A stretch of DNA of 64,000 nucleotides from an uncultured Holophagales bacterium (GCA_963842525.1 CAWJGT010000019.1:416001-480000), one strand, 5' to 3'. Shown: positions 1 to 64,000, numbered from the stretch's first letter. Numbers and translations are program-made. The notes: generated by a model from the sequence alone, not told the origin.

Positions 1-469
1 GGGGCTCTACGGCGTCTTCCTGCACACCGGCCAGACGGCCATGGCCGATCCGGTGAGCGGGCGTTATAAGGCCTTTCTTTTCGTCGGCCTCGCCTACTTC
101 CTGACCGCCGTGCTGGCGCCCCTGTTCGTCCTCAAGGTCCAGGGCGCCTCGTGGGCGTTTCCCGGGCGAGGCATGGCCTGGTCGCTCCTGGCCGGCACCG
201 TCGGCGCCATCGGGGCCTTCTGCGTCCTCCTCGCCTTCGGCGCCAAGGGAAGCCCGAGCGTCGTCATGTCCATCGTTTTCGCCGGTGCCCCCATCGTGAA
301 CGCCCTTGCCGCCTGGGTTTTCCATCCGACGAAGCTGCGCTGGCAGTTCCTGGTGGGGCTCCTCCTCGCCGCCCTCGGCGCCTTCCTGGTCACGCTCTAC
401 CGGCCGGCTCCCACCCCGCCGCCCCCGACCCAAGCCATGAGGAACAGAGGAACAGAGGGACTCTCTTGA
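1..469 (+). CDS. Small multi-TM membrane protein (DMT/EamA-like), 5'-partial; paralog of 8813-9310
   Basis: Frame is open from the window edge; hydrophobic helices; aligns to 8854-~9283 at offset 8853. Confidence 0.8.
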   Translation, partial: GLYGVFLHTGQTAMADPVSGRYKAFLFVGLAYFLTAVLAPLFVLKVQGASWAFPGRGMAWSLLAGTVGAIGAFCVLLAFGAKGSPSVVMSIVFAGAPIVNALAAWVFHPTKLRWQFLVGLLLAALGAFLVTLYRPAPTPPPPTQAMRNRGTEGLS

Positions 470-519
470 CTGTTTTCCTGCTGCAAACCTTGACCAGTAC
501 TTGAGCGGGGAGAAGAGCC

Positions 520-612
520 TTGGCGGCGACGAGAGTCTTCGTTGACACGCTCTTCGTCGTTGCTCTGATCAACCAGCGCGATCAGTACCATCAGCAGGCC
601 TTGAGGCTAGCC
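520..612 (+). pseudogene. PIN-domain (VapC-like) toxin N-terminal fragment
   Basis: RVFVDTLFVVALINQRDQYHQQA matches the PIN N-terminus (hhDT...D.hH); similarity is lost after ~30 aa. Confidence 0.65.
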
Positions 613-669
613 GCCAGACGTTTTCAGCGCCTGTATGCCCACTTGGAGGGTTCCAAGGGCAGACCTCTC

Positions 670-873
670 CCGATCCCGCGCGCGGGAAGTCAGCGGCGGG
701 CCGAAAATTGCGAAAGCTGTCAGCGGCCCGAATGCCCGAAGGCCTACCCGCTCACCCAGGGCAGGGCCGGCGGGAAGCTGCCCGCGGGGAAGACGACGTC
801 TCGCACCCCGATCTACACCCATGTTCTGAATCGTGGGGGAAGGGGAGTCCTGAGCCCGATCGACGACCTGTAG
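670..873 (+). pseudogene. intI: Eroded integron integrase C-terminal remnant
   Basis: 811-873 encodes IYTHVLNRGGRGVLSPIDDL*, the characteristic IntI C-terminus including the catalytic Tyr. It is preceded by a degraded ELLGHxDVSTT (771-810) and a DPRAGSQRR-like relic of the IntI-specific insertion (~672-699). Confidence 0.8.
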
Positions 874-937
874 AGGCTTACACGAGCAGGCGCACGTGCT
901 AAGGACTTCACACCTGTTCTCCCAAGTCGTTGATCTG

Positions 938-944
938 GTTAGGC
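938..944 (+). other. Candidate attI core (R box GTTAGGC)
   Basis: Perfect GTTRRRY 65 bp after the intI stop and upstream of the first cassette; there is no attC-type hairpin around it. Confidence 0.4.
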
Positions 945-1352
945 TTGGGCGTCCTTCCTAGGACGCCTTCATATCCGATTCCGGCCCGTAGATCCTTCCG
1001 CTGCACCCGCCAGGGTCGGCCTTCGCCGGCGAATAAGTCTTCCGCGTGTGACTCAAATAGCAATACTGCGTAGTGTCAGCTCCGCCGGAGGAGCGTCCTT
1101 CGCTCGTCCAGGAGGACGTCTTTGCGACTTGCGTGGTACCTGCCCGGCGAGAAGGCATATCAAGCGGCCTCGCGGCCTTGACGTGGATACGCAAGCGACG
1201 TAAGATGCAGTACACTTGAGACTTGGCACTCTCTCGCCCGCGCGAGGCAGTGGAGCTGGCGGGGCTGATTCGAGGATATGTCGGCGCAACAGGGTACCGG
1301 TGAATCTGTAAGATAGAGGATACACGGCAGAGAATGGGTGCGAAGAGCGAGC

Positions 1353-2201
1353 ATGCGAGGAAATAAGCGCCAACCCCTCGGGAGGGCCGTCACAATCTGT
1401 TTGGCTGGTGCCGGACTCTTCTTCGTTTTGAGATTCTATTTCGTTTCTCTAGGCTGGCACGTTGTGAGTGAGGTTACCTTACATGTGGCGGTCGCTTTTC
1501 TTGTCGCGCTGATAGTCATAGTTGCCCTTGAATACAACGCTCACCAGCAAACCCATAGAGAAGTTATGGATTTTGTAGCTCTTGTCGCCGAACAGGGATT
1601 CCAGGCGTTATTTCGAGGCCTTCCTGACTCTCTTTTCGCAGAGCTATCTGCACTTATGAGGTCCGAAGTAGTTCGAGTGGACTGCCGTTATGTGATCACC
1701 TTCAAGGAAGGAGATCCCAAGTTGGGTCCGAATCACGCCTTGCTACGGCGTGAGACGGCTTTTATAGCTCGGAATATCTCGGATCACGAAAGTGAATATT
1801 CTCTCGACTCGAGCAACTTATCTGAAACAAAAATTAATGGAGAAACGGTGGTTCTCGGCGCCAAGCAATTGGAGTTGCGAGAAAGCGGCCCCGCCATGTT
1901 CTCTCACTCTGTCTTGCTCCCTCCTAATGGCTCAGCTAGCATCTATCTATCGGGAGAGGAAAATGTCTCTCTAGGGGCAGGAAGATTTAGTTTCGTGCTG
2001 GGTACTCCCACGGTCGGCATCACGATATTTATTCGAAACGAGTGCCCAAAGCTACTGACCGATTTAAGAGTTTTGATGATTCATGGAAGTAGGATGGAGC
2101 TGCGGCAGGATAAGCAGGGCATGTACCGCTTCGACCGTGCTATCCTTCCAGGAAACGGGTTTGAGGTGTTTTGGAACCAGGAAATCGAGGTTGCCGTGTA
2201 A
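1353..2201 (+). CDS. Integron cassette ORF: hypothetical protein with 2 N-terminal TM helices
   Basis: Low-GC ORF; its TAA stop lies inside the attC R'' box (GTGTAAC). Confidence 0.75.
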   Translation: MRGNKRQPLGRAVTICLAGAGLFFVLRFYFVSLGWHVVSEVTLHVAVAFLVALIVIVALEYNAHQQTHREVMDFVALVAEQGFQALFRGLPDSLFAELSALMRSEVVRVDCRYVITFKEGDPKLGPNHALLRRETAFIARNISDHESEYSLDSSNLSETKINGETVVLGAKQLELRESGPAMFSHSVLLPPNGSASIYLSGEENVSLGAGRFSFVLGTPTVGITIFIRNECPKLLTDLRVLMIHGSRMELRQDKQGMYRFDRAILPGNGFEVFWNQEIEVAV

Positions 2202-2269
2202 CACCGGCAGTCGAGCGGACGGAACCGCAAACAGCGCGGTCCCGCCGCTCACCGCCAGCGCGGTTGGGC
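2196..2269 (+). other. attC site 1
   Basis: GTGTAAC...GTTGGGC. The inner arms ggcagt(C)gagcgg(A)cggaaccgc / gcggtcccgccgctcaccgcc pair with two extrahelical bases. Confidence 0.85.
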
Positions 2270-2284
2270 GGCCAGGAAACAACC

Positions 2285-3217
2285 ATGAGCACTGATGCAC
2301 CCAAAGATCGTGTCAGGTCGGCGAACCTCGCAATGATCGAGCGATGGTTGCCTCATTCTCTGTCCATCATAGCGATCACACTCTCGGTGTGGGCCCTCGT
2401 CCAAAATCGGTCAGACCTGGGGCAGAGTCGAGCGGAACGGGTTACTGAACTTCTCGACGAGGGGTTTGATCTCCTCTCCTCAGATCCGCACCTCCAACAG
2501 GGTGCTCATAACCGGGTAACGGATCCAAAGATTCTAACTTCCGTCTCAAGAAAGATCGACCGCGCTCTTCTTCTTGAGCCTGGGTCCGAGCGGGCCTATC
2601 AATTGAAGGCATTCTATCACGCCACTCGCGCACAGTATGCTTTAGCTGAGCAATCCGCTAGAAAGGCTATTGATATTGCGCCGCGTTCGGCTTTTGCGTA
2701 TTACACTCTTGGTAACGTGTACCACGCAGCCCTTGACCTTCCTAAAGCGGAGTCTGCGTATAGATTCGCGCTCGCGATGGATCCTCAAAGTTCGGAAGCC
2801 CTCGAAGCCTTCGGAACCCTTTTTCTGTTTCACGGACATCCCGCTAAGGCCATACCCCTTCTCCAGCGTGCGGCGGCGCTGCCACATGCAGACTCAGAAA
2901 CTTTTCTTTACCTCGCTTTTGCGCTTGGCCGAGCCGGCCGCCTTGACGAGGCGAACGCTGCTGCCTCCCAAGCTGTTGAGCACAACCCCGGCGACCCCTT
3001 GGCCCTTGAAACCCTCGCATACACTCTTGCAGGCATCCATCGTCCTGAAGACGCAATTCGGGTCTTCAATAAAGTCGCGCAGGTCAATTCGGCAAGAGCC
3101 AAGAGCGCCACCGAAGCTGCTCACTTGCTCGCTACGCGCTCAGACCTGCAGGTTAAATTTGTGGCGCACCCTGAAGACTCTCTCGATCTGCTGCTTGGAC
3201 CGGAGTCGGAGAATTGA
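2285..3217 (+). CDS. Integron cassette ORF: membrane-anchored tetratricopeptide-repeat protein
   Basis: N-terminal TM followed by several TPR units (e.g. AYYTLGNVY...AESAYRFALAMDP); ATG lies 16 bp after attC1. Confidence 0.8.
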   Translation: MSTDAPKDRVRSANLAMIERWLPHSLSIIAITLSVWALVQNRSDLGQSRAERVTELLDEGFDLLSSDPHLQQGAHNRVTDPKILTSVSRKIDRALLLEPGSERAYQLKAFYHATRAQYALAEQSARKAIDIAPRSAFAYYTLGNVYHAALDLPKAESAYRFALAMDPQSSEALEAFGTLFLFHGHPAKAIPLLQRAAALPHADSETFLYLAFALGRAGRLDEANAAASQAVEHNPGDPLALETLAYTLAGIHRPEDAIRVFNKVAQVNSARAKSATEAAHLLATRSDLQVKFVAHPEDSLDLLLGPESEN

Positions 3218-3234
3218 GACCTTGGTTACTGGCC

Positions 3235-3309
3235 ACCCAACCCAAGCGGTCGAGCGGACGGAAACCGCAAACAGCGCGGTTCCCGCCGCTCATCGGCACA
3301 GCGTCAAGC
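3235..3309 (+). other. attC site 2
   Basis: ACCCAAC...GTCAAGC (R' degenerate); the core is nearly identical to attC1. Confidence 0.8.
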
Positions 3310-3343
3310 CTCCATTTCACTTTCGTTGCGGAGAGATGAGCTT

Positions 3344-4183
3344 ATGGTGATAGTCGAAGGCCCGCAAGATTCTTCAAGGGAAGGTCGTCGGCTGAGGTTT
3401 CTCTCGGTTGCCATACTTCTAAGCTGTTCTGCGGTACTGTCTAGCTGTGGCCAAGTAGCATTCAGTGACAAGCACACAGCCGAAGAGAGCGGCTACCTCT
3501 CGCAATTTAAGGCTGCTTTTACGGCTGCATGCCGGGTCGGGACCACTCAGATAGTACAAACTGGCGTTACTCCAGTGCAGGTTTCGTGCGGCGCAGCCCC
3601 GGGTACCGGAGGTTATACTTGCACTCAATACATGCCGACCTATTCTACCGTCAAGATTGATTGGCTTTCCGATTCAGGCATCAATGCCATTGACATTTCT
3701 CCCCAGCTAGACAAGACTTTGCCGCCATCAGGTCTTGTCCAAGCACAAGAGTTCCTTGCTAGCACACTACTTTCTGAGTTACAACGGGACACCAGTATTG
3801 GGAATCAATCTTCAAGAGCCTGTCAGGCCTTTACCGAGTTCGAACAATCTGTTCAAGCACGAACCGAGTCGTACAAGACCACCGAATCGCTCTTTATAAC
3901 GTATAAACCGCCGGTCCCAGTGCTTCCCGGAATTGAGTATGACACGAGGAGCGGCTTTGGCTTAGCAGTCGATAAATCCATTACCGTTCCAACAAAGTAC
4001 GGCAACGTCACGGCTGGATATAAGTCGGCCCCCGGCATTCACATGCTGCGAGTTGTGAGCGAAGGAAAGCAACGTTACCTAACTCTCGATCGACCATTCG
4101 AGTTCTATATTCCCAAAGGATACTCTACCAGTGTGGCATATGAAGGTAAGGATGAGCTCATACTGCTGGTCAGCAAGAGTTAG
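3344..4183 (+). CDS. Integron cassette ORF: putative lipoprotein, unknown function
   Basis: Low GC; basic then hydrophobic N-terminus with a VLSSC lipobox-like motif. Confidence 0.65.
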   Translation: MVIVEGPQDSSREGRRLRFLSVAILLSCSAVLSSCGQVAFSDKHTAEESGYLSQFKAAFTAACRVGTTQIVQTGVTPVQVSCGAAPGTGGYTCTQYMPTYSTVKIDWLSDSGINAIDISPQLDKTLPPSGLVQAQEFLASTLLSELQRDTSIGNQSSRACQAFTEFEQSVQARTESYKTTESLFITYKPPVPVLPGIEYDTRSGFGLAVDKSITVPTKYGNVTAGYKSAPGIHMLRVVSEGKQRYLTLDRPFEFYIPKGYSTSVAYEGKDELILLVSKS

Positions 4184-4462
4184 GCGTTTCGAACCTTCGG
4201 CCCCTATAAACACAGAGCCGAAACCATGTCGAGGTCCCGGAGGTGCCATGGTCGAGCAGGTAGCGCAAAGACCAGTCTCGTGGTCGGGCTCGCCAAACTG
4301 CCCGGTCTGCGGACCGGCCGAGCGGTCAGGAAACCTCGTGGAGCCAAGCGGGTGCCTGGTGCCCAGGGGGGCTGAATCGTGGACTCGGAGGTCCGTTGTA
4401 TAATCAAAAAAGGCAGTGCGGTGTAACCATAGCTATATACGCGAGTAGGAAACCTTGTGTTC

Positions 4463-4532
4463 CGCCAACCTACCCCTGCACCGGACGGCTGGGCTCGCGC
4501 CCATCCGCCGGTGAGGGGACACAGCGTTGGCG
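4463..4532 (+). other. attC site 3
   Basis: CGCCAAC...GTTGGCG are complementary; cccct(G)caccgg(A)cgg pairs with ccgccggtgagggg, leaving two extrahelical bases. Confidence 0.85.
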
Positions 4533-4795
4533 TACTGAAGACCTGGAGAGCAACCGGCGTACACATTTAACACGCCCAGGGTAGGGATTGGAACGCAATT
4601 CGCTACTCTGCTTCGGAGCGATCGGAGATGTACCAACCACACCACTCGCCCGAGACACTTTCTTCCGCGGTCGGAAGGCGGATCGTGTTCATATCGTCCG
4701 CCCCGGGCGAAGATCAGGCGGCGAAGGGGTGGAGGCAGCCCAAAACTGCATTCGGCAATGGCGTCCGGAGCTGCTAGCCTAGCACGAGCGATGAT

Positions 4796-4850
4796 GCCGA
4801 AGCGGAGTAAGGCTACGCCCGAAGGGCGCGGTGAAGGGGCGTAGTTCGGC
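4796..4850 (+). other. Degenerate attC-like site 4
   Basis: GCCGAAG...GTTCGGC ends. The right arm (gggcgcggtgaaggggcgtagttcggc) is attC-like; the left arm is eroded. Confidence 0.4.
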
Positions 4851-5116
4851 GCCCTCCCTACTGCTCACCCTCCTGAGAATAGGTGCCTGGGGATTCTTGA
4901 GGACCTTGAGTATGGGAGGCCCGCGGGGCCTGCGCCAGCCTGTGTTCATCCTCCCGAGGAGCCTGAGCGAGCCTCTTGGACGCACCCAAGGGAGGATCGA
5001 GAGCGATTTTTCCCGCACTCTTTGGGGATCTGACGGCGACTGGCGGTAGGCTCAACTCTGCCCGCCAAGCAGGAGAAGGGAGAAAGCTTCTGAGAGTTGA
5101 TTGGCAGCCGGTCCGG

Positions 5117-6070
5117 CTACCCAGGCACGGGAATGAGACCACGGGGCGGCTGATCGCTGACAAAGGGCAGGTGAGGCGGAAAGCTCCCTGCGGGAAACCG
5201 CGCATTCCGATCGCCATCCTTGAGCTTGTCCGCCGCCTCCCGGAACGCCGCCACGAACCAGCTATAGGCCTCGTAGAGCTCTTTGCGGACTTTGCGGCTA
5301 AAGGCGTGAAAAAGCGGGGCCGGGGACGTCTTGGTCTTCACCGGCTGATCGGTCGGTTTCTGGCGCAGGATCGCCTTGACCCCCAGAGGTTGGCAACCGG
5401 TCTGCTCTCTCTCGGCCGCAGCTTGGGCCTCGATCTCGGCGATGAGCTCGGCGATCTTCGCTCGATACTGCTCCGGCGTTAGATGCGCCCAACAGGGTAA
5501 GGGCTCGAAGCGCAGGGTTTCGGTCTCCGCGAAGTCCCGCACTCCAAAGGACTCGCCCCGCTGGCGCGCGCTGTACTCGGCGGTGCGGCTGAACCAGGTC
5601 CCTTTCAACGACTGGCCTTCGAGCAGGGCCGCCGCCGAATGGACTCCCGGCCATTCGAGGACCCGGCCCACCAATCCTTCTTTAACCCCGTGCGCAATTA
5701 TATATTTCAAGCGCGCGACCTGGGCTCCGGCTTCATCGCTGATCACGACGGCCTGATATCGCCGGGCCCAGATTCCGTGCCTCCAGCCGGTGAGACGCTG
5801 GACCTCGAGGGCCAGGCCCGAATTGACATCACGCATGAAGTCGGCAAGCTGTTTGGCATCGGTAACCCACAGCACAAGGTGATAATGATTTGACGCAAAG
5901 GCTGCGACAATCACGGCGACTTCGTAGATTCGCTGGGCGCGGCCGAGGATGCCGATGATGATGTCGTTGAGCTCAGGGCTGGGCCGGAGGAGGAAGCGGC
6001 TCTGGACGGTGCGGCAGGTGACCTCGACGAGGGCGCCTCCTTCGGGGATGAATCGCAGTCTCCGGGCCAT
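5117..6070 (-). mobile_element. Y1 HUH transposase-like protein (IS200/RAYT superfamily), 317 aa
   Basis: VTCRT N-terminus, HUH motif SNHYHLV, W.RRY, catalytic Tyr in LKYIIAHGVKEGLV...WPGVHS. Confidence 0.8.
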
Positions 6071-6427
6071 GACGTGGGCGGTGGCAAGACGGCTGCCAAT
6101 TCGGGGCTCTGGGTCAAGTTGTTGATTTTAAGTGAGTTATCGGAAAGAGGGAGCGGGGTGACCCGGATCTCGTGTCCAGTGATCTGGCGGGGGGTAGATG
6201 CGAAATGGCCCGCAAAGGCCCGTCGTTGTTGGATTTTGGGTCGTGTCAAGTTATTAGGCGGGGGTGCAGAATCTTTTGCGGGCGACCCAAATCGCGGTGT
6301 TTCGGGGGGTTGGAGCGGTGGGTGCAGGGCGGGACGGTACTTCGAGGGTGGGATAATCGCGGTCTTCTTCCGCGAGAAGCACGAGCATCCGCTTCCGCCG
6401 AGGATCCTCTGGCACCTCAAACCTGGC

Positions 6428-6893
6428 AACGAGCCAGCGGAGCTTACATCGGCGTGGCGGAGCTTACGCTGGGCTAACGTAAGCTTACATCGGCGTGGCG
6501 GAGCTTACATCGGGCCAGCGGAGCTTACGCTGGGCCAGCGTAAGCTTGCAACGAGCCAGCGGAGCTTACATCGGCATGGCGGAGCTTACGTTGGGCTAAC
6601 GTAAGCATACATCGGCGTGGCGGAGCTTACATCGGGCCAGCGGAGCTTACGCTGAGCCAGCGTAAGCTTGCATCGAGCCAGCGGAGCTTACATCGGCATG
6701 GCGGAGCTTACGTTGGGCTAACGTAAGCATACATCGGCGTGGCGGAGCTTACATCGGGCCAGCGGAGCTTACGCTGGGCCAGCGTAAGCTTGCAACGAGT
6801 CAGCGTAAGCTCCGCCGAGGCAACGCAAGCTCCGCGACGCCGATGCAAGCTTGCATCGCGCCAGCATCAGCTCCGCTGAGGCAACGCAAGCTC
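6428..6893. repeat. Higher-order tandem array of ~23 units spaced 20/20/21 bp around an AGCT core, with palindromic units and an orientation flip
   Basis: AGCT cores at 6441, 6461, 6482, 6502, 6522, 6543 ... 6889; 61-bp and 122-bp superperiods; AGCTTACGCTGG-G-CCAGCGTAAGCT palindromes. Confidence 0.9.
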
Positions 6894-7054
6894 TTCTACG
6901 CCATGGCAGGCTCGCATCGTTCTGACAGATGTTCCGCTGAGCCCGTGCAAGGATCGCTGGGACGGAGTGAGCGGACTTTGCTCCGGCCCTGGCTCCGCCA
7001 GGCCGGCGTGGCCAGCGCCGGGGCAAGGGATCGAGAGGGCGAGACCGCGGAAGG

Positions 7055-7088
7055 AAAAAAAGAGGGAGCGTGCCGGGCACGCCCCCTC
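7055..7088 (-). terminator. Intrinsic terminator after the 7108-7506 gene
   Basis: Minus strand GAGGGGGCGTGCCCGGCACGCTCCCTC followed by TTTTTTT. Confidence 0.8.
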
Positions 7089-7107
7089 GACGAGACTGGA
7101 CAGCCGA

Positions 7108-7506
7108 TCAGGTCGCAGGCTCTTGGACCGGGGCCTTGGCTTGCGGCTCCTCGGGAGCCGACTTCTTCGCCTTGAGCCCGGCCGCCTTCCGGCCGCGGAA
7201 CGGCTGCAGGCCGAATTCGGCGAGCTTCTCCGACCGGATCCCGTAGTGCTCCTTGACCGACAAGCGCAGAACCGTCGCCAGCCGCTCGCCTTCGGTGACG
7301 ATCACCTTGAGCCGCTTGGACGCCTCCTGCTTGCTGGCCGCCATCGCCTCCTGCTGCTTGTTGATGTCGACCCCCTCGGCCAGCAGCCCTCCCAGCTTGG
7401 TCCACTGCGGCTGCAGATGGCCGAGCTCGCCGACGTTGGCCTCCAGCTTGGGCAGCATCCGCTGCCAGTCCCCAAACACTTCCGAATACGTACGCGCCTT
7501 CGACAT
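7108..7506 (-). CDS. Hypothetical helical/coiled-coil protein, 132 aa
   Basis: AGAAGGAGG RBS, host-like codon usage, its own terminator; ends ...HYGIRSEKLAEFGLQPFRGRK. Confidence 0.8.
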   Translation of the reverse strand: MSKARTYSEVFGDWQRMLPKLEANVGELGHLQPQWTKLGGLLAEGVDINKQQEAMAASKQEASKRLKVIVTEGERLATVLRLSVKEHYGIRSEKLAEFGLQPFRGRKAAGLKAKKSAPEEPQAKAPVQEPAT

Positions 7507-7697
7507 GACCTGCCTCCTTCTTTCTGGGTCCTCAGGACCCGAACATCCGGCGCCGCGCCGGAAGAGCGATCTGTGCTGGCGGGCCTGAACGCCGGCCCTG
7601 TCTACTCGCTTCCTACGCGGGAACTATGGGGTATGTTACCGGTGTTGTCAAGACTGTTTCTCGTACTTCGGTTCTCTTGTATGTGCATAAAAACAGA

Positions 7698-7733
7698 GAA
7701 GAGAAAAGGGGGCATGTTGGCTTGCACGCCCCC
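7698..7733 (-). terminator. Terminator-like hairpin upstream of the 7506 gene
   Basis: Minus strand GGGGGCGTG-loop-CATGCCCCC followed by TTTTCTCTT. Confidence 0.5.
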
Positions 7734-7872
7734 GAGACAACAGGCTACTTCAAGGGGCCGGAAATAGAAGCAGGCACCGGCACCGAGATGGGGCGCCGGT
7801 CTGGGCAGATCTGGATATCCGCCTTCTGTATTCAACTGCAACGCAGGAATAGTCGGATACGTCCAGGCCCTC

Positions 7873-7919
7873 TGTCAAGTCTTTTTTACTTGACCTGACC
7901 GGGTGTTATGGCATAGGAT
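7873..7919. promoter_or_regulatory. argR promoter with a palindrome forming back-to-back -35 boxes
   Basis: TTGACC (7890-7895), 18 bp, TAGGAT (7914-7919); inverted repeat GTCAAGT-N7-ACTTGAC; TTGACA on the minus strand at 7873-7878. Confidence 0.5.
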
Positions 7920-7925
7920 GAGGCC

Positions 7926-8381
7926 ATGCCAAGGAACCCCCAGGCTCGGCGCCAACGCCAGCAGGCAATCGTGGACCTCATTCGGGAGAAGAAGACGATC
8001 GGCAGCCAGTGGGAGCTCCAGGAGCTGCTCGCTGGCAAGGGGATCCTCGCCACGCAGTCGAGCATCAGCCGCGACCTGCAGGACCTCGGGGCCCGGCGGG
8101 TCAAGGGGTCCTACGTGTTGCGGCCGTGGCGGGCGGTGGGCGATTGGGACTTCGACTCGATCATCGGCCTGGTCGAGCAGATCACCAAGGCAGGCCCCTT
8201 TCTCGCGGTGGTCCAGACGAACCCCAACGCGGCCAAGCTGGTGGCCCGGGCCATCGACGAAGCCGGCTGGGAGGAGCTCGCGGGCACGGTGGCCGGGGAG
8301 GACACGGTCTTCATCGCCACGCGCACCCCGGAAGGCCAGGAACGTCTCTTCCAGCGCTTCGCGAAATATCTCAAGGCGTGA
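7926..8381 (+). CDS. argR: Arginine repressor
   Basis: RQQAIVDLI...SQWELQELL...ATQSSISRDL wHTH; C-terminal GTVAGEDTVFI arginine-binding motif. Confidence 0.9.
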   Translation: MPRNPQARRQRQQAIVDLIREKKTIGSQWELQELLAGKGILATQSSISRDLQDLGARRVKGSYVLRPWRAVGDWDFDSIIGLVEQITKAGPFLAVVQTNPNAAKLVARAIDEAGWEELAGTVAGEDTVFIATRTPEGQERLFQRFAKYLKA

Positions 8382-8403
8382 GCGGTAGGGGTAGACTGCG
8401 CGG

Positions 8404-8808
8404 ATGCTCCGCAATCTGGCCTGGGGCTATTTCGTTCTCTGCGTGGTGATGACCGTGCTGGACGTCCGCGACAGCTTGGAGCGCCAGTGGCCCAGGTGGC
8501 TGCTCGCGCTCGACGTGACGCAGACCGTTCTGGCGCTCCTGGGCATGCTGCTCTGGCTGACCGGAAGCGCTCCGGAGCCTCTGCGCTTCGCCTGGCGGGT
8601 CGTAGCGCCGCTCCTCGTCTTGGGTTTCGTCACGGTCTCGGTGCTGGAGGTCCGCGCTCTGGAACGGAGACCCGATCCAGATCTCTCGCCGCGGGAGAGC
8701 GTCGTAACGCTCTATCTCGGCGTCGTGCTCGGGATCCTCGTCATGATCCCGATCCTGTGCGTCAACTGGCTGCTCGCCTACGGCGAGCTGCCCTGGTTCG
8801 AGAGGTGA
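8404..8808 (+). CDS. Hypothetical 4-TM membrane protein
   Basis: Hydrophobic ORF in an operon-like position. Confidence 0.65.
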   Translation: MLRNLAWGYFVLCVVMTVLDVRDSLERQWPRWLLALDVTQTVLALLGMLLWLTGSAPEPLRFAWRVVAPLLVLGFVTVSVLEVRALERRPDPDLSPRESVVTLYLGVVLGILVMIPILCVNWLLAYGELPWFER

Positions 8809-8812
8809 TTTC

Positions 8813-9310
8813 ATGAGCTGGCTCGGCTTCGCCCTGATGACCGTCGTCTCCTGGGGACTCTATGGCGTCTTCCTGCACACCGGCCAGACGGCCATGGCCG
8901 ATCCGGTGAGCGGGCGCTACAAGGCCTTCCTCTTCGTCGGCCTCGCCTACTTCCTGACCGCCGTGCTGGCGCCCCTGCTCGTCCTCAAGGTCCAGGGCGC
9001 CTCGTGGGCGTTTCCCGGGCGGGGCATGGCCTGGTCGCTCCTGGCCGGCACCGTGGGCGCCATCGGAGCCTTCTGCGTCCTCCTCGCCTTCGGCGCCAAG
9101 GGAAGCCCGAGCGTCGTCATGTCCATCGTCTTCGCCGGCGCCCCCATCGTGAACGCCCTCGCCGTCTGGGTGATGCATCCGTCGAAGCTACGCTGGCAGT
9201 TCATGGTCGGCCTGTTGCTCGCGGCGCTCGGCGCCTTCCTGGTGACCTTCTACCGGCCGGCGCCCGCCCCGCCACCCACGGCGCAAGCGACACAGAGCTC
9301 TCTGCAATGA
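8813..9310 (+). CDS. Small multi-TM membrane protein (DMT/EamA-like)
   Basis: GAGGTG RBS; about 5 hydrophobic segments; duplicate of 1-469. Confidence 0.8.
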   Translation: MSWLGFALMTVVSWGLYGVFLHTGQTAMADPVSGRYKAFLFVGLAYFLTAVLAPLLVLKVQGASWAFPGRGMAWSLLAGTVGAIGAFCVLLAFGAKGSPSVVMSIVFAGAPIVNALAVWVMHPSKLRWQFMVGLLLAALGAFLVTFYRPAPAPPPTAQATQSSLQ

Positions 9311-9560
9311 CGAACCTGGAGACGGCGAAGCGGTATCTGAAGGCGATCGAAGACGGGCCCCTTTCGAGGAGGTCGCGGCCTTCTTTACCGAGGACGTGGT
9401 CCAGGAGGAGTTTCCGAACCGGCTCATGCCGAACGGCGCACGGCGGAGCCTGGAGGACATGCGCGAAGGCGCGGCCCGTGGACGGCAGGTCATGTCGGCA
9501 CAACGGTACGAGGTCCTGCGTGCGCTGAGCGATGGAGACTCCGTGGCCCTCGAAGTGCAT
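9307..9560 (+). pseudogene. NTF2/SnoaL-like protein, frameshifted and truncated
   Basis: MTNLETAKRYLKAIEDG / FEEVAAFFTEDVVQEEFPNRL...DGDSVALEV; frameshift at ~9360; ends at the antitoxin 3' end. Confidence 0.7.
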
Positions 9561-9568
9561 CGAGTGGA

Positions 9569-9898
9569 TCATGAAGCCCTCACCGCTCTGCCCGTGATCA
9601 CCTTCGCGAGATCCTGATGTGTAGCTCCGAGAGCAAGAAGCGAGCGGATCAAAAGATCCAACGACACAGACACATCCGCGGCTTCAGCCTTTGCCACGCG
9701 ACTCTGGCTCGATTGGAGCAAATCGGCAAGTTGAACTTGTGTCAGGCGCTTCTTCTTTCTGTATTCGCGGACCGCATCGCTGAGCTTGAGCCTGAGCTCG
9801 ATGTAAGCGGCTTCCTCAGAAGTCAGGCCGAGGAATTCTTCAGCCGATCCGACTCTCCACCCATGAGCTTCGAGACGAGCTTTCTTTTCCTTGTCCAT
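9569..9898 (-). CDS. XRE-family HTH antitoxin (HigA-like)
   Basis: GWRVGSAEEFLGL...LTQVQLADLLQSSQSRVAKAE; lies downstream of the toxin. Confidence 0.85.
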   Translation of the reverse strand: MDKEKKARLEAHGWRVGSAEEFLGLTSEEAAYIELRLKLSDAVREYRKKKRLTQVQLADLLQSSQSRVAKAEAADVSVSLDLLIRSLLALGATHQDLAKVITGRAVRAS

Positions 9899-9909
9899 AG
9901 CTGCAGCTC

Positions 9910-10245
9910 CTAGCCAATCTGGTCATACTCGGCAAGGCGGCGCCGGCAAGCCTGGAGCACCGCCCTTGGAGTCGTCGCCGTCTTCTTCTTGAGAACCTCC
10001 AAGATCACGATGGCATCTAGGTCGATTCTGTAGAAGATCCTCCAAGTCACGTCAGCGTCACCAACGCGCAGTTCGTGGCAGCGGGGGCCGATCGAGGGCA
10101 TGGGGCGCGACTCCGGCATCGAGAGAAGCTCACCTCGTTGCAGGCGTCTCAAGAGATGACCAGCTTCAAGGCGTGCGTACACCGACATGGGTGGGGTCTT
10201 GATCTCGCCGTGCAGCCACACGAGCGCCTTGTCCCCCTCTCCCAT
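9910..10245 (-). CDS. RelE/ParE-superfamily toxin (HigB/Gp49-like)
   Basis: LVWLHGEIKTPP...MPSIGPRCHELRV...WRIFYRID...KKKTATTP. Confidence 0.85.
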   Translation of the reverse strand: MGEGDKALVWLHGEIKTPPMSVYARLEAGHLLRRLQRGELLSMPESRPMPSIGPRCHELRVGDADVTWRIFYRIDLDAIVILEVLKKKTATTPRAVLQACRRRLAEYDQIG

Positions 10246-10344
10246 CGGCGGTAGCATATATGCCAGATCCGACATGAGTCAACTGCCGGTAGAGAGATCC
10301 CTGGCACCTCTGCGCAGCGGTGAAGCAGAAGACGCGCCGCACAC

Positions 10345-10652
10345 ATTCGTCGGCGCCTGCGGTGCTATCTTTGGAAGCAGTGGGGTAGACGAGGCTATCG
10401 GGAGCTGAAGCGTCGGGGAGTAAGTGTGGACCTGGCGTGGAACACGTCGAAGTCGGCGCATGGCCCTTGGCGGTTGAGCCAGAGCCCTGCGTTGACCATC
10501 GCCCTGCCCGCCAGGTACTTCCGGAAGCTGGGTCTACCGAGCTTGGTGAACGGATAGGGAGACCGACTCAATCAACCGAACCGCCGTGTACGTGATCCGT
10601 ATGCACGGTGGTGTGGGAGGGGGGGGCCGTAAAGGGCCCCCCCTATCCCGTT
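10345..10652 (+). mobile_element. Group IIC intron 3' remnant (maturase C-terminus plus domains V and VI)
   Basis: 10345-10557 encodes IRRRLRCYLWKQW...SAHGPWRLSQSPAL...YFRKLGLPSL. Domain V GAACCGCCGTGTACGTGATCCGTATGCACGGTGGTGT (CGC triad) starts at 10578. The domain VI hairpin ends in CCTATCCCG. Confidence 0.9.
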
Positions 10653-10813
10653 ATGCCGACTGATCTTCATTCTTGCCCAAAACTGAGATGCGCTTGACCT
10701 TCGTGGTGTGTCATGCGTTGCTCGCCTCGGCGCAACGGAAGGATCTGCCACCAGCTGAACTACGACTGCTTCGATTCGTGGTGAAACCAGCCGAACGGGC
10801 CGCCTCGGACTCC

Positions 10814-10893
10814 GCTGGGAGCGCCGGCATCCTTGCCGGCCGGCTGACCAAAGACGAAGTAAGAAGGCCGGCAAGGATGCCGGCGCTCCCAGC
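10814..10893. repeat. Perfect 28-bp inverted repeat (REP/REPIN-like doublet)
   Basis: GCTGGGAGCGCCGGCATCCTTGCCGGCC (10814-10841) and its exact reverse complement (10866-10893). Confidence 0.85.
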
Positions 10894-10986
10894 AAATCCT
10901 CGAGAGAGACCTCTGGAAGTGCTGCATGGCGCGCAGCCGAAACTCCGGTTCCATGGGGTCCGTAGTGGGAGCTGAAAGGAGCTCCC

Positions 10987-11322
10987 ATGGATCCAGCGAT
11001 GACAACCACGACCTTCGGGTTCGAGGGGTATCAGATCAAGAGGCAGCTCGGCGTAGTCCGCGGTATCACGGTGCGCTCGCGCTCGATCTTCGGCACGATC
11101 GGCGGCGCGCTCCAGACGCTGGCGGGCGGCAACATCACCCTGTTCACCGAGCTGTGCGAGAAGACGCGCAGCGAGGCCTTCGAGATGATGGTCCGCCATG
11201 CCGAACAGATCGGCGCCAATGCGATCGTCGGCATCCGCTATGACGCGACCGAGGTAATGGACGGCGTGACCGAGGTGCTCTGCTACGGCACCGCGGTCGT
11301 CGTGGAGCGAGCGAGCGCCTAA
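10987..11322 (+). CDS. ybjQ: YbjQ/UPF0145 family protein
   Basis: [11 protein letters not shown]...[11 protein letters not shown]...YGTAV. Confidence 0.85.
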
Positions 11323-11369
11323 CGCTTTCAGGGCCGCTTTCCTGGCCAATGTCGCGACTGAATCGCGAG

Positions 11370-13097
11370 TCAGCCAGTGTACTGAAAGCCTTCCGCAACG
11401 TTGAGGAGTGTCGCACCAATGGCATCGGTGACCGTCACGGCCACGATCCCGTCACTCTTGGCGGGAGGAGTCACGGCTGAAAGTGTATTTGGATCGACGA
11501 CCTGCACACTGGTTGCAGTGTCGCCGCCGAATTTAACCGTCGGGGTGCCGGTGAAGCCCGCTCCCTTAATGACAACCGCTGTGCCACCGGACTTGGATCC
11601 AGAGGCTGGGGACACCGGTGTGTAAAGGTAGGCCCCAGGAAGGGTAGAGGACAGGTTGCCGGTACCGGTGACTGTGACTGCGACACGGCCTGCGGGATGG
11701 GGTGGCGTCACGGCGGACAGGTTCGTGGGTGAGACGAAGTGGCTGGAAGCAGCCTGACCATCAAACGTCACTTTGTCACCAGCCGAGAATCCTGTGCCAG
11801 TGAGCAGGACGAGAGTGTTGCCGTCAATCGACCCTACGTTGGGTGCGATCGAGGTCACCGTTGGTCCGACGGCCGTTGCGGCCGGCGGTATGGGTGGCGC
11901 CTGATTGGCACCCTGCGGCGGCTTGGTCAGGATCGCCTCGGTGATGTCTTTGAGCTTCGCCACGGCCTGTTCACTGAACATCCCCACCAGGATGGCGATT
12001 CCGACAATCAGCAGTCCAGTGCCGCCCTTTTCTGGCTTCCAGAGACCGGCGCGCATGATCAGGTAAAAGGCCGCCGCCACGAGCCCGCCGGTGAAGGGCA
12101 GAAGCACGTACCGGAGGGTCCAGTTCCGCACCAGGGTCTTGTTGCCAAAGTACCAAGAGAGTGAGCGCATGGCGTGGAGTGTGGCGCCCAGCATGCCGGC
12201 GAGGAGGACGGCGATGAAGAGCCGCACCTCGTAGGTGGCGGGGCAGGTGAAGGTATACGCCGCCTGAAGCATGGCGCTCTGGCCGTCGCTGTTGCGCACT
12301 TCCACGTTGACGGGCCCGGCGGGATGACCCGGCGCGGTGACCACGAGCACCTCGTCGCTCCCATGGACCTCGCGTGCTTCGACGCCGCCGAAGGTCACCG
12401 ATGGGTTCTCGAGGAAGCCGCTGCCACGGAGAATGACCTTGCTACCGCCTGTAATCCGCCCGGAATCGGGGGAGACCGACAATAGCTGGACGCGCCGGAT
12501 TTCACGGTACTCATAGCGGACGTTCTCGTTGCTGCCGACGGTGGCGTCCTGGTTTAAGACCTTGACCGACACCGCGCCCGCCGCATGGGCAGGCGCGGTG
12601 AGCCGAATTGTTCCCGAGTCTTGCGGTGTCGCCTGGACTCGCTCCAGACCGTCGAACTCGACAAAAACCGTCGGCGTGAACCCGCGGCCGCGGAGGACGA
12701 TTGTATTGGCGCCGGAGACGGGGCCGCTCCGGGGTTTGATATCTGTGAGATTGGGCTGCGTCCCCGGAGCGGCAAAGGCCGCGGCCGGTGGGTCTGTTGC
12801 TTTCTCGTCGGCGACGATGACCTCAGGCTGACAGCAGAAGGTCTCCAGAGACGGCCAGAGCCCGAGGAGAAGACCGATACAGGCCCCGGTAATCAACAGG
12901 AGATAACCGGCAAGGAGCCCGGCTCCCAGTCCGCGTACCGGAACATCGCCGGCCCCGACGCCAACCGCCGGAGGAGGAGCCACCGAAGGAGGAGCCACCG
13001 GGGCAGGAACCGCTGGGGCGGGAACCGCTGGGGCAGGAACTGCCGGAGCAGGAGCCAGCCTCTTGATTTTAGCGATGAAATCAGACCAGATTCCCAT
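11370..13097 (-). CDS. Membrane protein with four IPT/TIG domains
   Basis: Repeated P.SG...GG..V...G.GF...V.F.G units flank a 3-TM core; start chosen at MGIWSDF, after an AGAGGAG RBS. Confidence 0.8.
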   Translation of the reverse strand: MGIWSDFIAKIKRLAPAPAVPAPAVPAPAVPAPVAPPSVAPPPAVGVGAGDVPVRGLGAGLLAGYLLLITGACIGLLLGLWPSLETFCCQPEVIVADEKATDPPAAAFAAPGTQPNLTDIKPRSGPVSGANTIVLRGRGFTPTVFVEFDGLERVQATPQDSGTIRLTAPAHAAGAVSVKVLNQDATVGSNENVRYEYREIRRVQLLSVSPDSGRITGGSKVILRGSGFLENPSVTFGGVEAREVHGSDEVLVVTAPGHPAGPVNVEVRNSDGQSAMLQAAYTFTCPATYEVRLFIAVLLAGMLGATLHAMRSLSWYFGNKTLVRNWTLRYVLLPFTGGLVAAAFYLIMRAGLWKPEKGGTGLLIVGIAILVGMFSEQAVAKLKDITEAILTKPPQGANQAPPIPPAATAVGPTVTSIAPNVGSIDGNTLVLLTGTGFSAGDKVTFDGQAASSHFVSPTNLSAVTPPHPAGRVAVTVTGTGNLSSTLPGAYLYTPVSPASGSKSGGTAVVIKGAGFTGTPTVKFGGDTATSVQVVDPNTLSAVTPPAKSDGIVAVTVTDAIGATLLNVAEGFQYTG

Positions 13098-13235
13098 TGC
13101 GTTCTCCTCTGGGGTGCTACACCTTTCTGTCTTGCCCTTGGTGTCATGCAGGTGAAGAGACGGACGCCACCATTGATTTTTCCAGAGGAGGGCGGGCTGT
13201 CTCCTCAACGGAAGCGGCTGGCTTTTCGTGAGAAG

Positions 13236-14207
13236 TTACGACTGCTTCGAGCCGTGGTGAGGAGCTGAGCCCGCGATGCTCCAGCCGATCAGGCCGCACA
13301 GGGAGAATCCGAGGGCGTTGGAGGTGCCATGGAAAACCCACATCCTGGGATAGTCCAGCCCACTGAGCGGGAACCAGGACCGGGAGCCATACAGGCCGGC
13401 GAGCACCATGCCGGCGGCGAGGGTGAGGCCGGCGATCGCCCAGAGAAGGCGGGCTCGCGTGGGCCGCGAGGGATCGAAGACCAGCCGGAGGTGCAGCCAG
13501 GCCGCGAGGAGCCCGGCGAGCGCGGTGATCCCGGCGGCCACGGTCTCCAGAAGTGGGCCAGAGCCGAGCTGTGAGGCTGTGATGCCAGTGGCCACCAGGG
13601 GCACCCCGGCGATCACCCCCAGAGCGGCCAGGTTTGCGAGGATTCCCTGCCGCGCCTGTCCTGCCAGGCCGGTCAAAAGGGGTAGGGCGAAACCGGCGTA
13701 GTGGAAGTGCACGGCGGTGAGCAAGACGACGATCGTGGCGAACTGCAAGGGGTGGACATCCGCGCGGTCCAGGAAGGCCCAGCCGGCACCGACGAGAGGG
13801 AAGGCCAGGCCTGCATCGATCGCGAGGTCCGGAGGTGGGCGCAGGCCGCGGCGCAGAAAACGCAGGAGCGCAAGGAGGGCCATGACGCCGGTCGTGGCGA
13901 GCCAGGGCAGGGCCAGGCCGGCCGCTGCAACGCCCTGCGGCAGGATGAAGGCCGCCGCGAGGGCCAGGGCCGCAGGGAGCTGCAGAACCACCGCCGCCCG
14001 CCAGCAACGGCCGGCGCCGCTCGCGAGGTCCTGAGGCTCCACCAGGCGCAAGCCCAAGGGCACCAGGGCCAGGGGCGCCAGGAGGAGGAGGGAGACAACC
14101 CAATCCGCCGAGGACGGGGAGGGCGGCCGGACAGCGAGGAGCGCGAGCCAGATGACGCCGCCCGCGACGGCGCATCTCAGTGCCCAGACGCTCCAGCGGC
14201 GCGTCAC
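13236..14207 (-). CDS. YndJ-like membrane protein
   Basis: LLTAVHFHYAGF and MWVFHGTSNALGF motifs; GTG overlaps the DUF1990 stop. Confidence 0.8.
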   Translation of the reverse strand: MTRRWSVWALRCAVAGGVIWLALLAVRPPSPSSADWVVSLLLLAPLALVPLGLRLVEPQDLASGAGRCWRAAVVLQLPAALALAAAFILPQGVAAAGLALPWLATTGVMALLALLRFLRRGLRPPPDLAIDAGLAFPLVGAGWAFLDRADVHPLQFATIVVLLTAVHFHYAGFALPLLTGLAGQARQGILANLAALGVIAGVPLVATGITASQLGSGPLLETVAAGITALAGLLAAWLHLRLVFDPSRPTRARLLWAIAGLTLAAGMVLAGLYGSRSWFPLSGLDYPRMWVFHGTSNALGFSLCGLIGWSIAGSAPHHGSKQS

Positions 14208-14782
14208 TCCGCCTCCCGCGCCGCTTGCTCCATGGCCGCTTTCGACTCGACCTGGAAGCGCTTCTGGAGCCGCCGTGCCAACGGGCGGCCGAGCCTGACC
14301 ATCCAGTGCCGGGGCCGCGAGAAGGCGAAGAGGTCGTACCACACACTGCCGTCGGCGAGCTGCTCGACCATGAATCGCTCCTCGCCCTGCTCGACGTGAT
14401 CTTCCAGGGTCCCATAGGCGAAGCCGAACCGGCGCACCGGGCTGTCCTCGTCCAGTGTGTAGACGACCCGCGTGGCGTTGAGCCACCAGAGGCCGAAGTA
14501 GCGCACCAGCATAGCGACCTCCAGTTCGGGCGTGATCGGAGCGTCGGGAGCCTGCAGCTCGACCCATCCCAGCCGGGCCATGCGCCAGCTCCGGATCGCC
14601 GCGCACGCCGCCGCAAAGACGGCGTCTCCCGAGCCCAGCCGGACCCGGTTGTGGTCGACCTTGTACCCCGCTGGCGGATCGCCCCGCGAGGCGCCGACCT
14701 CGGCATAGGAGAAGGGCCGGCCGTGCTGCCGGTCCAGGAAGGCCTGGATCCTGGCGGGGGTGGGGCGGCGGAGCGAGATCAC
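14204..14782 (-). CDS. DUF1990 (UPF0548) protein
   Basis: FSYAEVGAS...FGFAYGTLEDHVEQGEERF. Confidence 0.85.
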   Translation of the reverse strand: MISLRRPTPARIQAFLDRQHGRPFSYAEVGASRGDPPAGYKVDHNRVRLGSGDAVFAAACAAIRSWRMARLGWVELQAPDAPITPELEVAMLVRYFGLWWLNATRVVYTLDEDSPVRRFGFAYGTLEDHVEQGEERFMVEQLADGSVWYDLFAFSRPRHWMVRLGRPLARRLQKRFQVESKAAMEQAAREAE

Positions 14783-14849
14783 TGGAACCGGATTCTAGCG
14801 CTGCGGGCTGGATTGTGGCATCTTCTACAGAACCGTATAAGGAATAGGC

Positions 14850-17800
14850 ATGGGCAAGAAGAGCTGCACGATGCGGGTCGCCTGTCGGGTCCTTTGCTAC
14901 ACCCTTCTGCTCCAGGCGAGCCCGGCGGCACAAGGTCAAGGTCTCCCAGCCGCGCCGAGCCCCGAGTGGGTGGAAGCCGGAAGGATCGCCGCTGAGCCGG
15001 ACCGTCCCGCCATCGGGGGCTTGCCGGCGGCCTCCGCGAGCTCGCCAGCACCCCGGCCTCGCCAGACCCGGGCGGCCTCCGTCGAGCCCCGGACCGCTTT
15101 TCGGGCCGAGCTCCGGAAGGCGCCTGCCGAGGAGAGGGTTGAGGAGCCCCCATCGGCGCCGGCCCCCATCCGTCCGGAAGACCTGCCGCCGTTTCCTCCC
15201 GCAATGGAAGGCGCCACCCTGCCCCGCGCCGCGGCCGCGACGGCGCTGACCGCCACCTCGCTGATCCCTGGCTGGAATCTCGCCTCCGTCCAGAACCAGC
15301 CCCCTGATCCCACCCCGGCCGCGGTCTTCTCTTCGATCGCCGGCACGTTCACCCGCGTTTGGGCCTACGACGCCTGTGCTCCGGGAGACCCGTGGAAGGT
15401 CTACGACCCGGCCGACGCGGCGGTCAGCAACCTGACGGCGGTCGATCAGGAGATCGGCTTTTGGATCGAGATGACGGCGCCCGCGCCGGTGCCGAGCCCC
15501 GGCACCCTGGCGGACGAGACCACGATCCACCTCTGCACCGGTTGGAATCTGATCGGCTTCCCGGCGGGTCAGGCGCGGCCCGTGCGCACCGCCCTCTCCT
15601 CGATCGAAGGCAAGTACGCCCGCGTCTTCGGCTTCGACCCGGCGGACACCTCCGATCCGTGGGAGATCTACGACGTGGCGGTGCCCGCCTGGGCCAACGA
15701 CCTGGAGCTGATGCAGCCCGGCCGCGGCTACTGGGTGCTGGCCACGTCGGAGACCGACCTGGTGATCTCCAATGCCGGCGCCGAGCCGGAGGTGGCCATC
15801 ACCGCGCCGTCCGACCTCGCGGTCGTCACCGCGCCTACGGACGTGATCGGAACAGTGAAGAGCGACCGGCTCGAAAGCTGGACTCTGTCCTATCGCGCTC
15901 ACGGCGACGCGGAGGGGGCCGTCTTCGCATCGGGCAACACGCCGGTCGTGAACGGCCGTCTGGGCACGTTCGACCCCACGTTGCTGCTGAACGGCGGCTA
16001 CACAGTGGAGCTGACCGCGACCGACTTCAACGGCCAGAGCAGCACCGTCTCCATCGACGTGAGCGCCGAAGGCCAGATGAAGATCGGCAACTTCACGTTG
16101 CAGTACATCGACCTGGAGATCCCGCTTTCGGGGCTGCCGATCCAGGTGGTCCGGAACTATGACAGCCGCGACAAGCGCCGGGGTGACTTCGGGGTCGGCT
16201 GGACGCTGGAGCTGCGCCAGGGCACGTACCGGAACAACCGTCCGCCAGGAGAGGGCTGGGACATCTCCTCGGGCTTCCTGCCGTGCCAGGAGGTCACCGA
16301 GATCGAGACGCACCTGACGACGATCCGCCTCTCGGACCAGGAGATCTACCGCTTCAAGCCCGGGCTCGCGAGCCCAGCGCCCACGCTGGGCGGCTGCTTC
16401 GCCCAGGCGCGCTTCGATTTCGTGGACGGTCCCGTGCCCGGCGCGACGCTGGCGATCCTGGGCAACACCGAGGTCATCTATCAGAACGGTACCGACTACG
16501 TCGTGGACTCCGGCTCGTTCGAGATCTACGAGCCGCAGCAGGTACGGCTCACCCTGCGTGACGGCCGCGTGTTCGACCTGCACATCCAGCAGGGGGTGAC
16601 CCGGCTCCAGGACGTGAGCGCCAATACCCTCTCGATCACGCCGGGTGCGATCACCCACTCCAGCGGACGCTCGGTGGCGATCCAGCGCGACAGCCTGGGC
16701 CGGATCGCCAGCATCACGGACCCTGCGGCGAAGAGCGTCACCTATGCCTACGACGCCGCAGGCGACCTCGTCTCGGTGACGGATCGCGAGTCGAACACCA
16801 CGCAGCTCACCTATGCAGCCAACCACCATCTGTTGGAGATCGAGGATCCCCAGGGGCGCCAGCCGGTCCGCAATGAGTACGACGGCTCGGGCCGCCTGAT
16901 CCGGACCACGGACTCGCAGGGCAGGACGGTGGAGTTCGAGCACCGGCTCGGCGACCGGGTGGAGGTCGTGACGGACCGGCTGGGGCGCGTCCGCGCCCTG
17001 GAATACGACCAGCGTGGCAACGTCGTGCGGGAGGTGGACACCGCTGGCAAGGAAACCTTGCGGACCTTCGACGCGAAGGACCGCATCCTCACCCAGACCG
17101 ACCCGCTGGGCAACACCACGGCCTATACCTATGACGCGTTCGGAAACATCACCAGAGTCACCGACCCCGCGGGAAACGCCACAGCCTATACCTACAACAG
17201 CCGCGGGCAGGTTCTGGCGATGCTCGACTCTCGCGGCAAGCTGACCAAGCGTACCTATGACGCCAAGGGCAACCTCACCACCGTCATCGATCCGCTGGGC
17301 AACACGACGAGCTACACCTACGACGGCGCCGGCAACGTCCTGACCGAGACCGGCCCGGAGGGCCACGTCACCGCCTATGTGGTGGATACCTTCGGCAATA
17401 CGGTCAAGCAGGTCGATGCTCTCGGCCACGAGACCACCTTCACTTTTGACGCCAATGGCAACGAGCTGACCCGGACGACCAGCCGTACCACGGCCTCGGG
17501 CACGGAGACGCTGACCTGGACATCCGTCTATGACGACGCCGGACGCCTGGTCCGGTCCGTGGATCCCGACGGGACCTTCACCACCACGGCGTACGACCAT
17601 CGGGGCAACGTGGTGGAGAAGGTGGACAAGCTGGGCCGGCGGACGACTTTCGCCTACGACGGTACGGGGCTGCTGACGACGACCGCGTATCCCGACGGCA
17701 CGTCCGAGGTCCGGACGTACGACGCCGAGGGGAGGCTGGCGTCGCAGACCGACCGGGCGGGCCGCACGACGACGTTTGAGCGCGACCCGCTGGGGCGGCT

Positions 17801-20279
17801 CCTCAAGGCGGTGCTCCCCGACGGCTCGGAGATCCAGAACACCTACGACGACGCCGGCCGTCTCATCGCAATCCGGGACGCCCGCGGGAACACCACATCC
17901 TATGAGGACGACGACGCCGGACGCAGGACGAAGATCATCGATCCCGACGGCGGAGAGATGGTTTTCGGGTACGACCCCAACGGCAATCAGACCTCCGTCA
18001 GGGATCCACGGGGGAAGACGACGACCTACGAGTACGACGACGCGAACCGCCTGATCCGCATCCTCTTCCCTGATGGCACCGACAGGGAGATCGGCTACGA
18101 CCGGCGGGGCAAGAAGACCGCGGAGACCGACCCGGCCGGAAAGACAACCCGGTATGCCTACGATGGGCTCGGCAACCTGACCACCGTCACCGACGCCCTG
18201 AGCCAGGCCACCCGCTTCGCCTACGACGAGGTGGGCAACCGGGTATCTCAAACCGACGCCGCGGGCCGCGAGACGCGCTTCGAATACGATCGCCTGGGCC
18301 GGATGGCGCGCCGGGTCCTGCCCCTCGGTCATGCCGAGAGCAGGACCTATGATGCCGCCGGCAACCTGATCAGCCGCACCGACTTCGGCGGCTCCACCGT
18401 CACATTCACCTACGACTCCGACGACCGGCTGATCCGGCGGCGCTATCCCGACGGCAGCTCGGTCAGCTTGACGTACACCCCCACGGGCCGCCGGGCCTCG
18501 GCCACGGACGCGCGGGGCACGACGGTCTACCAGTATGACGACCGGGACCGCCTCACGGGCGTGGACCTGCCGGGCGGCCGCTCGCTCTCGTATGCCTACG
18601 ACCGCAACGGCAACCGCACGGCGCTCGGACTGACCGTGGCGGCGAGCACCTTCGCGACGAGCTTTTCCTACGATGATCTCAACCGCCTGGAGGCGGTGAC
18701 CGATCCCCAGGGCCGCCTGTATCAGCACGGCTACGACGCCAGCGGCAACCGGACCTCCCTGGAGCACCCGAACGGCGTCCGCACGACCTACGCCCATGAC
18801 GACCTGAACCGCCTGACGGGTTTGGAGGCTCGGAACGGCGTTGGTGCCGTCGTGCAGTCCTATCTCTACACATTGGGGCCCGCCGGCAACCGGACCCGCG
18901 TCGAGGAGCATGGCGGAGCCGTTCGGACGTACGAGCACGACGACCTCTACCGCCTCAGCCGCGAGACCGTGAGCGTTGCCGGGGTGGCGCAGCTCGACGA
19001 CTCCTTCACCTACGACGCGGTGGGCAACCGGCTCTCCCGGACCCGCATCGACGGCTCCGGGACCGTGACGACCCCGTACACCTACGACGCCCGCGACCGG
19101 CTTCTCACGAAAGGCGGCGACAGCTTCACGTGGGACGACAACGGCAATCTCGTCCTCCAGTCCGGGGCGGACGGCGCCGCCTACGTCTGGGACTACGACC
19201 ACCGGCTCGTCCGCGTGACAAAGCTGGACGGCACGGTCGTCACCCATGCCTACGATGCCGACGGCAACAGGGTCCGGACCGAGGTGACGCCGCCGAACGG
19301 ACCGCCCACGGTGACGGAATATGTCGTCGACGCTTCCCGCGAGCTGAGCCAGGTCGTCGCCGATCTCCTGGGCCACGCGGTCGTCGCGTACTACCTGCGC
19401 GGGGACGACCTCCTGGCGGTGATCCGTGGCTCGGGCACCCGCTTCTACCACGCCGACGGCCTCGGCTCGATCCGGGCTCTCACGGACGAATCGGGCAACG
19501 TCACCGACACCTATACCTTCACGGCGTTCGGCGAGCTGTTGTCGCACGCCGGCTCCGATCCGAACGCCTACCTCTTCGCGGGCGAAGCGCTCGATGCCAA
19601 CAGCGGCTTCTACTACCTGCGCGCCCGGTGGATGGACCCCGCCGTCGGACGGTTCGCGAGCATCGACCCGTTCGCGGGCCTGGCGTTCGAGCCGCTCACA
19701 CTCCACAGGTATCTGTACGCAGGCGCCAACCCGGTCGACTTCGTCGATCCCTCGGGCCTGGTTGTCGGCGGGTTCTCCGGGCTGATCGCCGGCGCCATCG
19801 CGAGCATCCAGGGGCGGATCGCAAGCCTCAGCAGCAGCGGCCTCGCCTTCCTCTACGTCATGCGCAACCTGCGTGCCCTGAACTGGACGCTGACAGCCCT
19901 GCGCGCCATCCAGGCCCGCTTCGGCAACCTTTTCGTCACCCTGGAAGAAGCCCTGGTGCGCTCACGCGGCAGCATCGACATGGTCTTGCGCCGCGCGGCC
20001 GGAGCCCTGCAGCGGGTCAGCATCGAGCTGAAGAACTGGAACATCGATGCCATCGCGCGCTCGCCGCAGCGGGCGCAAGGCATGCTGGACCAGCTCCAGA
20101 GGCAGGCCCAGAACTTCCGGGCCGAGAACGTCGAAGCCATCTACGGGTTCGCCGAGAAAGCCGCCACGCCGCAAGGCCAGGCCCTCCTGATCCAGATCCG
20201 CAACATCCTGACCACGAACGGACACAGGATCACTTTCGGGACGCAGCAGCTCCTGGACGAGATCGGGAAGTACCTCTAG
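14850..20279 (+). CDS. Rhs/YD-repeat polymorphic toxin, 1809 aa
   Basis: Dozens of YD repeats; Rhs core FAGE..D...YYLRARWMDP..GRF...NPVDFVDPSGL; about 170-aa C-terminal tip. Confidence 0.92.
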   Translation: MGKKSCTMRVACRVLCYTLLLQASPAAQGQGLPAAPSPEWVEAGRIAAEPDRPAIGGLPAASASSPAPRPRQTRAASVEPRTAFRAELRKAPAEERVEEPPSAPAPIRPEDLPPFPPAMEGATLPRAAAATALTATSLIPGWNLASVQNQPPDPTPAAVFSSIAGTFTRVWAYDACAPGDPWKVYDPADAAVSNLTAVDQEIGFWIEMTAPAPVPSPGTLADETTIHLCTGWNLIGFPAGQARPVRTALSSIEGKYARVFGFDPADTSDPWEIYDVAVPAWANDLELMQPGRGYWVLATSETDLVISNAGAEPEVAITAPSDLAVVTAPTDVIGTVKSDRLESWTLSYRAHGDAEGAVFASGNTPVVNGRLGTFDPTLLLNGGYTVELTATDFNGQSSTVSIDVSAEGQMKIGNFTLQYIDLEIPLSGLPIQVVRNYDSRDKRRGDFGVGWTLELRQGTYRNNRPPGEGWDISSGFLPCQEVTEIETHLTTIRLSDQEIYRFKPGLASPAPTLGGCFAQARFDFVDGPVPGATLAILGNTEVIYQNGTDYVVDSGSFEIYEPQQVRLTLRDGRVFDLHIQQGVTRLQDVSANTLSITPGAITHSSGRSVAIQRDSLGRIASITDPAAKSVTYAYDAAGDLVSVTDRESNTTQLTYAANHHLLEIEDPQGRQPVRNEYDGSGRLIRTTDSQGRTVEFEHRLGDRVEVVTDRLGRVRALEYDQRGNVVREVDTAGKETLRTFDAKDRILTQTDPLGNTTAYTYDAFGNITRVTDPAGNATAYTYNSRGQVLAMLDSRGKLTKRTYDAKGNLTTVIDPLGNTTSYTYDGAGNVLTETGPEGHVTAYVVDTFGNTVKQVDALGHETTFTFDANGNELTRTTSRTTASGTETLTWTSVYDDAGRLVRSVDPDGTFTTTAYDHRGNVVEKVDKLGRRTTFAYDGTGLLTTTAYPDGTSEVRTYDAEGRLASQTDRAGRTTTFERDPLGRLLKAVLPDGSEIQNTYDDAGRLIAIRDARGNTTSYEDDDAGRRTKIIDPDGGEMVFGYDPNGNQTSVRDPRGKTTTYEYDDANRLIRILFPDGTDREIGYDRRGKKTAETDPAGKTTRYAYDGLGNLTTVTDALSQATRFAYDEVGNRVSQTDAAGRETRFEYDRLGRMARRVLPLGHAESRTYDAAGNLISRTDFGGSTVTFTYDSDDRLIRRRYPDGSSVSLTYTPTGRRASATDARGTTVYQYDDRDRLTGVDLPGGRSLSYAYDRNGNRTALGLTVAASTFATSFSYDDLNRLEAVTDPQGRLYQHGYDASGNRTSLEHPNGVRTTYAHDDLNRLTGLEARNGVGAVVQSYLYTLGPAGNRTRVEEHGGAVRTYEHDDLYRLSRETVSVAGVAQLDDSFTYDAVGNRLSRTRIDGSGTVTTPYTYDARDRLLTKGGDSFTWDDNGNLVLQSGADGAAYVWDYDHRLVRVTKLDGTVVTHAYDADGNRVRTEVTPPNGPPTVTEYVVDASRELSQVVADLLGHAVVAYYLRGDDLLAVIRGSGTRFYHADGLGSIRALTDESGNVTDTYTFTAFGELLSHAGSDPNAYLFAGEALDANSGFYYLRARWMDPAVGRFASIDPFAGLAFEPLTLHRYLYAGANPVDFVDPSGLVVGGFSGLIAGAIASIQGRIASLSSSGLAFLYVMRNLRALNWTLTALRAIQARFGNLFVTLEEALVRSRGSIDMVLRRAAGALQRVSIELKNWNIDAIARSPQRAQGMLDQLQRQAQNFRAENVEAIYGFAEKAATPQGQALLIQIRNILTTNGHRITFGTQQLLDEIGKYL

Positions 20280-20283
20280 GGCC

Positions 20284-21253
20284 ATGGGCAACGCGAAGCT
20301 GATCGAGGTCCCCGACGGCGCGGCCCTGCGGGCGGTGGAGCTGCTCCTCCGCGAGCGTTCCAAACAGGGTGAGGCACGAGCCGTGAACCTGATCTTCACG
20401 GGGAAGCGTCTCCAGGACCTCTGCGAGCTGGAGGGGCTCACGACCAGGCCGCACTACGGGATTCACGGATTCCTGGGCTCGGATCTCGACGCAAAGGCCG
20501 AGGTGGGCCGTCTGCTGACCGCCGGCCCTACTCAGGTCTCCTTGAGCCTTCACTATGCCTGGGGCGTCCTTCCTGTCTTCCTCAGATCGGCGACCGCCTC
20601 CAGGAAAGGGTCTTTGGATATCGACTTCGACCCGCCCTCGCGGGGCTGGTTTCTCCAGGGTCTCTTCGCCGGAGTGGCGCCGATCCTGGGACTGGAGAAG
20701 GTTGCAACCGGCCCGATCCCCGGGGGCGGCGAGCTCGCGGTGACATCGTTTGAGAACGCGAGCCGCGAGGGGATCCATCTCTCGTTTCCATCCGGGCTGG
20801 CCGGTCGCGTGGACGAGCCTCCGTGAGCTGGTCAGCCGCCTGTATCCGCCGGCGAAGGTGCACGTGATCCTGACCGCGGACCTGAAGACCGTGCGCGAGC
20901 TGCACGAGTCGGGGAAGGTCGTCCCCTGCTCCTGCTGCGCCTGGCATTTCGGCTACGTGGACCTCCTGGCGGAAGAGAGCGACGTGCACCTGGGCCGGCT
21001 CAACGAGGTCGCGCAGCTCCTCGCGCGGCGGCTGGGCCGAGACCGCGCCCTGACCTTCAGGGGTTTCACCTGGAATTGGGAGGAAGGCCTCGACCCTTCC
21101 GTGGCGAATGCGGTGGTGTGGAGCGTTCCGAAACGAGGGCCGGGATGGATCGAGGTGCGCTGGTACGACCCCCTGCCGCGCGCCACCCTCAGCTCTCTGA
21201 AGGACGAGGTGCGGCGATTCATTGCGAGCCCTGAGGCGGGTTCGAAGCTCTAA
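20284..21253 (+). CDS. Candidate immunity protein, split by a frameshift at ~20795
   Basis: Starts 4 bp after the Rhs stop; ORFs 20284-20826 and 20750-21253 join if one base is removed. Confidence 0.55.
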
Positions 21254-22314
21254 TCCCCTTCCACCAATCCCTCGAACCGCGCCTTGTTGGTGGCCTTCAG
21301 GTAGGCCTCGCGGGGAGTGATGCGCATCCTCTCGACCATGTCCATCAGGGCGTCGTCCATGAGCTGCATGCCCGCGGACTTGCCGCCCTGGATGATGGTC
21401 TGGATCATCGGCGTGTTGCCTTCGCGGATCACGTTCGACAAGCCGGAGGTCTTGAGCAGGATCTCGGCGACGGCGCAGCGGCCCTGGCCGTCGGCGGTGC
21501 GCAGCAGGAGCTGCGAGACGATGCCGGCGATCGACTCGGCGAGCGTAGTGCGGATCTGCGCCTGCTCCTCCGTGGGGAAGGCGTCGACCAGGCGGTCGAT
21601 CGTGTTGGCGGCGCCATTGGTGTGCAGGGTGCCGAAGACCAGGGCGCCCATCTCGGCGGCGGTGACCGCGAGGGAGATCGTCTCCAGGTCGCGCATCTCG
21701 CCCACCAGGATCACGTCCGCGTCCTGGCGGATGGCGGAGCGCAGGGCGGCGGCGAAGCTCTCGGTGTCCGTCCCGATCTCGCGCTGCGAGAAGATCGACT
21801 TCTTGTTCTTGTGGACGAACTCGACCGGATCCTCGATGGTGACGATGTGCTTGGCGTAGGTGCTGTTGATCCGGTCGATGATGGACGCCATGGTGGTGGA
21901 CTTGCCCGAGCCGGTGGGGCCAGTGATTAGCACGAGCCCCTGCCGGAGATGGGCGAGGCTCTCGATGGCCTTCGGCAGGTCGAGACTCTCCAGCGGTACG
22001 ATCTCCTCGGGAATCAGGCGGAAGACCGCCGCGGCCCCGTTCTCCTGGCACAGGTAGTTGACGCGGAAGCGGCCTACTCCTTCGACTCCGTAGGCGAAGT
22101 CGAGGTCGCCTGTGCGCTCGTACTCGCCCCATTGCTCCTCGCTGGCGATCTCGCGGAGGAGGTCGCAGAGGTCATCGTGGGAGAGGACGGGCCAGCCCTC
22201 GACCGGCTCGAGGGAGCCGTGGAGGCGGATGCGCGGCTCGAGGCCGGCGGCCAGGTGGAGGTCCGAGCCGCGGCGGTCCTTCAGGGTATGGAAGAGCTCA
22301 TGCAGCCGTGGCAT
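21250..22314 (-). CDS. pilT: Type IV pilus retraction ATPase
   Basis: SDLHL, GPTGSGKST, TIEDPVE, GEMRD, GTLHT motifs. Confidence 0.92.
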   Translation of the reverse strand: MPRLHELFHTLKDRRGSDLHLAAGLEPRIRLHGSLEPVEGWPVLSHDDLCDLLREIASEEQWGEYERTGDLDFAYGVEGVGRFRVNYLCQENGAAAVFRLIPEEIVPLESLDLPKAIESLAHLRQGLVLITGPTGSGKSTTMASIIDRINSTYAKHIVTIEDPVEFVHKNKKSIFSQREIGTDTESFAAALRSAIRQDADVILVGEMRDLETISLAVTAAEMGALVFGTLHTNGAANTIDRLVDAFPTEEQAQIRTTLAESIAGIVSQLLLRTADGQGRCAVAEILLKTSGLSNVIREGNTPMIQTIIQGGKSAGMQLMDDALMDMVERMRITPREAYLKATNKARFEGLVEGD

Positions 22315-23719
22315 GGGGAGCTCCGGCCGGCGCGGCGGCGAGCTTTTGCGGCTCTTCGGCGTGCCGCGCCGCCTCGTCGCGGGTGATGACCCTGGTCTTG
22401 ACCAGCTCCTGGAGCGATCCGTCGAGCAGGCACATCCCCTGCGCGCCGCCGGTCTGGAGGACGGAGCGGATCTGGAAGGTCTTGTTCTCGCGGATGAGGT
22501 TGCCCACGGCCTTGTTGCAGACCAGCACCTCGAGGGCGGGCACGCGGCCGGTGCCGTCGGCGCGGTGGACCAGCCGCTGCGAGACCACGGCGCGCAGCGA
22601 TTCGGCGAGCATGGTGCGGATCTGGTCCTGCTGCGCCGCCGGGAAGACGCCCAGGATGCGGTTGATCGTGCGGATGGCGTTGCTCGTATGCAGGGTGGCG
22701 AGCACGAGGTGGCCGGTTTCGGCCGCAGTCAGGGCGAGCGAGATCGTCTCCAGGTCGCGCAGCTCACCGAGGCCGATGACGTCCGGGTCCTCGCGCAGGG
22801 TGGCGCGCAAGGCGCGGGCGAACGAGCCGGTGTGCCGGCCCACTTGGCGCTGGTTGACCACGCACTGGCGGGAGCGGTGGATGTACTCGATCGGGTCCTC
22901 GATGGTGACGATGTGGTCCTTCCGGTCCTGGTTGATGATGTGGAGCAGGGCGGCCATCGTCGAGGACTTGCCGCAGCCGGCAGGGCCCGTGAGCAGCACC
23001 ATCCCCTGGTGGTAGTTGCAGAACCGGGACAGGGTCGCAGGGAGCCCGAGAGCCTCCAGGGTGGGCGGCTCGGGAGGAATGGCGCGAAAGACGGCGTCGA
23101 GCCCCCGCTGCTGCCGGTAGGCGTTGCTGCGGAACCGGCCGACCCCGGCCAGGGTGTAGGAGAAGTCGACCTGGCCGTGGGCGTCCAGGGCGTTGCGCTG
23201 CTCGGGCGTCAGGATCTCCCGGATGATCTCGTGGCCCAGCCCGGGATCGAGCGGCGCGGGCTCCAGCTCGGTGAGCTGGCCGTGGATGCGCAGCCGCAAG
23301 GGGGCGCCGCTGTGGACGTGGATGTCGCTCGCCTGGCGGTCCACCGCGGCGGCGAGGAGGGCGTCCAGCCGCCGCTCCGCGGTCCGCCAAGCCAGGGGAG
23401 CCGGGCCGAACGGCGCGGCGGTGGAGCCCGGAGGCGGCTCGGTATCCGCTGCGTCCGCGGCATGCTCAAGGACCGCGGGAGCCCCGGAGGCCGGAGCGGT
23501 CTGGGTCTTCTGCTTCGCCTGGTAGTCCCGCTGCACCGCGCGGAGCTGCTCGAGCTGCCGCTCGTTGAGACGGCCCTGCTCGACGAGGATCTCGCCCAGG
23601 CCGCGGAGGCCTCCTTCGGCGGCATGCTGGGTGGCAGCCTCGGTGAGCTGCTCCTGGGTAACGAGCTTGTAATGCAGGGCGATCCGCCCGAAGAGGAGGT
23701 CATCTGGACCGAGGGACAT
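22298..23719 (-). CDS. pilT: PilT-family ATPase with an N-terminal extension
   Basis: GPAGCGKSS, TIEDPIE, REDPD, ATLHT; N-terminal LFGRIAL...LGEILVEQG. Confidence 0.88.
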   Translation of the reverse strand: MSLGPDDLLFGRIALHYKLVTQEQLTEAATQHAAEGGLRGLGEILVEQGRLNERQLEQLRAVQRDYQAKQKTQTAPASGAPAVLEHAADAADTEPPPGSTAAPFGPAPLAWRTAERRLDALLAAAVDRQASDIHVHSGAPLRLRIHGQLTELEPAPLDPGLGHEIIREILTPEQRNALDAHGQVDFSYTLAGVGRFRSNAYRQQRGLDAVFRAIPPEPPTLEALGLPATLSRFCNYHQGMVLLTGPAGCGKSSTMAALLHIINQDRKDHIVTIEDPIEYIHRSRQCVVNQRQVGRHTGSFARALRATLREDPDVIGLGELRDLETISLALTAAETGHLVLATLHTSNAIRTINRILGVFPAAQQDQIRTMLAESLRAVVSQRLVHRADGTGRVPALEVLVCNKAVGNLIRENKTFQIRSVLQTGGAQGMCLLDGSLQELVKTRVITRDEAARHAEEPQKLAAAPAGAPHATAA

Positions 23720-23847
23720 GGTGGTGCGAGGGTACGAGAGGCGGCCCTCGTCGTCAACGGTCCCCACGTGATTCCGCTCCCGGGCTGGTAGAATGCGCGC
23801 GCCGAAACGTTGGCGGAGCACCTTTTCTGAAGGAGGAGGTCGTCCAA

Positions 23848-26140
23848 ATGGCTGAGCCCACGGGCACGAACGGGGTCGCATCGGAAGGACGGGGCGCGAG
23901 TTGGGGGATCGCCGTTGCGCTGGTCCTGCTCGCCCTGCTGCTCCTGCTGGCGGTGGCGCGCCGGCAGCCGCCCGATCCGCGGCCGCAGGACGCTCCGGCG
24001 ACGGAGTTCTCCGCCGGCCGGGCGCGGGAGGTGCTGCGCGAGCTGCTGGGGGACGGCCGGCCTCATCCGGTGGGCAGCGAGGCCAATGTGCAGGTGCGGG
24101 ACCGGATCCTCGCCCGCCTGCGAGGCCTCGGCTATGCCCCGGAGGTCCAGGAGGGCTTCGCGTGCAGACCGGAGTGCGCCCGGGTCGAGAACGTGCTCGC
24201 GCGCCTGGAAGGGAGCCAGCCGACCGGGACGATCCTGCTGATGGCGCACTATGACTCGGTCGCGGCCGGACCCGGCGCGTCCGACGACACGGCCGGGGTG
24301 GCGGCGGTCCTGGAGGTCGCCCGCGTCCTCAAGGCGGGGCCGCCGCCGAAGAATACAGTCCTCTTCCTGCTCGACGACGGCGAAGAGCAGGGGCTCCTGG
24401 GCGCCAGGGTGTTCGCCGAAAGCCCGGCGGCCCGCGACGTCAAGGTGGTCGTGAACCTCGAAGCGCGAGGTTCCTCGGGCCCGAGCCTGATGTTCGAGAC
24501 CAGCGGCGACGATGGCTGGCTCATCCCCCTCTATGCGGCCGGCGCCTCGCATCCGACGACCAGCTCGGTCTTCGCCACCATCTATGACCTGATGCCCAAC
24601 GACACCGACCTGACGATCTTCAAACAGCGTGGCGTGCACGGGCTGAACTTCGCCTATGTCGGCAACCCGACCCACTATCACACCGCGCTGGACAATTTCG
24701 AAAACGCCTCGCCCGCCAGCTTGCAACACCACGGCGACAACGCCCTGGCGGCGGTGCGCGGCCTCGCCGGGGCGGACCTGGCGAGCCCGCCCCCGGGCGA
24801 CGCGGTCTTCTTCGACGTCCTCGGCACGACGGTGGTGCACTGGCCGCAATCCTGGACGCTGGGGATCGCCGCGCTGGCCCTGGTCCTGGTGCTGGCCGTC
24901 ATCGTCCTCGGCTTCCGCCGCCGGCTCCTGACCGGAGGGGGCGTGAGCTTCGGCCTGCTGGCGTTCCTCGGGTCCGTCCTCCTCGCGGGCGTGGTGGCCT
25001 TCGGGCTGACGACCCTGCTGCGCGCCACGCCGACGCCGTGGGTAGCGAAGCCGCTGCCGGTGATCGCCTCCTTCTGGCTGCTCGCGCTGGCCATCACCGG
25101 CTTCGTCGTGGCCAGCCTGGCGGGGCGCGCCGGTCGGTTCGGCCTGTGGGCGGGCATCTGGCTGGGTTGGGCCGTTTTCGGGCTCCTCCTGGCGCTGAGC
25201 GCGCCGGGCCTCAGCTATCTCTTCCTGATCCCTACGATCGTCGCCGGACTGGCGGGCCTGTTCGCCTTCCGGCCGGAGAGCGGCGCGACCACCTTCACGT
25301 TGGCCGCCCTTCTGCCGCTGCTGGTCGCGGCGATCCTGTGGTTCCCGATCCTGACGCCGCTCTACGACGGACTGGGGACTGGAGGCTCTGGCACCCATCG
25401 CCGTGCTGCTGGCGCTGCTCTTCACGGCCATGGGGCCGCTCTTCGCGGAGAGCGGCCGTCTCTGGCAGAAGGCGGTGCCCCTGGTCGCCGGCGTGGCGGC
25501 CCTGGTCCTGTTCGTGGTGGCGATGGCCTCGCCCCCCTTCTCGCCGTCATCGCCGCGGCCGTTGAACGTGGAATTCCACCAGGATGCGGACACGGGCAAG
25601 GCGCGTTGGCTGGCATGGGGACCTCAGCCGTTGCCGCCGGGGTTCCAGCAGGCCGGCCCGTTCTCGCAGCGGCCGGAGCCGGCGCAGCCCTGGGCGCCCT
25701 TCGCCCGCGTGCCGATCGCCCCCGCGCCGCCGCTCGGTGCGCCGGCACCGGAGCTGACCGTGCTCTCGGATACCCAGGAGGGCGGCCGGCGGAGTCTCCG
25801 GCTCCGCCTCGCTTCGCCTCGAGGGGCCTCCAGTGCGTCGGTGATGATCCCGGAGGCGGCGCGGGTGGAGTCGATCTCGGTCGAAGGGCACCGTGTCACG
25901 GCTGAGCCCCCGCGGCCGTCCTGGCCTGGCTGGTTCAATGCCACGGTGCTCACGCTGCCGCCGGGAGGTGCCGAGCTCGAGGTGGTGCTCGGCAACCCGG
26001 CGCCGCAGGACTGGTACGTGCTGGACCGCAGCCTGGGCCTGCCGCCTTCGGGGGCCGCTCTGCAGAAAGCCCGGCCGGCCACGGCGACCACGAGCCAGGA
26101 TGGGGATACGGCCGCGATCAGCCGGAAGGTGAAGATCTGA
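23848..26140 (+). CDS. M28-family membrane metallopeptidase (frameshift at ~25385)
   Basis: AHYDSV..GPGASDD, DGEEQGLLGA, NLEARG, YHT..D; the multi-TM C-terminal part continues in 25403-26140. Confidence 0.85.
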
Positions 26141-26161
26141 TACTGGCGCCCTGAGACACGA

Positions 26162-26189
26162 AGGCGCGGGCCGCCGGGCGCCCGCGCCT
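26162..26189. terminator. GC hairpin between convergent genes
   Basis: AGGCGCGGGC-N8-GCCCGCGCCT. Confidence 0.5.
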
Positions 26190-26214
26190 GTTCAGATCAG
26201 AGCCCGAGGCCGCC

Positions 26215-26538
26215 TCACTCGGCCTTTGTCATCTCGATGCTCGAGACCTTGATGGTGTCGCCTTCGACCTCGCCGGAGACCGTGACCTCATGGCCGAGGT
26301 GCTCTTTGGCGACGTCCTGCTTGTCGAGGTTATAAAGCTTCTGGTCGGCGGCGTTGTAGAAGACCAGCTTGCCGCCGTTCTCGAGGCACTTGGTGGCGCA
26401 GCCCTTGTGCTCGGCCTTGGCGCCCTTGGCGCCGCAGTGGTCGTCGGTGATCCACCCGGTCCACTCGCCCGCCAGGGCCAGCGTAGGGGTGAGGAGGAGG
26501 GCACAGAGGGTCAGCAGTGCGAACGTCTTCGTCTTCAT
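26215..26538 (-). CDS. Small exported protein with four Cys
   Basis: Signal peptide MKTKTFALL...ALA; WTGWITDDHCG...HKGCATKC; AAGGAG RBS. Confidence 0.8.
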   Translation of the reverse strand: MKTKTFALLTLCALLLTPTLALAGEWTGWITDDHCGAKGAKAEHKGCATKCLENGGKLVFYNAADQKLYNLDKQDVAKEHLGHEVTVSGEVEGDTIKVSSIEMTKAE

Positions 26539-26710
26539 GGATTTCGTCTCCTTGCAGATCAAGAGGCCCCCAGGAGGCCCCAGAGTAGCCTGACAGCGGC
26601 CAGCATCTTAGCATGGTACGGATGGGGAGGGGCGGGAGGATGGGTGGGAGATTGGGGCTTCCGCCGAATCTCCGGAAGGGGTAATCTCGGGGTACGTGGA
26701 GTCAGACATC

Positions 26711-27721
26711 GTGGCGATCACAAAGATCAAGGTCTCCAATTTCAAGAGCTTCGATGAGTTGAAGCTCGATCTTCGGCCCTTGAATATCGTCATTGGCGCG
26801 AATGCAGCAGGCAAGTCGAACTTCCTGGAGATCTTCCGGTTTCTCCGGGACATAGCGGAGCATGGCATCGAGAACGCGGTTTCTCTCCAGGGCGGGATGG
26901 ACTACCTTGGCAACCTGCAGATCAGAGATCGCTCCACCCGTGTAGCCTTCGAAGCCCATGTTCCTTCTGGAGATGGCGATACCTCCTTGTCGGGAGAGGT
27001 CACAATCCTGCCTCGGTCCGGCTCTCCCGGCTTCCAGATCGTCACAAAAGAAACCTCCTCGGGCTTCCCCGACCTCCTTGAGATCCTGTCGGGTGACATC
27101 AGGATCTTCGACTTCGATCCTGGGCTGTCCAAGCGCGCCATACCGGTGAGTGGCAAGGCCGACCTCGAGCCCGACGGCAGCAATCTGGCGCTCATCTTGA
27201 GGAGGGTCCTTCAAGACGAGAAGGATCGCTTTATCTTCACGGAGCTCTTGAAGGATGCCTTGCCGTTTGTCGCAGACCTCAGGGTCGAACAGTTCACGGA
27301 CAGGTCTCTTCTGCTCGCGCTCAAGGAAAATTATTCGTGGGACAGCTATGTCCCGGCTGCGTTCCTCTCCGATGGCACGATTCATTTGGTCGCCCTGATC
27401 CTTGCCCTCTACTTCGAGCGAGGGGAGATCATTGTCATCGAGGAGCCCGAGCGGAACATCCATCCCCGCCTGATCTCGAAGGTGGTCGGGATGCTCAAAG
27501 ACACGTCCCGCCGGAAGCAGGTGATCGTAACCACTCACAACCCTGAGCTGGTCAAGCATGCTGATCTGGCGGATCTGCTCCTGGTCCAGCGGGACGAGCT
27601 GGGATTCTCGCGCATCTCCCGTCCGGCCGAGAACGAGGAGCTGAAGGTGTTCCTCGAGAACGATCTGGGCATCGAAGACCTCTACGTCCAGAACCTGCTC
27701 GGCTTGAGGCATGCCGTATAG
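26711..27721 (+). CDS. ABC/AAA_21-type ATPase
   Basis: NFKSF, GANAAGKSN, LSDGT, IEEPE, TTHNP. Confidence 0.88.
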   Translation: MAITKIKVSNFKSFDELKLDLRPLNIVIGANAAGKSNFLEIFRFLRDIAEHGIENAVSLQGGMDYLGNLQIRDRSTRVAFEAHVPSGDGDTSLSGEVTILPRSGSPGFQIVTKETSSGFPDLLEILSGDIRIFDFDPGLSKRAIPVSGKADLEPDGSNLALILRRVLQDEKDRFIFTELLKDALPFVADLRVEQFTDRSLLLALKENYSWDSYVPAAFLSDGTIHLVALILALYFERGEIIVIEEPERNIHPRLISKVVGMLKDTSRRKQVIVTTHNPELVKHADLADLLLVQRDELGFSRISRPAENEELKVFLENDLGIEDLYVQNLLGLRHAV

Positions 27722-28252
27722 GCGGCTGTTCCTCTTCGTGGAAGGTGATGACGACGAGCTTTTCTTCCGCTCGGTGATCCTGCCCCTGTGGGCGCGATCC
27801 TACGACGACGTCCAGTTTGTCCCCTTCAGTGGGCTGAAGCGTGAGAAGGTCCGGGCCTTCCTCCGTAGCGTCCGGGCGATGGAGGCCGACTATCTCTGGG
27901 TGCGGGATCTGGACCAGTATCCCTGCGTGACCGCCGCCAAGCAGGCCGTCCAGCAGATCTATTCCCAGATCGATCCGGCCAGGATCCAGGTCGTCAAGGT
28001 GGAGATCGAGAGCTGGTACTGCGCTGGAATCCGTGCCCATGACACCGAGCTCGGCGCGCTCGACATCGCAACCTGTCCTGACACCCAGACGGTTACCAAG
28101 GAGGCCTTCGAGCTCGCCGTCTCGCAACGGAGAGTCCCGAGGGTGCCCGCCCTCCGGGCGATCCTGGCGAGCTCGACCAGGAGGCTGCGGTCCGACGCAA
28201 CGACTCCTTCCGTTACTTCCTGGACAAGCATGCTCCGGCCGGTGGGACATAA
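27711..28252 (+). CDS. TOPRIM-like partner protein (frameshift at ~28173)
   Basis: FVEGDDD, RDLD, EIESWY; the corrected frame ends RRNDSFRYFLDKHAPAGGT*. Confidence 0.7.
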
Positions 28253-28261
28253 TCCCCCCCG

Positions 28262-29059
28262 ATGCCGACCTATCGACTCACGCTCGAATACGAGGGCACC
28301 CGGTACCACGGGTGGCAGGAGCAGAAGAATGCGCGCAGCGTGATGGGTGAGCTGCGGCGGGCGGTCGAGGAGGCGGGCGGAGTGGTGCGCGACCTCGGCG
28401 GCTCGGGGCGGACCGATGCGGGGGTGCACGCTCTCGCCCAGGTGGCCCACCTGCGGCTCGCCGGCAGGATCGAGACCGACGTCTTCCGTCGCGACGTCAA
28501 CGACCGGCTGCCGTCCGACATCCACGTCCTGTCTCTGGCGCCCGTGCCGAAGGAGTTCCACGCCCGGCATTCCGCCGTGTCCCGCTCCTACCTCTACCAG
28601 GTCTCCCGCCGCCGCGCGGCTCTGGCCAAGCGCTTCGTCTGGTGGGTCAAGCGCCCTCTGGACGACCGGCGGATGGGGGAGGCCGCGGCGATCCTGCCCG
28701 GCCGGCACGACTTCCGCCTGTTCTGCGAGAAGCCGTCCGAGCAGCCGAGCACCGTGGTGGTGGTCGAGAGTGTGGAGCTGGCGACCGCCGGCTCGTTGAT
28801 CCTAGTCCGCCTGGTCGCGTCGCACTTCCTCTGGAAGATGGTCCGCCGGGTCGTCGGCACCCTCGTCAAGGTGGGGACCGGCGAGCTGGACCGCCGCGGT
28901 TTCGAGGCGCTCCTCGCCGGCGAGGCCCCCCGCTCCGGCAAGGGTCTCCCGGCGGAATGGACAGCCCCGGCCGCCGGCCTGTTCCTCGAAAGGGTGCTCT
29001 ATCCCGGAGATCCGCCGCTGGGCGAGATCGCGCCGGCAATCCCCGTCGCCGCGGAGTGA
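28262..29059 (+). CDS. truA: tRNA pseudouridine(38-40) synthase
   Basis: YEGTRYHGWQ, GRTDAGVHA, FLWKMVRR. Confidence 0.92.
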   Translation: MPTYRLTLEYEGTRYHGWQEQKNARSVMGELRRAVEEAGGVVRDLGGSGRTDAGVHALAQVAHLRLAGRIETDVFRRDVNDRLPSDIHVLSLAPVPKEFHARHSAVSRSYLYQVSRRRAALAKRFVWWVKRPLDDRRMGEAAAILPGRHDFRLFCEKPSEQPSTVVVVESVELATAGSLILVRLVASHFLWKMVRRVVGTLVKVGTGELDRRGFEALLAGEAPRSGKGLPAEWTAPAAGLFLERVLYPGDPPLGEIAPAIPVAAE

Positions 29060-29114
29060 TCCCGCGGTAAGATCCGGGGTCGAACGATCTGCTGGACTGG
29101 AAAGGAAGGACGCC

Positions 29115-30344
29115 GTGCGGAAGCCGACCATCCTGCTCACTCTCCTGGGTCTGCTCTGGGCATCCGGGGCGGCCGCCCAGCTCTGGCGTGGACCTGCGGC
29201 CCTGGAGGTTCGGGCCGACGGGCAACGCGGCAAGTCGATCGCCGGTGCGGAGGTGAAGCTCACCTACCTGGCGCTCGAGCCGCCGGACGGTCCGGCGCCG
29301 GTGAAGGTGGATTCGAAAGGACGGGCGGTGGTGGGCGGCCTGGCGGAAGGGCTCTGGCGGGTGGAGGTGAGCCAGGAGGGGTACATGACCTTCCAGGCCG
29401 AGGTGGAGGTGCGCCAGGACGGCAAGCCGGATGTGGTCTCGACGCTCCAGCTCAACGTACCGAATGCCGTCCACATGATGGACGTGCGCTTCGCCAAGGC
29501 GCGGTCCGCGCCGGCGGCCATGGCGCCAACGCCCGCTGCGTCTGCCCCGGCCCGCCCGGCACCCGCGGCCCCGGCTCCGTCCCGGCCGGTCGCTGAGGCG
29601 CCGTCCTCCCCGACGCCGACGCCCGTTGCACCCCCGGCGCAACCTGCGCCGGTCCGTCCGGAGCCCACCCCGGCTCCATCTCCGGCGGCCGAGCCCGTGC
29701 CGGCACGACCAGAGCCGACGTCGGCGCCTCCTTCAACCCCGGCACCGCAGTCGTCCGCACCGCGCGCCGAAGCTCCGCCCATCCCCCCGGCGCGGGCACC
29801 CGAGCCGGCTCCACCGGTCCCTGCTCCTGTCCCGAGAGTCGAGCCGCTGGTCCCGGCTCCGACTCCCGCTCCCACCCCTGAGCCTCCGGCGCCCACGGTG
29901 CGCCGCCGCTCGGCCCAGGACCGCACCTGCTTCGAGTGCAAGCCGGGCGAGTCGGCGCTGTCGGTGGAGGAGGTCGTGCCGGCCGGCGAGGCGGCCGGGG
30001 GCTGCGGCCAGGGGATCCAGGATCTTCTGAGAAATGCGGACGGAGCGGCCGGCCTGCCAGCGGGCTGCCGGATGCTGCGGATCGACCTCCCCGCCGGCTT
30101 GCGTTACACCGGCTACCGCTACGAGGTCCAGGAGGGCGAGCAGACGCTCGACTGCCTGGCCGGCAGGGAGTGCACGGCCGGAGCAGGCCGCTGGCCCATC
30201 GATCCGGTCCTGGCGCGTTCCGCCGCCGGGACCACCATCACCGCCGCCTTCGAAGCCCGGGGCTCCAGCCGCGAGCGCCGCGCCGTGCTGACCGTCTACT
30301 ACTCGACAGCCACCACGCGCCGGAGTCGCGGGACCGGCAACTGA
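29115..30344 (+). CDS. Exported protein: carboxypeptidase-regulatory-like domain, Pro-rich linker, Cys-rich C-terminal domain
   Basis: Signal peptide; G..IAGAEV...D.KG...GL..G.W.VEV...GY; long P/A linker. Confidence 0.75.
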   Translation: MRKPTILLTLLGLLWASGAAAQLWRGPAALEVRADGQRGKSIAGAEVKLTYLALEPPDGPAPVKVDSKGRAVVGGLAEGLWRVEVSQEGYMTFQAEVEVRQDGKPDVVSTLQLNVPNAVHMMDVRFAKARSAPAAMAPTPAASAPARPAPAAPAPSRPVAEAPSSPTPTPVAPPAQPAPVRPEPTPAPSPAAEPVPARPEPTSAPPSTPAPQSSAPRAEAPPIPPARAPEPAPPVPAPVPRVEPLVPAPTPAPTPEPPAPTVRRRSAQDRTCFECKPGESALSVEEVVPAGEAAGGCGQGIQDLLRNADGAAGLPAGCRMLRIDLPAGLRYTGYRYEVQEGEQTLDCLAGRECTAGAGRWPIDPVLARSAAGTTITAAFEARGSSRERRAVLTVYYSTATTRRSRGTGN

Positions 30345-30400
30345 GCTGAGGCAGTCACGGCCGGTGCGATCCGTATCGCGCCGGCCCTCGTTCCTTGGGG

Positions 30401-30629
30401 AAGGGCAGCGACTGCCCAACGCTAACACCCCCTCCGTTGACGAAGGGCAGTTGCTGCCCAACGCCAACACCTTCTCCGTTAACAAAGGGCAGTGACTGCC
30501 CAACCTTAAGGGGTCTCCTCTTGACGAAGGGCAGTGACTGCCCGACCTTAATGGGTCGCCCCTTAACAAAGGGCAGCGACTGCCCATCGCTAACACCTCG
30601 CTCGTTAAGGAAGGGCGGTCACTGCCCTT
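30401..30629. repeat. Six-copy 42-bp-period array of AAGGGCAG-N3-CTGCCC palindromes with variable spacers
   Basis: Copies start at 30401, 30443, 30485, 30527, 30569 and 30611. Confidence 0.9.
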
Positions 30630-30666
30630 GGCCTCCTCGCCGCGTTTGGACTATCCTCGTCGCGCC

Positions 30667-31341
30667 ATGGGGATGGATCTGGTTTACACGGCGCACGTTC
30701 CGGACGGGGAGGGGCCTTTCCCGACCCTGATCGCGTTGCATGGGTGGGGTGCCAATGCCCACGACCTGCTCGGGCTGGCGCCCATGATCCATGATGGGAA
30801 GGCGCTGGTGCTTTGCCCCGAGGGGCCGGTCCGCGTGCCGCTCGGCGGCGGGGCGTACGGCTATGGGTGGTTCCCTCTGGTGCCAGGGCAGACGACCGAT
30901 CCGGAGGAGTTCAAGGCCAGTGCGGAGAGGCTGCGCGGCTTCCTCGACCAGGCGATGGAGCGTTATCCGATCGATCCGGAGCGCCTGGCCCTCGGCGGGT
31001 TCAGCCAGGGCGGTGTCATGGGCTATGCGCTGGCCCTGCAGCAGCCGGAGCGGTTCTCGGGGCTTGCCGCTCTGTCGTGCTGGCTCCCGGAGCCGCTCGC
31101 CGAGCATCTGCCGAAGGCGCCGGGGCATGAGGGGTTTCCGATCCTGATCCTCCATGGCACCAACGATCCGACGCTCCCGATCGAGCGCGCCCGCGAATCG
31201 CGGGAGCTGCTCCGTCCCTATGGCGTCTCGATCACCTACCGCGAATTCGACATGGGACACGAGATCCGCCCCGACGCCTTGCGGATCCTGTTGCGCTGGC
31301 TCGACGAACGGGCGTTCGCACCTTCGGCGCGCGCTGTCTGA
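30667..31341 (+). CDS. Phospholipase/carboxylesterase (alpha/beta hydrolase)
   Basis: LHGWG, GFSQGG, HGTND, GHEI. Confidence 0.9.
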   Translation: MGMDLVYTAHVPDGEGPFPTLIALHGWGANAHDLLGLAPMIHDGKALVLCPEGPVRVPLGGGAYGYGWFPLVPGQTTDPEEFKASAERLRGFLDQAMERYPIDPERLALGGFSQGGVMGYALALQQPERFSGLAALSCWLPEPLAEHLPKAPGHEGFPILILHGTNDPTLPIERARESRELLRPYGVSITYREFDMGHEIRPDALRILLRWLDERAFAPSARAV

Positions 31342-31400
31342 CGAACCCCAGCATCGTCAGGCCGCGGCCAGGATCTTGACGATCGGAAGGATCTTGCCGG

Positions 31401-32587
31401 TCACGAGGAAGAAAGGGCCGTGACTTCTCCGAAGAGATCGAGATGCCGGGCGGCTTCCTTCGCTGCCTCGGCATCCTGGCTCAGCTCATCGATCCGCAGG
31501 AGCTCGCCGGGGGTATAGAGGCGCTCTCGGAGGGCCCACCGGCTGGCTTGGGAGAGAGGAGCGATGATCGTACGGCCGCTTTCCATCGTGACGACCCGGA
31601 TCTGCTCATCCGTGAGCTCTTTGGCGTCGAGCAGGTCGGGACTGTGAGTGGTGACGATCACCTGGCGGTCCCGAGCCGTGTTGAGGAGGACTTCGACGAC
31701 CAACTCGGCCGACGCAGGATGGACCGTGGCTTCGGGCTCTTCAATGAGGAGGATGGAGGGACGGCGAGGCTGGGGATGCGAAGCGTCCCTTCGGACATGT
31801 CGAAGCCTGAAAAAGAGGTAGGGCTCTGGTCGCCTGCGTCTTTGCGGAATCGAAGATCGACTGTTTGTTCCAGAGTCCTGGCGCTGACGGTCAGAGGCTC
31901 TCCTACGACATGGGCCAGCAGTCCATTGATCAGCTCGCCAGCGTCCGGTTGCCGTTGCTGCAGAGCCCTCAGGACCGAGGCGGCGTTCTTGCCGGTCGAA
32001 TCCAGAGACATGCCGGAGTCTGCAGCCTGAGCGAATCTCATCCACTGGTGCTCGATGGAGTAGGCCCGGATCGTCGAGAGAAAGTCATACAGCGGCCGAT
32101 ACTCCTCGGTCGCGGACGCTGCGAAGAGGGCGAGCCGGTCAGGCTCCATCTTCGACCGGATTCCCGCGATCTCCCGAACGAAGCTGCCCTCGTGGACCTC
32201 AAAGCCATCTTCGCGATCCGGAGCCCGCATCATGCACCTTTCCTTGGAGACCCGGTAGGCGCCGTCCTGCTTTCCTGTAATCTCGAAGGAATAGTCGGCG
32301 CTGCTCTCCTCGGGCAGGTCGACTCGCAGGCGAAACCCGACTTTGATCTCTGAAAGACTGGACCAGCGGGGGAAAACAGAAATTTCGCCAAGCCGACCGA
32401 AAGCTTCGCCGATCGACAAGGAGAGGCACTCCTGCACGAACGTCAGGGCCTGGATGAAATTGGTCTTTCCTGCCCCATTGGTTCCCACCAGCGCCGTGAA
32501 CGGCTCCAGATCAACCACCGCCCTCTCAATGCTCTTGAAGTTCTGGATCTGGATCTGGCGGATTTGGGGCACCATAGGGGCGCTCAT
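31401..32587 (-). pseudogene. ABC/AAA_21-type ATPase with an internal deletion/frameshift at ~31775
   Basis: NFKSI, GTNGAGKTN, MSEGTLRI, then jumps frame to QPRRPSILLIEEPE...TTHSP; the helix after the signature motif is missing. Confidence 0.75.
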
Positions 32588-32874
32588 GCTTCATCCGATG
32601 CTATCATGACGCTCCTGCCCCGCCCCGTCTGATCCGGCTCCCCCTTGAGGGGGGCTCCCGGCCGGCGGCGTTGTCTCCCCTGGGCCTCCTGGCAACACTC
32701 TGTTGTAGAGCCGTGGCGGTCACCCCAGGGAACGAGCCCATAGCAAGGTGGTAATATGGTGGGTCCCGGCGGGCGTTTACGGCCGCTCTCCAGAGCCATG
32801 AGAATCCACGACACAGAAGCACCCCAGGCCTACAGGCCGACGTTTTCCAGGATTCGATCCAAGGACAGGCACTG

Positions 32875-49741
<16,867 letters not shown>

Positions 49742-49760
49742 GAACCCTGAGGAGCGCCTC

Positions 49761-52700
49761 ATGAGCGAACCTGTCCACGATCCCGCGCACGGGATCGCGA
49801 TCATCGGCATGGCCGGCCGTTTTCCCGGCTCCCCTTCGTTGGAGCGCTTCTGGCGCAACCTGCGTGAAGGGGCCGAGTGCGTCACCTTCTTCCGCGACGA
49901 GGAGCTCCTCGCGGCCGGGGTCGATGCCGCGGAGCTGGCGAATCCGCTCTATGTCAAGGCGCGCGCGCTCCTCGACGGCGTCGAGCTGTTCGATTCCGCC
50001 TTTTTCGGCTTCACCCCGCGCGAGGCCGAGGTCCTCGACCCGCAGCACCGGCTGTTCCTGGAGTGCGCCTGGGAGGCGCTGGAGACCGCCGGCTACGATC
50101 CCGACCGCGTCTCCGGCCGCGTCGCGGTCTTCGGCGGCGCCGGGTCCGGCTCCTACCTGCTCCACAACCTGCTGCCGCACCGCGAGCTGCTGGACCAGAT
50201 GGGCGCCCTCCAGGTGATCGTGATGAACGAGGGGAGCTTCCTCACCACCCGGGTCTCCTACAAGCTGAACCTCAAGGGTCCCAGCGTGGACGTCCAGACC
50301 GCCTGCTCGACCTCGCTGGTGGCGGTCCACATGGCCTGCCAGAGCCTGTTCGCCGGGGAGAGCGACATGGCGCTGGCCGGCGGCGTCTCGATCGACGTGC
50401 CGCAGAAGAACGGCTACTTCTACCAGGAGGCGAGCGTCATGTCGCCGGACGGCCACTGCCGGTCCTTCGACGAGCGGGCGGCCGGCACGGTCACCGGCTC
50501 CGGCACCGGCATCGTGGTCCTGAAGCGCCTGGCCGACGCCCTGGCCGACGGCGATCCGGTGCACGCCGTGATCCTCGGCTCGGCGATCAACAACGACGGC
50601 TCGGCCAAGGTCGGCTATACCGCGCCCAGCGTGGAGGGGCAGTCCGAGGCGATCGCCGAGGCCCTGCTCATGGCCGGCGTGGAGCCCGACACCATCGGCT
50701 ACGTCGAGGCCCACGGCAGCGGCACGCCGCTGGGCGACCCGGTGGAGATCGAGGCGCTGACCCAGGCCTACCGCGGCGGGACCGACCGCACCGGCTTCTG
50801 CGCCGTGGGCTCGGTCAAGAGCAACATCGGGCACTGCAACTCGGCCGCCGGCATCGCCGGGCTCCTCAAGACCGTGCTCGCCCTGGAGCACGGCGAGATC
50901 CCGCCCAGCCTGCACTTCGAGAGGCCGAACCCGCAGATCGACTTCGCCTCCAGCCCGTTCTTCGTCGCGACCCGGCTCGCCTCGTGGCCGGACGACGGGA
51001 TGCCGCGCCGGGCGGGCGTCAGCTCCTTCGGCCTCGGCGGCACCAACGCGCATGTCGTGCTGGAGGAGGCCCCGCCGCGCGAGCCGTCGGAGCCCGCCTC
51101 CCGGCCCGCGCAGCTCCTGGTCGTCTCCGCCCGCACCCCGGCGGCCCTGGAGGCGGCGGCCACGAACCTCGCCACCCACCTGCGGAGCACGCCGGAGGAC
51201 GAGCTGGCCGACGTGGCCTGGACCCTCCAGATGGGCCGCAGGGCCTTCGACCACCGGCGCATCGTCGTGGCGAGCCATCGCGAGGACGCCGCCGCGGCGC
51301 TCACCGATCCCAGGCGCGCGGTCAGCGGCCGGCGCGAGGGTCCGCCCGAGCGCCCGGTCGTCTTCCTCTTCCCCGGCCTGGGGGACCAGTACGTCGACAT
51401 GGCCCGCGAGCTCTACGACGCCGAGCCGTTCTTCCGCGAGACGGTCGACCTCTGCGCCGAGAAGCTCCTGCCGGAGCTCGGCCTCGACCTGCGGACGGTG
51501 ATCTTCTCGGAGGGGGACCAGCGGCTCGTCGCCAAGGTGTCCGCCGGACCCGACCTGCGGGCGATGCTGCGCCGCGGCACCGAGGCGCAGGACCCGGCTG
51601 CGGCCCGCCTCGCCGGGACCGCGGTGGCCCAGCCGGCGGTCTTCGTCGTCGAATACGCCCTCGCCCAACTGCTCATGTCCTGGGGCATCCGGCCGCAGGC
51701 GATGATCGGCTACAGCATCGGCGAGTACGTGGCCGCCTGCGTGGCGGGCGTGTTGACCCTCGACGACGCGCTGACCCTGGTGGCGCGGCGGGCGAAGCTG
51801 ATCCAGGAGCTGCCGGCCGGCGCCATGCTCGCCGTCCCCCTGGCCGAGGGCGAGGTCCGGCCCCTGCTCGCGGACGACAGGTTCTCCATCTCGGCCACCA
51901 ACGGCCCGCACTTCTGTGTCGTCGGCGGCCCGCGCGAGGCGCTGGAGGAGCTGGAGGAGAAGCTGCGCGAGCGCAACGCGAGCTGCATCTTCCTGCAGAC
52001 GACCCACGCCTTCCACTCGGCCATGATGGAGCCGGCCGTAGCCCGCTTCACCGCCATGGCGGCGGGGGTCGAGATGCGGCCGCCCGGGATCCCCTATCTC
52101 TCCAACGTCACCGGCACATGGATCTCCGGAGACGACCTGGAGGACCCCGCCTACTGGGCGCGCCACATGTGCGGCACGGTGCGCTTCGCCGAGGGGCTCG
52201 CCGAGCTGCTGGCCGAGCCCGCGCGCGTCCTGCTGGAGGTCGGCCCCGGGGGCACCCTGGGCACGCTCGCCCGGCAGCACCCGGACGCGCCCGCGGACCT
52301 GGTGTCGGTCGCGACCCTGCGGCGGGGGAGCGAGGGCTGCTCCGACGTGGAGCTGCTGCTGGAGGCCGCCGGCCGGCTGTGGATCGCCGGCGTCCCGGTC
52401 GACTGGGCCGGCCTCCAGGGCCTGCACGGGGGTGAGCGCCGGCGGCGGGTGCCGCTGCCGACCTACCCGTTCGAGCGCCAGCGCTGCTGGATCGACCCGC
52501 CGGAGCGCTCCGCGGCCGCCCGCCGCGGGGCCATGCTGCCGCCCGCCGAGCCCGGTGTCTCCCGGGGGGCGGCGCCGGCGGACCTGGCGGACTGGTTCTG
52601 GGTCCCGGTCTGGCGGCAGGCGCCGCCGGCCCGGCTGTTCCCGGCGGGCCGCGGCACGCCCGAGAGCTGGCTGGTCTTCCTCGACCGCGGCGGCCTGGGC

Positions 52701-54581
52701 GAGCGGCTGGCCGCGCGGCTGCGCCGGGAGGGGCACGGCGTGATCACGGTCGCGGCTGGAAACGAGCACGCCGAGCTTGCAGACGACGCGTACGCCGTCG
52801 ATCCCGCGGCGCTCGGCGGCTACGAGCGTCTGGTCGAGCGCCTGCGCGCGACGGGCATGCCCGAGCGCATCGTCCACCTCTGGGGCGTCACGGACGAGGA
52901 GCCCGCCTACGACGAGGCGCAGCGCTCGGGCCTGCTCAGCCTGATGTTCCTGGAGCACGCCCTGACCAACGCCGGCCCTCCGGCGGGCGCGGCCGGCCGG
53001 GCCGTGCGCATCGGCATGGTCACCAACGGCGTCCACGCCGTGATGGACGGCGACCGGGTGGTGCCGGCCAAGGCCACCGTGCTCGGCGGCTGCAAGGTGA
53101 TCCACCAGGAGTCGGCGCAGCTCACGTGCACGAGCATCGACGTCTCCCTGCCGGCGGCCGGCTCGCCGGCGGAGGAGCGGCTGCTCGGGCAGCTCCTCGC
53201 CGAGATGGAGGTCCCCGAGGAGGAGCTGGAGCCGGCCGTGGCCTACCGGGGCCGGCAGCGCTGGGTGCGCCGGTACGAGCGGGTGCGGCTGACCGAGGAG
53301 CTGTCCGCCGCCTCCCGGCTGCGCGCCGGGGGCGTCTACCTGATTACGGATGCCATGCATGGCAGCGGACTGGGAGCGGCGGACTTTCTGGTGCGCTCGG
53401 CCGGAGCGCGCGTGGCTTTGGTGGTGCCGCCGGGCTTCCCGCCGCGGGACCGGTGGGAGAGCTGGGAGCCCCTGCCGCCGACGCCTCCGGGCCAGGACGC
53501 CGTGGGTGCGGCCGTGCGCCGCCTGCTCTCCCTGGAGCCGCTCCCCGGGGTCCTGATCGTCTGGGCCGACATCGGCGATCCCGCGGGGATGCGGTCGGCC
53601 CTGGCGCGTGCCCGCGAGCATTTCGGCGCGGTGGACGGCGTGCTCCACACCCCGGGGTCGTTCACCGGCGGCCTGATCCAGCTCAAGACTCCAGAGGGCC
53701 TCGCCTCCACCCTACGCCCCGCGGCCGGCGGCGCCGAGGCCCTGTTCGCCGCCCTGGCCGCGGAGGCCGGGGACGGGCACCGTCCGGAGCTCGTGGCGCT
53801 GTTCGCTTCGACCCTCACCTTCACCGGCGGCCTGGGCCAGCTCGACATCGCCGCGGCCGGAGCCTATCTCGACGCCGTGGCGCAGCGCCATGCCGTGGAG
53901 GAGGGCGGACCGTTCACCCAGGTCGTGCACTGGGATCCCTACCAGTGGGACGGCTGGCTCGCCGCGGGCGCCGCCCTGCCCGGCATGCAGCCGGAGCAGC
54001 TCAAGGGCGACCTGGAGACCTTCGGCACGCCGTCGGAGCGCAGCGGCGAGGCGCTGCGTCGGCTGCTCGCCAGCCCGCTGCCGCAGGCCATCGTCTCCGC
54101 CCGCGACCTGCACGGCCTGATCGCAGACACCGACGCCTTCACCATCGACGCCTTCATGGCGCAGATGGAGAAGGCCCGCTCGGCACAGGGGCCGGCGCGC
54201 GGGCGCGAGGGGGTGGCGATCGCCTACGTCGAGCCGCGGTCGGACCTGGAGCGGCAGGTCACCGCGATCTGGGAGGAGCTGTTCGGCATCCGGCCGATCG
54301 GGATCGACGACAACTTCCTGGAGCTGGGCGGCCATTCGCTGCTGGCGATCCAGATGGCCACCCAACTGCGCAAGGCTTTCGCGGTCGAGCTGCCGGTGAC
54401 GGTGCTGTTCGAGGCCCCCACCGTGGGGGAGCTGGCCGCGGCCATCGCCCGCGGCAAGGAGAGAGGGGAGGACCCCGACGAGATCGAGCGCCTGCTCGCC
54501 CTGGTCGAGGACCTCTCGCCCGAGGAGGCGCTGCAACGGATGCAGGAGCTCGGCCTGGCGCCGGAGGAGGTCCTTTCGTGA
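49761..54581 (+). CDS. Type I PKS module: KS-AT-KR(degenerate)-carrier
   Basis: GAGGAG RBS; KS QTACSTS / HGSGT / NIGH; AT GYSIG and HAFH; KR lacks motifs; GGHSL carrier. Confidence 0.92.
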   Translation: MSEPVHDPAHGIAIIGMAGRFPGSPSLERFWRNLREGAECVTFFRDEELLAAGVDAAELANPLYVKARALLDGVELFDSAFFGFTPREAEVLDPQHRLFLECAWEALETAGYDPDRVSGRVAVFGGAGSGSYLLHNLLPHRELLDQMGALQVIVMNEGSFLTTRVSYKLNLKGPSVDVQTACSTSLVAVHMACQSLFAGESDMALAGGVSIDVPQKNGYFYQEASVMSPDGHCRSFDERAAGTVTGSGTGIVVLKRLADALADGDPVHAVILGSAINNDGSAKVGYTAPSVEGQSEAIAEALLMAGVEPDTIGYVEAHGSGTPLGDPVEIEALTQAYRGGTDRTGFCAVGSVKSNIGHCNSAAGIAGLLKTVLALEHGEIPPSLHFERPNPQIDFASSPFFVATRLASWPDDGMPRRAGVSSFGLGGTNAHVVLEEAPPREPSEPASRPAQLLVVSARTPAALEAAATNLATHLRSTPEDELADVAWTLQMGRRAFDHRRIVVASHREDAAAALTDPRRAVSGRREGPPERPVVFLFPGLGDQYVDMARELYDAEPFFRETVDLCAEKLLPELGLDLRTVIFSEGDQRLVAKVSAGPDLRAMLRRGTEAQDPAAARLAGTAVAQPAVFVVEYALAQLLMSWGIRPQAMIGYSIGEYVAACVAGVLTLDDALTLVARRAKLIQELPAGAMLAVPLAEGEVRPLLADDRFSISATNGPHFCVVGGPREALEELEEKLRERNASCIFLQTTHAFHSAMMEPAVARFTAMAAGVEMRPPGIPYLSNVTGTWISGDDLEDPAYWARHMCGTVRFAEGLAELLAEPARVLLEVGPGGTLGTLARQHPDAPADLVSVATLRRGSEGCSDVELLLEAAGRLWIAGVPVDWAGLQGLHGGERRRRVPLPTYPFERQRCWIDPPERSAAARRGAMLPPAEPGVSRGAAPADLADWFWVPVWRQAPPARLFPAGRGTPESWLVFLDRGGLGERLAARLRREGHGVITVAAGNEHAELADDAYAVDPAALGGYERLVERLRATGMPERIVHLWGVTDEEPAYDEAQRSGLLSLMFLEHALTNAGPPAGAAGRAVRIGMVTNGVHAVMDGDRVVPAKATVLGGCKVIHQESAQLTCTSIDVSLPAAGSPAEERLLGQLLAEMEVPEEELEPAVAYRGRQRWVRRYERVRLTEELSAASRLRAGGVYLITDAMHGSGLGAADFLVRSAGARVALVVPPGFPPRDRWESWEPLPPTPPGQDAVGAAVRRLLSLEPLPGVLIVWADIGDPAGMRSALARAREHFGAVDGVLHTPGSFTGGLIQLKTPEGLASTLRPAAGGAEALFAALAAEAGDGHRPELVALFASTLTFTGGLGQLDIAAAGAYLDAVAQRHAVEEGGPFTQVVHWDPYQWDGWLAAGAALPGMQPEQLKGDLETFGTPSERSGEALRRLLASPLPQAIVSARDLHGLIADTDAFTIDAFMAQMEKARSAQGPARGREGVAIAYVEPRSDLERQVTAIWEELFGIRPIGIDDNFLELGGHSLLAIQMATQLRKAFAVELPVTVLFEAPTVGELAAAIARGKERGEDPDEIERLLALVEDLSPEEALQRMQELGLAPEEVLS

Positions 54582-57500
54582 GCGTGACCGACCGTATCTC
54601 GGCGCTGACGCCGGAGCAGCGCGCCCTGTTCGAGCGGCTGCGCCAGCAGCAGAAGCCGAAGGCCCCGGCCGTGCCGCCGCCGCCCCCGATCGTCCGGCGC
54701 GGCCCGAGTCGCCCGAGTCGCCCGGATACCACCTGGCCGCTGTCGTTCGACCAGGAGCGGCTGTGGTTCCTCTACATGCTGAATCCGCAGGATACGGCCT
54801 ACAACATCGACACGGCCAACCGCATCCGCGGCGCGCTCGACTTCGCGGCCCTTAACGGCGCGTTCCAGGAGATCGCGCGGCGGCACGAGATCTGGCGCAC
54901 CGCGTTCCCGGCGGTGGACGGGCGGCCGGTCCAGGTGGTCCTGCCGGAGATCCGCCTGCCCAGCCGGATGGTCGACCTGCGGGCGCTCCCGGAGGATCGG
55001 CGGCTGCCGGCCGCCTTCGAGCTGATGGTGCAGGAGACGCGGATCCCGTTCCGGCTGGAAACCGGTCCGCTGGTCAAGGCCCTGCTGCTGCGCCTGGAGG
55101 ACGAGGACTGCATCTGCCAGCTCACGGTCCACCACATCGTGACCGACTGGGTGACGTTCCAACTCTTCTGGAAGGAGCTGGGGATCCTCTACGAGTCCTA
55201 CCTCGCCGGCCGGCCGTCGCCGCTGCCCGCGCCGGCCGTGCAGTTTGCCGACTACACGGTCTGGCAGCGCGCGTGGATGCGGGACGAGGTCGAGAAGCAC
55301 TATTTGCGGTATTGGGTCGACCGCCTGCGCGACGCCCCGTTGTCGCTCGACCTGCCGACCGACCGGCCGCGCCCGCCGGTCCAGACCAGCCACGGCGACC
55401 GGGCCGCGGTCCGCGTCGAGCGTGCGGCGGAGCTGAAGAGCCTGGCGCGGCGGGAGGGGATGACCCCCTTCATGTCCGTGCTGGCCGTCTACCAGGTCCT
55501 GCTGGCGCGCCAGAGCGGGCAGGACAAGGTCATCGTCGGCTCGCCGAACGCCAACCGCAACCGGCTCGAGATCGAGGAGACCTTCGGCTTCTTCCTGACC
55601 CAGCTCCCCTTCTGCGTCGACCTGTCGGGCGATCCGACCCTGCGCGAGGCGCTGCGGCGGGTGCGCGAGACCGCCCTCGGCGCCTACACCCACCAGGACC
55701 TGCCGTTCGGCAAGCTGGTCGAGGCGCTGCAGCCGGAGCGCGACCTGTCGCGGGCGCCGATCATCCAGGTCGTCCTGCTGCTGCTCGACGGCGCCGTCCT
55801 GTCCCCCCGGCTCGCCGGTCTCGAGCTGGCGCCGGTCGACATCCACGACGACAACGCCCGCTTCGACGTGATGTTCGCCATGTGGGACCACCCCGACCTG
55901 ATCCATGGGTGGTACGAGTACAACAGAGACCTCTGGGACCACACGACGGTGGAGCGCCTGGTGGAGGGCTTCGGCCTGGTGATCGAGGAGCTGCTCGCCG
56001 ATCCGGAGCGCCGGGTCTCGGAGCTGTCGCTGCTCTCCCCGGCGGCGCGCCAGCAGGCGCTGCTCGAATGGAACGACACGACGGAGGGTGTCGGCGCCCC
56101 GGTTCCATGGCTGGTGGCGGCGCGCGCCGCGGAGCGCCCGGACGCGCCGGCTGTCATCGGGGAGGAGACTGAGCTGACCTACGCGGAGCTGGAGCAGCGG
56201 GCCGGCCGCATCGCTCTTCAGCTCCGCCAGATGGGCGTGCGCCGCGGCGACCGGGTCGGCGTCTGCCTCCAGCGTAAGCCGGACCTGCCGGCCGCCCTGC
56301 TCGGCGTCTGGCGGGCGGGCGCCGCCTATCTTCCTCTGGACCCCGGACACCCGGCGGACCGCCTGCGCCTCGTCCTCGCCGACGCCGGGGCCGTGGCCCT
56401 GGTGGCCGACGAGCACGCGCTGGCCGCTCTCGCCGAGGCGGGTGCGCCTCTCGACCTCCCGGTGCTGCGCCTGCCGCTCGGTGCCGATCGGTGCGATCCG
56501 ACCGATCATCGGACCGATCGGACCGATCCGACCGACCTTGCGTACGTGATCTATACCTCGGGCTCGACCGGCCGTCCCAAGGGGGTGGAGGTGACCCACG
56601 GCGCCCTGGCGAATTTCTTCCAGGCCATGGCCTCCCTCCACGGCATCGGACCCGGGGACGCCTGGCTGGCGGTGACGACGATCGCCTTCGACATCGCGGC
56701 CCTGGAAGTGTTCCTGCCGCTGATCTCCGGCGGGCGCGTGCTCCTGGCGAGCCGCGAGACGGCCGGCGACGCCCGGCTCCTCGCCGCCGCGCTGGACGAG
56801 CGCGGCGCCACGGCGCTCCAGGCCACGCCGGCGACCTGGCAGCAGCTCGTGGACACCGGCTGGAAGGGCCGCCCGGGGCTGCTGCGCATCTGCGGCGGCG
56901 AGGCCCTGGGCCGCGACCTTGCCGACCGCCTGTCGGAGATGGACGGAGAGGCGCTCTGGAATCACTACGGGCCGACCGAGACGACGATCTGGTCGGCCGT
57001 CCAGCGGGTGGGAGATGGATGGCGGCGGGGTGCGACCGAGCCGGTCGGCCGTCCGATCGCCAACACCCGGGTCTACGTGCTGGGCGCGGGGCTCCATCCG
57101 GTCCCGCTGGGCGCGGTGGGCGAGGTCTTCCTGGGCGGCGCCGGGGTGGCGCGCGGCTACCTCGGGCAGCCGGCGCTGACCGCCGAGCGCTTCCTCCCCG
57201 ATCCGCTCTCCGGCGCGCCGGGAGACCGTTTTTACCGCACGGGCGACCTCGGGCGCTGGCTCGCCGACGGCCGGCTGGAGTTCCTGGGCCGCACCGACCA
57301 TCAGGTCAAGCTGCGCGGCTTCCGCATCGAGCTGGGAGAGATCGAGGCCGCCCTGCGCCGCCACCCCGCGGTGGCGTCGGCGGCGGTGGTGTTGCAGCAG
57401 CACGCAGGAGACCTCCGCCTGACCGCCTGCGTGGTGGCGGCCGACCCTGCTGCGCCGCCGGACCCCGCGGATCTGCGTGCCTCGTTGCGCGCGGACCTGC

Positions 57501-60500
57501 CGGACTACATGATCCCCACGGCCTGGGCGCTGCTCCCCGGGCTGCCTCTTTCTCCCAGCGGCAAGGTGGACCGCCGGGCGCTGGCCCGCGTCGAGCCGGA
57601 GGTCCAGGCAGGGAGCGGCGCGGCGCCGCGCGGCGCGGTCGAAGAGCTCCTGGCGCAGATCTGGACGCGGGTGCTCGGCGTCGAGCGCGTGGGTGCGGCG
57701 GACGACTTCTTCGCCCTGGGCGGGCAGTCGCTGCTGGCGACCCGGCTGACCTTCTTCGTGCGCGACAACTTCGGGGTCGACCTGCCGGTCCGCGCGGTCT
57801 TCCAGGCCACGACCGTGGCCGCGCAGGCGGAGTTGATCTCCTCCGCGCTGGCCGGCGGCTCGATCCAAAGCCAGGGAGCCGGCCCGATCCGGCTCTTGCC
57901 GAGATCACAGCGCCCGGCCGGCGAGCCTCTCCGGGCCGCAGCTCTCCTTCGCCCAGGAGCGCCTCTGGTTCCTCGACCGCCTGCTGCCGGCGAGCCCGGC
58001 CTACAACCTGGCCGCTGCGCTGCGGCTCGACGGCCCGCTCGACACCGCCGTGCTGGCTACGGCCTTCGACCTCCTCGTCGAGCGGCATGAGACGCTGCGC
58101 ACCCGCTTCCTCGAATCCCCTGAAGGCGATGGCCGGCCGGTGCAGGAGGTGGCGCCGGCCGCTCCCTTCGACCTGCCGGTGATCGACCTCTCGAGCTTCC
58201 CCGGATGCGGAGAAGGAGGCGCGCCATCTGGCGGCGGCCGATGCGATGCAGCCGTTCAACCTCGCAAGCGGGACTCTGCTGCGGGCGACCCTGCTGTGCC
58301 TGGGCCCGGAGCGGCACGTCCTGCTGCTCGCCATCCACCATATCGTCGCGGACGCCTGGTCGCTGGGCGTGCTGGTCGACGACCTGACCGCCCTCTACGC
58401 CGGCCGGCATCTGGAAAAATTGCCGGTGCAGTACGCCGACTATGCCGCCTGGCAGCGCGGCTGGCTCACGGGGGCCGAGCTGGACCGCCAGCTCGCTTTC
58501 TGGCGCGCTCATCTGGCGGACGCGCCGCGCGCCCTGGAGCTGCCTCTGGACCGGCCGCGGCCGGCGGTACAGAGCTATCGCGGCGGCGCCGTCCCGTTCG
58601 CCCTGCCGGCCGAGGCATCCGCCGCGCTCGCCGGCCTCGCGCGCAACGAGGGCGCGACCCTCTACATGGCCCTGCTCGCCGCCTGGGGGGCTCTGCTGTC
58701 GCGCCTCTCGGGGCAGCGGGACCTGGTCCTGGGCACGGCCGTGGCGAACCGCGACCGGCCGGAGCTGGAGCGGCTGATCGGGTTCTTCGTCAACACCCTG
58801 GCGCTGCGCCTCGACCTTGCAGGGGACCTGGGCTTCGCCGGGCTGCTGGCGCGGGTGCGCCGCGTGGTGCTCGACGCCTTCGCGCACCGCGACCTGCCGT
58901 TCGAGAAGCTGGTCGAGGAGCTGCACCCGGCCCGCGACCGCAGCCGCCAGCCGGTCTTCCAGGCGATGCTGACCTTTCAGAACGTGCCGCGCGGTGGGAT
59001 GGACCTCCCCGGGCTCGCGCTACGCCCGCTGGAGGTCGACAGCGAGACGGCGAAGTTCGACCTCACGATGACCCTGGTCGAGGAGGAGGGCCGGATCCTC
59101 GGCCGGCTGGAGTACGCGAGCGACCTGTTCGAGCGCGCCACGGCCGAGCGGATGGCCGGCTATCTCGCCACCCTCCTCGCCGGGATTGTTGGCTCGGCGC
59201 AGGGGAGCGTGGCCGAGCTGCCGCTGCTCTCCGCGGAGGAGCGCCGGCAGGTGCTGGAGACCGGGAGCCGGACGGCGGCGGGCTTCCCGCGCGAGGCGTC
59301 GATCCACGACCTCTTCGCCCAGCAGGCCGCGCGCCATCCGCAGGACGTGGCGGTCGTCTGCGGCGACGAGCGGCTGACCTACGGCGAGCTCGACTTCCGC
59401 GCGACCCGTCTGGCCCGCCGCCTGCGCGCCCTTGGCATCGGCCTCGAAGACCGCGTGGGCCTCTGCGCCGAACGGTCCGTCGACCTGATCGCGGCCCTCC
59501 TCGGCATCCTGCGGGCCGGCGCCGCCTACCTGCCCCTCGATCCCTCGCACCCGCCCGAGCGCCTGGCCTGGATGCTGGAAGACGGTGGGGCGCGGGTCCT
59601 GCTGGCCGACCGCCGCATCGCAGACCTTGCTGCGAACGCCGGTCCTGTGTTCGGGGTCCAGGTGCTGTTCCTCGACGAGCTCGACGTGGTCGACGAGCCG
59701 TCGTCCACGCTCCCCGACGTCTCCGGGGTCCCCGCCGAGGCCCTCGCCTATGTCATGTACACATCCGGCTCGACCGGCACCCCTAAGGGTGTGGCTGTCA
59801 CTCATCGCAATGTCGTGCGCCTGGTGCGCGGGTCCGAGTACGCGGCGATGGGCCCGGAGGAGGTCTGGCTGCAGAACGCGCCGGTGTCGTTCGACGCCGC
59901 GACCCTGGAGGTCTGGGCGCCGCTCCTGAACGGCGGCCGGCTGGTCCTGATGCCGGGCGCACGGACATCGCTCGACGACCTGGCAACGGCGGTCGGCGAG
60001 CACGGCGTGACGTCGCTGTGGCTGACCGCGGGCCTCTTCCACCAGATGGTGGACCACCGGCTGGAGGGGCTGCGCCCGCTGCGCCAGCTCCTCGCCGGAG
60101 GCGACGTGATCGCGCCGGCCCACGCCCGCCGGCTGCTGGAGGCCCTGCCGGACGTGACCCTGGTCAACGGCTACGGGCCGACGGAGGGGACGACCTTCAC
60201 CTGCTGCCATCGGATGACCGGCCCGGAGCAGGTGGGAGCTTCCGTACCCATCGGCCGGCCGATCGCCAACGCACAGGTGTACGTAGTGGACGAGGGGCTG
60301 CGGCCGGTGCCGCCCGGCGTGGTGGGGGAGCTGGTCGCGGGCGGCGAGGGCCTGGCGCGCGGCTATCTGGGACGGCCGGAGCTGACGGCGGAGCGGTTCG
60401 TGCCCGACCCGTTCGCCGGCGGTGGTTCGGAGGGGGAGGGTGAGCCCGGAGGCCGGCTCTACCGCACGGGCGACCGGGTGCGCTGGCTGCCGGACGGCAC

Positions 60501-61161
60501 CCTGGAGTTCCTGGGGCGGGACGACGGACAGCTCAAGATCCGCGGTTTCCGGATCGAGGTCGGGGAGATCGAGGCGGCCCTCGCCCGGCATCCGGCGGTG
60601 CGGCAGGCGGCGGTGCTGGCGCTGGACGACGACCGCCGGGGCGGTCGGGACGGGCGCGAGCTGGCGGCGTACGTCGCGGTGTCCGAGCCGGTGGCCGTGG
60701 CGGCGCTGCAGCGCTTCCTGCGCGAGCGGCTGCCCGACCCCATGGTGCCGTCCTCCTGGTTCCTGATCGACGAGCTGCCGCTCACCCCGAACGGCAAGGT
60801 GGACCGCCGCGTCCTCGCCGCGGCCGGGGGGGAGGCCGCCCGCTCCGGAGTGGAATACGTGGCCCCGCGTAACCCGTTGGAAGAGCACCTGGTCGAGGTC
60901 TGCGCCGAGGTGCTGGGTCTCGACCGGACGCGGGTGGGGGTGCTCGACAACTTTTTCGATCTGGGCGGCCATTCTCTGCTGGCCACCCAGCTCGCGGCGC
61001 AGCTCCGCAAGAAGTGGGGGATCGAGGTCCCGTTGCAGCTCTTGTTCGATACCGCCAACCTGGCCGAGCTCGCGGAGCGGATCACCGAACGCGAGCTCGC
61101 GGAGGTCGACGCCGAGCTGCTGGAGGAGATGCTCGCCGAGCTCGGCAAGACGACCGGTTGA
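54578..61161 (+). CDS. NRPS 2: C-A-T-C-A-T (frameshifts at ~57935 and ~58195)
   Basis: GTGA overlap with the PKS; C domains HHIVTDW and HHIVADAW; two A domains; GGQSL and GGHSL; acidic docking tail. Confidence 0.9.
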
Positions 61162-61175
61162 GGCGGCAGGCGGCG

Positions 61176-64000
61176 GTGGATTCTGTGATAAGCCATCTGG
61201 ATCTCAACGACCGCCTGTCGCGGCTGTCCCTGGAGGAGAAGGCGCTCCTCTTCGAACGGCTGCGCCTCAGGAAGGACGAGGAGCGACGGCATGCCCCGGA
61301 GGCGGCTCTGGAGGCGACCATCCCGCGGCGCTTCCTCTCGGCCGGTACCGCCCCCTCGCCGCCGCTCTCCTTTGCCCAGCAGCGGCTCTGGTTCCTCGAC
61401 CGGCTGGCGCCGGACGATCCGAGCTACAACGTCCCGCTTGCCGCCCGGATCGAAGGGCCGCTCGACATCGGCGCTCTGCGCCGGTCTCTCGACGCGATCG
61501 TCGCCCGCCACGAATCGCTGCGCACCACCTTCGGCGTGGTCGACGGCAGTCCGGTCCAGGTCATCGCTCCCACGCTGTCGTTCCGGCTCCCTGTCATCGA
61601 TCTCGAAGGGCTCGCGGCCGCCGAGACTCACCGCCTCGGTGACGAGCTCATCGCCCGCCCCTTCGACCTCGCCGCCGGCCCGCTGCTGCGGGGCGCGCTG
61701 ATACGGTTGGGACGCGAGCGGCACGTGCTGGTCCTGATCCTCCATCACATCGTCAGCGACGGCTGGTCCCTGGGGATCCTGGTCCGTGAGCTGACGACTC
61801 TCTATCAGGAGGCCCTCCGCGGGTCCGGGGGGGACCTCGCGGCGGCTCTCCCCGAGCTGCCGATCCAGTACGCCGATTTCGCCGTCTGGCAGCGCCAGTG
61901 GCTGAGCGGCGAGCGTCTGGAGGCCCAGCTCGCCGTCTGGAAACGACGGCTGGAAGGCATGCCGCAGGTTCTGCCCCTTCCGACCGACCACCCCCGGCCG
62001 CCGGTGAAGACCTCGTCCGGCGCGACCCGCTGGCTGTCTTCCACCCCGGGTCTCGGCACGCGCCTGCAGGCCGCCGCACGCGAGGAGGGGGTCACCCCCT
62101 TCATGCTCCTGCTCGCGGTCTGGCAGACCCTGCTCCACCGTTACACCGGACAGGAGGACCTCCCGGTCGGCTCCGCGGTGGCCAACCGCAACCGGATCGA
62201 GCTGCAGGGCCTGATCGGCCTTTTCGTCAACACCCTCGTGCTGCGCGGCGATCTCTCCGGCGATCCGCCGTTCCGCGCGCTGTTGGGCCGCCTGCGCGCG
62301 GTGGCCCTGGAGGCGTTCGCGCACCAGGACCTGCCCTTCGAGAAGCTGGTGGAGGAGCTGCGGCCCGAGCGCGATCCGAGCCGCTCTCCGATCTTCCAGG
62401 TCTCGCTCTGCTTGCAGAACACGCCGCCGTCGGGCGCCGACTTCGGGCCGGACGTCCGGCTCGAGGTCGTGGACTACGACCCGGGCCTGGTGAAGTTCGA
62501 TCTGGAGGCGTCGTTCGAGCCCGGTTTGCAGGGCGAGCTGCACGGCGCGCTCACCTACGCCCGGGACCTGTTCGACACCGTAACTGCGGACCGCATGGCG
62601 CGCCACCTGGAGACGCTCCTTGCCGCGGCGCTGGAGGACCGCTCCCGCCGGCTCTCCGAGATGCCGCTCCTCACCACCGAGGAACGGCGGCAGCTCACGG
62701 CGTGGAACCGGACCGGGGCCCGCTGGCCGCACCGCGCCGGGCCGGCGGAGCGGGTCGGGGAGCACGCGGCGGCCCGGCCCGAGGCTGCCGCGGTGGTGGC
62801 GGCCGGGCGTGTCCTCACCTACGGCGAGCTCGACCGCAAGGCGAACCGGCTGGCGCACCTGCTGCGGCGCCTCGGGGCAGGTCCGGAGGTCGCGGTGGGC
62901 GTCCTGCTGCCGCGCTCGCCCGAGCTGGTCGTGGCGGCCCTGGCGGTGGCGCGGGCCGGCGCCGTCTACCTGCCGATCGATCTCGCCTACCCGGAGGAGA
63001 GGATCGCCGGCACCCTCGAGGATGCCCGGGCTCCGGTGGTGCTGACCCTGGAGGAGCTGGCGGAGCGGCACCCGGCGCTCGGTTCCGGCCGGACGGTGCT
63101 GTGCCTGGGTGATTGGATCGAGGAGGAAATGTCGACGGAGTCACCGCAGCCGCTGGGGCATGCGGAGAACCTGGCCTATGTCATCTACACCTCGGGCTCG
63201 ACCGGCCGCCCCAAGGGAGTGGGGGTGCCGCGGTCCGCGCTGGCAAACCTGATCGCCTGGCACCACCGCGATCTGCCGGTCCATCCCGGGGAGCGCTCCA
63301 CCCTCGCCGCCGGTCCGGCCTTCGACGGGGCGATCTGGGAGCTCTGGGCCTTCCTGGCCGCGGGAGCCGAGATCCACGTGCCGGAGGAGGAAGTCCGCCT
63401 TTCACCGCCGCGGCTGGCCGAGTGGCTCGCCCGCCAGCGGATCGCGCACTCGTTCCTGCCGACGCCGCTCGGCGAGGCCTTTCTCGCCGAGCCCGCGGCG
63501 GCCGCGGTCCCGCTACGGCTTCTCTACACGGGCGGCGACCGGCTGCACCGGATCGCGCGTCGCGACCTCGGCTTCTCGGTCGTCAACCTGTACGGCCCCA
63601 GCGAGACCGCGGTGGTGGCCACCTTCGAGGCAGCTTCCGAGCGGGAGCGGCCGGACCGCGACCCCTCCATCGGAATTCCCATCGCCAACGCGCGGGCCTA
63701 CGTGCTCGACTCCCGGCTCCAGCCGCTGCCCGTGGGGGTGCCTGGAGAGCTTTGGGTGGGCGGCGAGACCCTGGCGCGCGGGTACCTCCACCGGCCGGAC
63801 CTCACCGCGGCCGGCTATCGGCCCGACCCGTTCTCCGGTAGAGCGGGGGCGCGCATGTACCGCACCGGCGACCTGGCCCGCCGGCGGCCGGACGGCAAGC
63901 TGGAGGTCCTGGGCCGGATCGACACCCAGGTCAAGGTGCGCGGGCTGCGCATCGAGTTGGGAGAGATCGAGGCCGTGCTGTACGGCCATCCGGCGGTGAG
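61176..64000 (+). CDS. NRPS 3: C-A..., 3'-partial
   Basis: Open frame to the window end (absent from the ORF track because it has no stop); LSFAQQRLWF, HHIVSDGWS, YTSGSTG, YRTGD. Confidence 0.9.
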   Translation, partial: MDSVISHLDLNDRLSRLSLEEKALLFERLRLRKDEERRHAPEAALEATIPRRFLSAGTAPSPPLSFAQQRLWFLDRLAPDDPSYNVPLAARIEGPLDIGALRRSLDAIVARHESLRTTFGVVDGSPVQVIAPTLSFRLPVIDLEGLAAAETHRLGDELIARPFDLAAGPLLRGALIRLGRERHVLVLILHHIVSDGWSLGILVRELTTLYQEALRGSGGDLAAALPELPIQYADFAVWQRQWLSGERLEAQLAVWKRRLEGMPQVLPLPTDHPRPPVKTSSGATRWLSSTPGLGTRLQAAAREEGVTPFMLLLAVWQTLLHRYTGQEDLPVGSAVANRNRIELQGLIGLFVNTLVLRGDLSGDPPFRALLGRLRAVALEAFAHQDLPFEKLVEELRPERDPSRSPIFQVSLCLQNTPPSGADFGPDVRLEVVDYDPGLVKFDLEASFEPGLQGELHGALTYARDLFDTVTADRMARHLETLLAAALEDRSRRLSEMPLLTTEERRQLTAWNRTGARWPHRAGPAERVGEHAAARPEAAAVVAAGRVLTYGELDRKANRLAHLLRRLGAGPEVAVGVLLPRSPELVVAALAVARAGAVYLPIDLAYPEERIAGTLEDARAPVVLTLEELAERHPALGSGRTVLCLGDWIEEEMSTESPQPLGHAENLAYVIYTSGSTGRPKGVGVPRSALANLIAWHHRDLPVHPGERSTLAAGPAFDGAIWELWAFLAAGAEIHVPEEEVRLSPPRLAEWLARQRIAHSFLPTPLGEAFLAEPAAAAVPLRLLYTGGDRLHRIARRDLGFSVVNLYGPSETAVVATFEAASERERPDRDPSIGIPIANARAYVLDSRLQPLPVGVPGELWVGGETLARGYLHRPDLTAAGYRPDPFSGRAGARMYRTGDLARRRPDGKLEVLGRIDTQVKVRGLRIELGEIEAVLYGHPAV

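Follow-up and report, generated by a model that had tools for sequence, protein, structure and literature searches.

Positions 520-4532 of the window, by which we mean the whole 64-kb stretch of DNA analyzed here, raise the question of whether an integrase-like C-terminus followed by hairpins and low-GC open reading frames (ORFs) represents the remains of an integron, and, if so, how its integrase was lost. We conclude that this locus is very probably a remnant of a sedentary chromosomal integron with an "inverted integrase" in a Thermoanaerobaculia-like member of the Acidobacteriota, a reading that includes its layout and the presumed loss of its integrase through a single deletion. It is classified as a CALIN that retains a relic of intI, and represents a further case of known classes. 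The chromosomal location proposed in the first-pass annotation agrees with the genes in the window, which include PilT, ArgR, TruA, an RHS protein, and an NRPS, and the named relatives of PilT are from Thermoanaerobaculia.

Integrase relic and deletion junction

The left part of the locus contains the following features.

2-469, + strand: EamA-type transporter gene, 3' portion (Pfam EamA, E 2.8e-7), the left chromosomal flank
520-615, + strand: truncated VapC/PIN toxin gene, approximately 31 N-terminal codons, by similarity to PF01850 proteins
650-809, - strand: RAYT-like (Y1/HUH transposase-like) gene relic, comprising the last 21 codons (809->747) and 3' flank
805-873, + strand: IntI C-terminal relic, 22 codons and the stop codon; similarity back to 790 is weak
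877-903, no strand: imperfect palindrome CTTACACG...CGTGCTAAG, directly 3' of the intI stop codon
914-967, + strand: attI-like region, by sequence motifs, a weak model match, and a hairpin

The + strand frame at 505-873 terminates in IYTHVLNRGGRGVLSPIDDL followed by a stop codon at 873, which the first-pass annotation had recognized as an IntI-type C-terminus, and the relic encodes the final 22-27 residues of an integron integrase. Using the whole 117-aa ORF as a query, the NCBIfam model TIGR02249 ("integron integrase") was matched at positions 292-315 of 315 (E 6.6e-5), and the final 39 aa alone gave an E of 8.4e-6. The only other NCBIfam family up to E=10 was NF011946, which is also an integron-integrase model, and no Xer family was present among these matches. 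The closest PDB chain was VchIntIA (2a3v, residues 297-318 of 320, E 0.02). In a tblastn search of the window with 40 IntI proteins, all 40 matched only this site (from 790, 799, or 805 to 864 or 876), with matches elsewhere not exceeding 32 bits, and a second intI was not found within the 64 kb. Of 864 candidate proteins, 283 matched the relic at E<=0.01; among the 120 matches listed, the source name was "integron integrase" in every case. With only 22-27 codons left, the locus does not have the intact intI of a complete integron. Regarding the possibility that 770-873 is a fragment of XerC/D, this candidate was not supported, TIGR02249 and NF011946 being the only families matched up to E=10.

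The relic is hidden, as proposed earlier, in a chimeric ORF of 117 aa that is present as the predicted protein P0358. The VapC/PIN fragment, which is 69-86% identical to the N-termini of approximately 135-aa PF01850 proteins over 53-70% of a 47-aa query, opens this ORF, and the IntI and RAYT-like relics are both located inside it; a Pfam search of the ORF matched nothing. The relic is expected to be overlooked because profile coverage of more than 50% was required by Cury et al. (2016; PMC4889954). The prediction that annotation would miss the locus applies to the relic, but probably not to the array, which attC-based detection is likely to recover as a CALIN.

On the opposite strand, 809->747 encodes a C-terminal motif of RAYT-like proteins (58-76% identity in tblastn with 10 such proteins), the lowest E values being 8e-8 when 1.4 kb was searched and 5e-5 when the search covered the entire window. 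Positions 740-794 matched the 3' ends of RAYT-like genes in seven loci by blastn, and a 3'-flank motif of these genes was recognized near 655-675 through a comparison by eye with L050. The IntI and RAYT-like relics meet broken 5' end to broken 5' end on opposite strands. The integrase had been described as eroded; its loss was confirmed, whereas slow erosion is at variance with this readable junction, which supports truncation by a deletion. A single deletion would have removed nearly all of intI and most of the divergently oriented RAYT-like gene, thereby fusing the last 22 codons of intI to the last 21 RAYT-like codons of the other strand at their broken 5' ends. The order observed in the related locus L065, namely, RAYT-like gene (-), intI relic (+), and array (+), is the ancestral order that this history predicts.

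A palindrome similar to that at 877-903 was found 3' of intI in L030 and L042 when post-stop sequences were compared by eye. The attI-like region carries the motifs CCCAAG (921-926), GTTGATC (929-935), GTTAGGC (938-944, noted at 938 in the first pass), and CTTGGGC (944-950), the last two of which overlap, and a 7-bp hairpin at 948-967. The match of the covariance model described below was weak in this region (7.2 bits), and paired CCCAAG with CTTGGG. GTTAGGC is the sole GTTRRRY from the intI stop codon to the first ORF, with approximately 0.45 being expected by chance (an estimate for 464 nt and equal base frequencies), and pairs with the R'' flank of attC1 at only five of seven positions. Comparisons of post-intI sequences from related loci did not yield a conserved attI. 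Judging from its motifs, this region is a candidate attI in which the first cassette probably starts, with a crossover point that we infer.

attC sites

Three attC sites were identified.

2196-2269 (model 2190-2275), + strand: attC1, R'' GTGTAAC, R' GTTGGGC (2263-2269)
3235-3309 (model 3229-3315), + strand: attC2, R'' ACCCAAC, R' GTCAAGC (3303-3309)
4463-4532 (model 4457-4538), + strand: attC3, divergent subtype, R'' CGCCAAC, R' GTTGGCG (4526-4532)

A pattern scan revealed at least 126 loci, with 127 distinct non-window matches among the matches listed, 61 of which passed a strict R''/R' filter. A chance match from Streptomyces was dropped, and the remaining 60 attC sites, all from other genomes, constituted the covariance model. 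Covariation was evident in this alignment: 80.1% of cells were paired versus 75.7 +/- 0.5 in shuffles (reached by 0 of 500) and 32-46% when partners were slid; pair 21-70, for example, is GC in 40 sequences and AU in 18. The model scored attC1 at 70.3 bits (E 1e-23), attC2 at 68.0 bits (E 9e-23), and attC3 at 33.2 bits (E 1.3e-9), while the strongest unrelated match in the 64 kb was 13.8 bits with filters off. Reverse-strand scores in the window were 20.6 and 18.5 bits, and the three sites were called on the + strand only. The scores of attC1 and attC2 are partly built in because the model was seeded with a pattern from these two sites; the model is family-specific, and the independent tests of attC identity are the flanking stems and attC3, which falls outside the pattern by which the family was collected. 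The first-pass annotation had listed hairpins at 2196, 3235, and 4463, which are these three sites, and possibly at 4796; the last was not supported, as its fold was no better than shuffles (z +0.81) and the best model score on the + strand of 4540-5120 was 4 bits.

The bottom strand of each site folds better than the top strand, with z values against shuffles of -3.0 (attC1), -3.2 (attC2), and -6.5 (attC3). The ends are of the R'' (RYYYAAC) and R' (GTTRRRY) type, with departures from the consensus at outer positions in R'' of attC1, R' of attC2, and the two boxes of attC3. Every site has the AAC triplet, and GTT is found in attC1 and attC3; attC2 has GTC, a variant shared with relatives such as L017. 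The blocks of attC2 are 83-95% identical to those of attC1, the R'' of which includes the stop codon of the first ORF. Extra bases in the top strand border a 6-bp stem, GAGCGG in attC1 (C2212 and A2219) and CACCGG in attC3 (G and A), such that the extrahelical bases of the bottom strand are G and T in attC1 and attC2 and C and T in attC3. This geometry is that of canonical attC sites, for which extrahelical bases opposite AAC in the bottom strand, the first and last a 6-bp stem apart, have been described (Nivina et al., 2016; PMC5027507). The folded bottom strand would retain what an integrase needs: AAC/GTT core triplets, an unpaired spacer, two extrahelical bases, and the 6-bp stem.

The sites are spaced by 1039 and 1228 nt. 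The locus accordingly has, by the family-specific model, at least two attC sites within the 4-kb spacing limit and no integrase, which bears out its earlier designation as a CALIN that lost its integrase.

Orientation and related loci

Among the matches listed, the attC family is common in MAGs of Thermoanaerobaculia, Holophagales, and other Acidobacteriota. In 10 of the 11 listed loci with an IntI match, an intI gene or relic was located upstream of the attC array in the same orientation, L096 being the exception. The intI gene is full-length in L004, L030, and L061, partial in L010 and L050, and a relic in L018, L042, L059 (two copies), L065, and L072. The three full-length genes are the intact copies in the same orientation that had been suggested as a check; among the matches listed, which did not include the genome of the window itself, no close relative showed the syntenic locus with intI intact. 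The reverse arrangement that had been proposed also holds in the window, where the relic and three attC sites are all on the + strand, but its description as the rarer one does not hold in this clade, in which it is the norm, with 10 of the 11 listed IntI-bearing loci showing it. Arrays in the clade also seem to outlive their integrases because seven of the ten co-oriented intI copies are partial or relics. In this lineage, intI is transcribed toward the array, and, in the window, an attI-like sequence at approximately 914-950 is followed by three or four + strand cassettes delimited by the attC sites. These cassettes are presumably immobile in cis now, and excision or capture may be possible if IntI is supplied in trans.

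RAYT-like gene beyond the array

5117-6070, - strand: RAYT-like gene (Y1/HUH transposase-like), intact, in antisense orientation relative to the array

The 3' end of this gene is 584 nt past attC3. It matched NF047646 (E 3.6e-10) at 39.9 bits, below the cut-off of 80, and Pfam Y1_Tnp at 18.2 bits, below the cut-off of 23; because both scores are below the curated cut-offs, the label "RAYT-like" denotes a distant relative only. The gene is 51-60% identical to genes at the same position in related loci. Of 36 related attC loci, 17 carry RAYT-like genes near the array in antisense orientation, and, in 12 of these 17, the gene is 0.6-3.5 kb past the last attC. Among 19 gene pieces, 18 have this antisense orientation, and the two window copies conform to the arrangement. 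The flanks of these genes are not conserved between loci, and contain neither conserved IS ends nor attC halves. GAGCTTAC repeats are present in the window only at 6426-6919 and were not found near the gene in 12 other loci, and no attC was found past the 5' end of the gene.

The RAYT-like Y1/HUH gene may belong regularly to the Acidobacteriota integron platform instead of being a bystander, and may act on attC-type hairpins through a nuclease activity on single-stranded hairpins, which we consider unlikely. It would then be conserved in antisense orientation at the distal side of the array, sometimes upstream of intI, with possible roles in cassette making, array mobilization, and the deletions that repeatedly removed intI. 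The support for this role is an association.

Alternative explanations

The array may not be dead, but one of several that are served in trans by an IntI encoded elsewhere, in which case the local relic would be irrelevant to its mobility. We regard this as a realistic possibility, albeit with somewhat less than an even chance. The structures of the three attC sites appear to be intact, more than one separate array is present on related MAG chromosomes (e.g., OY969112.1 with L042, L070, L074, and L076), and about half of CALINs have been described in IntI-encoding replicons or genomes (Cury et al., 2016; PMC4889954). However, a second intI is absent from the 64-kb window, and the preponderance of partial copies and relics in relatives suggests that intact integrases are not abundant.

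The other alternatives question the integron itself. If the hairpins were REP-like elements spread by the neighboring RAYT-like Y1 transposase, the IntI fragment would be an unrelated leftover. Y1/HUH enzymes act on single-stranded hairpins, and RAYT-like genes accompany the repeats in the 17 related loci mentioned above and twice in the window. This explanation is nevertheless extremely improbable: the repeats are 70-75 nt in length and in one orientation, co-oriented ORFs between them have stop codons in or shortly before the repeats, their ends are of the RYYYAAC/GTTRRRY type with the canonical pair of extrahelical bases, and the arrays of L004, L030, and L061 are headed by a full-length intI; the unconserved flanks of RAYT-like genes, devoid of attC halves, and the lack of attC past their 5' ends in the loci searched also argue against it. 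It is also very unlikely that the relic and array are neighbors by chance, due to insertion at a secondary site or a rearrangement beside an older integrase fragment. Although the attI crossover is unproven and approximately 480 nt between the intI stop codon and the start of the first ORF are unexplained, the succession of an intI 3' end, short core-like spacer, and co-oriented attC sites of this family recurs in 10 related loci, and, at the DNA level, the relic shares 82% identity with the 3' end of intact intI in L004, a gene located at the head of an array with this attC family. A remnant of an inverted-integrase integron remains our preferred reading.

Comparison with known systems

Similar to the CALINs described by Cury et al. 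(2016; PMC4889954), the locus lacks a functional intI and has two or more attC sites in the same orientation, separated by less than 4 kb. That study reported intI pseudogenes near 15 of 279 CALINs, and the present locus resembles these cases in its unknown cassettes and an intI remnant within 10 kb; it differs in that the remnant of 22-27 residues is far under 50% profile coverage and the deletion junction is readable. The inverted integron-integrase group, the orientation of which is found here, was described as paraphyletic in the same study; the relic is too short for placement on an IntI tree. In the chromosomal integron of Treponema denticola, intI also reads toward the cassettes, and the loss of the integron in T. 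phagedenis is a parallel for attC sites outlasting intI in at least one lineage (Wu, Doak and Ye, 2013; PMC3607928), whereas the phylum here is Acidobacteriota (Thermoanaerobaculia by the PilT neighbors) and the attC family is a different one. Compared by description, the attC sites, with a sequence and structure that are conserved across the lineage and lend themselves to a covariance model, resemble the taxon-specific attC types of sedentary chromosomal integrons, including an Acidobacteria model, of Ghaly et al. (2021; PMC8352920). In Halorhodospira halochloris, a Y1/HUH gene is also located just past the last attC of an array without intI (Sonbol and Siam, 2021; PMC7923331); that case was described as one genome with a typical tnpA-tnpB IS200/IS605 element and copies elsewhere, in contrast to the present antisense RAYT-like gene of approximately 310 aa without tnpB, which recurs in many MAGs and has no conserved IS ends.

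The locus adds a documented case to CALINs, intI pseudogenes, and inverted-orientation chromosomal integrons, and extends these classes to Thermoanaerobaculia-type Acidobacteria, which are abundant in soil and known mostly from MAGs. Very short intI relics that are missed by profile-coverage rules may link a CALIN to its former integrase, and the loss of an integrase may be a single readable deletion. The association of attC arrays with a Y1/HUH transposase-like gene is testable, and, if functional, would bear on how cassettes and attC sites arise and move.

Cassettes and an ORF-less module

1353-2201, + strand: ORF of cassette 1, 282 aa, predicted fold, no known family
2285-3217, + strand: ORF of cassette 2, 310 aa, membrane-anchored TPR-repeat protein
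3344-4183, + strand: ORF of cassette 3, 279 aa from ATG or 285 aa from TTG at 3326
4182-4462, + strand: conserved ORF-less module that begins at a second GTTAGGC (4181-4187), with two deletions in the window copy

The GC contents of the three ORFs, noted earlier as low, are 0.47-0.60 versus 0.60-0.71 in the flanks. The protein of cassette 1 is predicted by AlphaFold2 (pLDDT 91) to have two long N-terminal helices and a beta-sandwich domain; 117 relatives were found at E<=1e-3, whereas fold comparisons gave weak matches only (TM 0.22-0.39) and searches of Pfam, PDB sequences, and PADLOC gave none. Cassette 2 matched Pfam TPR families (E down to 8e-17). Its first 21 bases (2262-2282) are able to pair at 18 positions (86%) with 3222-3242, the stretch that terminates at the R'' of this cassette, which is in keeping with recombination junctions. 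The product of cassette 3, which had no Pfam or PADLOC match, may be lipoprotein-like, judging from the lipobox LSSC in its translation, a weak LptM signal-sequence match (E 0.17), and Atlas neighbors labeled "lipoprotein" at a modest score (0.79). Promoter-like sites were not in excess, with two found versus 2.1 expected, which is not significant.

The ends of 3304-4526 do not pair; either a single cassette carries a long non-coding tail here, or two cassettes have fused. The module within it did not match Rfam, and a small ORF in it is frame-shifted from copy to copy. The divergent attC3 subtype and this upstream module are not described in the portion of Ghaly et al. (2021; PMC8352920) considered here. 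Copies were found in L030 (two full and one partial), L015, L062, and L080; they are 77-96% identical to one another and 74-79% identical to the window copy, and every copy is upstream of the divergent attC subtype.

The integrase relic and the orientation of the integron

The open frame at 505-873 on the plus strand of the window closes with an integrase-type C-terminus, the last 24 residues of which correspond to positions 292-315 of 315 in the NCBIfam model TIGR02249, "integron integrase" (E = 6.6e-5, and 8.4e-6 when the last 39 amino acids of the frame were searched alone). A second integron-integrase model was the only other family matched by this relic up to E = 10, and no XerC/D family was among its NCBIfam matches up to the same value. 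The closest solved structure was the integron integrase of Vibrio cholerae (2a3v, residues 297-318 of 320). Among 5.8 billion proteins searched with the last 40 residues, 864 candidates were obtained, 283 of them at E <= 0.01, and every source name given for the 120 listed relatives is "integron integrase". The model, structure, and protein relatives thus agree with the first-pass annotation, in which an IntI-type C-terminus had been placed with its end at 873.

A tblastn comparison with the proteins of 40 relatives also identified the sequence in the 600-900 interval as an integron integrase and confined the similarity to a stretch beginning at 790, 799, or 805 and ending at 864 or 876. One gapped alignment, to the protein P0029, extended the relic back to 601 and was rejected, matches upstream of approximately 790 being unconvincing. 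These 40 IntI proteins revealed no second integrase in the 64-kb window, all other matches being at or below 32 bits.

When ten IntI proteins were searched by tblastn against related loci, namely loci in other genomes that match the inner-stem pattern of the attC sites, IntI or pieces of it were found in at least 11 distinct loci. In 10 of the 11 loci with an IntI match, among those listed, intI lies upstream of an attC array of this family, on the same strand and reading toward it.

intI in related loci
Full-length intI: L004, L030, L061
Partial intI: L010, L050
C-terminal relic of intI: L018, L042, L059, L065, L072
Exception in orientation: L096, a locus of 401 nt

This co-orientation indicates that the reverse layout is the norm of the clade. 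The reverse arrangement proposed earlier therefore stands for the window, and the intact intI sought in the same orientation in relatives is present at full length in three loci, whereas its description as the rarer arrangement does not hold within the clade. The array-adjoining gene is degraded in 7 of the 10 loci listed, comprising the partial genes of L010 and L050 and the five C-terminal relics. L059 carries two such relics within one array, with attC sites on either side.

The CALIN class, which is defined as an attC cluster without an integron integrase, and the inverted-integrase group are already in print. A passage in Cury et al. (2016; PMC4889954) gives intI pseudogenes at 15 of 279 CALINs under a rule of more than 50% profile coverage, a statement in Wu et al. 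(2013; PMC3607928) describes Treponema phagedenis as having lost intI while keeping attC sites, and an Acidobacteria-specific attC model is mentioned in Ghaly et al. (2021; PMC8352920) as having been built there. The window locus is a CALIN that retains a very short remnant of intI, and its inverted layout is the normal one among Acidobacteriota of its class; its reading as a reverse integron reduced to a CALIN is supported by the relic and three attC sites on the same strand.

An attC family and its members in the window

Rfam contains no attC family, and searches of window positions 1-8000, L030, and L062 against it returned only chance matches of the miRNA type; therefore, we built a family model of our own. 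Sites were collected by a gapped pattern derived from the inner stem common to the hairpins at 2196 and 3235, with one genome per species being scanned, and this yielded at least 126 loci and, among the matches listed, 127 distinct ones outside the window. A strict filter (AAC and GTT/GTC with the correct spacing) was passed by 61 of these 127, and the model was constructed from 60 sites, one chance match in Streptomyces being left out. Among the 66 listed matches that failed, approximately 16 were judged by eye to belong to the family despite variant ends, the others being chance matches from GC-rich genomes. The true members listed were nearly all from Thermoanaerobaculia, Holophagales, or unclassified Acidobacteriota MAGs.

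The alignment of the 60 sites reads RYYYAAC, a short spacer, a 6-bp stem, an extra base, a second 6-bp stem, another extra base, the inner hairpin, the return arm, and GTTRRRY. Covariation was observed in stems outside the selected pattern (at the pair 21-70, for example, 40 sequences have GC and 18 have AU). Paired cells accounted for 80.1% of the alignment versus 75.7 +/- 0.5% in shuffles, none of 500 reaching the observed value, and sliding the partners lowered the proportion to 32-46%.

Matches of the family model in the window (filters off)
2190-2275, plus strand: attC1, 70.3 bits
3229-3315, plus strand: attC2, 68.0 bits
4457-4538, plus strand: attC3, 33.2 bits

The reverse strands of attC sites scored 20.6 and 18.5 bits, and the top unrelated match in the window scored 13.8 bits. 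The scores of attC1 and attC2 are partly built in because the seeding pattern was drawn from their hairpins, while attC3 lies outside that pattern and is, thus, an independent test of the model. The bottom strands of attC1, attC2, and attC3 folded better than shuffles (z = -3.0, -3.2, and -6.5) and better than their own top strands. In the top strand, their extrahelical bases lie on the AAC-bearing arm; the corresponding bottom-strand bases are G then T in attC1 and attC2 and C then T in attC3, with a 6-bp stem between them, a geometry that matches that described for functional attC sites in a part of Nivina et al. (2016; PMC5027507).

The hairpins at 2196, 3235, and 4463 were accordingly confirmed as attC sites by the model, and a possible fourth at 4796 received no support from it and folded no better than shuffles. 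Of the candidate intervals outside the three sites, none was detected by the model or folded better than shuffles, and each is at best a putative site: 4076-4187, a 9-bp inverted repeat (CCTAACTCT/AGAGTTAGG) across the end of ORF3 (z = -1.5); 4249-4323 (z = -0.3); and 4778-4851 (z = +0.8), which contains the 4796 candidate. In this last interval, 15 of 18 bases agree by eye with the beginning of an L042 attC site and the terminal sequence is GTTCGGC, so that it may be a decayed attC site.

Loss of the integrase gene

The relic is joined to remnants of other genes in a chimeric ORF of 117 amino acids, which exists as the predicted protein P0358.

Gene pieces at the start of the locus
520-615: VapC/PIN gene fragment, first ~31 codons
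809->747, minus strand: C-terminal relic of a RAYT-like (distant Y1/HUH transposase-like) gene
805-873, plus strand: IntI C-terminal relic

The RAYT-like piece encodes a conserved C-terminal motif of RAYT-like Y1/HUH proteins, with 58-76% identity to ten of them (lowest tblastn E 8e-8 over 1.4 kb and 5e-5 over the whole window), and the DNA at 740-794 resembles the 3' ends of RAYT-like genes in seven loci. No Pfam match was found for the chimeric ORF. The claim that the relic is hidden in a PIN-fusion ORF that annotation would miss consequently holds for the relic.

Since similarities to RAYT-like and IntI proteins were assigned to 809->747 and 805-873, respectively, the two relics meet at approximately 805-809 with their missing 5' parts facing each other. 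A single deletion across a divergent pair of a RAYT-like gene on the minus strand and intI on the plus strand would produce exactly such joined relics; the same order occurs in L065, in which both genes are partly decayed. The integrase was indeed lost, as previously proposed, whereas its gradual erosion is not borne out, the junction fitting one deletion.

The region between the intI stop and ORF1

Features 3' of the relic
871-873: intI stop
877-903: palindrome CTTACACGAC...GTCGTGTAAG, identified in a by-eye comparison with relatives
921-950: core-like motifs, including GTTAGGC at 938
948-967: hairpin

Palindromes of the 877-903 type also follow the intI stop in L030 (~1172-1198) and L042 (~14294-14268, minus strand), and related GTATAAGC or GGATAAGC repeats are located 3' of intI in L004, L059, and L061. 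These elements may be integrase-binding or regulatory sites. The GTTAGGC reported at 938 is present, and an attI crossover at 938-945 is plausible. A promoter-like site at 1178-1206 is within chance (2 sites found, 2.1 expected).

Cassettes and their products

With crossovers taken at G|TT, cassette boundaries fall after 2263, 3303, and 4526. The start of cassette 2 (2262-2282) and the segment 3222-3242, which ends at the R'' of the same cassette, are complementary at 18 of 21 positions; beyond the core, 11 of 13 positions are complementary (estimated chance ~1e-5). Such complementarity is expected if the two ends were once paired with each other in a single attC stem of a circular cassette, and this pairing, which extends far past the 7-base core, is best read from the sequence as a footprint of the circular form.

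The three ORFs are of low GC as previously described, at 0.47-0.60 versus 0.60-0.71 in the flanks. ORF1 (1353-2201) belongs to an uncharacterized family with 117 representatives at E <= 1e-3, and its nearest ESM Atlas clusters are mostly Acidobacteriota. Its predicted structure (pLDDT 91) combines a generic beta-sandwich with two long helices at the N-terminus, and its fold matches are all weak. Among 30 relatives, two carry a Metallophos (calcineurin-like phosphoesterase) domain and one a TIR domain, a weak hint that the conserved domain of the family may pair with effector-type domains. ORF2 encodes a TPR-repeat protein, and ORF3 has a lipobox. No cassette protein had a PADLOC defense match, and searches of Pfam, NCBIfam, PADLOC, PDB sequences, and the ESM Atlas, with Foldseek on the confident model, gave nothing on function past these TPR, lipobox, and beta-sandwich features.

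Rather than a gene, the interval 4182-4462 is a copy of a conserved module, ~400 nt long, that lies upstream of the divergent attC subtype to which attC3 belongs.

Related copies of the module
L030: 7966-8348 and 15779-16150
L015: 3250-3547
L062: 7517-7887
L080: 1373-1761

L030 has two full copies and one partial copy. Identity is 77-96% among related copies and 74-79% to the window copy, which has two deletions. A small ORF is frame-shifted from copy to copy, and the module has several hairpin loops of the sequence GCTTCGC as well as long stretches that do not vary. No Rfam match was found for the module, and folding of five aligned copies with RNAalifold favored neither strand, the energies being similar and the compensatory changes few (9 of 113 and 6 of 106 pairs). 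Since a second GTTAGGC (4181-4187) marks the module start, 3304-4526 may be two fused cassettes, which would follow if an attC site at 4076-4187, where the inverted repeat has no attC support, were real.

RAYT-like genes at array ends

The recurrence of a RAYT-like gene at array ends is the most interesting thread of this locus. On the far side of attC3, at a distance of 584 nt, is an intact copy (5117-6070, minus strand) in antisense orientation to the array, such that the array is bracketed by the relic at 747-809 and this copy in the same orientation. At least 43 pattern-positive loci were 4 kb or longer; after the exclusion of chance matches (L009, L020, L036, L055, and L077) and a gammaproteobacterial site (L048) and the merging of the overlapping L030 and L046, 36 Acidobacteriota attC loci remained among those listed. 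A RAYT-like gene or relic was present within 10 kb in 17 of these 36, several loci being from the same MAGs and the counts, thus, non-independent.

Loci with a RAYT-like gene or relic
L018, L025, L030/L046, L032, L037, L038, L042, L047, L049, L050, L061, L064, L065, L073, L074, L080, L004

Among the loci listed, 18 of 19 RAYT-like gene pieces run antisense to the attC sites. A copy is located 0.6-3.5 kb past the last detected attC site, with its 3' end toward the array, in 12 of the 17 loci. A comparison of flanks across loci revealed neither conserved flanks nor attC halves around these genes, and the family model found no attC site beyond them in the window and related loci. On these grounds, the RAYT-like gene appears to belong to the backbone at the array end and to be neither a cassette nor a classical IS. 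Even with no functional link between them, genes and arrays that share an orientation bias with respect to replication could produce the antisense rule. In Halorhodospira halochloris, one IS200/IS605 element has been reported to adjoin a CALIN (PMC7923331), and no report of a recurrent association between RAYT-like genes and attC arrays was found in the literature searched on that point.

A higher-order tandem repeat at 6426-6919 (3.1 copies of a 122-nt period, 96% matches) lies ~360 nt 5' of the start of the RAYT-like gene and consists of 20-nt units with GAGCTTAC and short palindromes. This motif was not found elsewhere in the window, and the repeats were rejected as REPs of the RAYT-like gene because they are absent near the gene in 12 other loci.

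Other genes in the window

An IPT/TIG-domain protein gene (11370-13208, minus strand) adjoins a pair of overlapping frames, an RHS-repeat protein gene (14850-20279, plus strand; 506 bits) and an opposite-strand frame (13236-19706, minus strand), the far end of which matches a YndJ-like family. Two AAA_15/AAA_21 ATPase genes (26696-27721, plus strand; 31658-32587, minus strand) had matches to PADLOC candidate defense families, namely to HEC-01A (E down to 2e-65) and to AbiL, AriA, and OLD-type models. The stretch 32875-64000 on the plus strand is given over to a very large non-ribosomal peptide synthetase region. Its domains are of the AMP-binding, PP-binding, and condensation types, and it comprises one open frame of 5629 amino acids and more modules up to the window end.
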